Under the pieces are notes generated by a model. The model made no database searches, was not told the DNA's origin, and saw only the letters and a program-made list of their open reading frames with translations. A DNA stretch of 63,370 nucleotides, the filler included, from a bacterium (GTDB lineage Bacteria; JACRDZ01; JAQUKH01): NCBI GenBank assembly GCA_028719205.1. It is 5 parts of 4 records of this genome, joined end to end, with 100 filler letters (N's around TTAATTAATTAA, not from the genome) between each part and the next. Parts side by side here need not be neighbours in the genome. Positions count along the whole stretch, not along the records: positions 5,638 to 18,472 come from JAQUKH010000004.1; 4 more parts are not named here. One strand, given 5' to 3'. Made by a program: the position numbers and the translations under genes. This document shows positions 1 through 63,370 of this stretch, in pieces (position 1 is the first letter of the stretch; each line of letters opens with the position of its first letter).

Positions 1-36
1 TCGTTTATTTATCATAATATTATCCCCTACGAGGAT

Positions 37-98
37 AACAAGTACTAGAAGCGGTAAGAACCTGGCTTTCAGCCAGAACCTTCCGCTTAAGTCTTGTT
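37..98. repeat. Long imperfect intergenic hairpin, degenerate attC-like
   Basis: Nested stems AACAAG/CTTGTT, AAGCGG/CCGCTT and CTGGCT/AGCCAG. The TAAC...AAGCGG...CCGCTTAA...GTT layout resembles integron attC sites. Confidence 0.4.
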
Positions 99-112
99 TA
101 TTAATATAATCG

Positions 113-1213
113 TCAGAGAAGTTTTTCTCTTATTTTATTCGCGTCTACCGGGCATCCTAAGATTTTTTCAGAGCCGGGTAAAGCATTTTTTACAGCGCAT
201 TGACCGCAGTAGATGCGTGTTTCATTTTCCTGTTTTTCGATATAAGGATCTTTCCCTATAACAAGCAATACAGGTTTTTTTCGGCTGAGACAAAAGAAAA
301 CGGTTTTAATATTATCCCAAAAAGTGCTTTCCCTTTTTGTATGCCCCGGCCGTATAGCCTCAAAGCAGGCATCGATACAGCTGGTACATCCTGTGCCGAT
401 AAAAAACGTTATTTTCCCGAGTTTAATTTTTTGTGAAAGAGGTTTCCATTTTGCCAACTGGCCGGGAAAATTAATTATCTCAAATTTTTCTTCAGGTTTT
501 TTAAGAACTTTAAGATACGGTACATCATTAATATCTATTCCCACTAACTGACAGGCAACTGAATCTATATCTATCGAATCTGTTCCCGCGATTATCCGGT
601 TAAAATTAAATTTACGGGGAAAAAAACGGGCGAAACTCTCACGCACAAAAGTCGCGTCGACTATGATTAATTCCGGTTTAAAATTAGCAAGGAGCGGCAG
701 ATGATCGTCTAATCCCCATTTATGGATATTTTTTTTGTCTTCATCGCGGCATAGCCCTTTTAAATTTTTAACAGCGCAGGTTAAAGTTACCTGAGGGTGC
801 CCTTTTAGGACAGGCACATTGATCAGCGTCTTTCCTTCTAATATATCGGGCGACTGAATTTGGAAAGAAGTTGTATGATATTTTTCATCTTTAAGGTCAA
901 TCAGCCTTACATTTTTAAATTCAGCTTCCAGTGAATTATATCCCGCGGCTTCAAAGGATTTTTTAGTATCAGTTGAAATATTTGAACTTTCCGCGATAAA
1001 TATATTTTTTACGGCGAATTTATCGTTTAAAACCTGAATTAACGCCCGAACCACCTTGACATCAGTAACAAAACCGGAACCCGAAGAAAGAGGAGCTACC
1101 AGATTCGGCTTAATAATTATTTCAGGATAGACAGGGGAGAAATTGATTTTTTCAATACAATCAGAAATCGCCTTATAAAGATTATCTGCCGGATTTATAA
1201 CAACCTTTTTCAT
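113..1213 (-). CDS. DUF362 family protein with C-terminal Cys-rich (Fe-S) domain
   Basis: IIIKPNLV, LINVPVLKGH, TCAVKNLKG and IDIDSVACQLVG DUF362 motifs; C-terminal GCTSC...CGQC...GCP. Confidence 0.8.
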   Translation of the reverse strand: MKKVVINPADNLYKAISDCIEKINFSPVYPEIIIKPNLVAPLSSGSGFVTDVKVVRALIQVLNDKFAVKNIFIAESSNISTDTKKSFEAAGYNSLEAEFKNVRLIDLKDEKYHTTSFQIQSPDILEGKTLINVPVLKGHPQVTLTCAVKNLKGLCRDEDKKNIHKWGLDDHLPLLANFKPELIIVDATFVRESFARFFPRKFNFNRIIAGTDSIDIDSVACQLVGIDINDVPYLKVLKKPEEKFEIINFPGQLAKWKPLSQKIKLGKITFFIGTGCTSCIDACFEAIRPGHTKRESTFWDNIKTVFFCLSRKKPVLLVIGKDPYIEKQENETRIYCGQCAVKNALPGSEKILGCPVDANKIREKLL

Positions 1214-1220
1214 ATGGAGC

Positions 1221-1349
1221 TTAAGCTTTTTTTTCTCTTGCCTTGCTAAGGATGATCATGGCAAATACAGCCGAGGTACTTAACAATGTAAGCCCGATCC
1301 AGATCGGTATAGTTACGATACTTTTTATGCCGCAATAAATAGTTTTCAT
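1221..1349 (-). CDS. 42-aa single-TM small protein (absent from ORF track)
   Basis: MKTIYCGIKSIVTIPIWIGLTLLSTSAVFAMIILSKAREKKA*, with an AAAGGA RBS. It fills the gap between two co-oriented genes. Confidence 0.65.
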   Translation of the reverse strand: MKTIYCGIKSIVTIPIWIGLTLLSTSAVFAMIILSKAREKKA

Positions 1350-1361
1350 AGATTTCCTTTT

Positions 1362-2183
1362 TTAATCAACCTTTTCACCGATGCAGTACAGATGATGAGC
1401 CATTAAAACTTTAAACCAGCGGGGAAAAGAAAATTCCCAATTAAGGAAGGTGTTTGCGAAGATATTATTTCTTGCATCCGGGTCAACTGTAGACCACACC
1501 CAGCCTTTAGCCTTTTTTTCGTCTCCCTCTATAATGTTCCTGAGGTAAGTTCTTCCTCCTCCGATCTCCAGGTCTAAAGTGCATAACCAAGGAGGAACAT
1601 CAACTCCGCCGGTTTCAACTATTTTAAGGCCGCATTTTTTATAAACTCCGGTTAAAGTTTTCATCCGGCTTTGCAGTATTTCTCCATGATCCCATTCTTG
1701 TTTTTCCAGAGAATGCTGCCAATGATGGAGTTTTACCCCTAAGTTATTATAATTATAAACAAAATTAATGACAAATTTCTTGCTTATTCTTTTCATTTCC
1801 AAAACTAAAGCTTCAGGATTAGCATGTTTTTCAAAGACGGAATGGTTCCAGACGATATCATATTCATTGTCTTTAAAAGGCGTGTGTGTGTCATCATCAC
1901 CTTTAACGATACACGCTTTATCATATAAACCTACTTCTTTCCATGCCGAAACAGTTTCATCATAATCCTGGCTGTTAACCATTACACCGGCTTTAAAATT
2001 ATCCTGGGTCAGCATATTGGAAGTAAAACCGGGCGTGTGGGCAATGTAAACTGCGTTTAACTCTAACAGGCTGTTTAATTTATTCTTTTTGGCAAGGTTT
2101 TCCAGTAACGTTATCGGCGCGATACGCCCGTAAAAGGCTCCTAATCCATCGTCAAATTTTCTGCAAATATTTTTGTTAATCAT
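1362..2183 (-). CDS. Class I SAM-methyltransferase-like protein (divergent)
   Basis: GDDDTHTPFKDNEYDIVWNHSVFEKH...LEMKRISKK resembles Methyltransf_11 motifs; no clear glycine-rich motif I. Confidence 0.6.
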   Translation of the reverse strand: MINKNICRKFDDGLGAFYGRIAPITLLENLAKKNKLNSLLELNAVYIAHTPGFTSNMLTQDNFKAGVMVNSQDYDETVSAWKEVGLYDKACIVKGDDDTHTPFKDNEYDIVWNHSVFEKHANPEALVLEMKRISKKFVINFVYNYNNLGVKLHHWQHSLEKQEWDHGEILQSRMKTLTGVYKKCGLKIVETGGVDVPPWLCTLDLEIGGGRTYLRNIIEGDEKKAKGWVWSTVDPDARNNIFANTFLNWEFSFPRWFKVLMAHHLYCIGEKVD

Positions 2184-2201
2184 TTTTTTTCCTATATATA
2201 A

Positions 2202-2960
2202 TTAGATTTCCCCTATTATAAAATTATGATGCGACATTACGGGGCTTAATATGTTTTTCAGTAAAGGATTATTTTCAACAAACATCATTTTTTCAATTTT
2301 CTCTCTTATCATTTCTATCGGCATTTTAGGTTTTTCCGGAGCTTTAAAATCTTTATTTAAAAATTTCTTTAATTCATTGATAGAAAACCCAATATCCGGA
2401 ATAGGCGGCATATCAATGTAGCCGCAGTCTACGATCTTTAATCCATTCTTTAAGAAAAATCTTTTTAAACCTGATAATGTTCTAAGAGATATACTGCCTT
2501 GTTCCGCATGATGACAAGGCGTGCGGGTCAGGAAATGGTATCCCCAATGGAAAGGTGTTCCGCAATTATAAATATTGGGAGTGAAGACTAAAACATATTT
2601 TTGAGACAGATTTTTCATTTTTAGAAGCATTTCCGGGTTTTGCTGCATAAGCGCGAAATTCCATACCAAATCGTATTTTTTTGTAAAATTAAGCCCGGAA
2701 AATACAGGTTGTGACGGAAAACGCCACCTTTTTTTAATTTCATCAATATTTTGATCTGAGACGGTTACAGATTTTTTTTCAAAAAAGATAATATTATCAT
2801 ATCCTTTAGTTATTTTACAGCCATATTCCAGTAAAGACTGAAATTGATAATTAATTACTGATTTTTCGAAAAATCTCTTAAGCACGATTCGTTCGTAAAT
2901 TGACCCGATTCCTTCTTCATTAATTAATGAACAGATAAAGTTTTCAATATTATTTTCCAT
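2202..2960 (-). CDS. Class I SAM-methyltransferase-like protein, paralog of 1362-2183
   Basis: SLLEYGC and KYDLVWNFALMQ...MKNLSQKYVLVFTPN; shares the C-terminal (M)xHHxxxIGE with its neighbour. Confidence 0.55.
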   Translation of the reverse strand: MENNIENFICSLINEEGIGSIYERIVLKRFFEKSVINYQFQSLLEYGCKITKGYDNIIFFEKKSVTVSDQNIDEIKKRWRFPSQPVFSGLNFTKKYDLVWNFALMQQNPEMLLKMKNLSQKYVLVFTPNIYNCGTPFHWGYHFLTRTPCHHAEQGSISLRTLSGLKRFFLKNGLKIVDCGYIDMPPIPDIGFSINELKKFLNKDFKAPEKPKMPIEMIREKIEKMMFVENNPLLKNILSPVMSHHNFIIGEI

Positions 2961-2968
2961 AAGCAGAT

Positions 2969-2997
2969 ATTATAACTAAGAAAGCAGTGATTTGCAA
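2969..2997 (-). promoter_or_regulatory. sigma70-type promoter TTGCAA-N17-TATAAT, 8 nt before ATG 2960
   Basis: Direct reading of the minus strand. Confidence 0.55.
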
Positions 2998-3007
2998 ACA
3001 AATTTTT

Positions 3008-4072
3008 TTAAAAGAAAGTAAGGGCGATTTTAACCAGTGTTTTAATATTAAAAAGCATATTGGTATAACTGGCATTGGCAAGAGGGCAAAAACAGCTGCC
3101 GTTTTTTATTTTTTTTCTTTCTTCCTTTGCTTTTTCTGAAAACCATATTTCTCTGAAGTCATAATTCGCCTGGCGTAAATTACCGATCGGGTCCGCTTTA
3201 ATACAACACATCCAGACATCTCCGTTAGGCGCGATATGGCATGAAGAAAAACCCGCGTAACACGGAATGATCTGGCGTTTTTCTTTCAAGACTTTTTTTA
3301 CCATATTATAGTAATTGAATCTGAAAGCCCGGGTAATTTTACCAAGTCCTGAAGCGGGATATGTCTTTAAAATATTTACAAGTTCATCTATAGCCGTTGT
3401 ATATTCCTCAAGTGACGGGGTAATATCAGAATTAATTGTATCTAACTCCACTCTTTTTTCCGCGATTTCAGTAATATAACTGTCTGGATTTAAAGATATA
3501 AGTTCAGAAGCTATTTCAGGGAGCCTTTTAAAATTGAATTTAGAGACGACAGTATGAATCCCCACTGTTAAGTTTGGATGATTTATTTTCTTCAGGTTAT
3601 TAAACGTTTTGATCGTTTTTGCGAAATTATCTTTAATATTCCGGATCTCATCATGTTTCTCGCCGATTTCATCCAATGAAACATTAATAACTAATTTGGT
3701 TCCCGGGCATAGTGTTAAAATATTTTTAACTTTATCAACAATAATTTCAGTTAAAATCCCATTAGTCGGGATATTTATTATTTTCGGACGGCATGTTTTA
3801 TAGAGGCATTGGATTATTTCAACAATATCCTTCCTCAGAAATGGTTCACCGCCGCTAATAGTGATCCAATAGGGAGATGTCCCCATGCTTGTGAATATTT
3901 TTTTATATTCTTCAATAGTTAATTCATCTGTTTTTTTAAACCAGATATTACAGGTTTTGCATCTTGAATTACAGCGGTATGTCAGGCTGATAGTATAATT
4001 TAAAGGAAGCAATCTTGGCCGGTTAAATTGGCGGAAACATTTATACTGAGGGATTTTTGTTAGTAATGACAT
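3008..4072 (-). CDS. Radical SAM protein with SPASM/twitch domain
   Basis: CNSRCKTC, ISGGEPFLR, C-terminal CYAG...GDVWMCC...GNL...CFC. Confidence 0.9.
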   Translation of the reverse strand: MSLLTKIPQYKCFRQFNRPRLLPLNYTISLTYRCNSRCKTCNIWFKKTDELTIEEYKKIFTSMGTSPYWITISGGEPFLRKDIVEIIQCLYKTCRPKIINIPTNGILTEIIVDKVKNILTLCPGTKLVINVSLDEIGEKHDEIRNIKDNFAKTIKTFNNLKKINHPNLTVGIHTVVSKFNFKRLPEIASELISLNPDSYITEIAEKRVELDTINSDITPSLEEYTTAIDELVNILKTYPASGLGKITRAFRFNYYNMVKKVLKEKRQIIPCYAGFSSCHIAPNGDVWMCCIKADPIGNLRQANYDFREIWFSEKAKEERKKIKNGSCFCPLANASYTNMLFNIKTLVKIALTFF

Positions 4073-4073
4073 G

Positions 4074-4967
4074 TTAGTTTATTTGTTTTGTTGATTCTAT
4101 CATATCCCAAATAACAGGATTTTTCTTTTTAATATAAAAATCGTACATTCCGAGTAACCTTCCAAGTATCTCAAGAAGAATTGCTCCAAATACCCAAAAC
4201 GAATATTTCAAGCTCAATTCTTTTAATGTTAAACGGAACGCGCGGTAAGGGTTCATTGAAGAAGCCTCATAATTCAGGGATTTTTTCACCTGCAGATGGC
4301 CGGTAAATATCCTTCTCCTTTGTTTTAAAAAATCTTTGATTGTTTCAGGCCCTTTGTTTGTAACAAGGGCCTCTGGCGCGTAGCATAGGCTCAGCCCTTG
4401 TTTTTTTATTTCAGCCTCCAATGATATTTCATCAACAGCCGTATCTTCCGGGATCTTTTTGACTACATTGCGAAATGCTATTAATTCTCCCAATTTAATA
4501 GATTCTTTATTTAGATTGTGATGGATCTGCCATTGGAGATGCACGACAAAACCCATAAAATTATTTTTCGGGTTTACCGGGATAGGATGCCCTCCGGTCA
4601 TACCTATTTTAGGGTCAAGGAACGGCTTGATCAAAAATTCAAAAGTGTTTGTTAACGGAATATTATCGCCATTCTGCACTATCAGGATATCGCCTTTTGC
4701 TTCTTTAATAAAAAGGTTTATCGCGGAGGCTTTCCCCTCCCGTTTTTCCTGAATAAGAAGTTTAATGTAAGTGTGCCTGGGTAAAAAATTATTTTTTACA
4801 ATATTAACGGTACCATCAGTACACCCTGAAGCGATGACAATAATTTCCTGAATAATTCCGGATATGATTTTTTGTGATATCGCCGCCTCAATTGCTTTTG
4901 AAATATTCTTTTCTTCATTATATGCCATTATTCCCAGGCTGCATTTTAATAATTTATTATTTTCCAT
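4074..4967 (-). CDS. Glycosyltransferase family 2
   Basis: GIMAYNEE, SGCTDGT, GKASAIN, AVDE and QRRRI (QxxRW-like) motifs; C-terminal hydrophobic segment. Confidence 0.85.
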   Translation of the reverse strand: MENNKLLKCSLGIMAYNEEKNISKAIEAAISQKIISGIIQEIIVIASGCTDGTVNIVKNNFLPRHTYIKLLIQEKREGKASAINLFIKEAKGDILIVQNGDNIPLTNTFEFLIKPFLDPKIGMTGGHPIPVNPKNNFMGFVVHLQWQIHHNLNKESIKLGELIAFRNVVKKIPEDTAVDEISLEAEIKKQGLSLCYAPEALVTNKGPETIKDFLKQRRRIFTGHLQVKKSLNYEASSMNPYRAFRLTLKELSLKYSFWVFGAILLEILGRLLGMYDFYIKKKNPVIWDMIESTKQIN

Positions 4968-4989
4968 TTATTAGAGATCCTTCGGCACT

Positions 4990-5537
4990 TCACTTAATTA
5001 GTATTACGTTATATTCTTTTATTTCTTCAAAATTTGCTTTTAAATTTTCTCCAAGCTGTTTGGCTTCTTTTTCATCATTAAAAAGCCCTGCACGGATAGT
5101 ATACCATATCGTTCCGTTTATAATTACTTTTTTGACATAAGCATAATTGCGGGTATTAGCCTTGTTAATTTTATCCGTAAAATTAGATGCCCAGACTTTG
5201 TCTTTATCAGAAGCTATTTCAACAGTCCATATTTGCTTGATTTTTCTCGGAGGAATATATGATATTTTCTTTTCTTCTTGTACTGCTGTGGTTTCGGGTT
5301 TTTTCTGTATAGCGGCAGTAGTTTCAACAGGTTTAACAGTTTCAATTTTCGCGGTATCCTTAATTTCCGCCCTGACAGCCGTGGTTTCGGGTTTTTTCTG
5401 TATAGCGGCGGTAGTTTCAACAGGTTTAACAGTTTCAATTTTCGCGGTATCCTTAATTTCCGCCCTGACAGCCGTGGTTTCGGGTTTTTTCTGTATAGCG
5501 GCGGTAGTTTCAACAGGTTTAACAGTTTCAATTTTCG
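4990..5537 (-). CDS. SPOR-domain (peptidoglycan-binding) protein, 5' truncated, with repetitive linker
   Basis: Open minus frame from the contig edge: repeats, then IWTVEIASDKDK...WYTIRAGLFNDEKEAKQLGENLK...VILIK*, matching the SPOR pattern. Not in the ORF track. Confidence 0.7.
5288..5537. repeat. 93-bp coding tandem repeat (about 2.7 copies; 31 aa KIETVKPVETTAAIQKKPETTAVRAEIKDTA)
   Basis: Near-identical units start at 5288, 5381 and 5474. The contig breaks inside the repeat. Confidence 0.95.
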
Positions 5538-5637
5538 NNNNNNNNNNNNNNNNNNNNNNNNNNNNNNNNNNNNNNNNNNNNTTAATTAATTAANNNNNNN
5601 NNNNNNNNNNNNNNNNNNNNNNNNNNNNNNNNNNNNN
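5538..5637. other. Artificial contig spacer
   Basis: 44 N + TTAATTAATTAA (stops in all six frames) + 44 N. Confidence 0.98.
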
Positions 5638-6069
5638 TTTCCCTGACGGTTTTATTTTCTCCATAATGTGTTTCAGCTGCCCGGCAATATATTCCACAAA
5701 GAAAATACCAAAAGCGCAGGAAACAGCGTCAAAATGCTCTTTCGGGAATTCAAGCGCCTGCATATCCATTTCAAGGAATTGAACATTATTCACCCCTGCC
5801 TTATCAGCTTTAGCCTTTGCCTGTGAAAGCATGCCTTCCGAAAAATCAATACCGATTACTTTGCCCTTTGGCAGATGTTTGGAAATAGCAAGAGCCATAT
5901 GCCCTGTTCCCGTTGCCACATCAAGCACATGTTCCTTACCCTTAAATTTAAAACACTCCGCCATGTAACAGGCGCTTTTAGAGAAAAATCTTAAAGCATC
6001 ATTCTCATACCCGTCCGCGACCATATCAAACGTTTTCTTTAAAATTTCCTTGCGTTCTTTCGCATCCAT
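5638..6069 (-). CDS. Class I SAM-dependent methyltransferase (UbiE-like), 3' truncated
   Basis: VLDVATGTG, GIDFSEGML, FDAVSCAFGIFF. Confidence 0.85.
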
Positions 6070-6091
6070 AATATCCTATCCTTTCTATTTT

Positions 6092-6472
6092 TCATAAACA
6101 AATCCCAGAAAACCTATATCCGATCCAAACGGCAGCCAACCCAATAAATACCTGAGCAACAATATTAATACCAGCCGTAAAAATTTTCCCGTTATTTAAT
6201 AAAAGGAATGTTTCATAACCAAAAGAGGAGAATGTCGTAAATCCGCCAAGAATTCCGACAAACAAAAAAAGCCTTGTCTCGGGAGTAAATCCCTGGCGCA
6301 AATTAACAATACCGCCAAGAAATCCAATTACTAAACATCCCAAAATATTTACAGTAAGCGTTCCATAAGGAAATTCAGGGTTATTCAGCAATCGTGAAAC
6401 CCAGTTCCCTAAAAGATACCGGAACACCGAGCCTATAAAACCGCCTAATCCTACAATTAAAATTTTAATCAT
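6092..6472 (-). CDS. crcB: Fluoride efflux channel FluC/CrcB
   Basis: GLGGFIGSVFRY, FPYGTLTVNILG, GILGGFTTFSSF. Start placed at MIKILIV. Confidence 0.95.
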   Translation of the reverse strand: MIKILIVGLGGFIGSVFRYLLGNWVSRLLNNPEFPYGTLTVNILGCLVIGFLGGIVNLRQGFTPETRLFLFVGILGGFTTFSSFGYETFLLLNNGKIFTAGINIVAQVFIGLAAVWIGYRFSGICL

Positions 6473-6631
6473 ATTCATTATTCGCTTTTTGTTAACTATT
6501 GAAAAATATTCTATAACTATTTTGTTTATTTGTCGATGGAAATATTGAAGACCGAAATACTTTTTCAAATTACCTATTCGTAATTAAGTTAGCACGTTGA
6601 GTCAGAAATTTTATAAACATCATAATAAATC

Positions 6632-6686
6632 TTGACATAATATTTCATATAATTTATACTTAATATGTAAGCAAACGTTTACTTAC
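6632..6686 (+). promoter_or_regulatory. Promoter TTGACA-N17-TATACT with overlapping palindromic TetR operator
   Basis: TTGACA 6632-6637, TATACT 6655-6660, near-perfect palindrome GTAAGCAAACGTTTACTTAC 6667-6686 at the predicted start site. Confidence 0.75.
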
Positions 6687-6697
6687 TTTAAAAACAT

Positions 6698-7291
6698 ATG
6701 AAATCAAGAAAATACTCAACAAGACAGCGTGAAATAGCGGAATGCGCGCGGAGAATCATTGTAACTAAAGGTATTGAACGGCTGACTATAAGGGAAATAG
6801 CGAAGGACCTTAATTTAACCGATGGGGCTTTATACAGGCATTTTAAAAGCAAGAACGAAATAATTGGCTTATTAATAGAAGATATTGAAAACACCCTGCT
6901 AAATACGATCGAAAAAGCGGCTAAAAAAGCGAATAATCCTCTAGTTAAATTAATGAATATTTTTTTGTCGCATATTTCCTATGCCGAACAAAGGAAGGGT
7001 GTTACTTTCATAGTTATAAATGAAACTCTAAGTTTACAAGATAAACTTTTACGAAACAAAATGTCCGATATTATACAAAAATATCTAAAAAAAATAGAAG
7101 AGATTCTTATTGATGGGGTTTTGTCAGAAAAATTCAGAAAAAATATAGATACTGCTTCCGCAAGCATAGCTTTCTTTGGAATGGTGCAATCCCTAGTTAC
7201 AATATGGGCTTTAAGCGGTTACAAATATTCGTTAAGGGAAAAACATATTCAAAATTGTTTTGAAATATATAAAAAAGGAATAGTATCATAA
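6698..7291 (+). CDS. TetR/AcrR family transcriptional regulator
   Basis: N-terminal HTH LTIREIAKDLNLTDGALYRHFKSKNEI. Confidence 0.93.
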   Translation: MKSRKYSTRQREIAECARRIIVTKGIERLTIREIAKDLNLTDGALYRHFKSKNEIIGLLIEDIENTLLNTIEKAAKKANNPLVKLMNIFLSHISYAEQRKGVTFIVINETLSLQDKLLRNKMSDIIQKYLKKIEEILIDGVLSEKFRKNIDTASASIAFFGMVQSLVTIWALSGYKYSLREKHIQNCFEIYKKGIVS

Positions 7292-7300
7292 GGGGTTTAA

Positions 7301-8989
7301 ATGATTGAAGGATTCGCATCCACTTTTGGAAAAATATCCAGCATACATACAAATGTGTTATTTTTACTCGGATTGATCTTATTCGCAGGGGCAATGGGGG
7401 GAAAGATATTCCAAAAACTGAAGATACCTCAGGTTGTCGGATATATTATTGCCGGTATTATATTTGGGCGGTCAGGATTAAATATTATTAACAAGGATAT
7501 AATCGAAGCATTAATACCCTTTAATTATTTTGCTTTAGGATTGATTGGCTTTATGATCGGCGGAGAGCTTAAAAAAGAAGTGTTTCAGCGGTATGGCAAA
7601 CAGCTTATCATTATATTGTTAGCGGAAGGACTTGCCGCTTTTTTTATTGTTTTTCTTCTTGTAGGATTATTGGGGAGCTTAGTTCTTGGCGGGGGTGTTT
7701 ATTATTGGGCTCTTGGTTTATTGTTAGGAGCAATTGCTTCTGCGACAGCGCCCGCGGCAACTACCGATGTGCTTTGGGAATATAAGACGAAAGGCCCGTT
7801 AACTACAACAGTTTTAGGCATAGTGGCATTGGATGATGGATTGGCCCTGCTTTTATTCGCGTTCGCATCCAGTATTGCCCCTAGTATGCTTGGTGTCCAT
7901 TCTTCATTGTTATCGGCAATAGGCAAGCCTATTTATGAAATTGGGTTAGGTATTTTAGTTGGAGTAATATTTGGTTTTATGCTTATTAAAATACTTAGAA
8001 AATACGCTGAAAAAGAAAAAATACTGGTTTTTTCTTTGTGCAGTATACTTTTTGCTCTGGGAGTAGCTTTAATAATGGAAATAGATATGCTTTTAGCAGC
8101 GATGACTATGGGTATTGTGTTAGTGAATTATGAATCACGGTTAAGCAAAGAAGTGTTTAACTTAACGTTTGGATTCGCGACACCCTTTTATATATTATTC
8201 TTTTTTCTTGTGGGAGCAAAATTTGATTTGCAGGTAACGTCCTTGAGTGTAATATTTATCGCGATACTTTATGTTTTAGGCAGGACTTTCGGTAAAATGG
8301 CAGGCGCTTATTTAGGGGCAAAATATTCAGGTGCCCCAGTAACCGTTATGAAATATCTTCCTTATTGTCTTTTCAGCCAGGCAGGAGTCGCTATCGGATT
8401 ATCAATATTAGCATCTCAGATTTTTCCGGGGCAAATAGGAAATTCTATAATTGTTATCGTAACGCTTACCACGTTTATAGTACAGATCATTGGCCCTCCA
8501 TGCGTGAAATATGCCGTTGTTAAAGCTCAGGAGGCCGGTTTAAATATAACAGAGGATGATGTGCTTCGAAAAACTACAATAGGCCAAATTATAGATAAAG
8601 ATCCACCATGTGTAAATGACAATATTCAATTAAAAGATATTCTAAAAATATTTAGCAACAGCAAATATCATAATTATCCTGTTGTAGATGCTGAAAAAAG
8701 ATTAAAAGGAGTTATAACGTTTGAGAGTATAAGGCAATCATATGCTCATGCTGAAGCCGGGAATATTATTCTCGCTCATGATATTATGGAACCGGTAATA
8801 ACCAGAAAAATATCAATCAATTCTTCTCTATTGGAAGCCGGGGAAATTATGAATAAATATGGCATTGATTATTTATCTATTGTCGATGAAAGGTCAGTAC
8901 TTTTGGGTTTCGTTGAAAAAAGAGTAATAGAAAGTTTTGTTTCTATTAAATTGATCGAAATTGAACAGAAAATAGCTTCAATGGCTTGA
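7301..8989 (+). CDS. Cation:proton antiporter with C-terminal CBS pair
   Basis: Multiple TMs with KIPQVVGYIIAG, ATAPAAT, ALDD and QAGVAIGL; CBS motifs YPVVD..LKGVIT and AHDIM. Confidence 0.9.
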   Translation: MIEGFASTFGKISSIHTNVLFLLGLILFAGAMGGKIFQKLKIPQVVGYIIAGIIFGRSGLNIINKDIIEALIPFNYFALGLIGFMIGGELKKEVFQRYGKQLIIILLAEGLAAFFIVFLLVGLLGSLVLGGGVYYWALGLLLGAIASATAPAATTDVLWEYKTKGPLTTTVLGIVALDDGLALLLFAFASSIAPSMLGVHSSLLSAIGKPIYEIGLGILVGVIFGFMLIKILRKYAEKEKILVFSLCSILFALGVALIMEIDMLLAAMTMGIVLVNYESRLSKEVFNLTFGFATPFYILFFFLVGAKFDLQVTSLSVIFIAILYVLGRTFGKMAGAYLGAKYSGAPVTVMKYLPYCLFSQAGVAIGLSILASQIFPGQIGNSIIVIVTLTTFIVQIIGPPCVKYAVVKAQEAGLNITEDDVLRKTTIGQIIDKDPPCVNDNIQLKDILKIFSNSKYHNYPVVDAEKRLKGVITFESIRQSYAHAEAGNIILAHDIMEPVITRKISINSSLLEAGEIMNKYGIDYLSIVDERSVLLGFVEKRVIESFVSIKLIEIEQKIASMA

Positions 8990-9084
8990 TTTTTAAGATA
9001 ATTGTTGTGATTTAATAAAAAATATTAATGGAAAAATGTAAAAGGTCGATAAATCTGATAAAATATAAAATTAAATAAAGTATT

Positions 9085-9145
9085 TGCAAGGGTTCAGAAA
9101 TAGATAATATTTCTGGAGGTTTTTGACTGGTCGGGCCGCCACTCA
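9085..9145 (+). ncRNA. Candidate monovalent-cation riboswitch aptamer (nhaA-I/Li+-I/Na+-like)
   Basis: GGGTT, hairpin CAGAAATA/TATTTCTG, then CTGGTCGGGCCGCC. The 3' end overlaps a terminator stem in the leader of a membrane protein gene. Family assignment is from my recollection of the consensus. Confidence 0.5.
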
Positions 9146-9177
9146 GCATTAATTTAATGCTGTATGGCGGCTTTTTT
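9135..9177 (+). terminator. Intrinsic terminator (possible riboswitch expression platform)
   Basis: GCCGCCA..CAGCATTA/TAATGCTG..TGGCGGC followed by TTTTTT, 40 nt upstream of ATG 9217. Confidence 0.8.
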
Positions 9178-9216
9178 ATTTTATATTAACTTTGAAAAAT
9201 TGAAAGGGGTAATTCT

Positions 9217-9558
9217 ATGGAAAATAAAGAAAATAACACTCCATCTACCGGTATTGGCATGTTGATCAGGATTTACTGGATGGTATTTGGTAATTTTATA
9301 AATATACTTATTGCTATTAATATTGTTGTAAAAAAGCATAATTCCATTATGCTTTTAAGTATATTTTATTTTATGAATATCATTGGCCTTATCATTTCAA
9401 GATATATAGATATTAAATATTTAAACGGCCAGACAACCGAATATGAACCCGCGACAATGAATCACTGGAAAAACTATTTAATTAAAACAACAGGAATTTA
9501 TCTGGGCTTATGGATAATTGTGTATTTTATGAAGGATTATGCATTCTTAAAAATATGA
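9217..9558 (+). CDS. Small 3-TM membrane protein of unknown function (copy 1)
   Basis: AAGGGG RBS; hydrophobic segments; motifs RIYWMVFG and RYIDIKYLNG.T.EYE.ATM.HW. Confidence 0.8.
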   Translation: MENKENNTPSTGIGMLIRIYWMVFGNFINILIAINIVVKKHNSIMLLSIFYFMNIIGLIISRYIDIKYLNGQTTEYEPATMNHWKNYLIKTTGIYLGLWIIVYFMKDYAFLKI

Positions 9559-9719
9559 TCTAATAAATAAACCATTAATTATGTAACAGCCATTTTCATA
9601 AAGGAATAATTTGAATATTTTAAAATGCCAAAAAAAATATCAGAAAGTATCGTGAATTATAGGGTGTAAGGCGACTTTATTATTTTATATCAATTTTAAA
9701 AAATTGAAAGGGGTAATTT

Positions 9720-10061
9720 ATGGGAAACAAACAAAATAATTCTACAGGTATTGGAATGTTGATTAGGTTTTACTGGATGGCATTTGGTAATTTTATTAAT
9801 ATGCTTTTAATTATTAATATTACTTTTAAAAAACAAAGTCCAATTATGCTATTAAGTATATTATACTTTATAAATACCATAGGCCTTATCATTTTACGGT
9901 ATATAGATATTAAATATTTAAATGGTTTAACATCAGAATATGAACATGCAACAATGGATCACTGGAAAATTTATTCGATTAAAGTTATAGTATTTTACCT
10001 GGTTTTATGGATAGTTGCATATCTTATGAAAGATTATACATTCCTATATGCAAAATCTTAA
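9720..10061 (+). CDS. Small 3-TM membrane protein of unknown function (copy 2, tandem paralog)
   Basis: Colinear and highly similar to 9217-9558, including the upstream RBS region. Confidence 0.8.
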   Translation: MGNKQNNSTGIGMLIRFYWMAFGNFINMLLIINITFKKQSPIMLLSILYFINTIGLIILRYIDIKYLNGLTSEYEHATMDHWKIYSIKVIVFYLVLWIVAYLMKDYTFLYAKS

Positions 10062-10143
10062 TAAATAATCCAAGAAAAAATGATTCCGAAATTCACGTGG
10101 AGAGATAAGCTTAATGCTGAAATTATTACGTTAAAATCTATTA

Positions 10144-10779
10144 CTATTTTCTTTTTTGTAATGTCTTTAGGATATCATCGTCAGTCAATAATCCTTGCTT
10201 TTCTGCAAAAGGCGATACACTTTCTCTTAATTGTCCGAATTTCTTAAGAGCTAAATTATGAATTATTGTTTCCAATTTTTTTACTTTTCCCAGCAAGTCC
10301 TTATCATCCCTGAATGAAATTTCTATTTTATACCCCTCTTCTTCAATGTTTGAGGGCAAGATTAGATCAAAACCTTCTCTTTTTAAAATATTTTTTTTCT
10401 CTTCCAGTTCCTTTTTAAAGGCCGACACTTGCGGATAGCGTTTTTCACGCAATCGGGAAATTAAAAATGTGCCTCGATCTGCTTCCTTTAAATTTTTCCC
10501 GATAATTTCTTTTTCTATTCCGGGAAGAAATTCATTTAAGGAAATATTATCCCGCTCTTTAATATCAACAGCCAATTTAATTAATTCCTGCTGTTTATTA
10601 ACTCCAAAATAGTATTTAATAATGGCCGCAAGCAAATACTCGCTTTCCTCAATCGGCAATTCCGCCAGCACCAAAACCGTCTTTAAGGATATTTCATCTC
10701 TTTCTAAACTGTTTATTATGGCCTCGGGCAAATTTTTCAGGCGGGGATATTTGGTTAAAATGGTTTCATTTATTATCAT
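10144..10779 (-). CDS. Hypothetical protein resembling the C-terminal half of ParB-like proteins
   Basis: Helical HTH-like N-terminal part and RLREKRYP...LILPSNIEE..YKIEISF; no ParB N-terminal domain. Confidence 0.45.
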   Translation of the reverse strand: MIINETILTKYPRLKNLPEAIINSLERDEISLKTVLVLAELPIEESEYLLAAIIKYYFGVNKQQELIKLAVDIKERDNISLNEFLPGIEKEIIGKNLKEADRGTFLISRLREKRYPQVSAFKKELEEKKNILKREGFDLILPSNIEEEGYKIEISFRDDKDLLGKVKKLETIIHNLALKKFGQLRESVSPFAEKQGLLTDDDILKTLQKRK

Positions 10780-10876
10780 AATATTATTATATTTTTTTAA
10801 TTGTGTATATCATAACAAAAATGAGGTAAAATAGAAATATATTTGATTTTGAGGTTGCTATGTGAGGAGAACCCTA

Positions 10877-12082
10877 ATGGATCAAGATAAAAAGTTTTTT
10901 GGATTTGGGAAAAATGTATTTGTATCCGGGGTTGTAAGTTTTTTTATGGATGTCAGCTCCGAGATGATATATCCCCTCGTCCCGCTGTTCCTCGCTAACA
11001 CACTCGGCGTAAATAAATCGGTGATCGGGCTCATCGAAGGTATTGCCGAATCAACCGCGAGCATCCTCAAGGTATTTTCCGGATGGTTATCAGATAAAAT
11101 AGGGACCCGGAAATGGCTTATGGTCGCGGGATACGGGATATCAACTCTCAGCAGGCCTGTTATGGCCCTCGCGTCAGGCTGGCACCAAGTGCTGGGAGCA
11201 AGGTTTATCGACCGTTTCGGCAAGGGTGTCCGCACCGCGCCAAGAGACGCGATCATTGTTGAATCATCCGATAAAAAATATTTCGGAAGGGCGTTTGGTT
11301 TTCAGCGCTCGCTCGATACAATGGGCGCGGCCACCGGCCCAATGCTTGCCTTTTTTCTCCTTGGAATTTTTTCAAATAACTATAGAATCATTTTCTGGTT
11401 CTCTATAATACCCGGTACTATCGCGATACTTCTGATAATATTTTTTATTACTGAAAAGAAAAAAATAATTATCCCGCATTCCGAAAGGATTAAAATTACA
11501 TTCGCGCATTTTGACTGGAGGTTCAAATTTTTTGTCCTTATCGCTACTCTATTCGCGCTTGGCAATTCAAGCGATGTATTTCTGATACTCAGGGCGCAGC
11601 AGACAGGAATTTCAACTGTCATGATCCCTATAGTTTATCTTTTGTTCAATATTATATACTCTATTTCATCCATCCCGGCGGGAATCGCCGCGGACAGGTT
11701 TGGAAAAAAGAGAGTTATTCTTCTTGCTTTTGTGTTATTCACAGTACTTTATTATGGATTCGCGGTTGCGAAAACCACATCCGATATCTGGATATTATTC
11801 GCTTTCTACGGGCTTTTCATGGGGATGACGGAGGGCATACAGAAGGCATTTCTCGCAACCATAATACCTCCTGATTTCAAGGCAACGGCGTTTGGCGTAT
11901 ACAATACCACCGTCGGGATCGCGATGCTGCCGGCAAGCCTTGCCGGCGGATGGTTATGGGACCATATCTCACCTTCAGCAACATTTTACTTCGGTGCAAT
12001 AACAGCGGGTTTGTCAACGGTATTATTCACAGTATTTATTTTTCTTATAAGAAAACATGATAGAACGCAAAAAAATATTTAA
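10877..12082 (+). CDS. MFS transporter
   Basis: About 12 TMs; FMDVSSEMIYP, GWLSDKIG.RK, DRFGKGVRTAPRDA, ADRFGKK. GAGGAG RBS before ATG 10877. Confidence 0.92.
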   Translation: MDQDKKFFGFGKNVFVSGVVSFFMDVSSEMIYPLVPLFLANTLGVNKSVIGLIEGIAESTASILKVFSGWLSDKIGTRKWLMVAGYGISTLSRPVMALASGWHQVLGARFIDRFGKGVRTAPRDAIIVESSDKKYFGRAFGFQRSLDTMGAATGPMLAFFLLGIFSNNYRIIFWFSIIPGTIAILLIIFFITEKKKIIIPHSERIKITFAHFDWRFKFFVLIATLFALGNSSDVFLILRAQQTGISTVMIPIVYLLFNIIYSISSIPAGIAADRFGKKRVILLAFVLFTVLYYGFAVAKTTSDIWILFAFYGLFMGMTEGIQKAFLATIIPPDFKATAFGVYNTTVGIAMLPASLAGGWLWDHISPSATFYFGAITAGLSTVLFTVFIFLIRKHDRTQKNI

Positions 12083-12094
12083 TTGGAGAAATTT

Positions 12095-12568
12095 ATGGCA
12101 ATAATCGGAAATATTGAAGAAATTAATAAAAATTACAAATTCAACAAATTAATTAAAACCGCTCTGGAGTATTTAAGTAAACTGGAAGAAACTGATTTTA
12201 AAAATATAAAATTAAATGATAAAGAAACAATAAAACTAAACGGCAGTAAAATATTCGCGATCAACAGTGTTTATAAAACTAAAAATCACTCTGAACAAAA
12301 ATTTGAAGGACACAGGAAATACATCGACCTGCAATTTGTATTTTCCGGCGAGGAAAATATAAAAATATCTTCAATTAAAAATTGTATTGATATTTCAGAG
12401 TATGATCCTGAAAAAGATGTTCAATTTTTTGATGTCAGGTCTTATTCGACATTATTAATGAAAAGCGGCATGATAGCGATTTTTTATCCGGAAGATATAC
12501 ACGCCCCTGGTTTAGATAGCAAAAATATAAGCCTTATAAAAAAATCTGTTATAAAAGTCATGATTTAG
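12095..12568 (+). CDS. YhcH/YjgK/YiaL (DUF386) family protein
   Basis: FEGHRKYIDLQ...GEE.I, YDPEKDVQF, AIFYPEDIHAP. Confidence 0.9.
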   Translation: MAIIGNIEEINKNYKFNKLIKTALEYLSKLEETDFKNIKLNDKETIKLNGSKIFAINSVYKTKNHSEQKFEGHRKYIDLQFVFSGEENIKISSIKNCIDISEYDPEKDVQFFDVRSYSTLLMKSGMIAIFYPEDIHAPGLDSKNISLIKKSVIKVMI

Positions 12569-13212
12569 ATGTAAATATTTTTCCCATATAAGTAAAAAAC
12601 AATATCTTTTCCAATATACGGTTTTAAATAAGTCCGTTTGCTTTGAAAAAGTATTGTAAAACCGGCCTTCTCAAAAAAGTTTTTCGATTTTTCAGAAATT
12701 GTTCCGAAATGTACTCCCCGGACGCCTTCTTTTTTTAAGAAATCCAAATAATTCAAAATAAGCAGGCTGCCTATCCCATTATTTCTGAAATTTTTATGGA
12801 TATTTATATGAAAAACAGCGGGATAACCGGATAAATTTAAAGGAACATAAAATTCACCTTTTAAAAACTTTTGCAAAAAATAAAATAAAAATTTAATATT
12901 TTTCGATCGCAATAAAACACCCCTTTTTATCGCCTTTAAGATCAAATCCGGTAAAATTTTACGATCCACGGTCTTTTTCATTGATTCCGCGTTTTTTGAA
13001 CCAATAATATATCCGACTACCCTATTGTCTGTTTCCGCGACAAACGCGGCCCCTGGTTCATGATCAGTAAAATATGAGGTTAATGCGTCCGCTAAAATTT
13101 CATCATCATCAAATATATTTTCCCGTGGAAATTCCAAAAACGCGGTCTCACAGCTTATTTCCCTGACCGCGTTTCTATCTCTATTTTCAAATGGCCTTAT
13201 TATAAAATTCAT
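12565..13212 (-). CDS. GNAT family N-acetyltransferase
   Basis: IRPF...DR..VREI, FVAE...VVGYI, YPAVFHINI...FRNNGIGS.L, FFEKAGF. Confidence 0.85.
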   Translation of the reverse strand: MNFIIRPFENRDRNAVREISCETAFLEFPRENIFDDDEILADALTSYFTDHEPGAAFVAETDNRVVGYIIGSKNAESMKKTVDRKILPDLILKAIKRGVLLRSKNIKFLFYFLQKFLKGEFYVPLNLSGYPAVFHINIHKNFRNNGIGSLLILNYLDFLKKEGVRGVHFGTISEKSKNFFEKAGFTILFQSKRTYLKPYIGKDIVFYLYGKNIYI

Positions 13213-14609
13213 TTTTCTATTTTAATTACTTTCCATGATACCCAATCTAAAGGAACCGCCAAAGTGGAAGTATGGACACTTGTAAGTATTCGGTCCGGAT
13301 CGCCCATAACCTTTAACGGAACGCTTATTGTTATCTCTCTTGTTCCGCGCTTGATTTCAATAATATCGATCGGCAGATGCTTATCCTGGTCATAAATTTC
13401 ATGCCCAACTGAATTAAATTTAATATGCAATTTAGGCATTTTTGAAAAAGGAATATCTTCGCGGTAGCCAAACGCGAAAAGAGAAACTCCGATCACTTCG
13501 CCCATCGGTTTAGAGAGTTTTAGAGAAAATATTAAGTTATCTTTTTCTAAACGCACATACTCTCCTTCTATTCCGACAAATAACGCTTTTTCTTCATCCA
13601 AAAGCTCTTCCGGAAATTCCTGCAGATCATTTTCTTTCTTTACCTCGATCGCGTAGGGAGAAGCTTCCTTTTGTTTTAACCTGATCTCAGGGAAATCCCC
13701 GAATAATTCATTTTTACGGATAAACGAAAGTAAATATTTTGAACTGTATCCAAATTGAGTATGGTGTTTCATAATAGCATCGTGTTTCGCTTTAACCTCT
13801 TTTTGATCTAATTCCGGTTCAAACCAGATAATTTTTTGCGTAAAAAACTCCGGCGGGATAAGTTGATTATCAGGACAATATCCTCTGGATTTTGGCCATT
13901 TTTTAAAATGAATTAAATAAGGATATAAAACAGCCTTTATTTCTTTTTCCAGATCCCATAAAGCGACACGGGTAAAAAGATATAATGAACGGTGGTCCGG
14001 ATTATGGTCAGACGGATGGGGAAGATAGATCTGCGTGGGTTTAAAATCAAGTATTATAGTTTTCAGATCCTTCAAGATCTCATCAGCCTTATAAGGCGTA
14101 CCCGGACGGAACGCGTTCTGGTAAGGAACTTTATTTACCCGCGTGAACATGCTTTCCGCAGGGAGGCTATCACCCCAGTGTTTATACCATATTTCAAGAG
14201 TACGAAAATCAGGATATCCTAAAAATATCATTTCATCCGTGGAAACACCTAAAATTTTAGCAGCTTCAATTGCTTCATCATGCCGCATCAATCCCATTGA
14301 TTGGACGGCTTTTGGCCCCAAAACCGGATGTTTTCGATATAGCATAAAAGACCATTCATTATTATCTCCATACGTCAGAAAAACTACTTTAACCGGTATG
14401 TTTTGTTTTTTTGCCTTTTGAATAATACCGCCGCACCCTAATACTTCATCATCCGGATGAGGCGCAAGAATAAGAATACGGTCGCCGGAATTAAATTGTA
14501 TATTTTTAGTTTCAAACGCATTTACTATTTTAATAAAATAAATGTTTAACGCGGTAAGACAAAATACTGTAATTAATATTTTTAAAAATATACTTTTTTT
14601 GTTTTTCAT
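13209..14609 (-). CDS. PIG-L/LmbE family deacetylase with N-terminal signal or anchor
   Basis: LAPHPDDE.LG, FLGYPD, HPSDHNPDH. Confidence 0.88.
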   Translation of the reverse strand: MKNKKSIFLKILITVFCLTALNIYFIKIVNAFETKNIQFNSGDRILILAPHPDDEVLGCGGIIQKAKKQNIPVKVVFLTYGDNNEWSFMLYRKHPVLGPKAVQSMGLMRHDEAIEAAKILGVSTDEMIFLGYPDFRTLEIWYKHWGDSLPAESMFTRVNKVPYQNAFRPGTPYKADEILKDLKTIILDFKPTQIYLPHPSDHNPDHRSLYLFTRVALWDLEKEIKAVLYPYLIHFKKWPKSRGYCPDNQLIPPEFFTQKIIWFEPELDQKEVKAKHDAIMKHHTQFGYSSKYLLSFIRKNELFGDFPEIRLKQKEASPYAIEVKKENDLQEFPEELLDEEKALFVGIEGEYVRLEKDNLIFSLKLSKPMGEVIGVSLFAFGYREDIPFSKMPKLHIKFNSVGHEIYDQDKHLPIDIIEIKRGTREITISVPLKVMGDPDRILTSVHTSTLAVPLDWVSWKVIKIEK

Positions 14610-14642
14610 AAAATTCAAATGCTTATATGATTACAATACCAC

Positions 14643-15593
14643 TTAGAACAAAATCGGATCTATATCTTTCATTTTTCTCTTATCTTTTTTAGAAATGCTG
14701 CCTTTTATAAAAGTTTTTCTGTAATCGGAAGGAGTTATGTTAAACGCCTTTTTAAAGCACGCGGAAAAATATGAGGAGGAACCAAAACCACAGTCAAGGG
14801 CGATCTCTGTGATGGACTTATTCGATGCTTTTAATAAATTTTTAATTATCTTCATCCTGACTTTATTTAAATAGTCCTGAGGAGCCTGCCCGATCTCTTT
14901 TTTAAAAACACGAAAAAAATGCGAGGGAGACATACAGGCGACCTTCGCGAGTTTCTCAACCGTGATCTTTTTATCAAGATTTGAATATAAATATTCAATT
15001 GCCTTATCGATTTCCAGACGGTTTGATATCCTGTCAAACTCCGGAGCAAAATTAAATATGCCCCTTATCATTGAATGGCATATTTCCAGATTCAGGGCAT
15101 GTAAAATTATTTCTGAGCCCTGCATTTTATTATCAGATTCTATCATAAATTTTCTTAAAAGCGGCAAAAGCTGCTGATTTACAGGATAAAATTCACCTGT
15201 GAATTTAATATTTTGTTTTACCTTATACATGGCAAGCTGCCTTTTAAAAAAGTATTTATTTACAAAAATAGCAATATAGCGAGGAGGGAACTCTGAAGGA
15301 AGTTCATGATGAGGAATATCAGGTGAAAGGCAGAATAGCTTCCCGGAAACCGATGAAATTATTTTGCCGTAAATTTTAAATTTTGTTTCATCATTAAAAG
15401 AAATAACAAACATATACGACGGATAGCTGTGTTCCAAAGATAAAGAATAAAAACACGCCCCTCCCACCGGCGTAAACAACCCGATATTTTTAGTAACAAA
15501 ACAATCAACATATCGGAGTTGTTCCTCAATAATCGGGCCAACCAGGCCGCGGACTTGTTTAAGAATTTCTTCATTTTTTATATTTTGCGCCAC
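14643..15593 (-). CDS. AraC family transcriptional regulator
   Basis: LAKVACMSPSHFFRVFKK and SITEIALDCGFGSSSYFSACFKK..ITPSDYRK. GTG start. Confidence 0.92.
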   Translation of the reverse strand: MAQNIKNEEILKQVRGLVGPIIEEQLRYVDCFVTKNIGLFTPVGGACFYSLSLEHSYPSYMFVISFNDETKFKIYGKIISSVSGKLFCLSPDIPHHELPSEFPPRYIAIFVNKYFFKRQLAMYKVKQNIKFTGEFYPVNQQLLPLLRKFMIESDNKMQGSEIILHALNLEICHSMIRGIFNFAPEFDRISNRLEIDKAIEYLYSNLDKKITVEKLAKVACMSPSHFFRVFKKEIGQAPQDYLNKVRMKIIKNLLKASNKSITEIALDCGFGSSSYFSACFKKAFNITPSDYRKTFIKGSISKKDKRKMKDIDPILF

Positions 15594-15729
15594 ATTTACC
15601 CCGTAAAATTTATTTTTCCGTATAAATTATAAACAAAACTTAAAAGGATATATTAACCTATTTTATTGACAATTCAATTAAAATAATTTAATATTCTACT
15701 ATATACTATTATTAAGAATAGGAGGCCAT

Positions 15730-16062
15730 ATGGCAAATGAAGGTGTAATTGTTTTAACAGACGCGAATTTCCAGGAAGAAGTTATTAAGTCATCTCTGCC
15801 TGTTTTTGTAGATTTTTGGGCAGTGTGGTGCGGGCCTTGCAAAATGATGGCAGCTGTTGTTGATGAACTTGCTAAAGAATATGCGGGACAAATTAAGATC
15901 TGTCAATTAAACGTCGATGAAAATCCGGCTACCGCAGGACAATACAAAATTATGAGTATCCCCAGTTTCCTGTTCTTCAAAGACGGTAAAGTAAAAGACC
16001 AGTTAATAGGCGCGGTACCTAAACAGAAACTAAAAGCTAAAGTTGCCGAATTCTTAGTCTAA
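15730..16062 (+). CDS. trxA: Thioredoxin
   Basis: [25 protein letters not shown]. Confidence 0.95.
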
Positions 16063-18472
16063 ACTTGTTCCTCTTCCGCATTCTCGTCTGACGCGCTTTC
16101 CTGAATACAGGCGATACTCTGTACTTTGTCGCCTTCTTCAAGCCTGATCAAACGGACGCCCTGAGTATTCCGGCTTATTGAGTTTATTCCTTCAACCGGC
16201 ATTCTTATAATAAGGCCGTGTGATGTAATGATCATTAACTCATTTGTATCACAAGCCTCTTTTACGCCCACTACATTCCCGTTCCTGGCTGTCGGCTTAA
16301 TATTTATTACACCCTTGCCCCCGCGATTTGTCAGGCGGTATTCCTCTATATCAGTCCGCTTGCCATAACCATTCTCAGTAACGGTAAGGAGAGTCATCTT
16401 CGGCCTTGCCACCAGAGCGCTTACAACAAAATCGCCTTTTGACAAAGAAACCCCGCGGACACCATGAGCCGAACGGCCCATCGCTCTGGCCTTTTCTTCA
16501 TTAAACCTGACTGCTTTTCCGAATTTTGTCGCAATCACCAGCTCGTCTTTACCGGTTGTCTGGAATACCTCAATTAATTCATCGTCTTTATCCAAAGTAA
16601 TAGCTATAATGCCGCCCTGCCGAGGATTGCTGTAAGCGTCAAGATTTGTCTTTTTAATAGTACCATCCCTGGTAACCATTACAAGAAACTTCTCAGATGT
16701 GAATTCTTTTACAGGAACAAAAGCCGTTACCATTTCGCCCGGACTTAAATTCAACATATTAATAATAGCTTTGCCTTTCGCGGTCCGGCCGGCCTGCGGG
16801 ATCTCATGAACCTTTATCCAGTGGATCTTCCCGGTATTCGTGAAAAATAAAATATAATGATGGGTTGAGGCAATAAAAAGATGTTCCACGAAATCCTCTT
16901 CCTTTGTAAGCATCCCTGTTTTTCCCCTGCCGCCGCGCCGCTGTTTTGTAAAACCTGAAACCGGCTGGCGTTTTATATAACCTGTATGGCTGATCGTGAT
17001 CGCCATATCTTCTTCCGCTATCAGGTCCTCGATCGTAAAATCGCCTTCTTCTTCAATGATCTCAGTCCGGCGTTCATCGCCGAATTTTTTATCGATCTCC
17101 AAAAGCTCTTCTTTAATAATTTCCTTAACTTTCGCTTCGCTTGAAAGGATCAATTTATAGTAAGCGATCTTTTTAATTATTTCAAGATATTCCGCCTCGA
17201 GCTTTTCTATTTCTAACGCTGTCAGCCTCTGCAGTTTCATATCCAGAATTGCTAATGACTGAATCTCCGAAAGCGAGAATTTTTTCATTAAATTGAATTT
17301 CGCGGCTTCAGGGCTTTCACTCTTCTTAATAGTTTTAATCACTTCATCAAGATTAGCCAGCGCGATCTTTAAACCCTCGATAATATGCGCCCGGGCTTCA
17401 GCCTTGGCCAATTCAAATTTAGTCCTTCTGATAATGATCTCTTTGCGGTGATTTATATAATGAATAATTATCTCTTTGACACTCAAAACTAACGGATTTT
17501 TATCCACTATAGCGAGGAAGATTATTCCGAATGTGGTCCTCATCGCGGTGTGTTTGTAAAGCTGGTTTAAAACTACATGGGATACCTCTCCCCGTTTAAG
17601 TTCTATTACAATACGCATACCGTCGCGGTCGGATTCATCGCGGACATCGGAAATTCCTTCGATCTTTTTGTCATTAACAAGCTGAGCGATATTTTCAATA
17701 AGCCGCGCTTTGTTGACCTGGTATGGAATTTCCGTAATAATAATTTTTTCTTTATCATTTTTAAGCTGTTCAATATTCGCTTTTGCCCGGAGCGTGATCT
17801 TTCCGCGCCCGGTTTCATAAGCCTCTTTAATACCCGCGCGGCCTACGATAAATCCTCCTGTCGGAAAATCCGGGCCGGGCATAACTTTCATGATCTCTTT
17901 TACTGTAACATCCGAATCTTCAAGAACCTTGATAATCGCCTTTATTACCTCGGACATATTATGAGGAGGGATATTTGTCGCCATACCTACGGCGATACCT
18001 GATGAACCGTTGACCAGAAGGTTCGGTATCTTCGCGGGCAAAACAACCGGTTCAGTCATAGACTCATCGTAATTTGGTATGAAATCAACGGTTTCTTTAT
18101 CAATATCCGCGAGCATTTCTTCGCTGTATGTCGCCATTCGTATTTCTGTATAACGCATCGCTGCCGCTGAATCACCGTCTACAGACCCGAAATTTCCCTG
18201 CCCGTCGATCAAAGTATAACGCATGGAAAAAGTCTGGACCATACGGACTATACTTTCATATACAGCCATATCTCCATGCGGATGGTATTTACCTAAAACA
18301 TCTCCAACGACCCTCGCGCTTTTTTTGTACGGTTTACTATGAACGATCCCCGCCTCATTCATTGAATGCAGGATCCTGCGATGCACCGGTTTTAAACCAT
18401 CACGAACATCCGGCAGGGCTCTTCCTATAATAACGCTCATAGCGTAATCGATATACGAACTACGCATTTCAT
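16059..18472 (-). CDS. gyrA: DNA gyrase subunit A, 5' truncated by contig end
   Basis: [29 protein letters not shown] (catalytic Tyr), GyrA-box QRRGGRG, beta-pinwheel repeats. Confidence 0.98.
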
Positions 18473-18572
18473 NNNNNNNNNNNNNNNNNNNNNNNNNNNN
18501 NNNNNNNNNNNNNNNNTTAATTAATTAANNNNNNNNNNNNNNNNNNNNNNNNNNNNNNNNNNNNNNNNNNNN
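18473..18572. other. Artificial contig spacer
   Basis: N-TTAATTAATTAA-N, 100 bp. Confidence 0.98.
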
Positions 18573-18894
18573 GAATGTAATAAACGTCACATCCTCCAAT
18601 AGTTAACTCCTTAGCGATCTCTTCTTTTAATTCTTTTGAAACTCGCTCATCAGAATCTAATGACAAGATCCATTTATTCCTGCTTTTTGATATAGCAATA
18701 TTTTTCTGTGCTAGCCACCCTGGCCAGGGATTAATAAAGATCTTGTGAGTATATTCGCTTCAAATAGCCAATTTTTTATCCGTACTCTCGCCATCAACAA
18801 TTATAATTTCATCCGCCCATTTCGCGCTCTCCAGCGCGCCGCGTATCTTTTTTTCTTCATTAGTGCATATTATTGTTACAGTAACTTTTTCCAT
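18573..18894 (-). pseudogene. GT2 glycosyltransferase (LPS beta-1,4-glucosyltransferase-like), in-frame TGA at codon 45, 3' truncated
   Basis: MEKVTVTIICTNEEKKIRGALESAKWADEIIIVDGESTDKKLAI*SEYTHKIFINPWPGWLAQKNIAI...WILSLDSDE. Confidence 0.7.
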
Positions 18895-20024
18895 TTTTCC
18901 TCTAATGCCTCAAAATACGCATCTTCCGTATTTTTTGTTAAAGTATCGATAGAGTATTTGTCCATTACTTTTGAATACGCGCCCAGTCCGATTTTTTTTA
19001 TCAGTTCAGGATTCAGTACTAAATTTTTAACATGTTCAGAAAGCGTCTCACTGTCTTTAGGATCATATAGCAGGCCTGTTTCACCATCAGTTATCATCTC
19101 CGGTATTGAACCTACCCTGGACGCGATCACCGGCTTGCCGCATGCCATCATTTCCAAACATACTCTGCTGATAGCCTCAGAACCGATTGACGCAATTACC
19201 CCTATATCAAAACCTGCAGCGGCTTCAGGAATATTTTTATAAAAACCCGAAAAAATAACCTTATCCTGCAGCCCAAAAGAGCCGGCAATATTTTTCAATT
19301 CATTTAATTTAATATTTTCTTCCTGGCCGACAACCGCGTACTTCACATCAGGTAAAATATCTTTCAAACGGCTCGCGGCTTCCAGAAAATAATAATGTCC
19401 TTTAACGGGATCCAGCCGCCCGATAATCCCCACTAAATATTCATCTTTTTTTATGCCATAATTTATCCTGAATTTTTCTCCCGAAACACGCGGATTAAAT
19501 ATATCAGTGTCAACGGCCGGAGGAATAACTTTTATTTTCCCGGCAATATCAAAACCATTAAAATGATCTTCTTTTGCCATTCTTGACGCAACAATTATCC
19601 TGTCAGTAAACGACCTGTATAAATACCGGTTCAAAAAATTATTTTTTGTTACTCTTTGATCCCCTCTGGTCCGGATCAGTACAGCCCTGTTACCTGTTAA
19701 TTTATTTGAAATAAAACCTAAAGATTGCCCTTCCGCGCGATGAGTATTTATTACATCTATGTTTTCCTTTTTTAAAATATCATTTATTTGCCTGATCGAA
19801 TTACAAATATTGAACGGGGAAAGGCTATTAATATTATTTAATATTTCATACTTAATGCTGTGTTTTTTCGCGCCATCTTCCACCACGGTGCCTTTTAAAC
19901 CGGCAATAACAACATTATGCCCGTTTCTTTTTAATCCTCTGCTTAAGTTCAGCCCATATTCTGTTATACCGCTCGTCCACGGCTCATTAATTATCTGTAG
20001 TATATTTAATTTTTTATTTATCAT
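18876..20024 (-). CDS. Glycosyltransferase family 4
   Basis: IGRLDPVKGH and SEAISRVCLEMMACGKPVIASRVGSIPE (EX7E). Confidence 0.92.
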   Translation of the reverse strand: MINKKLNILQIINEPWTSGITEYGLNLSRGLKRNGHNVVIAGLKGTVVEDGAKKHSIKYEILNNINSLSPFNICNSIRQINDILKKENIDVINTHRAEGQSLGFISNKLTGNRAVLIRTRGDQRVTKNNFLNRYLYRSFTDRIIVASRMAKEDHFNGFDIAGKIKVIPPAVDTDIFNPRVSGEKFRINYGIKKDEYLVGIIGRLDPVKGHYYFLEAASRLKDILPDVKYAVVGQEENIKLNELKNIAGSFGLQDKVIFSGFYKNIPEAAAGFDIGVIASIGSEAISRVCLEMMACGKPVIASRVGSIPEMITDGETGLLYDPKDSETLSEHVKNLVLNPELIKKIGLGAYSKVMDKYSIDTLTKNTEDAYFEALEEKWKKLL

Positions 20025-20164
20025 AAATAATTTAGTAAAACACTGAATTATAACATAAAAATAATTGATAAATTATACTAATATTTTATTTATTAACAAA
20101 TTGCAAATCATTTAAAAATATATTATAATAATACGCTTATATTAAATAACTAAAGGAAAATTAG

Positions 20165-21940
20165 ATGAAGGAAGTTGATTTATTACTTTTGCACGCTCCA
20201 AGCGTGTATGATTTCAGGAAATATTCTCTTTTGTTCGGACCGATAAGCGATGTTATTCCTTCCACTCCGATATTTGAGATGTACCCTATAGGCATGACTC
20301 GTATCGCCGCGTTTCTGGATTCCAACGGTTATCATGTCCGCATTAAAAATATAGCCTTGAAAATGCTTTTAAATCCTAAATATGATCCTGAAGTCTTTAT
20401 TAAAAATATAAAAGTAAAATATCTTTTTGGAATTGACCTGCATTGGCTTCCTCATGCTCATGGAAGTTTGGAATTGGCTAAAATTGTAAAAAAATATCAT
20501 CCTGATAAACCTATTATATTCGGGGGATTGTCTTCTTCCTATTTTCACAAAGAATTGATCCAATATCCTCAGGTAGATTTTGTCATGCGCGGCGACTCAA
20601 CTGAGATTCCTGTATTAATGCTGATGAATGCTTTAAAGACCGGCGGGGATCTTTCAAAAATACCAAATCTTACCTGGAAAAAGGACGGAAAAGTAACAGT
20701 AAACGAAATGACACATATCCCCGCGGTACTTCAGGACATGTCGGCGAATTATAAATACATCATAAAATCCGTAATAAAATACCGTGACCTTTCAGGGCAT
20801 ATGCCGTTCCATTATTGGATATCTTACCCGATCACCGCTATCATGACCGCGCACGGCTGCAAATATAATTGCCTTACCTGCGGAGGTTCAGCCGACGCTT
20901 TTGAAAAAGTTTGCAACCGGAAAGAACCTGTATATTTTTCACCGGAATCCGTTTTAACCACAATAAAAAACGCGGACCGGATCATTAAAGGCCCTATTTT
21001 TATTATTGGAGATCCATTCCAGCCGAGCGCAGAATACGCGTGGGAACTGCTTCGCCTTTTAAAAAATGCCAAAATAAAAAATCAGCTGCTTCTTGAATTC
21101 TTTGTCCCGCCGCCAAGGGAATATCTTAAAGCGGCTAAAGAAGCGGTTCCAACGGTAAGCGTAGAAATTTCGCCCGACTCGCACGATGAAAATATCAGAC
21201 AAACTTACGGGCGGCCATATACCAATGCTGAATTAGAACGAATGATCGATGATTGCGTTGAGTTCAATTATCATAAAATTGATATCTTTTTTACTATCGC
21301 CCTGCCGATGCAGACAATGAAATCCGTTGATGAAACCATTGACTATTGCGAATACCTGATGGACAAATATAAAGTACACGCGGATAAAGTTTTTCTGTAT
21401 ATTTCACCGCTTGTGCCTTTTATTGATCCCGGGAGTCCCGCGTTCGAAGAACCGGAAAAACATGGTTACCGTGTTTTCAGAAAAACGCTTGAAGAACACC
21501 GGACCGCCTTATTAAATCCAAGCTGGAAAGATATGATGAGCTTTGAAACAATATGGATGACACGCGATCAAATTGTGGAAAGCACCTATCGCGCCGCGGA
21601 AAGGCTTAATCAAATAAAACTTAAATATAAGCAGATCACTGAAAAAAGGGCCAGGGAAATTGATCTATCCATCAAAAAATCCATTGAAATTATAGCTAAG
21701 ATCGACCAGATAAAAATATTAAAAGATCCCGCTCAGGTTCAAGAGGAACTTCTGAAAATAAAACCACTGATAGACAGGCTTAACCGTGACATACTTTGCG
21801 ATAAAAGGGAACTCGACCGGCCGTTATTTTTCAGAGGGGTAAAAGTCCCAAGGCCTTTGCAGAATTTTTTTGGCGATATCCATATATTTTTCAGCAGGAT
21901 AAATCATATTTTTAAGCTCCTGAATTTCCGGATAAAGTAG
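20165..21940 (+). CDS. B12-binding domain/radical SAM protein (TIGR04190/Ta0216-like)
   Basis: LLHAPSVYDFR..GPISDVIPSTPIFEMYPIG, GIDLHWLPHAHG, CKYNCLTCGGS. Confidence 0.85.
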   Translation: MKEVDLLLLHAPSVYDFRKYSLLFGPISDVIPSTPIFEMYPIGMTRIAAFLDSNGYHVRIKNIALKMLLNPKYDPEVFIKNIKVKYLFGIDLHWLPHAHGSLELAKIVKKYHPDKPIIFGGLSSSYFHKELIQYPQVDFVMRGDSTEIPVLMLMNALKTGGDLSKIPNLTWKKDGKVTVNEMTHIPAVLQDMSANYKYIIKSVIKYRDLSGHMPFHYWISYPITAIMTAHGCKYNCLTCGGSADAFEKVCNRKEPVYFSPESVLTTIKNADRIIKGPIFIIGDPFQPSAEYAWELLRLLKNAKIKNQLLLEFFVPPPREYLKAAKEAVPTVSVEISPDSHDENIRQTYGRPYTNAELERMIDDCVEFNYHKIDIFFTIALPMQTMKSVDETIDYCEYLMDKYKVHADKVFLYISPLVPFIDPGSPAFEEPEKHGYRVFRKTLEEHRTALLNPSWKDMMSFETIWMTRDQIVESTYRAAERLNQIKLKYKQITEKRAREIDLSIKKSIEIIAKIDQIKILKDPAQVQEELLKIKPLIDRLNRDILCDKRELDRPLFFRGVKVPRPLQNFFGDIHIFFSRINHIFKLLNFRIK

Positions 21941-21950
21941 TAAACTTGAA

Positions 21951-22145
21951 TTAGGAAAGATCTTCTTCTTCATCTTCCTCGTCTTCTACTTTTAACGGGC
22001 TGCTGATCTTGTACTTGCCGGTTAACCAGTGGTAAAGGTCTGTATCTTTGCATCTCGGGCTGCAAAAAGGAAAATAATTATTCCCTTCTTTTATTATTGC
22101 CGCCTTACAAACGGGGCAAATTAAACGATTTACTTTTTTATCCAT
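21951..22145 (-). CDS. yacG: DNA gyrase inhibitor YacG
   Basis: CPVC...FPFCSPRCKDTDL..W..GKYKI, acidic tail. Confidence 0.9.
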   Translation of the reverse strand: MDKKVNRLICPVCKAAIIKEGNNYFPFCSPRCKDTDLYHWLTGKYKISSPLKVEDEEDEEEDLS

Positions 22146-22603
22146 AATTTTTTAAGTTCATTTGTAATATCAGAATATCTCTCATCGTACTCATTCAGTT
22201 TTTCATTGACGGCTTTCCCCTGTTTTCTTTTTGCCCTGGCAAAAAATTCAGCATTACTTTTCACTTCCGCTCCCAATCCCCGGGTATAATACCTGATCTC
22301 ATTATCATCGCTTACAACAACCATTTTACGCGGATTCTTCGCTTTTTCAACCATCCGTTTTATTTTATTATCTGCCGTCTCATCCTGAGTAAAGATCACG
22401 CCTTTTTCCGAATTTTCAAACGGGAAAAAAGAATCTTTCTTCCCGTCAAATACGACCGTAAGGAGGTTACCGCCGCTTCCGGCCAATTTATGCTTATTTA
22501 TTAAAGCGACCAGCCTCTCTCTCCCTGCCTGAAGGTTATTATCTTCGCAGAGCGAAAGTTTATGCATCGCGTTATATCCGTCTATTATAAAATGTTTTGA
22601 CAT
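22130..22603 (-). CDS. NYN-domain (YacP/Rae1-like) ribonuclease
   Basis: IIDGYN, VVFDG, ETAD..I, VVSDD.EI. Confidence 0.85.
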   Translation of the reverse strand: MSKHFIIDGYNAMHKLSLCEDNNLQAGRERLVALINKHKLAGSGGNLLTVVFDGKKDSFFPFENSEKGVIFTQDETADNKIKRMVEKAKNPRKMVVVSDDNEIRYYTRGLGAEVKSNAEFFARAKRKQGKAVNEKLNEYDERYSDITNELKKLWIKK

Positions 22604-22700
22604 GATGATACAATAACTTAATTTATATCATTTTGTCAAGAGTTTTAGCTGGATAACAGATCTTATTCTGCTGGTATTGTTCATTTTACGGCATAAAATA

Positions 22701-22736
22701 AAAAGGGATTGGTTTATATAAAAACCAATCCCTTTT
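22701..22736 (-). terminator. Intrinsic terminator after the surface-protein operon
   Basis: AAAAGGGATTGGTTT-loop-AAACCAATCCCTTTT. Confidence 0.8.
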
Positions 22737-22748
22737 CTGCACCTTATT

Positions 22749-23162
22749 TTATTTAATTAAAGCGTTAATATCAGATTCCAGTTGTTTTAGAACATTATAA
22801 AGTACTGATGCATCTTCACAATTTATTACCCAATCTTCATTATCAGGATTGCCGTTTTTTATGCAACCGTCAGTTTTAGAAACCAATTTGTTCACTGTAT
22901 TTATGGCATCCTGATAAAGAGAGTTTTTACTGCTGATCTCCGTTTCATCCACCGCGATAGCCAAAGTTGAGATCACGCCTTCAATATCATCCAGGCAAGC
23001 TGTCTTTAACTGGATGTCTCCGTTCTTAAACGATGTCTCAGATATACTCTGCACCGCATTTTTCGCGTTAGCGACAGATTCACTCGTTCCCGCAAACACT
23101 TTACATGTTACTGAAAAAATCAACACGGTAATAAACATTACTATATTTTTCTTACTATACAT
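22749..23162 (-). CDS. Secreted protein homologous to the C-terminal domain of the upstream surface protein
   Basis: Signal peptide (VFA); SKTDGC..NPDNEDWVINC matches SKMDGC..ADNNDWIGDC upstream; GGAGG RBS. Confidence 0.75.
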   Translation of the reverse strand: MYSKKNIVMFITVLIFSVTCKVFAGTSESVANAKNAVQSISETSFKNGDIQLKTACLDDIEGVISTLAIAVDETEISSKNSLYQDAINTVNKLVSKTDGCIKNGNPDNEDWVINCEDASVLYNVLKQLESDINALIK

Positions 23163-23178
23163 TTTTTCCTCCCGTTAT

Positions 23179-24825
23179 TTAAGACCGTTTAAGATCATTT
23201 AAAACACCTAAAATCTTATTTATTAATAAATTTAATTGATACTGGGCTCCGCAATCACCAATCCAGTCATTATTATCCGCGCTTGAACCACACCCATCCA
23301 TTTTTGATTGAATATCATTTTTTAATTTAGAAATAGCCTCACCGAGAAGGTTATTTTTTGAAACAGGATCAGTGCTTGCCCTCCCCGCGCCTATAATATT
23401 AGTCAACGCGTCAATTTTATTTGACAGCGCGTTCTTACGGTTGGCGGCATTATTTTTAAACGCAGAATCACCCAGCGAATCGATCATTGTCTTAAGGTTA
23501 TTCAGATCATTTTCTATTGTTGTAACAGCAACGATCGTAACAATCAGTGAATCGGACGCGCTGTTTCCCGCTTTATCAACAGCAGTTACAGTAACAGTAT
23601 TATACCCGGTATGGTATGAAGAAGGCGCATCGTTTGAGCTTTTTTCTATACCCGACATAGTATCTTGAACATCAGGCACCGGTAGTACAACTGTTTCACC
23701 TTCATTAAATGTAACATCATTTCCAGCATTCACAACCGGCACTGTCTTATCTATATTTAGCGTTACAGATATTTCTGCGCTGTTACCTGCCAGATCAACC
23801 GCTGTCCCGGCCACAACCTGGTTCGCGCCTTCAGTAACCGCTGTTACAGGCGAAGTCAGAGTTCCGATCCCGGACAAATTATCCGCGCCATTAAACGTTA
23901 CTGTGACATCACTGTTGTTCCATCCGCTCGCGTTTGGATCTTCAGACCGCCCTGCTGTTATCGTTGGCGCTGTCTTATCAATTTTAATTACAATAGGTTC
24001 ATGGCTATTTGAACCTTCGGGATTTCCTGCATTATCTACCGCCCAATAAGCCAAAGTACTTACACCTTCAGAAGAAATAGTGATCTGCGCACTATTTCCT
24101 GATACTGTTTCCTCCATTGGTTGTATACCTGAAACGCTGTAATGAATTTCTTTTACGCCTGTACCGCCATCATTATCAACTGCATTTAATGTAACAGTTA
24201 CATCATTTTTGTTCCATCCGTTTTCGTTCGGGCCTTCTGAAAGATTTGCTGTTGTTACCGGAGGAATATTATCTAACGGTATCATGGATACAACACCATT
24301 TGTCCTTGTTTCTTCGGGAACGCTCGGAAAATAAACTGTAGCAAAATTAATTATCTCTGTCCCCCCCGGAGAATCGGCTTTAACCTTTACGCTGATATTA
24401 GCATAACCGCCTTTATGAGGTCCAACTTCACCAACAAACCATGTAATAGTTCGAGTAGAGGAGTTGTATATTCCTGCAGGCGCAATCTCTGTATTTGTAT
24501 CTACATCCATTACAGGCCCAATCTCTAATGTAGAATCATCCAGATCTTCATCTAACACATCAGTAAAATAGACTCCAAAAGCAATTCCCTCACCCACATT
24601 TTCAAATTGGACTTTGTAATTTAATGTTTGCCCAGCTGAAACATTACCCTCGGGCCCATATTTTATATTAGGATCGCGGGCAAAGCCATTGTTTAGCGAA
24701 GTAGTATCCTGGCCAATAATTGTGAATGGATCGTCTTGTAAAAAAATAGACGCTTTTGCACTTATAACGGGCTTCTTCACGCCGTATATGATTGCTCCAT
24801 CAACATAAAGATAACCGTTTGACCT
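23179..24825 (-). CDS. Large secreted/surface protein, 5' truncated (DUF11-like, Ig-like/OmpL47-type repeats, helical C-terminal domain)
   Basis: DPNIKYGP...YKVQFENVG..A..V..TD.LD.DLD; DNIPPVTTA..NGW...DVTVTL.AVD repeats. Frame is open to the contig edge. Confidence 0.75.
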   Translation of the reverse strand, partial: RSNGYLYVDGAIIYGVKKPVISAKASIFLQDDPFTIIGQDTTSLNNGFARDPNIKYGPEGNVSAGQTLNYKVQFENVGEGIAFGVYFTDVLDEDLDDSTLEIGPVMDVDTNTEIAPAGIYNSSTRTITWFVGEVGPHKGGYANISVKVKADSPGGTEIINFATVYFPSVPEETRTNGVVSMIPLDNIPPVTTANLSEGPNENGWNKNDVTVTLNAVDNDGGTGVKEIHYSVSGIQPMEETVSGNSAQITISSEGVSTLAYWAVDNAGNPEGSNSHEPIVIKIDKTAPTITAGRSEDPNASGWNNSDVTVTFNGADNLSGIGTLTSPVTAVTEGANQVVAGTAVDLAGNSAEISVTLNIDKTVPVVNAGNDVTFNEGETVVLPVPDVQDTMSGIEKSSNDAPSSYHTGYNTVTVTAVDKAGNSASDSLIVTIVAVTTIENDLNNLKTMIDSLGDSAFKNNAANRKNALSNKIDALTNIIGAGRASTDPVSKNNLLGEAISKLKNDIQSKMDGCGSSADNNDWIGDCGAQYQLNLLINKILGVLNDLKRS

Positions 24826-24925
24826 NNNNNNNNNNNNNNNNNNNNNNNNNNNNNNNNNNNNNNNNNNNNTTAATTAATTAANNNNNNNNNNNNNNNNNNN
24901 NNNNNNNNNNNNNNNNNNNNNNNNN
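24826..24925. other. Artificial contig spacer
   Basis: N-TTAATTAATTAA-N, 100 bp. Confidence 0.98.
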
Positions 24926-25352
24926 TAAGGCAGCTGCTTAAACAGATGAGCCCCCCGCTGAATTCTTTTAAGATCTCCTTATCTATCCTCGGGCGGTAAT
25001 AAAATCCTTCCAGATAACCCTTGCTTACAAGCTGCATCAAATTTTTATACCCGGCCTTATTTTTCACCAGAAGGACCAGATGATACGCGACATCAGAAAT
25101 ACCTTTAGATTCTTTATCAAAACGGCTGCCGGGCGCGATATACACCTCACACCCGATGATCGGCTTTATGCCTTCCTTCATCGCCTTTTCATAAAACTCG
25201 ATCGCGCCGAACATATTCCCATGGTCTGTTATCGCGAGGGCCGGCATCCTGTACTTTTTCGCGAGCTTGATCAGGTCGTCAATGCGGCACGCGCCGTCAA
25301 GAAGGCTGAATTCAGTATGGACATGTAAATGGACAAAATGTGAATGGATCAT
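24926..25352 (-). CDS. dnaE: DNA polymerase III alpha subunit (PHP domain), 3' truncated
   Basis: FVHLHVHTEFSLLDGA, AITDHGNMFG, GIKPIIGCE, EGFYYRPRID. Confidence 0.95.
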
Positions 25353-25493
25353 AATTATTCGCAGATTATATCATAATTCTTTACCGGGGGAAAAAACTCT
25401 TTTGGCTCCAAATTATTTTATTTTTTCCACTTGAAAATCCTGATATTTATGGTACAATATTTGCTTTTTAAACTATTTTTAAGGAGCCATGTA

Positions 25494-26081
25494 ATGTTTT
25501 CGAATTTAAAGATATTTTTAATCTTAATCGCGATCTCTGTCGTTTCCATAAACGGTAGAAGTGTCTATGGCTTGAACCGTTTAAAAGAAGGACAGAAATT
25601 AGAGCCATTTTCTCTAAAAACCCTGAATGGGGATAAACTGGATATTAATAAATATTTAAACGGGAAAAATGTGGGAATTGTTTTCTGGGAAACTCCTGAG
25701 GTTGAAAATTATATAGATTATTCCAAAGAAGCCTTAAAGACTCTTGTTAAAATGCATAAAGAATATAAAGATAAAGGCCTGCAGATCATCGCGGTTTATT
25801 GCCCCCATGAAGATGAAAAAGTAACAGAAAAAGAAATCAATGAAATTTATAAATTAGTAGATGAGTTAGATATTTCTTTTCCCATCCTTTTAGATTCAGA
25901 ATTGATAATATTTGATAAATTAGGCATAGTAGCAATACCATCTTTTGTTCTGATAGATAAATCCAGCACGGTAAAATACATATTACCGGGATTCCCGCCT
26001 TATTCCGCGGAAAAAGATATTTTAAAGGAAATTAAATATATACTTAATATTGATAAGGAAAATACTCGAAGGATTAACTGA
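25494..26081 (+). CDS. Exported TlpA/redoxin-fold protein lacking CxxC
   Basis: Signal peptide; FSLKTLNG, VFW without CxxC, FPILLD, IPSFVLIDK; AAGGAG RBS before ATG 25494. Confidence 0.7.
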   Translation: MFSNLKIFLILIAISVVSINGRSVYGLNRLKEGQKLEPFSLKTLNGDKLDINKYLNGKNVGIVFWETPEVENYIDYSKEALKTLVKMHKEYKDKGLQIIAVYCPHEDEKVTEKEINEIYKLVDELDISFPILLDSELIIFDKLGIVAIPSFVLIDKSSTVKYILPGFPPYSAEKDILKEIKYILNIDKENTRRIN

Positions 26082-26083
26082 TA

Positions 26084-26112
26084 TTGACATATAATTAAAA
26101 ACGTTTTATAAT
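26084..26112 (+). promoter_or_regulatory. Consensus promoter TTGACA-N17-TATAAT, probably leaderless
   Basis: TTGACA 26084-26089, TATAAT 26107-26112, ATG at 26119, no SD. Confidence 0.75.
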
Positions 26113-26118
26113 AATTTA

Positions 26119-27180
26119 ATGAATAAAAATACTTTTCATTCAAATTTAAAACTTTCCCTCGAGAGGGCAAACGCGTCCCTTTTCCTGATAATCAAGTGCC
26201 ATGAAACAATAATGCGCGCGCAAAATGAAGAAGAAATTTATAAAAGGATCTGCAGGGTACTGGTAGACCAAAGTCAATATAAACTCGCGTGGATCGGCAT
26301 TGCCAAACATGATAATAAAAAAACTGTAATTCCGATCGCGCACGCGGGATTTAAAGAAGGATACCTGGAAGAATCAACTATTCACTGGAAAAATGATAAA
26401 TTCGGCCACGGGCCTACGGGACTGGCTTTCCGTACAAAACACACGCAAATAAACCAGAATCTGCTTGAAAATCCAAATTATAAAACCTGGCGTAAACGAG
26501 CCGTTAAATACGGATATAATTCAACGATCTCTCTGCCTTGTAAAATAAATGAACACGTATTATTTGTTTTTAATCTTTATTCTGACGAACCTTATGCTTT
26601 TGATAAGCAGGAAGTTGAAATTCTTGAAACGCTTGCCAAAGACATGGCGTATGGGGTCCACAATCTCCGAATCATGGAGGAAAGAAATACCGATAAACTT
26701 ACCGGAATCCCGAACCGGAGGTATTTTGACGAAATATTTTTAAAAGAATTAAAACGCGCTGTACGTGATTTAACGCCTATAACGTTATTAATGGTTGATA
26801 TAGATTATTTTAAAGCATTTAATGACTGTTACGGCCATATCGCCGGGGATGACTGCCTTCAAAAAATAGCTAAAACCTTACACGGCCTTGTATCACGCCC
26901 GGGGGATGTAGTCGCGCGTTACGGCGGTGAAGAATTCGCCATAATATTACCCAATACCGATATAAAAGCGATCTCTCTCGCGGAAGAATGCCGCAGCGCG
27001 ATCGAAAAACTGCAAATTCCTCATAAATGTTCAAAAGTTTCGAAAAATGTAACCGTGAGTGTCGGGATTAAAACCTCATATCAGGAACAAAAGCTCTCTC
27101 CCCGTAAAATCATTCTTGAAGCGGATAAGGCTTTATATAAAGCAAAAGAACTGGGCAGGAACAGGACAATTCAGCATTAG
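26119..27180 (+). CDS. GAF-GGDEF diguanylate cyclase
   Basis: GAF (AWIG..GPTG.A); DKLTGIPNRR, DIDYFK..ND.YGH..GD, RPGD I-site, RYGGEEF. Confidence 0.95.
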   Translation: MNKNTFHSNLKLSLERANASLFLIIKCHETIMRAQNEEEIYKRICRVLVDQSQYKLAWIGIAKHDNKKTVIPIAHAGFKEGYLEESTIHWKNDKFGHGPTGLAFRTKHTQINQNLLENPNYKTWRKRAVKYGYNSTISLPCKINEHVLFVFNLYSDEPYAFDKQEVEILETLAKDMAYGVHNLRIMEERNTDKLTGIPNRRYFDEIFLKELKRAVRDLTPITLLMVDIDYFKAFNDCYGHIAGDDCLQKIAKTLHGLVSRPGDVVARYGGEEFAIILPNTDIKAISLAEECRSAIEKLQIPHKCSKVSKNVTVSVGIKTSYQEQKLSPRKIILEADKALYKAKELGRNRTIQH

Positions 27181-27183
27181 AAA

Positions 27184-28746
27184 CTATTCCCACTCTATGG
27201 TGCTTGGAGGTTTGGAGCTTATGTCGTATACAACACGGTTGACGCCTTTTACCTCATTGATTATCCTGTTTGATATATTCTGCAAAACCTCATACGGAAG
27301 TTTAACCCAGTCCGCGGTCATACCGTCCTCGCTGTTCACGGCACGAAGAGCCACGACATTTTCATAAGTTCTCGCGTCACCCATTACACCCACGGTCTTA
27401 ATAGGTAAAAGCACGGCGAACGACTGCCAGATCTTTGTGTATAATCCCGCTTTTCTTATTTCTTCTATCACTATCGCATCCGCCTCACGAAGGATATAAA
27501 GGCTTTCAGGTTTAACAGGCCCGATCAATCTTACGGCAAGCCCCGGCCCGGGGAACGGCTGCCGGCTGATAATTTCATCGGATATCCCGAGTTCCCTGCC
27601 CAATAACCTGACCTCATCTTTGAATAATTCACGCAGCGGTTCAATAAGTTTAAATTTCATCCTTTTAGGCAGGCCTCCGACATTATGATGGGATTTTATC
27701 TTCACCGACGGCCCGTTAACGGACACGCTCTCAATAACATCAGGATACAAAGTTCCCTGCGCGAGAAAATCTATTTTTCCTAACCGTTTTGCCTCTTCTT
27801 CAAATACGCGGATAAATTCCTTACCGATGATCTTTCTTTTTTTCTCGGGATCAGAAACATTTTTTAATTTTTTTAAAAACCTATCTTCCGCGTCTATATA
27901 ATCAAGATTGATCTTGAAATGCTCACGAAAAGTTTTTACAACTTTTTCGGCCTCATCTTTACGGAGTAAACCGTTATTCACAAAAAAACAAGTAAGCTGA
28001 TTACCGATCGCGAGATGTAATAAAACAGCGGTTACGGAAGAATCCACACCTCCGCTTAAAGCGCATACGACCCTTTTATTACCGACCTGTTCCCTGATCT
28101 TACTGACAGCGATATTAACGTAAGACTGCATGGTCCAGTCAAAGGAACAACGGCATATTTTTTTGAGGAAATTTTCAATTATCTTTTTGCCTTGAGGCGT
28201 ATGGACCACCTCAGGATGGAATTGCAGGCCATATATTTTTTTTTGTTCATTTTCCATAGCGGCTACCGGGGTATTTGGAGTTTCCGCGATTGCTTTGAAG
28301 CCCTGAGGAAGTTTAGAGATCGAATCACCATGGCTCATCCAGACATCCGTCCCGCCGGTTATTCCGTCAAAAATACTGTCACTTTTATTTGCCCCATTGG
28401 GGTTTACATTGATCTTTGCCGATCCGTATTCATGTTTTTGCGCCCTTTCGACCCTCCCGCCAAGCAAATGAACGGTCAGCTGCATCCCGTAACAAATCCC
28501 AAGAACCGGAATACCCAAATTAAAAATTTCCTTATCACAGCCCGGCGCGTTTTTTTCATAAACGCTCGCGGGCCCGCCGGAAAGAATGATCCCTTTACAA
28601 TTCGCGTTTTTAAGCTTATCTATCGATATGTTAGGAGAATATATTTCACAATATACTTTATACTCCCTTATCCTCCTCGCGATCAATTTTGTATATTGAG
28701 ACCCGAAGTCCAGAATGGCAATTAATTCCCTGCTATTTTGCTGCAT
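27184..28746 (-). CDS. guaA: GMP synthase (glutamine-hydrolysing)
   Basis: [47 protein letters not shown]. Start placed at MQQNSRE. Confidence 0.98.
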
Positions 28747-28837
28747 AACACAAACCTCCATTCGATTAATATAGATTGTTGTAAGGATTATATTCCATAC
28801 GGTAAGAATGGTCAAGAAAAAATGAAATTTATAATAA

Positions 28838-28869
28838 AAAGGCGGAGAAGATTAATCTCCCCCGCCTTT
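28838..28869 (-). terminator. Intrinsic terminator after the ArsR/Cys-rich operon
   Basis: Minus strand AAAGGCGGGGGAG...CTTCTCCGCCTTTTT. Confidence 0.75.
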
Positions 28870-28888
28870 GCGTAAACCCTGCCTGTTT

Positions 28889-29050
28889 TTAAGAACAGAA
28901 TTTCTTAAAAAATTCCCCGCATGATTTACCATCTTTACAGCAGTTTTCTATAGCTGTTTTACACTTTTCTTTGACCTCTTCTCCGGTAATTTCGATCTGA
29001 TACCCGTTATCGATCTCATTTACCTTGACATTGCAGCATTCTTTTTTCAT
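28889..29050 (-). CDS. 53-aa Cys-rich putative metal(loid)-binding protein (absent from ORF track)
   Basis: MKKECCNVKVNEIDNGYQIEITGEEVKEKCKTAIENCCKDGKSCGEFFKKFCS*; strong AAAGGAGGTGA RBS; 7 Cys. Confidence 0.8.
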   Translation of the reverse strand: MKKECCNVKVNEIDNGYQIEITGEEVKEKCKTAIENCCKDGKSCGEFFKKFCS

Positions 29051-29113
29051 TTTATTCACCTCCTTTCTTTATTAGACGTATTCATATATGTCTATATGAT
29101 AAGGCAAAAAAAT

Positions 29114-29398
29114 TTATTCCTTTTTATCTCCGTTCTTGAACATGCCCGCGAAATCCTGGCAGCATGAAGATACACAGCACTTATTTAACGAGTAATAAAC
29201 TTCTTTGCCATCCTTCCGGTCTGTAACGATCTTTGCCTGCTTCAAAATACTCAAATGATGCGATATGGACGGCTGTTTCATCTTGAAATGCGTGCAGATC
29301 TCCGAAACACACATCTCCTTCCCGTATAAAAGTTTCATTATTTTAATTCTTGTCCCGTCCGAAACCGCTTTAAAAAAACTCCCGCAATCAAATTGCAT
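29114..29398 (-). CDS. ArsR/SmtB family metalloregulator
   Basis: FKAVSDGTR.KI, EMCVSEIC, QPSISHHL..LK.A.IV..RKDG..VYYSL; Cys-rich tail CCVSSCC. Confidence 0.92.
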   Translation of the reverse strand: MQFDCGSFFKAVSDGTRIKIMKLLYGKEMCVSEICTHFKMKQPSISHHLSILKQAKIVTDRKDGKEVYYSLNKCCVSSCCQDFAGMFKNGDKKE

Positions 29399-29422
29399 TT
29401 TTAATCCTTCACATGATATATC

Positions 29423-29469
29423 ATATAGATTATTGTCTATATAATATACCCTTTTGAAATTGTTGTCAA
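29423..29469 (-). promoter_or_regulatory. arsR promoter (TTGACA-N17-TATTAT) with operator ATATAGA-N6-TCTATAT
   Basis: Palindrome 29423-29442 overlaps the predicted TSS. A degenerate copy (ATATAGACATATATGAATAC, 29078-29097) lies before the Cys-rich gene. Confidence 0.65.
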
Positions 29470-30422
29470 GAACTTTTTTTAAATGATGCTAAAAGTTCGC
29501 TATTAGTCGGATATTTGTGAAGCATCTTTATAAGCGTTTCCATAGCGGCAACATTTTTCATCCCTGCCAGGCTCCGGTGCAATAATTCAAGGCATCTGTA
29601 TTCTTCCGGTTCAAACAAAAGTTCAGCGCGCCGGGTACCGCTCTTTAACACATCAATTGCCGGGAACACCCTATTCTCCGCCAGTTCCTTTGAGAGCACC
29701 AGTTCCATATTACCCGTGCCTTTAAACTCCTCAAATATAACATTATCCATATTACTGCCTGTATCGACCAGGATCGTCGCAATGATAGTAATAGAGCCCT
29801 GCCCCTCTATATTGCGGGCAGCGCCAAAAATACGACGCGGTACTTCAAGCGCTCCGGCACCCACTCCTCCGGAAAGCGTACGACCTTCACCCCGGTGCTG
29901 TGAGTTATGTGACCGCGCCAGGCGCGTAAGTGAATCAAGCAATATCATCACATTATCCCCCGCGGCAGCTTTTTTAAAAGCCTCCTCGATAACCGTATCG
30001 ACGATCTTAATATGGCTTTCATGGCCATGATCTATGGACGAAGAATATACCCTGGCCTTCACGCTGCGAGTAAAATCAGTCACCTCTTCGGGACGCTCAT
30101 CAACAAGTACGCAATACACCTTCATTTCAGGATACCCTTTTGATACCGCGTTAGAAATATTTTTTAAAAATGTAGTTTTACCCGACCCGGCAGGCGATAT
30201 CACAAGAGCGCGTTGTCCCATTCCTATCGGACAAATAAGATCAAGCGCGCGGACGGACAAATCATTACTGCCCTTCTCAAGGATAATACGCGAATGAGGG
30301 TTTACTGCCGTACCGGCAAGAAATTTTTTCTCATCAGCTGAAGCCGCCCTGCGCGCCGGCACACGCGAACGCTGTTGCGGCCGTGACTGCCCGCGCCCCG
30401 GATTTGATCCAAATGAACTCAT
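29466..30422 (-). CDS. rho: Short Rho-like ATPase lacking the N-terminal RNA-binding domain
   Basis: PIGMGQRA, GSGKTT, LVDERPEEVTD, LDSLTRLAR, RTLSGG, FGAARNIE, EEFKGTGNMEL, SGTRR; only 318 aa. Confidence 0.85.
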   Translation of the reverse strand: MSSFGSNPGRGQSRPQQRSRVPARRAASADEKKFLAGTAVNPHSRIILEKGSNDLSVRALDLICPIGMGQRALVISPAGSGKTTFLKNISNAVSKGYPEMKVYCVLVDERPEEVTDFTRSVKARVYSSSIDHGHESHIKIVDTVIEEAFKKAAAGDNVMILLDSLTRLARSHNSQHRGEGRTLSGGVGAGALEVPRRIFGAARNIEGQGSITIIATILVDTGSNMDNVIFEEFKGTGNMELVLSKELAENRVFPAIDVLKSGTRRAELLFEPEEYRCLELLHRSLAGMKNVAAMETLIKMLHKYPTNSELLASFKKSS

Positions 30423-30739
30423 TTATACTCCTTACTTTTTTTTATTTTAATCCATATAACGTCAGAAATAAGAAAATAATATCATATATCTTTTTGATCT
30501 GTTTGTCGATAGTTTTTAAAGCGGTTTTAATTGACGATGATTTTATTATGGAATACATAATAAACATAGGCGGAGAGAAGGACACTAAAATAAAATTTAT
30601 TCCTTCTCAATAAACGCTCCCGATTAAATATCGGAGATGATAACAAGGCTAAACTTATAGTAATGATAACAAAATAGTTATCAAAACTAACGAGCCGGAT
30701 TTAACGTCTCTGGTCTAATCGGGTTTTTTTTGCCATGTG

Positions 30740-31774
30740 TCATTTCCCAAAATTAGATCCAAGTATGATAAGGTCATTTCCATCGACAATGTCATTTGCA
30801 TCCAGGTCCGCGGATAAGTTCCAATTGGAGTCTTGAGGACCGGAACCAAAAGCCCTTGCCAATAAGTACAAATCATAGCCGTCAACGCGGTTTGCGGAAC
30901 CCGGTGAAGAGGTATCTATATTTCCTTTCGGTTGGCTATCGGGTTTGGGATAAATTATCGTGATATTCCCGGTCGTAACCTGGTTATTATCCGAATCCCT
31001 GACAGTTATTGTACAGACTTTGTCTTTTGCCGTTTTTGGATCTATCACAGGCGTTAAAATACCTGAGCTTGAAATAACGGCTATGCTTGTATCATTGACA
31101 CTCCACGTATACGGCGGTTTACCGCCGGTTGCTGAAAATTGCAGAGTTTCATTCAGGTTCACACTTGCGGAATCAGGAGAAACGACTAAGGGTATAATTG
31201 AGGTAAACCATCTTAAATTATTCCCCGCATTGATAGAATGAAATAATGACGCTTCACCTTTCGCGAGATATTGGCCGGAGGCGGAGTTGTCTTTAACATC
31301 GACATAGTCAATATCCTGATTTCCCGAAGCTTCAAGATTTATTTTTGCCTGGCTGCCGCCGGCCGTGCTTCTCAGAACCAGCAAATTCGCGGCCGTGCCG
31401 TTCAATTTTAATTCGTTTATTATGCTCTGTGTTTTTGTTCCCTCGAAGTTTATTTGTTTCCCTGTATTTGTGATTGCTCTGAAGTTATAAAACCTGCTTT
31501 CTCCAGAAATATTTACAGGGCTTTTGCCGTCAATAAAATTCACCCGACCCGTTCCCGGTGAAAATTCCCCTGAATTGGCCCAGTTCCCGCCGATGTTTAT
31601 AGTGCCTGTGCTGAGTGCAAGCTTCCCTTTTATGCTTAGATGAGAGGGTATATTTAATATGCCGTTATTAAGATTGAATCTTGCGCCGGTACCTATGCTG
31701 ATCCCTTCAGAATAAATTTCTGCCGCGGAAAAAAACAAAAGAAATAAGGCGGGCAATATTTTTGATCTTGTCAT
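30740..31774 (-). CDS. Secreted protein with Ig-like (Big_2) and C-terminal dockerin-like domain
   Basis: Signal peptide; VSPDSASV...LQFSATGG..PYTWS; duplicated VDGYDL..LA.AFG / ADLDANDIVDGNDL..LG.NFG. Confidence 0.75.
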   Translation of the reverse strand: MTRSKILPALFLLFFSAAEIYSEGISIGTGARFNLNNGILNIPSHLSIKGKLALSTGTINIGGNWANSGEFSPGTGRVNFIDGKSPVNISGESRFYNFRAITNTGKQINFEGTKTQSIINELKLNGTAANLLVLRSTAGGSQAKINLEASGNQDIDYVDVKDNSASGQYLAKGEASLFHSINAGNNLRWFTSIIPLVVSPDSASVNLNETLQFSATGGKPPYTWSVNDTSIAVISSSGILTPVIDPKTAKDKVCTITVRDSDNNQVTTGNITIIYPKPDSQPKGNIDTSSPGSANRVDGYDLYLLARAFGSGPQDSNWNLSADLDANDIVDGNDLIILGSNFGK

Positions 31775-33222
31775 TTTATTTTCCCAATTTCCAACTTCAA
31801 TTTTTCTATTTCTTTTTGTTGTTCCTGAACAACTTTTGTAAGTACCGCTATAATATCCATAGGGTTTAACCCTTTGCGGCCTTTAGTTGCTACAAGGTCA
31901 GGGACATCCTCGGCTATAAAACCCGCACAGTTTTCTTTTTTATCTGTCTTGTAATTGAACGTTACCGGTGTTAATTTTTCAAATGCCGCCATTGCTTCAT
32001 CTATGCTTATGTTTTGAATATTTTCCTTGTAGTCTCTTGAAGAAGCATCTATCCATTGAGCGCCATCGCAATAAGCCCCGCCGATAACATATATTTTATT
32101 ATCATCAGGCGCGGCGCCTATACCAAGGTTCCCATTTATTGTTATTGTGTTACTGTCAAATTCTCCGTAAATTAAAGGCGTGGATGTAAATGAATTGTCG
32201 ATATAAAGCTTGTTTGAAGTTGTTTCATAATATCCGGCATTGTAACCTAAAAATACGTTTCCCGAGCCTGTAATGTTAGAATACCCGGCATAAGTCCCGG
32301 TAATACAATTGAAGTTGCCTGTAGTGTTAGAGAATCCGGAAGCCGTCCCAATAAAATTATTATTACATCCTGATGTGTTATTAATACCAGCACAACTTCC
32401 CACAAAATTATTTTTGTCACCTGTAGTATTATAAGCACCAGCATCAAATCCTATAAAATTATTGTTATCACCCTCAGTGTTTATAGAACCGGCACTATAT
32501 CCTATAAAGTTGTTACGTTTTCCATTACTGTTATAAATAAGACCCGCATTTTTACCAACGATAACGTTATACAGACTAGCTGAATCGACAAGAGATATTT
32601 TCCCCAAAACATCAAGCCTTTGGGCAGGATTAGTTGTACCGATCCCTATATTGCCACTGTCATAATAAATATCACTTCCCGATGCTGTCCAAAAAGTATC
32701 CCCCGGGTCTCCTTTATCCCCAGTTGGGCCTTGAGAACCAACAGCTCCCGTATCACCCTGAACTCCCTGTGTACCAATTGGGCCTTGCGGTCCGGTATTC
32801 CCTTGAGGCCCCTGTGCCCCCGTTGCACCAGAGGGGCCTGCAGGTCCGCCTGGTCCGGTTGCTCCTGTCGCGCCGGTGGGACCGGCTGAACCAGTATTTC
32901 CTGTGTCTCCCTTATCACCCTTTGGACCAACTAATCCGGTCGAATCTCCAACCCATTTTCCGGTGGAATCTATTACAGCATTTCCATTTACAGCTATATT
33001 ACCTGAGATATCAAATGTAGCATTAGGGCTGGCTTTTCCGATACCGACCTTGCCGTTTGAAAGAATATTCATCAATACTGCCCCTGTGGAGTCCTGAACC
33101 TGAAAGGCGTCTGTCCCGTTTTTGCCGGGAAGCTGTATTTCAACATTTTCCGCTATTACAATTTTTAATGATAAAAACAGAACAAAAACCCCTGAAACAA
33201 AATAAAACCCAAGTTTTTTCAT
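31771..33222 (-). CDS. Secreted collagen-like / tail-fibre-like protein with C-terminal peptidase S74 chaperone domain
   Basis: Signal peptide, GKVGIG repeats, long Gly-X-Y run, NNFIG..AG..NT.G repeats, SSRDYKENI...L.PV.F.YK...GFIAEDV...coiled coil. Confidence 0.85.
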   Translation of the reverse strand: MKKLGFYFVSGVFVLFLSLKIVIAENVEIQLPGKNGTDAFQVQDSTGAVLMNILSNGKVGIGKASPNATFDISGNIAVNGNAVIDSTGKWVGDSTGLVGPKGDKGDTGNTGSAGPTGATGATGPGGPAGPSGATGAQGPQGNTGPQGPIGTQGVQGDTGAVGSQGPTGDKGDPGDTFWTASGSDIYYDSGNIGIGTTNPAQRLDVLGKISLVDSASLYNVIVGKNAGLIYNSNGKRNNFIGYSAGSINTEGDNNNFIGFDAGAYNTTGDKNNFVGSCAGINNTSGCNNNFIGTASGFSNTTGNFNCITGTYAGYSNITGSGNVFLGYNAGYYETTSNKLYIDNSFTSTPLIYGEFDSNTITINGNLGIGAAPDDNKIYVIGGAYCDGAQWIDASSRDYKENIQNISIDEAMAAFEKLTPVTFNYKTDKKENCAGFIAEDVPDLVATKGRKGLNPMDIIAVLTKVVQEQQKEIEKLKLEIGKIK

Positions 33223-33316
33223 CTTTTCCTCCTGGTATTAATTTTTTATGATTCAATAAATTATATTATCGGAAACTTTTTATTTCTTCTTGATTTACTT
33301 TCAGGGAGGGCAAACA

Positions 33317-33856
33317 TCACTTCGATTGAAGTAAAACTACAGGCTCAATATTCAGAGTAGCCTCATCAGTCATTAAAGAGATCTGATCATCCTGTATATT
33401 GCAGCTCAGATCCATATTGCGCTTAGCCATGGCGGCCATCGCTTGTATGCTTTCGTTGGGAATTTGTTTGAGAGTCAAATTGGTTCTACGAATAAAAGCT
33501 TCCTGATTATTCTTCCACCACAGGTCAGTGGAGCCTCCGTAAAGGATAACAACCACTTGCCTTGCGCGGCCGCAAGCTTTAGTAATGATACGCTCGTCAG
33601 GCTTCCCGACCTCGATCCACAGATCAATATTTCCGGTCAAATCCTTAAGCCAAATTGTAGGATCTTCTTCGCTAATACCCTTGCCAAAAGCCAAAGCTTC
33701 ATCGGCATACATCGCAAAGGCCAGCAACCGCACCATCAGCCTTTCATCGTTTTCCGAAGGGTGTTTAGCCAGGGTTAATGAGTGCTGTTGATAATAGTTG
33801 CGGTCCATATTGGCAACATTAAGATTAACTTTATAGATAGTAGCTTTAAGTGCCAT
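33317..33856 (-). CDS. yaeQ: YaeQ family protein
   Basis: MALKATIYK...DRNYY...LAKHPSENDERLMVRLLAF, LWIEVGKPD. Confidence 0.93.
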   Translation of the reverse strand: MALKATIYKVNLNVANMDRNYYQQHSLTLAKHPSENDERLMVRLLAFAMYADEALAFGKGISEEDPTIWLKDLTGNIDLWIEVGKPDERIITKACGRARQVVVILYGGSTDLWWKNNQEAFIRRTNLTLKQIPNESIQAMAAMAKRNMDLSCNIQDDQISLMTDEATLNIEPVVLLQSK

Positions 33857-33869
33857 AATTTATTTACTT

Positions 33870-33906
33870 AAAAAATGCCCCTCGTTTTATAGAGGGGCAT
33901 TTTTTT
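33870..33906. terminator. Bidirectional intrinsic terminator
   Basis: AAAAAATGCCCCTC-loop-GAGGGGCATTTTTT. Confidence 0.85.
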
Positions 33907-33917
33907 AAAAAGATCCA

Positions 33918-34412
33918 TTAACGGGTAAATGTTAAGGTACCCACCTCATACTGTAAAGTTGAGGTATTAGTTATTTTCCTTTGAACTAAAACTTCATATG
34001 TTTGGCCGGGGGTTAAATCAGGTTCATCGTTGTTAGTTTGCATTGTACCTGCGGGAGCTGTGCCATATGTAACAGGTGAAGAAATACTATTGGTAATACC
34101 GGTAGGACCTACTGCCATTATTGCCCATGCCGTAGAGTCTGAAATACTTGTTATAATTCGGGCTACTCTTATATTACAAGCTGCTCCTCCATCCCAGGAA
34201 ATAGCTGGTTTATTTCCGGAACCAACTGTTATGTTAATTGTCCCTGTCGTGACCATGACTGTTCCACCGGTTGTTCCACCGGTTGTTCCACCTGCTGTTA
34301 CTACGGCTGTGTCACTTGATCCGGTACTGCCGCTGTCAAGGCATCCAAGGCCTAAGGCTGATAACAAAAATAACGCGATCAAACTCCTTAAAACTATTTT
34401 TCTTTTATTCAT
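33918..34412 (-). CDS. Putative lipoprotein
   Basis: MNKRK, hydrophobic stretch and LGLGC lipobox; GGTT-repeat linker; GGGGG RBS. Confidence 0.75.
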   Translation of the reverse strand: MNKRKIVLRSLIALFLLSALGLGCLDSGSTGSSDTAVVTAGGTTGGTTGGTVMVTTGTINITVGSGNKPAISWDGGAACNIRVARIITSISDSTAWAIMAVGPTGITNSISSPVTYGTAPAGTMQTNNDEPDLTPGQTYEVLVQRKITNTSTLQYEVGTLTFTR

Positions 34413-34534
34413 TACAAGACCCCCTTTTAGAATTTTAATAGTCATTTATACCAAAATTTGTCTCATAAAACAACAAAAATCAATTAAATTTTAAATTTTT
34501 ATTTTTTAGTTATATTCGATGGATGTTTTCTATG

Positions 34535-34589
34535 CAGGGGGCAACGCCCTGCCTTGAACCATTCGGTGCATGGCGCGGTGGTTGCCCTC
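34535..34589. repeat. REP-like GC-rich palindrome
   Basis: GGGGCAAC...GTTGCCCTC outer stem with an imperfect inner stem, in AT-rich intergenic DNA. Confidence 0.45.
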
Positions 34590-34603
34590 ATGACCTGATA
34601 CGG

Positions 34604-34807
34604 CTATTGTTTTTTATAAGAATTAGATATGATAGAGAGCAGTAATAATGAATTGGCTCCTATCATTACGGAGTGCGCTGTTACTCCTCCTTTGATCAAG
34701 TCGCCGAAAATTGTACGGTCATTAATAAACCTTCCGGCAAACGCTAAAATAATAAGCAGGACTCCTGCGGCCGCAAAAACGTGGGATAAAGTATTAAAGA
34801 GTTTCAT
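34604..34807 (-). CDS. Small 2-TM membrane protein
   Basis: 67 aa, two hydrophobic segments, AAGGAGGG RBS and upstream TTGACA. Confidence 0.7.
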   Translation of the reverse strand: MKLFNTLSHVFAAAGVLLIILAFAGRFINDRTIFGDLIKGGVTAHSVMIGANSLLLLSIISNSYKKQ

Positions 34808-34887
34808 TTTTTGACCCTCCTTTGAGATAACTATAATACAATAAAGGATTGAATGTCAATAGAGTTTTTCAAATAAACCGGATATTT

Positions 34888-36507
34888 TTATTTTTTAAGG
34901 CTAACTTTATTCATAACAACAATTTTTTCTACACAAGCATCACTATTAAGCCAAAATCCGATCCCTTCTTCAACATAAAATATATTACATACCGGCTTCT
35001 CAGGAAAATATTTAGGGCCGTAAGCTGTTATGATTTCATCAAGTTTACTTCCAATACCGATACTTTTAGTTGTCATACCGAGAAAAGGACTGGTTAAGAC
35101 TATTGTATTTAATTTTCCGCCAGTTTCCTCATCGTATACATTAAAAGTTAACCCTAATTTTTCATAATAATAATTTTTTGCTTTTACTTCTTTTGAAGGT
35201 GTCTCGGTTTTGTCCGGTTTACCTAACATTTGTGTGATTTCTTCAAAACTATCATTGGCAACTGTTATACCCAATATCCCCTCACCTTCATTTATTTTCA
35301 TATTTTTTGTATCACATTCCTTAACCATTTTAATATTTTTTGCTTTTTGTTCAACATACTCGTTTAGAAGGGCATTGGATAATTCAAGAGTTTTGCCATT
35401 CAAACCCCATTTGGAAATTTGATTTTCAGTATCGTTTATTAAATCAGGGGTAACTTTAGCAGTCCAATTGAAAAAATCATTTGCTTCTTTTTGTTTGTTC
35501 GAAGCTTTATTCGCGCATGCTATATATAAAAGGTATACTCCTGAATTAAGCTTCAAAGTCTTGAGAATTTCAGCCTCTTTCAAGGCTTTATCTGTTTGAC
35601 CTTTTTCCAGATAAACAATAATTAAAAAACCGTGGCCTATAGGAGAATTAAGATTCATATCTCTGATCTTTAATCCGTAATTTAATACTTCCTCCCATTT
35701 ACACATAAGGACATAAGATCCACACAGATTTGCCAATAGATCCTGCCTTTTTGGATTTAAATTAATTGCTTTTTTTAAATATTGTTCCGCTTCTTCAGGT
35801 TTTTTATTCAAGTTTAACATAGCCCCCAAATTACAAAGAGCTTCCACCCAATCAGGTTTAAATTCTATTGCTATTTTGTAACTTTTCTCCGCTTTAACTA
35901 ATTCTCCGTTTGAGAAATATGAATTCCCTAAATTGTAATATACCTCAGCGTCCTCCGGCATTATTGATATAACTTTTGTTAATAATTCTATAGCCCTGCC
36001 ATTATCTCCGATATAAGAAACTAATTGAGCAACCGACATCAAAGCCTTTCCTTTTTCTATCGAATCCTTTTCCGGCAAAGCCCCTTCAAAAACATTAGAT
36101 GCTTCCGAAATTGCATCAAACCAGCTTTTATTCCACAAAGGGCCCCTCATTTGAAATATTTCATTCCTTTCTTTTTCTTCTTTATCAATTTCACCGATCG
36201 CGCTTAAAGAAAACAGATAAAGTAATTTAGAATACTGAAGGTCATGTAAAGGTTCTGCATTATCAACAGCTATTCTGAATGACTCACACGCCTCTTTCCA
36301 ATTTCCGGCTTTTACAAACCCTAATCCTGATGATATGGACTGGTCGTATTTATCTAAAATAGCCTCTTGTTCCTCAGGGCTCATTTTTTTATTTTTTTCC
36401 ATTTTCGCCAGAATGTCATCATAAATTCCTGCATGTATATTAGTCGAACTCAGGAAAAATAAAATAATTAAAAACAGAAATAAACATTTTAATTTATTAT
36501 TATTCAT
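34888..36507 (-). CDS. Exported tetratricopeptide-repeat protein
   Basis: Signal peptide (IHA); TPRs such as AEVYYNLGNSY..G...KA...Y..AI...P. Confidence 0.85.
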   Translation of the reverse strand: MNNNKLKCLFLFLIILFFLSSTNIHAGIYDDILAKMEKNKKMSPEEQEAILDKYDQSISSGLGFVKAGNWKEACESFRIAVDNAEPLHDLQYSKLLYLFSLSAIGEIDKEEKERNEIFQMRGPLWNKSWFDAISEASNVFEGALPEKDSIEKGKALMSVAQLVSYIGDNGRAIELLTKVISIMPEDAEVYYNLGNSYFSNGELVKAEKSYKIAIEFKPDWVEALCNLGAMLNLNKKPEEAEQYLKKAINLNPKRQDLLANLCGSYVLMCKWEEVLNYGLKIRDMNLNSPIGHGFLIIVYLEKGQTDKALKEAEILKTLKLNSGVYLLYIACANKASNKQKEANDFFNWTAKVTPDLINDTENQISKWGLNGKTLELSNALLNEYVEQKAKNIKMVKECDTKNMKINEGEGILGITVANDSFEEITQMLGKPDKTETPSKEVKAKNYYYEKLGLTFNVYDEETGGKLNTIVLTSPFLGMTTKSIGIGSKLDEIITAYGPKYFPEKPVCNIFYVEEGIGFWLNSDACVEKIVVMNKVSLKK

Positions 36508-36635
36508 AATTGCTCCATTATAAAATATTTAACCGTATTTTTGATATCTTATATTTTTGTTGTTTGTTAGTATATCAAATTAACTTGTTTTTCCAAAATG
36601 GAATATCGGCTATACTGTATTTTTTTACATATAGA

Positions 36636-37166
36636 TCATATCTTTGGTTCTGGGTAAATGAGTTGTCCATTCCTTACTTTCAAAAATGGCGTTAACCTGT
36701 GCTTCTTTGCTGAAGTCTTACTCATAATATCCCGTACAATCCAGCCTTTTTTAGTAAGAGCGTCAGCAATGAGTGAACGATGACAGTTCCAGGGCACCGC
36801 TTCGGCGCACATAATTGCAGTTTTTTTCACACCGGCAATTTTCATGAGAGCTTCTAACCCCTCGTTAAATTCCGACGTCGCCATATAATCTGCATACCCC
36901 CTGAACGAAGTATTGTGCCAGCCAAGGTTTATCGAGTTTTTAATTGCGCGGCGCAATCCGCCGAGCTTTTTCAAGTGCATATAACTGAAATGCGCCTCCC
37001 GCAATGACTGTTTGAGGCCATCTTCGTTAAATTGTGGATTATGACGGGATTTGGGTATAGTTCTTACATCAACAACTTCCTTAATACAATATACTTTCAA
37101 CAATTCTATAAATTCATCTATGGGGTGTATGGAGTGTCCAATGGTGAATATGATTTGTTTTTCCAT
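36636..37166 (-). CDS. DUF488 family protein
   Basis: IFTIGHS, VDVRTIPKSR.NPQF, LGG.R, MCAEAVPWNCHRSLIAD. Confidence 0.92.
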   Translation of the reverse strand: MEKQIIFTIGHSIHPIDEFIELLKVYCIKEVVDVRTIPKSRHNPQFNEDGLKQSLREAHFSYMHLKKLGGLRRAIKNSINLGWHNTSFRGYADYMATSEFNEGLEALMKIAGVKKTAIMCAEAVPWNCHRSLIADALTKKGWIVRDIMSKTSAKKHRLTPFLKVRNGQLIYPEPKI

Positions 37167-37215
37167 AATTTATTTTTTGATGTCATCCAATCTTGTAGCT
37201 GCTTTATCGATTATG

Positions 37216-37256
37216 TTTATTGTAGGGGCAGGCCTCGTGCCTGCCCCTACAATAAA
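37216..37256. repeat. GTAG-type REP palindrome (perfect 18-bp stem)
   Basis: TTTATTGTAGGGGCAGGC-CTCGT-GCCTGCCCCTACAATAAA. Confidence 0.75.
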
Positions 37257-37268
37257 TGCAATTCGGTA

Positions 37269-38777
37269 TTATATTCCCCGCAAAATCCCCACTACGTAAC
37301 TATGCGTCCGTTTTGGATTGTCGGGGGCTTTTTGCGAAACGATGTTCAGGGCTTCACGGTATTTTTCAAGGCCGTATTCATCAATTAATGAAATGATGTC
37401 TTCGACGATCACGGGGTCGTTATCTTCGAAAACAATTTTGGCGAATTCTTTTGCCTGATCGACCCTGTCCGCGCCGTAGGACTTGTTCAGGCTCTCCCAT
37501 TTTTCGATTTGCTTCAGAGGATCATACAATTCAAATAATTTATATTTCGAAGGTTCCCTTGATTCATAGCCGTCTTCAATACCGGAATATTCTATATCAA
37601 TAATTTTATAATTTCTCAGTTCCTTCATCCCTTCGCTTATTGTGCTTATGCTTAAATGGAATTGCTTGCTTAAGACCTCCCGCGAATTACTCCACCAGGG
37701 ATCTGTACTGCTCCAGCTTTTTTTGTATAGATTGATCAGGTAACAGTATTTCGCGTTAAAACTAAGCTTACTGCTCCATCTATAACTGAAAAATTCACCG
37801 GGCATGATAAAATATTTTCCTTCGGGATATGAATAAGGCTTTTCACTGTTTTCCAGATTAAGCAAGGTTACTCTCGCGTTCTCCCCAAATTTCGGTTCAT
37901 ATTTTATAAGACGATATACTTCGTCCAGCTTCTCCAGTACTTTAATGATCTGCCTCCTGTAGGCGTTCCTGTCCATATCTTCATTCATACCTAAATACCC
38001 CGCCATTACGTCAAAATCAAGATCAATCGGAACACCGTCCTTAAATTCCCGCAATAATAAAAGATACAGGTCAAAAGCCCTCTCATCCTGCACCGTTATC
38101 ATCCGGCCCGCCATATTCTCATTTTCCAGAAAATACCTATATACCGCAAACGAGGGTTCCTTTTCATTTTTATCCCCGCCCGCCTCCTTATCAATAACAA
38201 TTTCAGAAAAATCTTTAAGCAATGACTCCGCCAATTCCTTCGACCTTATCAAAACAGACACTTCATTATTTTTATTCAAAGAGGCTCCCGACCAGTTGGT
38301 ACTCCCCGCCACAACAACATTTTCGTCCACAACTATCGCCTTGCTATGCGTATAAAAATTCTTAGTATCATAAAACACCTCAACCCCATTCTCTTTAAAA
38401 TATTTAAAAGCATTCTGATTCTTCTCCTCGATCTCCCAATCGCCCCCTTTTCTCGCCTTTTCATAATCAATAGTCTGATCCAAAATAACTTTAACAATAA
38501 CCCCACGTTTTTTCGCATCAACCAAACTCGCGCATAATTGATAAACATCCGACTGCGTATTCTTCTGATCAAAATTAATAATATACATAACAACAAATAT
38601 AGACTTCTCAGATTTATCTATTGCTTCCTTCACCGCGGAAAAATATTTCCTCCCGCTGATGTTGGTAATTTCCGTTCCCCGTAGGGGCTCAAGATTTTGA
38701 GCCCTTACCATATTGCAAGAGAGTATAAATATAAACAAGAAAAGAGGAAAATATATATGTTTTATTTTTTTACGCAT
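37269..38777 (-). CDS. Signal peptide + PLD (single HKD, Nuc-like) + tandem winged-helix + DnaD-like C-terminal fusion protein
   Basis: HSKAIVVD...GSTNWS..SL..N.E; wHTH-like segments AFDLYLLL..DFDVMAGYLGM and LSFNAKYCY..SREVLSKQFHLSISTISEGMKEL; terminal EYG.EK..EAL...SYVVGIL. Confidence 0.75.
   Translation of the reverse strand: MRKKIKHIYFPLFLFIFILSCNMVRAQNLEPLRGTEITNISGRKYFSAVKEAIDKSEKSIFVVMYIINFDQKNTQSDVYQLCASLVDAKKRGVIVKVILDQTIDYEKARKGGDWEIEEKNQNAFKYFKENGVEVFYDTKNFYTHSKAIVVDENVVVAGSTNWSGASLNKNNEVSVLIRSKELAESLLKDFSEIVIDKEAGGDKNEKEPSFAVYRYFLENENMAGRMITVQDERAFDLYLLLLREFKDGVPIDLDFDVMAGYLGMNEDMDRNAYRRQIIKVLEKLDEVYRLIKYEPKFGENARVTLLNLENSEKPYSYPEGKYFIMPGEFFSYRWSSKLSFNAKYCYLINLYKKSWSSTDPWWSNSREVLSKQFHLSISTISEGMKELRNYKIIDIEYSGIEDGYESREPSKYKLFELYDPLKQIEKWESLNKSYGADRVDQAKEFAKIVFEDNDPVIVEDIISLIDEYGLEKYREALNIVSQKAPDNPKRTHSYVVGILRGI
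38681..38708. repeat. GTAG-type REP-like palindrome inside the PLD coding sequence
   Basis: GTAGGGGCTCAA-GATT-TTGAGCCCTTAC, encoding VRAQNLEPLR on the minus strand. Confidence 0.65.
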
Positions 38778-38828
38778 AGACAATATTATACATTATGAAT
38801 GGTTTTTAATGGATGGGATTTTTTTGAT

Positions 38829-38853
38829 GTATGGGCGATCCGGCTGGTCGCCC
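38829..38853. repeat. GTAG-like REP palindrome
   Basis: GTATGGGCGATC-CGGCT-GGTCGCCC. Confidence 0.55.
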
Positions 38854-38967
38854 TCTTGATTTGTTTATTTTTATTTTTTTGTTAATAGTTAATGAACTCG
38901 GAAAACAACGTCCAGGATATCATTTATTCATAGATAGTTACAATAGTTAGTATCTCTAGGAAACAAC

Positions 38968-39114
38968 GTCACAAGAAAAAACATGTCACAAGTCACAAAG
39001 TCACCAGTCACAAGTAAGGAAAGAGGCATGGCGCATAGGGCATGGAGTAAAAGATGTCGCAAGTTGCAATGTCACAAAGTCACCAGCAAAAAAAGAAGCA
39101 TAGAGCATAGGGCA
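38968..39114. repeat. Heptamer/octamer tandem repeat blocks (GTCACAA and GCATAGG types)
   Basis: GTCACAA(G/A) units at 38985-39013 and 39056-39085 alternate with GCATGGC/GCATAGG units at 39026-39047 and 39098-39114. Confidence 0.8.
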
Positions 39115-39882
39115 CTACTTTTTTATACTTCTCGCCGTAGTATAATCGAACAGGTTACCTGCAATCTTCTTAAGCGGATTCAAGCGAACGGGGTAGAAGT
39201 AGTTTGATTCGAACCAGCCTTTGTCCCGGTAGTACGTATAGTCGCAATAGGACTCGTTGAGCATCCGGGCGATAGCGGTTCGAGACATCCTGAAGATCAT
39301 AAGCTTGAAGAGGGTCGGAACGGGATAGGACGGCTGTGACAGTCTGTCGTAGAATCTAATGCTTTGTTCCTCGAGAATTCTGTTGTTCTTCCGTTGTACT
39401 TCGTCAGGTATCGGTTCGAGAGACGTTATACAACTTCCCTTGACTACATTGAAACCAAGGTTGTCTCCTACAAAGTCCAGGTACTCCACGATTTTCGGCC
39501 CTCCGTAAATGCCCTGAACCACAATGCTGGTGAAGGCCTTGCCGAAAAAACGCGGACGGTGAAACACAAAACCGAGCCTGTCGAGGAACTTCTTCATGAT
39601 GGCGGAGACCTGGAACGAGTAGTTCGGGGACGCGAAGACCACTCCGTCTGAAGCCATCATTTTCCCAAGGAGCAAATCCCGGTCATCCTTAAACTGACAG
39701 AATTCCTCACCTTTGTCCAGACAAAGTTTGCAGCCCCTGCAGGTCACCAGATTGCATTCACTCAGGCGGACGATCTCGTATTCGACGTCACCGAATGACT
39801 GCAGGGAACTCAGGAATTTACAAACAGCATTGTATGTGTGCTGCTTGCGAGCACTGCCGACGAACGCTGTAACCTTCTTCAT
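39115..39882 (-). CDS. Flavodoxin/NADPH-dependent FMN reductase family (iron-sulfur flavoprotein-like)
   Basis: FVGSARK..T, CRGCKLC....C..KDD, DGVVFASPNY...VS..MK.FLDR; visibly more GC-rich than its neighbours. Confidence 0.88.
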   Translation of the reverse strand: MKKVTAFVGSARKQHTYNAVCKFLSSLQSFGDVEYEIVRLSECNLVTCRGCKLCLDKGEEFCQFKDDRDLLLGKMMASDGVVFASPNYSFQVSAIMKKFLDRLGFVFHRPRFFGKAFTSIVVQGIYGGPKIVEYLDFVGDNLGFNVVKGSCITSLEPIPDEVQRKNNRILEEQSIRFYDRLSQPSYPVPTLFKLMIFRMSRTAIARMLNESYCDYTYYRDKGWFESNYFYPVRLNPLKKIAGNLFDYTTARSIKK

Positions 39883-40027
39883 TTGCGCCCTCCCCCGAAG
39901 TAACCTCTGTGTGCTTTGCGGTTCGCAAATAAAATTACTACTTTTACATATACTTGTCAATATTATTTTATTTGAAATTTACAATCAGTTTTCTTATGAT
40001 GTAGCGAAATATTTTTATCATTTCATA

Positions 40028-40789
40028 TCACCATTCGATGTCTGTTTGGAACAATACCTGATCGGTAAATTCTTTGGCACTTGTCACCGGAACCTGATAC
40101 CCTAAACCAACCGCGACAGATTTGTTGATCTGGTACTTTATTCCCTCGATAATAGAATTATTGGGGGTGGCATCTTTTGCCGCGGCAAAAACGAACTCGG
40201 CAACCGGGAAGAAGCGCTGGCCTATCTTGCCCACTATTGATATGCTTCCCTCTACTGCCTTTTCTTTGGGGCTATACTCTACCGATTGATTCAATTCAAA
40301 GATATGGGCGGACCACATAGTAGAGAACCCGACTAAACCGTATGTATTGTGTTCATCCTTATGAGTCGGAATTTCCACCTCTACAAAAGGTGAAAAACCG
40401 CTCATCCCGTCCCGGCTCCGGAGGGCGGCGTACTGAAGCGTGATCTCGGTGTGCGCGTTGTTTGAAATCCGGTCGTTCCTGATGTGCAGCCCTATGTTTT
40501 TTGATAACCCGGTTTCCAGGTGGAATCCAAAATCTCCATGATATTTCCCTTCGTCACGAAAGGCAAGTTTACTCAACCGCAGGGCGTAATGGCCGACAGG
40601 ATCAGGCAAGCCCATATGCGTGAAAAAAGGATGGACGAAATCCATTTCTTTTTCACTCATATACTGTACCTGCCCTCCCATGTCCATTCCCTTCATCGTA
40701 TCATCACTCTGGCAGAATGCAGGCTGAAGGAATACCGCCATTATCAATAGACACAATAAAATAAATAATGATATTCTGTTTTGTGACAT
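40028..40789 (-). CDS. Exported putative beta-barrel protein with Met/His-rich N-terminus
   Basis: Signal peptide; MKGMDMGG, HPFFTHMG; alternating strands ending in aromatic FQTDIEW. Confidence 0.55.
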   Translation of the reverse strand: MSQNRISLFILLCLLIMAVFLQPAFCQSDDTMKGMDMGGQVQYMSEKEMDFVHPFFTHMGLPDPVGHYALRLSKLAFRDEGKYHGDFGFHLETGLSKNIGLHIRNDRISNNAHTEITLQYAALRSRDGMSGFSPFVEVEIPTHKDEHNTYGLVGFSTMWSAHIFELNQSVEYSPKEKAVEGSISIVGKIGQRFFPVAEFVFAAAKDATPNNSIIEGIKYQINKSVAVGLGYQVPVTSAKEFTDQVLFQTDIEW

Positions 40790-40845
40790 GTCATACTCCT
40801 TATTTTTACTATTGTTGTCAGCCATTCTGATAGTTTAAAACTTTC

Positions 40846-41631
40846 TCATTTTCCGCCTATTTGGACTGCCAGCATTGAGACCGATCCGCCATCGACCCCT
40901 TCTACCGGAAAACTTATCCGTTCCTTTTCTTTCCGGAGGCCCAGAACATAAAGCAACGGTAAGTAATGATCCGGTGTTGGAACGGATAACATTGCGTCAT
41001 TGCCAAGCCTCTCGTATTCGACAACTTGAGCATCGTCTCCTTTGAGCAACAACTCCCGTACCTGTTTCTCAAATCGCATAGCCCAATCAAACGGTTCAAC
41101 CTCACGGCTACCCCACGCGTAGGCGTGCAGATTGTGCACAATATTACCGCTGCCGATCACTAAAACACCTTCTTCCCGAAGTGGTGCCAGCCGTTTTCCC
41201 ATTTCATAATGAAATGAGGGTGGCTGCCTCTCATCGATGCTCAGTTGAACAACGGGAATATCCCCTCCCGGAAAGACATGAGTCAGCACTGCCCATGTTC
41301 CGTGATCCAGTCCCCAACTTTCGTCAAGGCTAACAGAAACAGGGTTAATGAGGTCTTTAACACGCCGGGCAAGTTTGGGACTGCCTGGCGCCGGATACTC
41401 GACCTGATAAAGTTCCCGCGGGAAGCCGCCAAAATCATGGATTGTGCGAGGTTTGAGATTAGCCGTTACCGCGCAGGCAGGTATATACCAGTGAGCTGAG
41501 ATGGCGAGCACGGCCTTGGGACGCGGGATTGATTTACCGATAGAAACCCAACCGTCACTGTAGGAATTCTTTGATATCGCGTTCATCGGATTACCATGTC
41601 CGAAAAAGATAACCGGCATCAGATCTTTCAT
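40846..41631 (-). CDS. ygiD: 4,5-DOPA dioxygenase extradiol (LigB family)
   Basis: MPVIFFGHGNPMN, ISAHW, TIHDFGGFP, GLDHGTW, GSGNIVHNL, PTPDHYLPL. Confidence 0.93.
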   Translation of the reverse strand: MKDLMPVIFFGHGNPMNAISKNSYSDGWVSIGKSIPRPKAVLAISAHWYIPACAVTANLKPRTIHDFGGFPRELYQVEYPAPGSPKLARRVKDLINPVSVSLDESWGLDHGTWAVLTHVFPGGDIPVVQLSIDERQPPSFHYEMGKRLAPLREEGVLVIGSGNIVHNLHAYAWGSREVEPFDWAMRFEKQVRELLLKGDDAQVVEYERLGNDAMLSVPTPDHYLPLLYVLGLRKEKERISFPVEGVDGGSVSMLAVQIGGK

Positions 41632-41736
41632 TGAAAAACCCTCCTCTTAATTTATTTTATATCTTTTATTTTTGTTTGTCGATGAAATTCAAAGGGGGGG
41701 ATAATGAATATCTCTAGATCATAATCCAAAGGTTGA

Positions 41737-43281
41737 TCACGATTGTTTTATGGTATTATTGTATTTATCTTCTACTTTAATTAAATTCTCTTCAAATAAA
41801 CTATTTCTAATTTCTTCATATTTTTCATCTGGCACAAGTAAATTATCTCCATATTTCTCTGAGAATTTCCTGATCAGATATTTAATGCCTAAATATATTA
41901 TTCCCGCGCCAAGCAACATTATGATAATTTCTTTATGAAAGAAAATACTGTGGCCATCATTTAATCTATAAATACTAATATCAGTATTTATGTTTTTATA
42001 ATATATTATAGACGGAATAATTGCCAATCCATTATAGATACTATGAATTATAATACCTAAAACGACATTATTCAGCCTTATGTACAACCATGCAAAAAAT
42101 AGCCCCAGCATAAAAGCCGGCAATAATTGAGAGGGATTCATATGTATAAATGAGAATAATAGTGCTGAGGATAACAAAGCTTTTTTTTGGCCATAATTAC
42201 CGATCAATCCCCTTAAAATAAATCCTCTGTAAACTATTTCTTCAAAGATTGGGGCAAGAATTACTATTTCAATCAGGATAAAATATATCCCCCCTTTTCT
42301 TTTCATAGTTTCAGATAATATCTTACTAATAAACCAATCCGGCATACGGATCACTGAGGATAATCCGGCCTTAAATATATAAATACCAGCCATTACTGCC
42401 AATGAATAAATAATGATCTCATAATTTATATTTTCAAAAGAAAAATAATTTTTTAATGGATTTTTATATCTTTTTGATATAAATAAGTACCAAATCAAAA
42501 AAGATATAACAGACACAAGCGTTAATAAAAAATAATTAGGCTTGCTATCTTTGTAAATAATAATAATAGGAATAAATACAGCTATTAATACTACATAAAC
42601 TGATAAATGGAGCAATATCGATTGTGAAATATCCGGATAAGGTTTATTATTATTTGATTTATCTATTTTTTTATAAAAGAAAAATAAAATAGAAACAACC
42701 AGCAAACAAATCAAAGCCGGTATATACATTTTCAGCGAAATGAGTATTAAAAGAGCGCTTATGGTTACAAGAATCGTTCCTAATTTAGATAATTTTTTGC
42801 CTAAGGGTTTATTAAAAAAATGAGTAAGCACGATTCCGGAAAGAAGAGTGGCAATTGGGATAATAAACATTATAATTATAATGCCTGTAAATATTATTTG
42901 AAATATTAAATTCCCTTTCTGTGGATTATATATTTGCTTAAAATTATCATATTCCACTTTTACTGAATCAAGCATTTGCAACAAACTGTCATATTCCGCT
43001 TTTTGCTGCTTATACACTTCTGACAACCTGCTAGATTCTTCCTGTTGTTCCTTAGATCCTGCAAATGACTCATCATAAACAATTTTTTCTTTATATCTAT
43101 TTAAGTCCTTTTGATATTTTTCCGTTCTTTGCTTATACTCCTTCTCCGCTTTGTTATATTCTTGTATCGATATATTATTATATTCCGTCGATGCGCTGAC
43201 TGAAGCACAAAATAGACCAAATAATATCAAATTTATAAATAAGGTTATTATATAAGTTTGTTTTCGCATGTTCTTGCCCAT
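41737..43281 (-). CDS. CPBP (Abi/CAAX) intramembrane metalloprotease with N-terminal exported coiled coil
   Basis: APIFEEIVYRG, LFSFIH, IIHSIYN; many TMs. Confidence 0.88.
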   Translation of the reverse strand: MGKNMRKQTYIITLFINLILFGLFCASVSASTEYNNISIQEYNKAEKEYKQRTEKYQKDLNRYKEKIVYDESFAGSKEQQEESSRLSEVYKQQKAEYDSLLQMLDSVKVEYDNFKQIYNPQKGNLIFQIIFTGIIIIMFIIPIATLLSGIVLTHFFNKPLGKKLSKLGTILVTISALLILISLKMYIPALICLLVVSILFFFYKKIDKSNNNKPYPDISQSILLHLSVYVVLIAVFIPIIIIYKDSKPNYFLLTLVSVISFLIWYLFISKRYKNPLKNYFSFENINYEIIIYSLAVMAGIYIFKAGLSSVIRMPDWFISKILSETMKRKGGIYFILIEIVILAPIFEEIVYRGFILRGLIGNYGQKKALLSSALLFSFIHMNPSQLLPAFMLGLFFAWLYIRLNNVVLGIIIHSIYNGLAIIPSIIYYKNINTDISIYRLNDGHSIFFHKEIIIMLLGAGIIYLGIKYLIRKFSEKYGDNLLVPDEKYEEIRNSLFEENLIKVEDKYNNTIKQS

Positions 43282-43302
43282 TTCATTTTTCTATATAATA
43301 TG

Positions 43303-43398
43303 TTATTTCATTCCCCGCAAAATACCCACAGCATACTTATGCGTTCTCTTTGGATTATCGGCGGTTTTTTGTGAAACTATATTTATAGCTTCCCTCCA
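43303..43398 (-). pseudogene. 3'-terminal remnant of a paralog of the PLD-wHTH gene
   Basis: WREAINIVSQKTADNPKRTHKYAVGILRGMK* versus YREALNIVSQKAPDNPKRTHSYVVGILRGI* (23/28 identical in the core). Confidence 0.85.
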
Positions 43399-43411
43399 TA
43401 GGAAGCTAACT

Positions 43412-43680
43412 CTATGTTTCCTTTCTTAAAATCACAGCCTTGCTGAAAAGCACCTTCGGCCTTTCAATGGGTATAAAACCGGCGTTCCTGGCTTTTTCGA
43501 CCATTTCTTCAAATGCCGGCTTAGATACATGAAATGGCGGTTCCACGATAAAAAGTTTTCCATCCGGTTTCAGTATCGATCTTATCTCATTAAAAAAGCC
43601 TTTCTGATCAGGAATTTCGTGAACCACGTAGAACGCCAAAACAAAATCAACATTTTCCAATATGCCTATTTTGTCAACTT
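43412..43680 (-). CDS. Class I SAM methyltransferase, C-terminal fragment
   Basis: VDFVLAFYVVHE.PD...F.EI..ILKPDG; open to the contig edge. Confidence 0.8.
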
Positions 43681-43780
43681 NNNNNNNNNNNNNNNNNNNN
43701 NNNNNNNNNNNNNNNNNNNNNNNNTTAATTAATTAANNNNNNNNNNNNNNNNNNNNNNNNNNNNNNNNNNNNNNNNNNNN
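43681..43780. other. Artificial contig spacer
   Basis: N-TTAATTAATTAA-N, 100 bp. Confidence 0.98.
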
Positions 43781-44893
43781 CCGGATGTATCTGAGAAAGA
43801 AATAACAAAAGTTGTGGAAGTCCTGCGTTCAGGTTGGTGGACGACAGGGCCTGTGGTAACTGAATTTGAAAACAAGGCAATTGAATATCTCAGGGATTCA
43901 GAAGATCTGTATGCCGTGGGGGTAAATTCATGCACATCAGGATTGTACCTTGCCTTAATCGCGTCGGGAATAGTCCCGCAAGACGAGGTTATAATTCCTA
44001 CATGGACATTCGCGGCGACCGCCCAGGTTGTTGAATGGATTGGGGCTATCCCGGTTCTTTGCGACATAGAAGAAGATTCATTAAACATAGATTTAAGCAA
44101 GGCGGAAAAGCTTATTACCTCCAGGACCAAGGCGATTATCCCCGTTCATATGGCAGGATACCCCTGCGACTTGGATGGCTTAAGGAATTTAGCCCGGAAA
44201 TATAACCTTAAAGTTATTGAAGATGCCGCGCACGCCTTCGGGACAAAATATTATCAACGTAAAATCGGTAACTTTTCCGATTTATGCGTATTTAGTTTTT
44301 ACGCCACAAAAACCCTTGCTACAGGCGAAGGCGGGATGGTTGTTTCCCGCGATAAGCAGCTTATAGAAAAAATCAGGCAGAAGAGCTATTTTGGGATAAA
44401 CAAAGAAGCCTTTAAGAGGTATGGCGCAACCGGCGCCTGGTTTTATGACATAGAGGAGTTGGGATATAAGTGTAATTTTGACAGCATCCACGCGGCGTTA
44501 GGTTTGGCGCAGTTAGAAAGACTGGATCAGATGGTAGCCATAAGAAGGCAGATAGCAAAACGCTATAGGGATGGGCTTTCCGGATTAGTTGATTTTACCG
44601 CGGATTCAGACAGGCATTTCCATCCATACCATTTGTTTATCATAAAGCTAAAATCTCCCGCGATAACCCGTAATGATTTGATTATTGAACTCAAGAAGAG
44701 GAATATAGGTTCCAGCGTGCATTTTATACCATTGCATATGCACAGTTACTACAAAAAAAGGTTCCCGGAAAACAATTTTCCGGTAGCTAATAAAACTTTT
44801 TCTAATGTCTTATCGATTCCTATGTTTTCTGCGATGACGATTGAAGATGCCGATTATGTAATAGATCAGCTCAAAATAATATTGGGAGGATAA
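43781..44893 (+). CDS. DegT/DnrJ/EryC1/StrS sugar aminotransferase, 5' truncated
   Basis: SGWWTTGP, NSCTSGL, IEDAAHAFG, FSFYATKTLATGEGG. Confidence 0.93.
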   Translation, partial: PDVSEKEITKVVEVLRSGWWTTGPVVTEFENKAIEYLRDSEDLYAVGVNSCTSGLYLALIASGIVPQDEVIIPTWTFAATAQVVEWIGAIPVLCDIEEDSLNIDLSKAEKLITSRTKAIIPVHMAGYPCDLDGLRNLARKYNLKVIEDAAHAFGTKYYQRKIGNFSDLCVFSFYATKTLATGEGGMVVSRDKQLIEKIRQKSYFGINKEAFKRYGATGAWFYDIEELGYKCNFDSIHAALGLAQLERLDQMVAIRRQIAKRYRDGLSGLVDFTADSDRHFHPYHLFIIKLKSPAITRNDLIIELKKRNIGSSVHFIPLHMHSYYKKRFPENNFPVANKTFSNVLSIPMFSAMTIEDADYVIDQLKIILGG

Positions 44894-44895
44894 AT

Positions 44896-46206
44896 ATGGA
44901 ACGGTTTGAGGAGAGGTTACTGGGAGCAAAAAGAGTTTCAGTTTGGGGTGTAGGGTATTTAGGCTATACGAAACTTTTGAGGCTTCAGTCTAGGGGATTT
45001 AGCGCCTTTGTATTTGATTTTACCAACATCGGGCTCAAGGAAAAGCTAAGGAAAAGTGAATATCCGAGTAAGGAACAGGTTTATAGTTGGTCAATACATG
45101 GGAATGCGCTTGCGCTTGATTATTCCAAGATAAGATTATTGGAAAAGCCCTCTGGAATGTTTGATAATAACATCCATATACTTGCTTTTCCGGCTATTGA
45201 TAGAGAAGATCATAATTATCTTAAGCAGATGGCAAGAATCTTTATTAAAAATAAAAAGAGGCTGGAAGGTTCGCTTGTGATTTTTCAATCAGCGGGTATG
45301 CCTGGAATGTGTGACAGGGACTTCATCTTACCGCTTAAGAAAAGCGGGTGCCGTTGTAATTTTGTTTGCGCCTTTCGCAGCGATTGGCATGTAGAAGAAT
45401 TTTTGAAGCCGGAAAGGCAAAGGGTTATTGCCGCGGACTCCAAAGATTCTCTGGGCAAGGCCTCTTTCTTTTATAACGCGCTGGGTTCTAAAATTAAGGC
45501 GCTGCCTACCATAAAGATAGCCGAGCTTTATGAGAACGCCAAGAATGCTTTACAGTATGTCAACACCATGTTTATTAACCAGCTTGCGTTCGCGTACGCG
45601 GATACCAATATACGACAGATGATAAAGTACCTTTTAGAGGATGTAGAGCTTAACAAATCGCGCCTAAGCGTGGGGGCGGGAGGCTGTAAAATCCCTCTTT
45701 CAGTTGAAAATATCCTGCAGGGAAGCAAAAGCCCGCGCTTTCTTTCTTTGATAAAAGAATCCCAAGACTCTAATATGAGCATGATTTTTATGTATGCCGA
45801 AAAGATTAAGCAGATAGGGTGTAAGTCTGTTACCCTTATGGGGATTTCGGTCCGCGGAAACCAAAAGGATACTGATTTATCACCCTCGGTAGTAATCGCC
45901 GAGTATCTGAATAACCTGGGGATTAAAGTTTATATAGATGACCCTCTTTACGACAAAGCCGCAATAACCAGACTGCTTCCTGCCTGCAAAAGAGTTGATA
46001 TCTTGAAAGATGGCTTAAAGAGCGAGGCATTGTTACTCATGACTGACCACGATAAATATAAGTACTTCTCTCAGCAGGATATCAATTCCCTCGGCATACG
46101 GGATGCGCGTATTATTATTGACAATGTGGGTATTTTTAAGGATTTTTCATTTTCCAGCCGGACGAAGTACCATCTGGTTGGAGATGGGAGTTTAGGGAGT
46201 TTTTAA
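44896..46206 (+). CDS. Divergent nucleotide-sugar dehydrogenase family protein
   Basis: WGVGYLG Rossmann motif; MGISVRGNQKD...SPS; TDH..Y, IIDN. Catalytic motifs are altered. Confidence 0.7.
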   Translation: MERFEERLLGAKRVSVWGVGYLGYTKLLRLQSRGFSAFVFDFTNIGLKEKLRKSEYPSKEQVYSWSIHGNALALDYSKIRLLEKPSGMFDNNIHILAFPAIDREDHNYLKQMARIFIKNKKRLEGSLVIFQSAGMPGMCDRDFILPLKKSGCRCNFVCAFRSDWHVEEFLKPERQRVIAADSKDSLGKASFFYNALGSKIKALPTIKIAELYENAKNALQYVNTMFINQLAFAYADTNIRQMIKYLLEDVELNKSRLSVGAGGCKIPLSVENILQGSKSPRFLSLIKESQDSNMSMIFMYAEKIKQIGCKSVTLMGISVRGNQKDTDLSPSVVIAEYLNNLGIKVYIDDPLYDKAAITRLLPACKRVDILKDGLKSEALLLMTDHDKYKYFSQQDINSLGIRDARIIIDNVGIFKDFSFSSRTKYHLVGDGSLGSF

Positions 46207-46208
46207 AT

Positions 46209-47885
46209 ATGTGCGGAATTGCCGGTATAATAACCAGTAATAAGCAGAGGGAGACTAAGAAAACAGTCTCTGAGATGCTTAGCACTGTTTCTTACCGCGG
46301 CCCTAACCAAAGCGGAATCAAGAAATTCGGTGAGGTTACTCTCGGGATGGCGCGCTTAAGCATTATTGACCATCATAAGCATGTAATCCCGTATGAAGAT
46401 AATTCCTCGGGTTGCGCCATTGTCTATAACGGCGAGATTTATAACCACTCTTCAATCAGGTCGGAGCTGTCTTCTCATTATAAATTCAATACTTCTTCAG
46501 ATGCGGAGACCGCCCTGTATAATTATATAGAAAAAGGCGAAAGATCATTCGGTGACTATAACGGTATGTATGCCTTTGCTGTTTATGACCCCCGCACAAA
46601 AACTACATACGTGGTAAGAGACAAGGCGGGAGAAAAACCGCTTTATTATACTTACGGAAAAGACTTTTTTGCTTTCGCCAGTGAAATGAAGTGCCTCTTA
46701 AAATTCGTAAAGCTGCAATTTAACAAAGACGCCATTTCGTACAAGGCATATGAGTTTACTGTCGGCAAGGAGACTCTTTTTAAAGACATATATTCCCTTG
46801 GCCCGGGTGAATTTATAAAGATAAAAGATGGAAAATTCACTATCCATGAATATTGGAAGGTCTGGGATAACCTGATAGAAATAAAAGACGATGAAAAGAA
46901 GATTGTCCGGGATTTGGCGGAACTTGTTGAAGACGCGATAATGCTTCGCACAAAGAACTGTGTCCATAAATATGGATGTTTTATCAGCGGCGGGGTAGAC
47001 AGCTCTTTAATCGCCTGTATCGCCAAACCGGATTTTATTTATACCGCCCACTATGACTACGCTGATTTTGATGAGCTGCAATATGCCAGGCTTGTCGCTA
47101 AAAAGATTAAGCGCGAGCTGGTAATTGTAAAGCCCAACAAGGAAGATTTTCTGCGCACAAGAGAAAAAATAGCTTTTCATCTGGATTCTCCCTGCACCTG
47201 GACGAGTTTCTCTCTCTGGATGCTCTTGGAGCGCGCATGCAAGGATTTAAAGGTCGTGCTCTCGGGGGAAGGCGCCGATGAGATATTTTCTGGGTACCAC
47301 CGATATCATTTGCTTTATCATGATGAACAGATCCACGGTTTGGAAGCAATGCGCAACTATAAATACCTTATTGACAGGTATTATGGCAGCCCTGTTGAGC
47401 GTTATGTAAAATTAATCAACCGTTGCGAAAATCAGTATGATGAGACAGTGCGGCGGTATCTTATGGATTCGGTGCATCAATTCTTTGAGAAAATCGAAGG
47501 AGACGTTGTGCATTCAATGGGGCTTAATGATTTTTATACTACTATGCAGGTTCTTTTGCAGATGGCGGATAGGCTTTGTATGGCATTCAGCATAGAGAAC
47601 CGCTCTCCTTACCTGGATTACAGGCTTATTCAATATGGTTTTTCCATGCCTTCAAAGTATAAAATCAACCATGGGATTACCAAATGGGTATTAAAAGAAG
47701 TGGCAAAGAAATATATACCTAAAGAAATAATTCAGCGGATAGACAAAAGGGGTTTTTCTGCCCCCGTGAACAGGTGGTTTGAGTGGGATAAACAGGGAAA
47801 GTATGACCGCACTGCCTATCGGAATCTGGTCCTGCAAGACTGGAAAAATGTGTTTGGCGTAAATGGGGATGGCGCATATGTTTGA
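46209..47885 (+). CDS. asnB: Asparagine synthase-like amidotransferase (copy 1)
   Basis: MCGIAG, RGP, RLSIID, YNGEIYN, SGGVDSS, SGEGADE.F.GY, ENRSPYLD. Confidence 0.9.
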   Translation: MCGIAGIITSNKQRETKKTVSEMLSTVSYRGPNQSGIKKFGEVTLGMARLSIIDHHKHVIPYEDNSSGCAIVYNGEIYNHSSIRSELSSHYKFNTSSDAETALYNYIEKGERSFGDYNGMYAFAVYDPRTKTTYVVRDKAGEKPLYYTYGKDFFAFASEMKCLLKFVKLQFNKDAISYKAYEFTVGKETLFKDIYSLGPGEFIKIKDGKFTIHEYWKVWDNLIEIKDDEKKIVRDLAELVEDAIMLRTKNCVHKYGCFISGGVDSSLIACIAKPDFIYTAHYDYADFDELQYARLVAKKIKRELVIVKPNKEDFLRTREKIAFHLDSPCTWTSFSLWMLLERACKDLKVVLSGEGADEIFSGYHRYHLLYHDEQIHGLEAMRNYKYLIDRYYGSPVERYVKLINRCENQYDETVRRYLMDSVHQFFEKIEGDVVHSMGLNDFYTTMQVLLQMADRLCMAFSIENRSPYLDYRLIQYGFSMPSKYKINHGITKWVLKEVAKKYIPKEIIQRIDKRGFSAPVNRWFEWDKQGKYDRTAYRNLVLQDWKNVFGVNGDGAYV

Positions 47886-48507
47886 TTTTCTGGCGTTGAT
47901 TACGGCAAAGCGTTATTGGTATTTCCATAGCTTCATTATTAAGATTATCCTGTTGATATATGGTATACGCGTTGGTAATAATTTTTATATAGAAGGAGTG
48001 CCTCGTCTTAAAATCCGCGGCAGGGCGGCTGATATTCAAATAGGAAACAATGTAAGGATCTTTGGCGGTATAGACATACGTAACAGGGAGAGCGGAGGTA
48101 TTATTTTCGAGGACAATGTCTCTATAGATAATGACTGCCGTTTTGTCGCAGCTAATAAAGCAATATTAAAGATAGGCGAGGGAACTTCTATCGGTCCATT
48201 CTGTGTTCTTAACTGTGGGGTGAGCGTAACGATTGGTAAAAACTGTTTGATTTCTGGCATGGTTTATATACAGTCTTCGCAACATGGCATTGCAGATGGC
48301 GAGCTTATCAAGAATCAAAAACATACTTATGGTGAAATTATTATCGGAAATGATGTATGGATAGCTGCTAATGCTTCTGTTTTAAAAGGAGCTATTCTTA
48401 AGGATGGCTGTGTCGTAGGGGCAAAAGCCCTTGTTAGAGAAGGCCGCTACGAAAAAAATTCAATTCTTGCCGGTATTCCTGCTACAAAGAAAAAGGAGAG
48501 GATTTAA
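47878..48507 (+). CDS. Hexapeptide-repeat acyltransferase
   Basis: IGNNVRI, IGEGTSIG, IGNDVWIAAN, GCVVGA, AGIPA. Confidence 0.9.
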   Translation: MFDFLALITAKRYWYFHSFIIKIILLIYGIRVGNNFYIEGVPRLKIRGRAADIQIGNNVRIFGGIDIRNRESGGIIFEDNVSIDNDCRFVAANKAILKIGEGTSIGPFCVLNCGVSVTIGKNCLISGMVYIQSSQHGIADGELIKNQKHTYGEIIIGNDVWIAANASVLKGAILKDGCVVGAKALVREGRYEKNSILAGIPATKKKERI

Positions 48508-49626
48508 ATGGAATATTGTAAACGTTGTGTTCAACCTGATACTAGACCGGGCATTATTTTAAATTATGAGGGAGTATGCAGCGCTTGTGTAGGGCATGAG
48601 GAGAAAACGAAAAGAATAGACTGGAAAGCGCGCAGGCGAGAACTTGAATTAATATTAAATAAATTTAAAGCAAAAGGGGATACCGGCTACGATTGCATTA
48701 TACCTGTTAGCGGCGGTAAAGACAGCACTTATCAGGTTTACATGATGACGCAAGTATTCAAAATGCGCCCGCTCGCCGTAACATACAGATATGCCGATAG
48801 AACGCCCTTGGGCCAAAAAAATCTCGACAACTTGAGAAAATTAGGAGTAGATCATATTGATATAGCGCCAAAACCTGAAGTAGAAAGAAAATTTATCAGA
48901 AAAGCATTTATTGAAGCTGGGGATCCATGTTTGCCCGACCACCTCGGGATTTTTTCCGTCACCCTAAGGACCGCGGTCAATTATAAGATTCCGTTAATTA
49001 TGTGGGGTGAAAATCCGCAGCTTGAATACGGCGGTAAAGACGAAGAACGCAACAATCCATATCTGGACAGAAAATGGCTTTCTTCACATGGCTGCCTCCA
49101 AGGTAAATTAGCCGAAGATTGGGTGGATAAGGATTTAAGCCTGAAAGACCTTTTTATATACACAATACCTTCTGACGAGGAATTAGCCAGCGCTAGAATA
49201 CAATCTATTTTCTTAGGATATTATTTGCAATGGGATCCTCTTCAAAATTACGAAATAGCCAAAAAGGTGGGGTTTGAAGAATCTCCCGATGGGCCAAAGA
49301 TGGGGCTTTATGACTTTGCGGACCTGGATTCAACAAATATAATTATACATCACTATATTAAATTGCATAAGTTTGGCATTACCCGATTACATGACAATAT
49401 CAGCGTTGAAATCCGCAGCGGTAGGATGACTAGGGAAGAAGGCGTTGAGATTTTAAAATCAAAAGAAGAGCGGGTGCCAACATATGAAATTCAACAATTC
49501 TGCGATTACCTGAACATAAAAGAATCCGAATTCTGGGAACAATTAGAAAAATTCAGAAATAAAGATATCTGGAAGAAGGACACCGATAGCAATTGGTATA
49601 TGCCTAATTATTTAAAAGGACTATAA
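48508..49626 (+). CDS. N-acetyl sugar amidotransferase (WbuX/PseA-like)
   Basis: CKRC..PDTRPGI...GVCSAC, YDCIIPVSGGKDS, WGEN...EYGG, IRSGRMTREE. Confidence 0.9.
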   Translation: MEYCKRCVQPDTRPGIILNYEGVCSACVGHEEKTKRIDWKARRRELELILNKFKAKGDTGYDCIIPVSGGKDSTYQVYMMTQVFKMRPLAVTYRYADRTPLGQKNLDNLRKLGVDHIDIAPKPEVERKFIRKAFIEAGDPCLPDHLGIFSVTLRTAVNYKIPLIMWGENPQLEYGGKDEERNNPYLDRKWLSSHGCLQGKLAEDWVDKDLSLKDLFIYTIPSDEELASARIQSIFLGYYLQWDPLQNYEIAKKVGFEESPDGPKMGLYDFADLDSTNIIIHHYIKLHKFGITRLHDNISVEIRSGRMTREEGVEILKSKEERVPTYEIQQFCDYLNIKESEFWEQLEKFRNKDIWKKDTDSNWYMPNYLKGL

Positions 49627-49627
49627 A

Positions 49628-49972
49628 ATGAAAACGAAATTTAGAAATAAGCCAAGAATATTTATGGTTAAAGGTACAAAACTGAAAGATTTCGGTAAAA
49701 TTTATTTGGATAACAACGAAATGATAAGCTTTATTACTAAGAGCGGACGGGAATGCGACTTTATGGCTAAAAATTGGGGATATTATCTTAGTCCTTCACT
49801 TAATAGCAGATTAAAAAAGCAAGGATTTAAAGCAGCTCTTGTCGTTAATGAAACTAACCAAATATATGTAAATGTGGTCGAAAAGAATAAAATTTCCGAA
49901 TTTAAAAAATATTTAAATACTCATCAGGCCAGTAAAATTATTTGCTGGTTAGATGAATGGTTTAAGGATTAA
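49628..49972 (+). CDS. Hypothetical protein in the glycan locus
   Basis: 114-aa ORF tightly packed in the operon; KNWGYY..PSLN.RL. Confidence 0.7.
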   Translation: MKTKFRNKPRIFMVKGTKLKDFGKIYLDNNEMISFITKSGRECDFMAKNWGYYLSPSLNSRLKKQGFKAALVVNETNQIYVNVVEKNKISEFKKYLNTHQASKIICWLDEWFKD

Positions 49973-49973
49973 C

Positions 49974-51863
49974 ATGTGCGGAATAGCAGGCTTTATTGGG
50001 ACAACGAAACCAAATTTTAGCACAGATGCGGTTATCCAGGATATGACAAACAGTCTTATTCATAGAGGCCCTGATGATTCCGGGCGTATTAATTTGTCTT
50101 ATGGCGATCGGCAAGAGCAGGGTCACATTGTATTCGGGCACAGAAGGTTAAAAATTATTGATTTAAGTGAAGGCGGCCATCAGCCAATGTTTAACAAGGC
50201 CAAAACACTATGCATTACTTACAACGGGGAGATTTATAATTACTTAGAGCTTAAGAATGAATTAACAAAAATGGGATGTATATTTACCTCCTCTAGCGAT
50301 ACAGAGGTTGTCCTAACTGCTTACCAAATTTGGGGCACAGATTGTTTTAAAAAATTCAATGGAATGTGGGCAATGGCTATTTTCGATAAAAATAAAAGGA
50401 AATTAATAATATCCAGAGACCGTTTTGGTAAAAAACCGCTCTATTTTTATAAAACAGCGACAGATTTTATCTTTGCTTCAGAAATAAAAGCGCTGTTAAA
50501 ACATCCGTCTGTCAAAAAAGCGCCAAACTATGAAAAGATTTTTAGATATCTTGCGTATCATTATCGGTACGGAGATATAGATGAAACTTCATTTTTCGAG
50601 AATATTTATCAGGTGCCTAAAAGTAGCTACATTGAATTAGATGAATTTTTAAATACAAAAACCACTCAATACTGGGGGCTAAATCCTGGATTTATTCAAA
50701 CTGAATTATCGGATAATGATGCTATTGAAAAATTCAGAGAAATATTTATCGATTCTGTAAGATTGCGCCTGAGAAGTGACGTACCGGTTGGGTGCATGCT
50801 AAGCGGAGGCATGGATTCTACTTCCATAACATGCGTTGCATATAAAATTCTTAAAAAACCAATTATAACTTTTTCCGGAATAACAGGAGACGTAAAAGGC
50901 ATTTATGATGAAAGTGAATACATTGATAGCGTCATAAAAGAAACTCGCGCAAATTATCACTACATAAAACCAGATCCCGCAGATCTTTTTGATACGGTTA
51001 ATGAATTGCTTAAGTTCCACGATGAACCGGTCTGTACTGTCACCTGGAACAATCTCTACCTAATAGCAAAAAAAGTTAAGCTTGAACATACGCCAGTCAT
51101 ATTAAACGGCCATGCAGGCGATGAGTTGCTTGCCGGATATTGGGATCATTATCACTATAACTTTTATGATCTTTTTGAAGAAGGGAACATAGACAGCCTG
51201 TTTTATGAGATAGAGATGTGGAAAAAGAACCATTCACGGAAACCTGATGAGATAGGGCGCGCCATAAGATTTATCGCCTCAATGAAAAAAGACAGAAAAC
51301 TGGAGATGGAAAAGTTTCCGGAATATTTACGCCTATTTAACAATGATATAGCAAAAAAATTTAAGAAAAGCATAACGCTAAATTCTGAATTTTCCGGAGA
51401 ACTGCCTAGAAGGCTTAGCATCGAATTAATGCAAGACGGAGTGCCCACTACATTAAGGCCGGAAGATCGAAATACCATGTCCCAATCCATTGAATCACGT
51501 TCGCCATTTTTAGATTACCGCCTTGTTGAATTTTGTTTTTCGCTTCCAAACAAATTTAAAATAAGGGATGGCATTGGGAAATGGGTACTTCGTCAAGCCA
51601 TGAAAAACATACTGCCTGAAAATGTGAGAACCAGGAAAGATAAAGCCGGATTTATTGCGCCTGCCGACATTTGGTTCAGGACCATAAACAAAGACCAAAT
51701 TTATACCTTGATAAATTCTGATTCTTTTAAATCAAGAAATTTATTTAATATAAAAGAGATGAATAATATGTTTGATGAACACATGAATGGTACTAAAAAT
51801 CATCAAATGATCTTGTGGCAAGTCATCAATCTTGAGTTATGGTTCAGGAGATTCTTTGAATGA
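49974..51863 (+). CDS. asnB: Asparagine synthase-like amidotransferase (copy 2)
   Basis: MCGIAG, HRGPD, HRRLKIIDLS..GHQPM, LSGGMDS, ESRSPFLDYR. Confidence 0.92.
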   Translation: MCGIAGFIGTTKPNFSTDAVIQDMTNSLIHRGPDDSGRINLSYGDRQEQGHIVFGHRRLKIIDLSEGGHQPMFNKAKTLCITYNGEIYNYLELKNELTKMGCIFTSSSDTEVVLTAYQIWGTDCFKKFNGMWAMAIFDKNKRKLIISRDRFGKKPLYFYKTATDFIFASEIKALLKHPSVKKAPNYEKIFRYLAYHYRYGDIDETSFFENIYQVPKSSYIELDEFLNTKTTQYWGLNPGFIQTELSDNDAIEKFREIFIDSVRLRLRSDVPVGCMLSGGMDSTSITCVAYKILKKPIITFSGITGDVKGIYDESEYIDSVIKETRANYHYIKPDPADLFDTVNELLKFHDEPVCTVTWNNLYLIAKKVKLEHTPVILNGHAGDELLAGYWDHYHYNFYDLFEEGNIDSLFYEIEMWKKNHSRKPDEIGRAIRFIASMKKDRKLEMEKFPEYLRLFNNDIAKKFKKSITLNSEFSGELPRRLSIELMQDGVPTTLRPEDRNTMSQSIESRSPFLDYRLVEFCFSLPNKFKIRDGIGKWVLRQAMKNILPENVRTRKDKAGFIAPADIWFRTINKDQIYTLINSDSFKSRNLFNIKEMNNMFDEHMNGTKNHQMILWQVINLELWFRRFFE

Positions 51864-52933
51864 AAAAAAATAAAGTTTACATTATTGCAGAAATAGGGAT
51901 AAACCATAACGACAAATTAGAGAACTGCTACAAAATGATAGATGTTGCATCAGACTCAGGCTGCGACGCGGTAAAGCTTCAATTTTTCAAAGCAAAAAAT
52001 TTATATCCAAAAAGCGCTGGCAGGCTGAACTGGAAAGATCAAAATAAGCATTATTCCTACGATATCTATAAAGCGGTAGAGAAATTCGAACTTCCTGAAA
52101 ATTGGATAGGCAAAATTATAAAATATTGTTCAGCAAGAGATATTGATCTTATTTCGTCTGTTTTTGATATAGAGAGCGCGCGAACGCTGAAAAAAAACGG
52201 ATTTAAAAAAATAAAAATATCTTCCTATACCCTGACAAACATTCCATTAATTGAGTATTGCGCCAAAACAGGCCAACACCTTATTTTATCTACAGGAGGA
52301 GCAACCCTTTCCGAAATAGACGAAGCAGTCCAAGCGATTACAAAATATCATAAAAATTTCTCTATTTTGCATTGTTCCATACAATACCCTGTAGCGCTTA
52401 AAGATTGCAATTTGGGAATCATAGAAACCTTCAAGCTTGCGTTCCCGGAAATCGCCATAGGCTATTCAGACCATACGAAAGAAATTTCCTATGCTGCGAT
52501 TCAGACGGTATACCTGGGAGGAAAAATTATTGAAAAACATATTACTCTCGACAAGAATATGAAAGGACCGGACCATTTTTTTGCTCTTGAGCCTCAAGAA
52601 TTAAGGCAAATGGTAAAAGATGTTCGACAAGCAGAGAAAGACCGTAAAAGCGGAAATTTTATTATAAATAAACCGATCTACGGCAGTACCGCAAAATTTC
52701 CATATCCCAATGAAGAATACCTAAGGGGCTTTGCTTATATGAAACTCTTCGCGAAACGAGGTATTCACAAAGACGAAATCATACGACCTCGGGATATTTC
52801 AATATTAAGGCCTGGTGTAAATAAAAACTACGGTTTAGAGCCGAAATACCTGAAATTGTTTCAAAATTACAAAATTAAAGCAAAAAAGAATATATCTTTT
52901 GAAGATCCCATTACCTGGGATTCAATCTTATGA
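51860..52933 (+). CDS. Nonulosonic acid synthase (NeuB/PseI family) with SAF domain
   Basis: IIAEIGINHN, DAVKLQ, LSTG, LHC...YP, GYSDHT, IEKHITLD..M.GPDH, RPG. Confidence 0.92.
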   Translation: MKKNKVYIIAEIGINHNDKLENCYKMIDVASDSGCDAVKLQFFKAKNLYPKSAGRLNWKDQNKHYSYDIYKAVEKFELPENWIGKIIKYCSARDIDLISSVFDIESARTLKKNGFKKIKISSYTLTNIPLIEYCAKTGQHLILSTGGATLSEIDEAVQAITKYHKNFSILHCSIQYPVALKDCNLGIIETFKLAFPEIAIGYSDHTKEISYAAIQTVYLGGKIIEKHITLDKNMKGPDHFFALEPQELRQMVKDVRQAEKDRKSGNFIINKPIYGSTAKFPYPNEEYLRGFAYMKLFAKRGIHKDEIIRPRDISILRPGVNKNYGLEPKYLKLFQNYKIKAKKNISFEDPITWDSIL

Positions 52934-53925
52934 CCAGGAAAATTATGTTCCGAGCCGATGCAAAACCATCCATAGGGGTGGGAGATTTGATGTCATTTAT
53001 AAGCCTCTCGCGGTATTTTGAACACTACGGGTGGGAGTGCCATTTTGCCACAAGAGATTATGATCCTGCTTTAAAAATACTAAATGCATATAAAATCAAG
53101 AAATCAATGTTAATTACACAAAGTTCAGGAATTAAAAATGAGGTTGAAAAAATAAATCATTACCTGGAATTGCATGATATCAATGCTATTTTTATGCAAA
53201 TAAATGAGAATAAACTAAGTAAATATACCGCCATAAAAAATGACATCTTTAAAGCGTGTGTCTATTTTGACTATGACCTGCCTAAAGGTTATGATCTTGT
53301 TTTAAGCTGGGATGTGAATTCCCGGGATTATTTTAAAAAATATCGAAATTCAGAAACTAAATTTTTCGCCGGGCCAGAATATGTAATCCTTCCAGCTAAC
53401 TTTAATATGCCTTCTATAAATAAACGCACTTATAACAGAAAAAGAAGAAAATTGCTTGTGTCAATGGGGGGAGCTGATGAATTTAATTTCACTCTCAAAA
53501 TAGCCAAAAAATTGAACAATCTAAAATGCGGCATGGAAATAACTTTTTTATTGGGCTACGGCTACCCGTACTTAAAAGAATTTAAATCAGCTTTGAAATT
53601 GTCGAACCTAAGATACAAAATCAAGCAGAATTGTAAAAACGTGTTTAACGAATATATGAATCATGATATTGCCATCGGTTCCGGCGGTTTAACAATCTCT
53701 GAATTGGTAGCTTCAAGAACTCCGGCAATTATTACTGCTATGTATGAGCATCAAATAACACGATGTAAATATTTTAACAATCTTGGATTGGTTAAATATC
53801 TAGGATTCAAAAACATTGAGCATTTAGAAAATTCAGATTTGGAAGGATTTTATCCTAGCCGAAATAATCAATTTAGTATAAAAATAAACGATGTAGTTAA
53901 ATATATTAATGAGGCATGTCCATGA
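52930..53925 (+). CDS. PseG/SpsG-like nucleotide-sugar hydrolase
   Basis: FRADA..SIG.GD.M, GPEYVIL, LVSMGGAD, DIAIGSGG.T..EL. Confidence 0.75.
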   Translation: MTRKIMFRADAKPSIGVGDLMSFISLSRYFEHYGWECHFATRDYDPALKILNAYKIKKSMLITQSSGIKNEVEKINHYLELHDINAIFMQINENKLSKYTAIKNDIFKACVYFDYDLPKGYDLVLSWDVNSRDYFKKYRNSETKFFAGPEYVILPANFNMPSINKRTYNRKRRKLLVSMGGADEFNFTLKIAKKLNNLKCGMEITFLLGYGYPYLKEFKSALKLSNLRYKIKQNCKNVFNEYMNHDIAIGSGGLTISELVASRTPAIITAMYEHQITRCKYFNNLGLVKYLGFKNIEHLENSDLEGFYPSRNNQFSIKINDVVKYINEACP

Positions 53926-54779
53926 TTCTTATTACAGGCGCGTCAGGAATAGTTGGCGAAGCAATATATAACAAGTTCGCAGGTTTTTATAGCGTAATTG
54001 GTCTAGCTCACTCAAAAACAAATAAAGTTTTGCTCAATATTGACCTAACGGATGCAGATGCAGTCAAGATTTTTTTTAAGAATCGTAATATTGATACTGT
54101 TATTCATTGTGCGTGTGAGATTCCATCTCGTTCTAAACTACAAGATGCTGAAATATACAAACGAAATTTGTATATGGTGCTAAATATCCTTGAAAATATT
54201 AAAAACAACGTTCGTTTTGTAAATATTGGCGGTACTGTTATATATCAACTTCGGGCTAATGCATCTTTGACTGAAAATGCTGCATTGAGTTGCCAAACAT
54301 TTTATCATTTATCAAAAAAGCACATAGAAGAATTGCTGCACCTTTTTTATAAAGGAACAAAGAATTTGCTGAACGTACGAATATCATCACCTTATTCCTT
54401 AAACAGGGAAAACGACAGCATTTTTTATAAATTCATAATAAATGCCGTGCTTAATAACAAAATACAGCTGTGGGGAAGCGGAAATCGTACCCAGGCTTTT
54501 ACAAACACCGAAACTCTAGCTCTTTCTATGAAAGAATTGCTTGATATGCATATTTCCGGGGATTTTAATTTTGTAACCACTCCTTCTGTTTCAATGCTTG
54601 AATTGGCTAAAAAGATCAAAGAACATAAAAAGGGGCTAAAAATAGAGATGACCGGGAAAGAAGACCCTGAAGATAATTGCCGAACAACTATCGATATCTC
54701 CAAGGTTTCCAAATTTATTACCATAAAAGATACACTATCAAATGACATTAAAAAGATACTTAACAGGTTGAAACCATGA
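53916..54779 (+). CDS. NAD-dependent epimerase/dehydratase (extended SDR)
   Basis: ITGASGIVG, VIHCA, YHLSK, WGSG. Confidence 0.85.
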   Translation: MSMILITGASGIVGEAIYNKFAGFYSVIGLAHSKTNKVLLNIDLTDADAVKIFFKNRNIDTVIHCACEIPSRSKLQDAEIYKRNLYMVLNILENIKNNVRFVNIGGTVIYQLRANASLTENAALSCQTFYHLSKKHIEELLHLFYKGTKNLLNVRISSPYSLNRENDSIFYKFIINAVLNNKIQLWGSGNRTQAFTNTETLALSMKELLDMHISGDFNFVTTPSVSMLELAKKIKEHKKGLKIEMTGKEDPEDNCRTTIDISKVSKFITIKDTLSNDIKKILNRLKP

Positions 54780-55345
54780 AGATAGCTTTATTTTCGGATG
54801 TTCATGCGAATGTGATCTCGTTAAAAAAAGTTGTAAGATTTTTGCGTTTTCAAGGCATTACTGACATATATTGCCTTGGGGATATAATCGGTTACGGAAA
54901 ACATCCCAATGAAGTAATAAGTGTACTTAAGAAAGAGAAAATCAAGGCAATCAAGGGCAATCATGAAAAAATATTTTTAAGCGGGAAATACCTTAAGAAA
55001 TACAATTTAGATCATACAAAAAAAATTATAACAAAAGCATCTTTGGAATATATGCAGAACTTGCCAGAGGCAATCGAATTAAAATCATACAATGCCATAT
55101 TATCACATGCAATCCCGGGTACAAAAGATAGCTACCTTTATGCAAATTCTGATTTTTCAGTTTTTGATGCAATAAAACATAAAATAATATTTCTAGGACA
55201 TAGCCACTATCCTATGCTTATGGCTTATCGCAATAAAAAAATAATCAATCCAGGTTCTGTAGGGCAGCCAAGGGATGGAAATGATAAGCCAAGCTTTCTT
55301 ATCTGCGATTTAAAAAAACAAATTTTTGAATTTTTACGTATTTAA
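54776..55345 (+). CDS. Metallophosphoesterase (calcineurin-like)
   Basis: SDVHAN, LGDIIGYG, GNHE, GHSH, NPGSVGQPRD. Confidence 0.9.
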   Translation: MKIALFSDVHANVISLKKVVRFLRFQGITDIYCLGDIIGYGKHPNEVISVLKKEKIKAIKGNHEKIFLSGKYLKKYNLDHTKKIITKASLEYMQNLPEAIELKSYNAILSHAIPGTKDSYLYANSDFSVFDAIKHKIIFLGHSHYPMLMAYRNKKIINPGSVGQPRDGNDKPSFLICDLKKQIFEFLRI

Positions 55346-55357
55346 GTAAGGAGGCAA

Positions 55358-56389
55358 GTGGAAAAAATAAACGTATTAGTAACTAGTGTAGGTGGTTTTA
55401 GCCATGGGAGCTCGATTGTAACCGCTCTTCAAAAATCATTCTTACCGCTTAACATAATAGGAGCGGATATGAGCCCCCGTCTTATTAATTCATCGCCTCT
55501 GAAACAAAAAGAGGTTATCCCCGCGGCTTGCGCAGCAGATTTCATTGATAATTTTATAAAGCTTATAAAGAAATATTCCATCGACTGCATTTTCACCGGG
55601 TCAGAGCCAGAACTTCTGAAGGTGTCGGAATGCGCAGACGAAATTGAGGCCAATAAAGTAAAAATATTCTTAAACAACAAGGATGTGATAACTACTTGTA
55701 AAAATAAATTAAAATGTAATCAAACCCTAAGATCTCTGGGGTTTGATGTCCCGCAAACTATCCTTGTTAAGGATGCCGAGGATTGCGAACGAATTAATTT
55801 TTTCCCGGCTATTATAAAACCATATCTTGTTACAGGGGCATCCGCTAATGTTTTCTTGGCGGATGGCAAAGAAGAGCTTCGTTTAATAATAACCTATCTT
55901 TTAAGCAAGCAAATAGATATCATTGTCCAGGAGTATCTGCCTTACGATCAAAATGAATATACGGTAGGCGTTACATCTCTTTTTGAGGAACCGCAAGTGG
56001 TCTCTTCCATTGCTTTGCGCAAATTTATAGAAGGCCCTACGTCATATATTAAACGTAACTCTAGTGTTATATCCTCCGGTATAACCCAAGGAGAATTTAA
56101 AGACTATAACAATATTCGTAAAACATGTGAAGAAATAGCGGAAAAGCTGGAATCGCGAGGACCAATGAATATTCAGCTTAGAGAAATAAAAGGGAAAGTT
56201 ATGCCATTTGAAATTAATCCGAGATTTTCTGGAACTACATCTGCCAGAGCTATGAATGGCTACAACGAACCGGAATTTTATATCAGACGATATATTATGC
56301 ATGATCCAAAAGCAGCAGATTCCCTTGTTAATGCAAATAAAGGATTTGTCGTGAAATCCCTGAATGAGCAATACTTTAAATATGAATAA
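55358..56389 (+). CDS. ATP-grasp domain protein
   Basis: NVLVTSVGG, FPAIIKP, VQEYL...EYT, GPMNIQ, FEINPRFSGT. GTG start with GGAGG RBS. Confidence 0.88.
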   Translation: MEKINVLVTSVGGFSHGSSIVTALQKSFLPLNIIGADMSPRLINSSPLKQKEVIPAACAADFIDNFIKLIKKYSIDCIFTGSEPELLKVSECADEIEANKVKIFLNNKDVITTCKNKLKCNQTLRSLGFDVPQTILVKDAEDCERINFFPAIIKPYLVTGASANVFLADGKEELRLIITYLLSKQIDIIVQEYLPYDQNEYTVGVTSLFEEPQVVSSIALRKFIEGPTSYIKRNSSVISSGITQGEFKDYNNIRKTCEEIAEKLESRGPMNIQLREIKGKVMPFEINPRFSGTTSARAMNGYNEPEFYIRRYIMHDPKAADSLVNANKGFVVKSLNEQYFKYE

Positions 56390-57284
56390 AAATTTCAAAG
56401 TAGAGTTAGTAAAAAAAATCAACTCTTCAAATAAAAAATACCGGCTCATACGCGCTAAATACGGCTATTACCATATTAGCCCTACGCCCACAGCATCTGA
56501 ATTATCAAAGCTATACGAGAAGGAATATTTTAAAGATCTCTCTGTGGTTTCATCGAAAGGGATGGACATCGGAGGATTAAAAGAGATTGAAAGATTCCAC
56601 TTTGATAGGCAATACGAAGAAATCCTTTCTTTTATTAAGCGGAATTTCAAACAAAAAAATATAAAAATCTTAGATGTGGGGTGTGGAACAGGAATGCTCC
56701 TGAAATATTTGTACAAAAAAGGCATTAAAGGGCTTTCTGGAACTGAAATTGATCCTTCGCAAAGCACAGATAAAATCCCTATTTTTAATGGAGATTTCTT
56801 AAATTTCAAGACTCAGGAAAGGTTTGATTTCATCCTTTTTAATAACATTTTAGAACATGTAATAAATCCGCAAGAATTCTTAAAAAAAGCCCGAAATATT
56901 CTTAAGGATAGCGGGTACATAAGAGTCCAGGTGCCAAACGATCTTTCTTACACCCAGCATAAAGCCGTATCTTCTCTGGGAAAAGGGAAATTCTATTTTT
57001 TTTGTCCACCTGAACATATCAATTATTTTGATTTTGCCAGCATGGAAAAGATGTTGAGGGCTAATCATTTCAATGTTGTTGAAAAAACAACAAACTGGCC
57101 CATGGATATCTTTATTCTAATGGGGATTGATTATCCAAAAGATCCAAAGCTTGGGAAATTATGCCATGGCTACAGAATGAACTTTGAATACAATACAGGG
57201 AAAGAATTTTTAACGACTTTTTATCAAGAAATAGCTAAACAGGGGATAGGAAGGGTGGTGATACAATATGCGAAAAAGATCTAA
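56382..57284 (+). CDS. Class I SAM-dependent methyltransferase
   Basis: ILDVGCGTG, FDFI....LEHV.NP, VPN, PPEHINYF. Confidence 0.9.
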   Translation: MNKNFKVELVKKINSSNKKYRLIRAKYGYYHISPTPTASELSKLYEKEYFKDLSVVSSKGMDIGGLKEIERFHFDRQYEEILSFIKRNFKQKNIKILDVGCGTGMLLKYLYKKGIKGLSGTEIDPSQSTDKIPIFNGDFLNFKTQERFDFILFNNILEHVINPQEFLKKARNILKDSGYIRVQVPNDLSYTQHKAVSSLGKGKFYFFCPPEHINYFDFASMEKMLRANHFNVVEKTTNWPMDIFILMGIDYPKDPKLGKLCHGYRMNFEYNTGKEFLTTFYQEIAKQGIGRVVIQYAKKI

Positions 57285-57945
57285 TCTAATTATCGCGGCG
57301 CATCCTGATGATGAAATTTTAGGCTGCGGAGGCATTATCAGAAAAAAAGCTAAAGCTGGGGTAGATTCATACGTATTAATCTTAACAGACGGATCCTCAA
57401 AACGCTATTCGCACAGCCAGAAGGTAACATTAAAAAATAACGCGTTGGCAGCAAATAAAAGAATTGGAACAAAAAAAGTTTTTTTTAAAAATCTTCCCAA
57501 TCAAGGGTTAGATACGATTCCACTTTTACAGATCGTTAGAGTTATTGAACAGCATATAGATAATCTTAATATAGATACTATTTTTACTCATCACGGGGGA
57601 GATCTTAATAAGGACCATCGGATCGTGTATGAAGCAACTATTACTGCCGCCAGACCTTTGCCTGAACAAAAAATTAAGCATATTTATACATACAATGTAG
57701 CGTCATCAACCGAATGGAATAACTTTGAACCTAAGGATATTTTTATTCCGAATTACTTTATGGATATTGAAAACGAGATTGAGGATAAAATAGATGCGAT
57801 GGAATGCTATAAAAGCGAGTACCGCAAATATCCCCACCCAAGAAGCCCAGAATCTTTGAGATGTCATGCAGGTTATTGGGGTCTTATGGCAGGCATGAAA
57901 TGTGCAGAACCATTTCATCTAATACGAGCAATAGAAAAGGAATAA
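57268..57945 (+). CDS. PIG-L family N-deacetylase
   Basis: AAHPDDEILGCGG, HHGGDLNKDHR, YPHPRS. Confidence 0.9.
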   Translation: MRKRSNLIIAAHPDDEILGCGGIIRKKAKAGVDSYVLILTDGSSKRYSHSQKVTLKNNALAANKRIGTKKVFFKNLPNQGLDTIPLLQIVRVIEQHIDNLNIDTIFTHHGGDLNKDHRIVYEATITAARPLPEQKIKHIYTYNVASSTEWNNFEPKDIFIPNYFMDIENEIEDKIDAMECYKSEYRKYPHPRSPESLRCHAGYWGLMAGMKCAEPFHLIRAIEKE

Positions 57946-58869
57946 ATGAAGATAGTTTTTATTGGCTGCGTTAAAATTGGGCTAGATTGCCTTAAGCAAA
58001 TTCTAAAAGACAAAGGCAATGTTGTCACAATTTTTACTCTAGCAAAAAAATATGCGGAAAAAACATCAGGTTTTGTTGATTTTACTTCCTTGGCCAAAAC
58101 AAATAAAATCACTTTATGTAAAACAAAACATATAAATGATAAAAAGAACATATCTAAAATCAAGAAGCTGGCACCTGACTTAATCGTCATCTGCGGATGG
58201 CAGCAGTTAGTAAACGCAGAAATCCTGGGGATACCGTCTAAAGGGGTTATTGGTTTTCATTCTTCTTTATTGCCGGAATACAGGGGCAGGGCGCCTGTAA
58301 ATTGGGCTATTATAAATGGTGAAAAACAGACCGGCGTCACTATGTTTTATTGTCAGCCGGAGGCAGATACGGGAGATATTATTGCGCAAAAAAGTTTTCC
58401 TATTAATATAAATGATAATTGCGGCAGTGTATACAATAAGTCCGCAAAAGCCGCATGCCAACTTTTACATAAATATCTGCCAGTTATTAAAAAGGGCAAG
58501 GTCATTAGGAAAAAAAACTTTTCAAAAAGGTACCGGTTTTGGCCGAAACGCAGGCCGGAAGACGGAAGGATCAATTGGAATTTATCCGCGCTAGAGTTGC
58601 ATAATTGGATAAGGGCGCTTACGCGTCCCTATCCCGGAGCTTTTACATATTATGAAGGGAAGAAGTATTTTATCTGGGGCTCGCGATTAAGCAGGAATCC
58701 CCTTAAATGCCCGGGGAAATCCGGGGAGATACTGAAAATCCGCAATAAAAAAAATAATTCAATTGAATTGCTTGTAAAAACGTTTGATATGCCGATTTAC
58801 ATTAATAATTTATCATCTGAACAGAGGAAATTGCCTTTGAATTTTGTACGGGGCAAATGTTTTATTTAA
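57946..58869 (+). CDS. Sugar N-formyltransferase (Fmt/ArnA-like)
   Basis: HSSLLPEYRGRAPVNWAIING, DTGDI, IRALTRPYPGAF. Confidence 0.9.
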   Translation: MKIVFIGCVKIGLDCLKQILKDKGNVVTIFTLAKKYAEKTSGFVDFTSLAKTNKITLCKTKHINDKKNISKIKKLAPDLIVICGWQQLVNAEILGIPSKGVIGFHSSLLPEYRGRAPVNWAIINGEKQTGVTMFYCQPEADTGDIIAQKSFPININDNCGSVYNKSAKAACQLLHKYLPVIKKGKVIRKKNFSKRYRFWPKRRPEDGRINWNLSALELHNWIRALTRPYPGAFTYYEGKKYFIWGSRLSRNPLKCPGKSGEILKIRNKKNNSIELLVKTFDMPIYINNLSSEQRKLPLNFVRGKCFI

Positions 58870-58870
58870 A

Positions 58871-60247
58871 ATGAGAATAGTTTTTATCAATCCATCTTTA
58901 CGCCCTTACGCTAAACGCAGGCATTTGCCTGTGGGGCTGGCTTATGTTATGACCGCCGTAAAAAAGTCCGGTTTTAAGTTCGATCTCATTGATATGGATG
59001 TCAATGATTTGTCTATGGATGATTTAACCGGTATTTTGAGCCGGGATATTTACGATGTATATGCTTTCGGATGCATAGTAACCGGATTTAGGTTTGCGCG
59101 GCAAATATCTGAAATTATTAAAAACACCAACCCGCGCGCAACTATCATCGCAGGTAATTCCGTTGCTTCTTCAATTCCGGAGCTTTTACTTAAGAATATA
59201 AAAGTAGATATTGCTGTCTTGGGCGAAAGCGATATAACCATAGTTGAGTTATTGGAGGCTCTTAAGTCCGGAGCAAGTCTTTCCGGTGTGAGGGGGATAG
59301 CATTTAAGCAGGATGGCAAAGTAGTGTTTACGTCTTCCCGTCCGATGGTATCCGATATTGATATCCTGGGATTTCCCGATTGGAGGATGTTTGATTTAGA
59401 AAAATATAATAAATATGGCCACATAAATGCCAATTGTTTTTCCACGGATAAAGCTCTTTTATATCCGCTCAATGCCGCACGGGGATGCCCGTTTAACTGT
59501 TCTTTTTGTTACCATGTATTTAAGGGTCAGAAATATCGCAAGTATTCAGAGGAGCGGGTGATGGATGAAATTAAGCGTTTAGCCGGGGAATACGGGTGTA
59601 ATTATATTTCCTTCTGGGACGAGTTGACTTTCTCTACTATTAAGAATGTGCGGGATATGGTCAGCCGTATAAGCAGCCTGGGTTTTAATATCAAATGGGA
59701 GGCATCGGCCCGCGGTAATCTTTTCCGGAGTGAGCATGTGGAGTTGGTTAAAGAGATGAAAGATTCCGGCTGTGAAAATATATCTTTTTCTCTGGAAAAT
59801 GCCGATCCCCGGATTTTAGCTTTTATGAACAAAAAAATGAGCGTTGAACAGTTTATAGAACAAACAAAAGTGCTTTGGAGTGGAGGAGTAGTCCCGCTTA
59901 CGAGCGTGATTTTTGGCTATCCTCAGGAAACGCCCGAATCCATCAAAAAAACTATCAAAGTTTGCGAGGAGTGCAATATTTTCCCCAGTGTTGGATTTTT
60001 GCTGCCGTTACCAGGAACCCATATTTACGAATGGGCAAAAGAACATAATTTTATTACTAATGAGATTGAATATCTGGAACGTATAGGAGATCGTCAGGAT
60101 TTTCATATCAACTTAACCTCAATGCCCGATGATGAATTTGTAAATATCGTAGAATCTGAACTACAGACCCTAGCTCATAAACAAGGGTTGAAGCTTGATT
60201 CAGTATTTAAAACAACCACTTATCAAAAACCTAAAAATGTCAATTAA
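58871..60247 (+). CDS. Cobalamin-dependent radical SAM enzyme (class B methylase-like)
   Basis: PVGLAY B12 domain, GESD.T, RGCPFNCSFC, WDE, FGYPQET, LPGT. Confidence 0.9.
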   Translation: MRIVFINPSLRPYAKRRHLPVGLAYVMTAVKKSGFKFDLIDMDVNDLSMDDLTGILSRDIYDVYAFGCIVTGFRFARQISEIIKNTNPRATIIAGNSVASSIPELLLKNIKVDIAVLGESDITIVELLEALKSGASLSGVRGIAFKQDGKVVFTSSRPMVSDIDILGFPDWRMFDLEKYNKYGHINANCFSTDKALLYPLNAARGCPFNCSFCYHVFKGQKYRKYSEERVMDEIKRLAGEYGCNYISFWDELTFSTIKNVRDMVSRISSLGFNIKWEASARGNLFRSEHVELVKEMKDSGCENISFSLENADPRILAFMNKKMSVEQFIEQTKVLWSGGVVPLTSVIFGYPQETPESIKKTIKVCEECNIFPSVGFLLPLPGTHIYEWAKEHNFITNEIEYLERIGDRQDFHINLTSMPDDEFVNIVESELQTLAHKQGLKLDSVFKTTTYQKPKNVN

Positions 60248-62030
60248 TGATGATGCCTGCGGGACTGAGGCCATAATTTTGAATACAATTTTTGACGCAG
60301 ACCACTGCATAAACAATGGCCTGCATAAAAACCGAATACTTTTTTCAACTTTAGCAAGCATAGATGTTTATCTTGAAGATAAATACAAGGTGGAATGCCG
60401 ATGCCTCAGTAATTTTATTAACCTTCCGGAAACTTTAAAGATTAAAACTGACGCATCCAGGATAGTTGAAAACGCCTTAAGCGAAGCGGAAATCAAAGTA
60501 AGTCCTGAAATCAACGAACTCCTTGGTTTATCGATGCGATATTTTGAACCAACATATTCATATCTTGGTAAGCAGCTTGTAGCTGGCAGGCTTTGTTTCA
60601 TAAAAGCTTTAAATAATGCAGTCGAAAAACACCAGATTAAAAAAATTTATTTTTACAATAAAACGTTTAATTCTTTTTTGGATATTAACAGCGATTTAAG
60701 AAAATGGATAATCGCTTATTTTCCCTTTCTTGATATAAAGGAAATTATTGCGCCTCTAAGAGAAAGCAAGAAACCAAACTTAGCGCTGGCTGTTATCCGC
60801 TTATTTAAAGCAATACTGCGAGCATCAAAAAGAAATGTCAGCATATTACTAATGATGTATACAAATAAGACAAATTTTTTATATTTTTTCAAAAAATATA
60901 AAAACATCCTTATTTATGAAGATTTAATGAACGCCGCCTTTTTGAAAACACTATTAAAAAATCTAAATATACTCTATTACCTTCCTAACGCTAAAAGCCC
61001 ATGGGGAAGGCGCTCTATGCGGCACTATATATCAGCCGTAAATATCAAAAGTTTATTTTCTAAATGTAAATCTACCGATCAACAAGAAAGCGAATTTCTT
61101 GAAGAAATGAGGGAGGACTTTATAAAAAATGCCGATTCACTCCTGGGGGCAATACATCAGATAGATACGCTTAATAAGAAGTATCCTCTTTCTCTTGGTA
61201 TCTGGGGTAATTCACCGGTTGAAAAACATAAAGCACTGATTTTTGAATTTTTAATGTCCAAGAAAATCAAAGTTATTGGGGTTCAACATGGCTGTATTTT
61301 TGGCGACTCTCTGGAGCCTTGGCATTTTGATTGTGATTTTAACAGATGCGATTTTTTTATCAGCTATGGCTTTACCCAAAAAGATCTCGCAAGATTGTAT
61401 CCTGACAAGCAAATAAAAGTAAAAATAGAGCCGCTGGGGGGAGCTGAGCCGACCAAGAAAAATTCCAAACAAGAGATTATTGACATCATTTTTCCCCTTG
61501 CCAACACAGCTTCCATGTTTGAGGGGGGTATGATGCGGACTCCGCCGCATTTATTAACGGAATCACAAATAAAGATTTTGAATTACCTGAAAACATTAGA
61601 TAAAGAGAAAATAGTAATAAAACCATTTAAGGATTCCAATGTTAATAATTGCGCAATTATTCCATTGTTAAAAGATTTAAACAATATGCAAGTTGTTAAC
61701 GATGTAACGCTCAACGATTTTCTTATCGCGCATCATCCTCGGATTGCGATATTAGAATATCCTTCATCCCCTTTATTTGATATTATTCATTTTGACACTG
61801 AGATTTTCCTTCTGCAGAATCCCTTAAATCCTTATGATAAGAACGCAAAGGAAGAACTTTTCAAAAGAGCGCACCTGGCAGATACCGTTGAAGAACTGCT
61901 AAAGCTAGTTTCATTATTTTTACAGAATAAACTATTTTCAAAAAGAGACCAAACTTTTTACAATCACTATGTTTTTCGCAGAGACTCAAAAGAAAAGATA
62001 CTTAATTTTATAAACAACCTTATTGTGTAG
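60237..62030 (+). CDS. Hypothetical protein, possible GT-B/nonulosonate transferase-like
   Basis: Long ORF in the operon; GVQHG motif and C-terminal IKPF/YPSSP segment typical of capsule-type transferases (weak). Confidence 0.5.
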   Translation: MSINDDACGTEAIILNTIFDADHCINNGLHKNRILFSTLASIDVYLEDKYKVECRCLSNFINLPETLKIKTDASRIVENALSEAEIKVSPEINELLGLSMRYFEPTYSYLGKQLVAGRLCFIKALNNAVEKHQIKKIYFYNKTFNSFLDINSDLRKWIIAYFPFLDIKEIIAPLRESKKPNLALAVIRLFKAILRASKRNVSILLMMYTNKTNFLYFFKKYKNILIYEDLMNAAFLKTLLKNLNILYYLPNAKSPWGRRSMRHYISAVNIKSLFSKCKSTDQQESEFLEEMREDFIKNADSLLGAIHQIDTLNKKYPLSLGIWGNSPVEKHKALIFEFLMSKKIKVIGVQHGCIFGDSLEPWHFDCDFNRCDFFISYGFTQKDLARLYPDKQIKVKIEPLGGAEPTKKNSKQEIIDIIFPLANTASMFEGGMMRTPPHLLTESQIKILNYLKTLDKEKIVIKPFKDSNVNNCAIIPLLKDLNNMQVVNDVTLNDFLIAHHPRIAILEYPSSPLFDIIHFDTEIFLLQNPLNPYDKNAKEELFKRAHLADTVEELLKLVSLFLQNKLFSKRDQTFYNHYVFRRDSKEKILNFINNLIV

Positions 62031-62042
62031 TCCATTAGAAAG

Positions 62043-63370
62043 ATGACAGAACAAAAAAACGATTCACTAAAGAAAAGATATTTTTATAAACTCTTTTGTA
62101 ATATGCTATGCATTCCTATTAGCCTTGTTAGCCAGGGAATAATACCTAGGGGGCTTGGACCAAAAAATTATGGAGATTTTAACTATTTAACAAATTTCTT
62201 CAGTCAAATCTTAAATTTTCTTGGGATGGGCACATCCATAGGTTTTTACACAAAGCTATCGCAGAAACCAAACCGAAACAAATTGGTAGTTTTTTATTTA
62301 TATTTTATAGGGGCGGTCAGCTTCTTAGTTTTGGTTCTAGTTATAATCGCCCAGATAACCGGATTATACAAAAAAATCCTGCCTGATCAGGGATTGTTAT
62401 ATATCTATTTAGCAGTTTTTCTTGGAATCCTTATATGGATAAATGAAGTTATGAATCAAATGGTTGACGCGTACGGCCTTACGGTATCTGCCGAGATAAG
62501 AAAATCTTTCCAGAAAATAGCAGGCTTGATACTAATCGGAGCTTTATTTATATACAACAAAATAAATCTTTTCAACTTTTTTTTATATAATTTCATTCTG
62601 CTCTTTATATCAATTTTAATTTTTATTTCTCTTATCAGAAATGAGCCACGATTTAACATTGAAACTTTAAAACTCAAAGTTACAGAAATAAAAAAACATA
62701 TAATAGAATTCTATGAGTATTCGCATCCATTATTCATATATGCAGTTTTAAGCGCAATTGTCAACATCTTCGATCGCTGGCTATTGCAGGTTTTTGGCGG
62801 CAGTATTAAACAGGGATTTTTTGCATTATCATATCAAATAGGAAGCATCTGTTTCTTGTTTGCGGGCGCAATGACCCCTTTAATAAACAGAGAATTCTCA
62901 ATAGCTTATGACAAGCAAGACGTTGGAACGATGGCGGATCTTTTTCGCAAACACATTCCCTTGCTGTGTTCAATTACCGCTTTTATAGCTTGTTTTGCGG
63001 CTGTTAATGCCGATAAAATCACCTTGATCTTAGGAGGAGGCAAGTTCAGGGACGCGACCGTTGCCGTTTGTATTATGTCATTCTATCCAATCCACCAGGC
63101 ATACGGACAGCTAACCGGAGCGGTATTTTACTCGACCGGTCAAACAAAACTATATAGAAATATTGGTTTATTCTTTTTAATTATCGGCTTGCCTATGACG
63201 TATTTCATGATAGCACCAAAAAACAATATGGGATTAGATGCCGGGGCAACAGGATTGGCCATAAAAACAGTATTGATAAATGTCCTTTCGGTAAATGTGC
63301 TCTTATATTATAGCGCAAGATTTTTACGTTTAATTTTTTGGAAATTCGTAGTCCATCAGATCATAGTAAT
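62043..63370 (+). CDS. Oligosaccharide flippase (Wzx/MOP family), 3' truncated by window end
   Basis: MTEQKNDSLKKRYFYKL...IIPRGLGPKNYGDF..., FDRWLLQ..GG...QGFF.LSYQ; many TMs. Not in the ORF track because no stop falls in the window. Confidence 0.85.
   Translation, partial: MTEQKNDSLKKRYFYKLFCNMLCIPISLVSQGIIPRGLGPKNYGDFNYLTNFFSQILNFLGMGTSIGFYTKLSQKPNRNKLVVFYLYFIGAVSFLVLVLVIIAQITGLYKKILPDQGLLYIYLAVFLGILIWINEVMNQMVDAYGLTVSAEIRKSFQKIAGLILIGALFIYNKINLFNFFLYNFILLFISILIFISLIRNEPRFNIETLKLKVTEIKKHIIEFYEYSHPLFIYAVLSAIVNIFDRWLLQVFGGSIKQGFFALSYQIGSICFLFAGAMTPLINREFSIAYDKQDVGTMADLFRKHIPLLCSITAFIACFAAVNADKITLILGGGKFRDATVAVCIMSFYPIHQAYGQLTGAVFYSTGQTKLYRNIGLFFLIIGLPMTYFMIAPKNNMGLDAGATGLAIKTVLINVLSVNVLLYYSARFLRLIFWKFVVHQIIV

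Follow-up and report, generated by a model that had tools for sequence, protein, structure and literature searches.

Riboswitches of the nhaA-I class are typically found in front of nhaA. Among 944 representatives, 356 precede nhaA and 130 precede a gene annotated as 'sodium/proton antiporter'; 171 precede genes listed as '[Hypothetical], various unknown' (PMC9646797). Variants that end in an intrinsic terminator and precede hypothetical genes were reported in 2022, in Deltaproteobacteria only, and were named Na+-II after the example from Desulfobulbus propionicus (White et al. 2022, PMC9646797). In a terminator-type variant, ligand binding activates transcription in vitro (PMC9646797). The only nucleotide that has been tied experimentally to Na+ selectivity is C54 of the D. 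propionicus RNA, and its replacement by U (C54U) gave an RNA that responded to Li+, Na+ and NH4+ (PMC9646797). Between the nhaA-I class and the Na+-I class, the P2 loop and the lower part of P1 differ (PMC9646797).

We analysed a stretch of 63,370 bases of bacterial DNA (the window). Positions 9090-9182 are very probably a riboswitch of the nhaA-I class, to which Li+-I and Na+-II belong; it would switch on the transcription of two tandem genes for proteins of 113 amino acids. The terminator-type architecture is already published and is not new, and the RNA on its own is ordinary because it is a member of a published class: it is a further example, in a phylum from which the class had not been reported. 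The wider meaning of the locus lies in the proteins. They belong to one coherent, conserved membrane family without a Pfam entry (554 cluster representatives at E<=1e-3 in an exhaustive profile search), which occurs in several phyla, with both types of expression platform, and is almost always under riboswitch control. This makes the family a candidate, open to direct test, for a new function in Na+/Li+ stress.

The class had been proposed in a preliminary description of the locus, and the comparison with Rfam bears it out. An Infernal cmscan of the whole window places the nhaA-I model RF03057 at 9090-9144 on the plus strand (50.3 bits, gathering score 37, E 5.6e-7), and the alignment spans the whole model, from position 1 to position 55 of 55. 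RF03057 is the sole Rfam family that reaches its gathering score in the window, and the match is the only one to this model in the window and in the genome. As for the two other motifs named for comparison, the RF03071 model (DUF1646/Na+-I) has no match over 9090-9144 at E<=10, and no nhaA-II match is listed in the Infernal search against Rfam. The conserved elements of the class are all present, namely GGGU, AGG and GGUCGGGCCGCC in the P2 stem and loop (9129-9140), and so are the linker GG and the loop CG that the published D. propionicus switch needs (mutants M2 and M3). The single mismatch in P2 recurs at the same pair in G001, a genome of the same genus. All elements of the preliminary description (GGGT, hairpin, AGG stretch, terminator arm and ORF 9217) lie where it had put them; its 8-bp hairpin has nine pairs if the U-G pair is included (Table 1).

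Table 1. Positions of the features along the window.
Feature	Position	Strand	Basis
TetR-family gene, 5' of the antiporter gene	6698-7291		
Antiporter gene, 562 aa, Na_H_Exchanger and CBS (cation/proton antiporter); context only	7301..8989	+	PF00999 8.3e-38, PF00571 3.3e-14
nhaA-I class aptamer	9090..9144	+	cmscan RF03057 and sequence
GGGU, aptamer 5' end	9090-9093	+	sequence
P1 hairpin	9094-9102 paired with 9108-9116	+	9 pairs including one U-G, 5-nt loop
AGG linker	9117-9119	+	sequence
P2	9125-9131 paired with 9138-9144	+	6/7 pairs; C-C mismatch 9127/9142
CUGGUCGGGCCGCC	9127-9140	+	sequence
P2 loop CGGGCC	9132-9137	+	sequence
Intrinsic terminator (putative expression platform)	9133..9182	+	MFE fold, terminator scan
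Terminator outer stem	9133-9141 paired with 9165-9173	+	MFE fold
Terminator inner stem	9144-9151 paired with 9155-9162	+	MFE fold
Terminator T-run	9172-9177 (T6), then A, then 9179-9182 (T4)	+	sequence
Ribosome-binding site AAAGGGG	9203..9209 (GGGG 9206-9209)	+	7 nt before ATG; conserved in G001
Putatively regulated gene 1, 113-aa three-helix membrane protein	9217..9558	+	ORF, ATG at 9217
Decayed copy of duplicated leader (terminator 3' half and ribosome-binding region)	9655..9719	+	direct repeat, alignment
Putatively regulated gene 2, tandem paralogue, 113 aa	9720..10061	+	BLASTP vs gene 1

The leader folds well. Its 101 nt have a minimum free energy of -38 kcal/mol (z = -6.0), and none of 200 shuffles gave an equally good fold. 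The terminator scan of 8800-10300 found one site (9159-9171 plus the T-run) against 0.4 +/- 0.7 expected. GCCGCCA (9135-9141) pairs with UGGCGGC (9165-9171) directly 5' of the T6 run, and the fold agrees with the earlier view that this motif is the 5' arm of a terminator about 40 nt before ORF 9217 and that aptamer and terminator overlap. The ribosome-binding site is free of pairing in the leader fold. G001 has kept the leader, and the changes in the inner stem of its terminator are compensatory. The aptamer loop and the 3' arm of P2 are used again in the 5' arm of the terminator, so P2 and the terminator are mutually exclusive. The 3' part of the aptamer (9133-9141) is the terminator 5' arm, and ligand should therefore block termination. 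In the proposed mechanism the hairpin at 9133-9173 and the following U-run would, without ligand, stop transcription some 40 nt short of the first gene. With an alkali cation bound, P2 and the CGGGCC loop would be held in place, the terminator 5' arm would become unavailable and RNA polymerase would enter both genes. The ON logic, and the ambiguity between Li+ and Na+ that had been noted along with it, agree with what has been published for the nhaA-I class (PMC9646797).

The antiporter gene lies immediately upstream, as had been described, and the order TetR, antiporter, riboswitch, small gene is repeated in G001. A sigma-70 scan of the plus strand from the antiporter stop codon (8989) to the aptamer found no promoter-like site. 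The alignment of G000 with G001 shows conserved AT-rich sequence upstream of the aptamer, without assignable -35/-10 boxes. Transcription of the antiporter gene may thus run on into the leader. Downstream, the locus has been duplicated. The product of gene 2 is 70% identical to that of gene 1 (78/111, E 9e-53, BLASTP); at the DNA level the gene repeat (9244-9543 vs 9741-10040) has 80% identity and the leader repeat (9151-9232 vs 9655-9736) 78%. The leader relic in front of gene 2 has neither aptamer nor stable fold (z = +0.95), RF03057 has no match in it at E<=10, and the terminator scan found no terminator-like site between the two genes. Gene 2 is presumably transcribed by read-through from gene 1, and it would depend on the same switch because its own leader copy has decayed and is aptamer-less.

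Homologues of the small gene share its leader. RF03057 lies upstream on the same strand in all nine reference genomes in which a family member was found (G000, G001, G003, G005, G026, G086, G087, G535 and G616). A seven-sequence alignment, run on metagenome contigs, yielded 16 further loci: ten at or above the RF03057 gathering score, one at 35.1 bits, four with no match and one cut at its 5' end. An upstream nhaA-I riboswitch is thus present at 10 of the 15 assessable loci, or at 11 if the locus just below the cut-off is counted. On genome contigs, a search with a three-sequence alignment gave 48 pattern matches, with no relative among them. The P1 stem covaries: its sequence varies and its pairing is kept in 18 of 18 leaders upstream of homologous genes, folded one by one. 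With 16 leaders aligned by MAFFT as input, RNAalifold found only three P2 pairs and missed P1 because the length of P1 varies. The family is not tied to the variant type, for half of the leaders linked to it elsewhere combine the classical GGGUG...CAGG lower P1 with platforms that sequester the ribosome-binding site, as is typical of Li+-I. Among 20 family-linked leaders, only that of G005 has C at the position-54 equivalent.

The pair of riboswitch and family gene also occurs at loci with no antiporter nearby. In relatives, a riboswitch-led trehalose operon (otsA, otsB, DUF5752 and treT) contains the small gene, and in G001 an MscS gene comes next; a query with OtsA of G001 found no otsA in the genome of the window (92.7% complete). 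At 3 of the 16 metagenome loci a gene for an SNF Na+ symporter lies 3' of the family gene. Two of 401 genomes of G043's phylum carry the family, and no member was found in 401 genomes of G098's phylum, in 40 genomes of G041's family, or in ten genomes comprising five with riboswitches of the same P1 sequence and five more. The near-constant link to the riboswitch and the osmotic-stress neighbours, both read from sequence, lend support to the earlier idea of a cation-stress protein, and we infer that the 113-aa proteins act at the membrane in the response to salt or alkali-cation stress.

Riboswitches that share this P1 sequence point in a similar direction. A pattern search collected 86 matches, 74 with a T-run within 45 nt and 5 with C at the position-54 equivalent. 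We took the first downstream ORFs (n=58) and scanned the 44 longest, which gave ten Band_7/SPFH, three MscS, three DapB-like and two Rnk matches, and single matches to trehalase-like, DUF5752, DedA-type, NhaA and CitMHS proteins. By their opening residues, four more first ORFs resemble the N-terminal extension of OtsA; two of these four matched HAMP or dCache_3. The pattern search also found terminator-type variants in records labelled Omnitrophota, Nitrospirota, Elusimicrobia, Planctomycetes, Desantisbacteria and others. In most of the terminator-type variants found here position 54 is U, not C; they precede osmotic-stress genes, and this bears on how Na+/Li+ specificity is encoded in the nhaA-I class.

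What does the switch at this locus sense? We think that the physiological signal is probably salt stress, sensed as an increase in cytoplasmic Na+. The counterpart of position 54 of the D. propionicus construct, located with the help of the M4 template (PMC9646797, supplement 1), is U9131; Li+-I riboswitches also have U here, whereas Na+-II has C54. A response to Li+ in vitro is likely as well, because a U occupies the specificity-linked position. Cells normally contain far more Na+ than Li+, and an aptamer open to both ions would therefore act in practice as a Na+ sensor. This U does not decide between the two ions, and we favour Na+ as ligand. The lower P1 and linker (Y-C...G-G followed by AGGUUUU) are similar to those of the Na+-selective D. 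propionicus RNA.

One could also argue that the RNA belongs to the classical Li+-I riboswitches, selective for Li+, that its expression platform just happens to be a terminator, and that the two small proteins serve lithium detoxification. We consider this doubtful. The U at the position-54 equivalent and the full match to the consensus core GGUCGGGCCGCC would fit, but the U54 mutant was broadened in specificity rather than Li+-specific (PMC9646797). Genes linked to Li+ riboswitches are mostly cation transporters, but terminator-type variants have a distinct set of associated genes, and the one that was tested is Na+-selective (PMC9646797). Finally, about half of the family-linked leaders elsewhere look like standard Li+-I riboswitches with translational platforms, but the matches that share the P1 of this locus mostly precede osmotic-stress genes, and nhaA is rare among them (1 of 44 scanned ORFs).

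For the protein, comparisons with known families gave little. The AlphaFold2 model of the gene 1 product (pLDDT 88.3) has the three helices that had been predicted (12-38, 44-68 and 81-112). The product has no Pfam match, and across 98 family members scanned against Pfam and NCBIfam there is no common family, with single weak matches only. A profile search of the PDB gave no match at E<=1, and Foldseek against the PDB nothing at E<=0.001. VIA-align against 48,161 chains reached a best Z of 9.3 with mixed helical bundles, which is below the tool's meaningful level for helical proteins. The nearest ESM Atlas clusters are all labelled 'hypothetical protein' and have no common Pfam family. A word-index protein search returned, apart from the protein itself, only the paralogue and one further protein with 84% identity. 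Two copies scored 0.00 in a homodimer prediction, against a mark of 0.42, which we take as evidence neither for nor against oligomerisation. Within the family a Gly-Asn pair in the middle of helix 1 is conserved (G25 in 97% and N26 in 85%), as are R18, R62, D65, T73 and T80. Lys and Arg, counted as a guide to membrane topology, are mostly found on the N-terminal side and in the loop between helices 2 and 3, but most Asp and Glu also sit there, and the counts give no clear orientation.

Our likeliest single guess, tentative as it is, is that the 113-aa protein assists Na+-coupled transport or osmolyte systems as a small subunit with an accessory or regulatory role. We rank a self-sufficient exporter below this, as unlikely, and likewise the reading in which the protein itself assembles into oligomers that act as a minimal cation channel or exporter and lower cytoplasmic Na+ or Li+. 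Like NhaA, the family is almost always under an alkali-cation riboswitch, but in several genomes the gene sits in trehalose-synthesis operons and not with transporters. It has conserved polar residues, among them the G25/N26 pair in the middle of helix 1, but three helices offer few polar residues inside the membrane, and the conserved positions lie mostly in the helix 2-3 loop and at helix ends, not along a helix face. A precedent for a small channel recognised through its riboswitch is the fluoride channel CrcB/Fluc; here, there is no detectable similarity to transporter families in Pfam, NCBIfam or the PDB profile search.

A bolder proposal combines two claims: that the three-helix family is a new determinant of Na+/Li+ tolerance (as a minimal oligomeric cation channel or exporter, or as an obligatory small subunit), and that terminator-type nhaA-I variants with U54 are widespread outside Deltaproteobacteria, where they head a salt- and osmotic-stress regulon. 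Taken together these are rather improbable. If they were true, the family would be recognisable by an nhaA-I riboswitch before nearly every member, much as the fluoride riboswitch pointed to the small membrane protein CrcB/Fluc as a likely resistance determinant. CrcB is a conceptual analogue only: RNA, ion and protein fold are all different, and no homology is implied.

It is very improbable that the hairpin is a mere terminator of the upstream antiporter operon, with a non-sensing aptamer-like sequence that arose by chance or has decayed: no promoter-like site was found between antiporter gene and aptamer, P2 has one mismatch and a decayed leader copy exists 500 nt downstream, but the low E-value extends over the full model length, the conserved core nucleotides are all intact, the aptamer was kept in G001 and lost from the duplicated leader, which was free to decay, and it precedes homologues of the gene in all nine genomes, including loci without a nearby antiporter. 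The preliminary description had held that a plain antiporter terminator would be left if there were no covariance-model hit, no covarying leaders and no salt-dependent readthrough; the first two are present, which disfavours that reading. That the hairpin also ends the antiporter transcript is compatible with the riboswitch reading.

How, then, does the locus compare with the described systems? With Na+-I (DUF1646 motif, RF03071) it shares the two-hairpin layout, terminator-type ON switching and salt-related genes (PMC9646797), whereas the Na+-I model does not match the aptamer. The resemblance to Li+-I (nhaA of Azorhizobium caulinodans and Pseudomonas monteilii) comprises the same Rfam model, U54, the GGGU, AGG and GGUCGGGCCGCC elements and the ON logic. 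However, typical Li+-I members control ribosome access, whereas a terminator and a gene for a small unnamed membrane protein are found here, and the lower P1 is U-G/C-G instead of the consensus G-C/C-G. Na+-II, in front of a 'hypothetical' gene in D. propionicus, differs in its loop-closing pair, which is C-G (C54) there and U-G (U9131) here, and in its host: ours is not a deltaproteobacterium and belongs to the same phylum as a metagenome-assembled genome labelled Candidatus Desantisbacteria. The gene behind the D. propionicus riboswitch is not a homologue of the three-helix family: at a locus identical to D. propionicus (L146), the riboswitch is followed by a 170-aa ORF that has no Pfam match and is unrelated to the family (hhalign probability 0.1%). 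The Na+-II layout of an nhaA-I-like aptamer joined to an intrinsic terminator is found at our locus. The two RNAs share the same aptamer architecture, a terminator 5' arm that overlaps the 3' arm of P2 and the loop, the ON logic, and a very similar P1 and linker (GGGU-YCAGAAA...UUUCUGG-AGGUUUU), and in both an AT-rich leader of similar length precedes a gene of unknown function.

Our results indicate that the leader ahead of the first of two 113-aa ORFs is very probably a genuine nhaA-I class riboswitch working by transcription anti-termination. The preliminary description had proposed the likeness to nhaA-I from the sequence alone, and Rfam bears it out: the nhaA-I model (RF03057) matches 9090-9144 on the plus strand over its full length (model positions 1-55 of 55) and scores 50.3 bits, above the gathering score of 37 (E 5.6e-7). 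At curated thresholds this is the sole Rfam match across the whole window. When 6000-11000 is scanned permissively (E<=10), nhaA-I comes up again (E 4.4e-8); all other matches fall far under their family thresholds, and the Na+-I/DUF1646 model (RF03071) has no match over the aptamer. An RF03071 match at 10853-10915 on the plus strand is weak, with 17.5 bits where the cut-off is 40.5 (E 3.2); it extends across the start of an MFS transporter gene (10862-12082) and is treated as noise.

The 101-nt leader has a folding energy of -38 kcal/mol (z = -6.0; none of 200 shuffles was as stable), and a two-tier hairpin dominates its fold. This hairpin is the only site in a terminator scan of 8800-10300, where 0.4 would be expected. 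As had also been proposed, the aptamer and a strong terminator share an arm: the 5′ arm of the terminator is made of the aptamer loop and the 3′ arm of P2. Hence, the ligand-bound fold and the terminator should be mutually exclusive, which implies ON logic. The linker GG and the loop CG, where mutants M2 and M3 abolish the response of the published RNA (White et al. 2022, PMC9646797), are both intact.

Features of the riboswitch region (positions along the whole stretch)
Feature	Position	Strand	Basis and remarks
CrcB (fluoride channel) gene	6092-6568	-	2.5 kb upstream of riboswitch
Antiporter gene	end 8989	+	562 aa; Na_H_Exchanger + CBS; preceded by TetR-family gene
GGGU	9090-9093	+	sequence
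P1	9094-9102 with 9108-9116	+	sequence
AGG linker	9117-9119	+	sequence
P2	9125-9131 with 9138-9144	+	sequence; single C-C mismatch 9127/9142
Position-54 equivalent	U9131	+	directly 5′ of CGGGCC loop; templates in supplement 1, PMC9646797
Aptamer loop CGGGCC	9132-9137	+	sequence
Two-tier terminator hairpin	9133-9141 with 9165-9173 and 9144-9151 with 9155-9162, then T6-A-T4	+	leader fold
ORF 1	9217-9558	+	ORF reading; start 9217, AAAGGGG ahead; 113 aa
ORF 2	9720-10061	+	paralogue of ORF 1

The regulated gene lies in a tandem duplication with a unit of about 500 nt. The two ORFs are 70% identical, neither has a Pfam match, and 9244-9543 is repeated at 9741-10040 (80% identity) and 9151-9232 at 9655-9736 (78% identity). 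Of the second leader (within 9559-9736), only the ribosome-binding region and the 3′ half of the terminator survive, in decayed form and with no stable fold (z = +0.95). Since this leader carries no aptamer (no RF03057 there at E<=10) and no terminator-like site lies between the paralogues in the scan of 8800-10300, the second copy is most simply read through under the same switch. The decayed leader is a natural 'riboswitch-less' control beside the intact one.

Both proteins belong to a membrane protein family (the 3-helix family) that is, as far as our searches show, unnamed and undescribed. A word-index search with the 113-aa protein found three proteins; an exhaustive search with a profile extended this to 554 cluster representatives at E<=1e-3, of which 140 reach E<=1e-10. 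The best 150 of the 554 are 79-180 aa long, mostly 105-150. The consensus of a 98-sequence alignment (A2) reads G-L-RL-WM--GN ... RY-DIR---G-T--GEPATM-HWRRY, with R62 and G71 invariant, R18, W21, G25, D65, T73, A79 and T80 conserved in at least 94% and N26 in 85%. No Pfam or NCBIfam family is common to these 98 members, and no PDB entry matched the profile at E<=1. Ten members were looked up; six are named by their source, always 'hypothetical protein', and four are nameless. An AlphaFold2 model built with the family alignment is confident (pLDDT 88.3, pTM 0.76) and predicts three long helices (12-38, 44-68 and 81-112), the short loop between helices 2 and 3, with a beta-bridge, being the most conserved stretch. 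Fold searches returned generic helical bundles only. Excerpts of the 2017 discovery paper (PMC5737381) make no mention of such a small protein, and excerpts of the literature on nhaA-I and Na+-II riboswitches hold nothing further on the family.

Homologues of the gene very often have this leader too. In a set of 41 genomes, made up of the window's own and 40 relatives, RF03057 occurs in seven and the family in five, and in all five the riboswitch is on the same strand. It lies directly upstream of the family gene, with a terminator, in the window's genome and G001 (one genus) and in G005, which has C at position 54; in G003 otsA comes after the riboswitch, and the small gene follows 2.3 kb downstream; in the GC-rich G026, from a different phylum, it is directly upstream without a terminator. 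The phylum of G026 has the family in 3 of 14 genomes, and in the additional two, G086 and G087, the upstream RF03057 matches score 48.4 and 50.0 bits. Two genomes in a sample of 401 from the phylum of G043 carry the family, both with RF03057 upstream (52.5 and 43.6 bits). The total is nine of nine family-bearing genomes, not all independent (G026 and G086 also share a genus).

A metagenome scan added 16 loci of 29-44% identity. A same-strand upstream RF03057 match reaches the gathering score in ten and 35.1 bits in one more; there is none in four (L131, L132, L134, L143), of which L131 and L132 encode an identical protein and L143 is a weak partial match, and L141 is truncated at the 5′ end. 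The aptamer of L128 is identical to that of G086, hence not independent. Extra small ORFs without Pfam matches stand between riboswitch and family gene in L135 (984-1391, 135 aa) and L137 (1009-1320, 103 aa). Homologues thus share the leader, and they do so with covariation: P1 differs wholly in sequence among 18 leaders, yet a hairpin of 6-11 bp follows GGGU in all 18. No T-run occurs within 70 nt of the aptamer in 11 metagenome leaders or in that of G087. In several metagenome leaders the P2 end (CCUCC or CCAUCC) is able to pair with a GGAGG ahead of the start codon, the typical translational design of Li+-I riboswitches. In L144 (G616:C12, phylum of G043), the nhaA-I riboswitch ahead of the family gene has a divergent fluoride riboswitch about 140 nt away (RF01734, 2119-2163, plus strand; 42.3 bits, cut-off 34), and a second nhaA-I match (1401-1456, minus strand) scores 31.6 bits, under the cut-off.

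An antiporter gene does lie immediately upstream, as first described. In the window's phylum group an operon headed by a riboswitch codes for OtsA (GT20), OtsB, DUF5752 and TreT, in G001 also MscS and a patatin-like protein, and the small gene lies inside it in G005 and G003. In the window's genome and G001 the small gene has its own riboswitch and directly follows TetR and CPA2 antiporter genes; in G003, TetR, CPA2 and PIN-domain genes stand shortly before the riboswitch. A search of the window's genome (92.7% complete) with G001 OtsA as query found no otsA. An SNF Na+ symporter gene follows the family gene in L134, L135 and L138, and in L135 an OtsB gene precedes the riboswitch. OtsA of this operon bears an N-terminal membrane and sensor-like extension (about 270 aa, a membrane helix, weak HAMP/dCache matches) and may be a sensor-enzyme fusion. 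Such extended OtsA genes, headed by terminator-type nhaA-I riboswitches, occur in Desantisbacteria-like relatives and apparently Omnitrophota (L017 2715-5175, L015 3465-5803, L016 4211-6938; also L037, L053, L058, L092). No fluoride riboswitch matches near the window's CrcB gene (6000-11000, even at E<=10). The window combines segments of at least two contigs of its genome (G000), with the riboswitch on G000:C4 and 43781-63370 corresponding to G000:C38, and the X-run in ORF 5590-6069 consists of masked bases.

A role of the family in alkali-cation or salt stress is likely, given its near-obligate control by riboswitches of both platform types across several phyla. The family could serve ion transport, regulate a transporter or osmolyte system, or protect the membrane.

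As published, nhaA-I RNAs are ON switches of the Li+-I type, acting mostly on ribosome access ahead of nhaA, and 'rare variants' with an intrinsic terminator were reported from Deltaproteobacteria only, ahead of genes of unknown function (White et al. 2022). In the tested variant, ahead of a D. propionicus 'hypothetical' gene, Na+ activates (KD about 1.4 mM) and Li+ acts weakly; such variants were named Na+-II. Position 54 is U in most nhaA-I RNAs and C in D. propionicus, where the C54U mutant (M4) responds to Li+, Na+ and NH4+ (White et al. 2022).

A pattern search of genome contigs for the P1 sequence common with D. propionicus, allowing U or C at position 54, matched 105 stretches; the 80 loci listed hold 86 matches and, being selected on P1, are not an unbiased sample. 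By record titles, 46 loci are deltaproteobacterial or Thermodesulfobacteriota-type, 19 Omnitrophota, four Nitrospirota-type, two Elusimicrobia, two Planctomycetes-labelled, two 'bacterium' or 'uncultured bacterium', and one each Clostridia, Desantisbacteria, Spirochaetes, Hydrogenedentota and 'Proteobacteria'. Position 54 is U in 81 of the listed matches and C in five; a T-run starts within 45 nt in 74, at 46-110 nt in five and is absent in seven. Terminator-type variants therefore extend beyond Deltaproteobacteria, and C54 is a minority among them. Within these loci, the 3-helix family lies downstream only in L056 (the contig of G005). Of the listed matches, 58 have an identified first downstream ORF; the 44 longest of these ORFs, scanned against Pfam, include Band_7/SPFH (10), MscS (3), DapB-like (3), Rnk (2) and one each of NhaA, CitMHS, GH15 trehalase-like, DUF5752 and DedA-type; four more open like the OtsA extension (two match HAMP or dCache_3, two have no Pfam match). 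This is a salt and osmotic-stress set, not dominated by nhaA. The Band_7/SPFH ORFs are HflK-like, mainly from Omnitrophota-labelled MAGs (L024, L032, L035, L050, L072, L080, L086, L097, L099 and others), an association absent from supplementary table I of PMC9646797. Tandem nhaA-I-type aptamers 100-230 nt apart, most each with a T-run, occur in L039, L042, L061, L073, L078 and L096; tandem arrangements are mentioned, without their specificities, by White et al. (2022).

We predict that Na+ is the physiological signal of this switch, and consider this the probable reading. Four observations argue for it: the expression platform is a terminator, relatives carry the gene in an osmotic-stress context, and both the lower P1 with its linker and the genes that follow P1-sharing riboswitches favour Na+. 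A Li+-selective switch would fit U9131, which points to Li+-I-like or broadened specificity, but each of those four observations points to Na+ instead, and we regard Li+ selectivity as unlikely. A different ligand, or none, is improbable.

The validated Na+-II riboswitch is followed by a gene from outside the 3-helix family. A stricter pattern over 301 genomes of one order gave two loci, of which L146 is identical to the published D. propionicus template; its downstream gene encodes a 170-aa protein without a Pfam match, and hhalign against the family profile gave a probability of 0.1%. In supplementary table I of PMC9646797, 171 of 944 nhaA-I representatives precede '[Hypothetical], various unknown' genes and 16 precede otsA, and the paper's alignments may already hold leaders like ours under 'hypothetical'. 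The gene-set argument we use is the one by which White et al. (2022) proposed a non-Li+ ligand for terminator-type variants. G005 shares the phylum of the window's genome and its contig is identical to a record labelled Candidatus Desantisbacteria, which places the host outside Deltaproteobacteria. RNA class and architecture are already published, and the window copy is a further member from a different host group, with a gene association that had not been reported.
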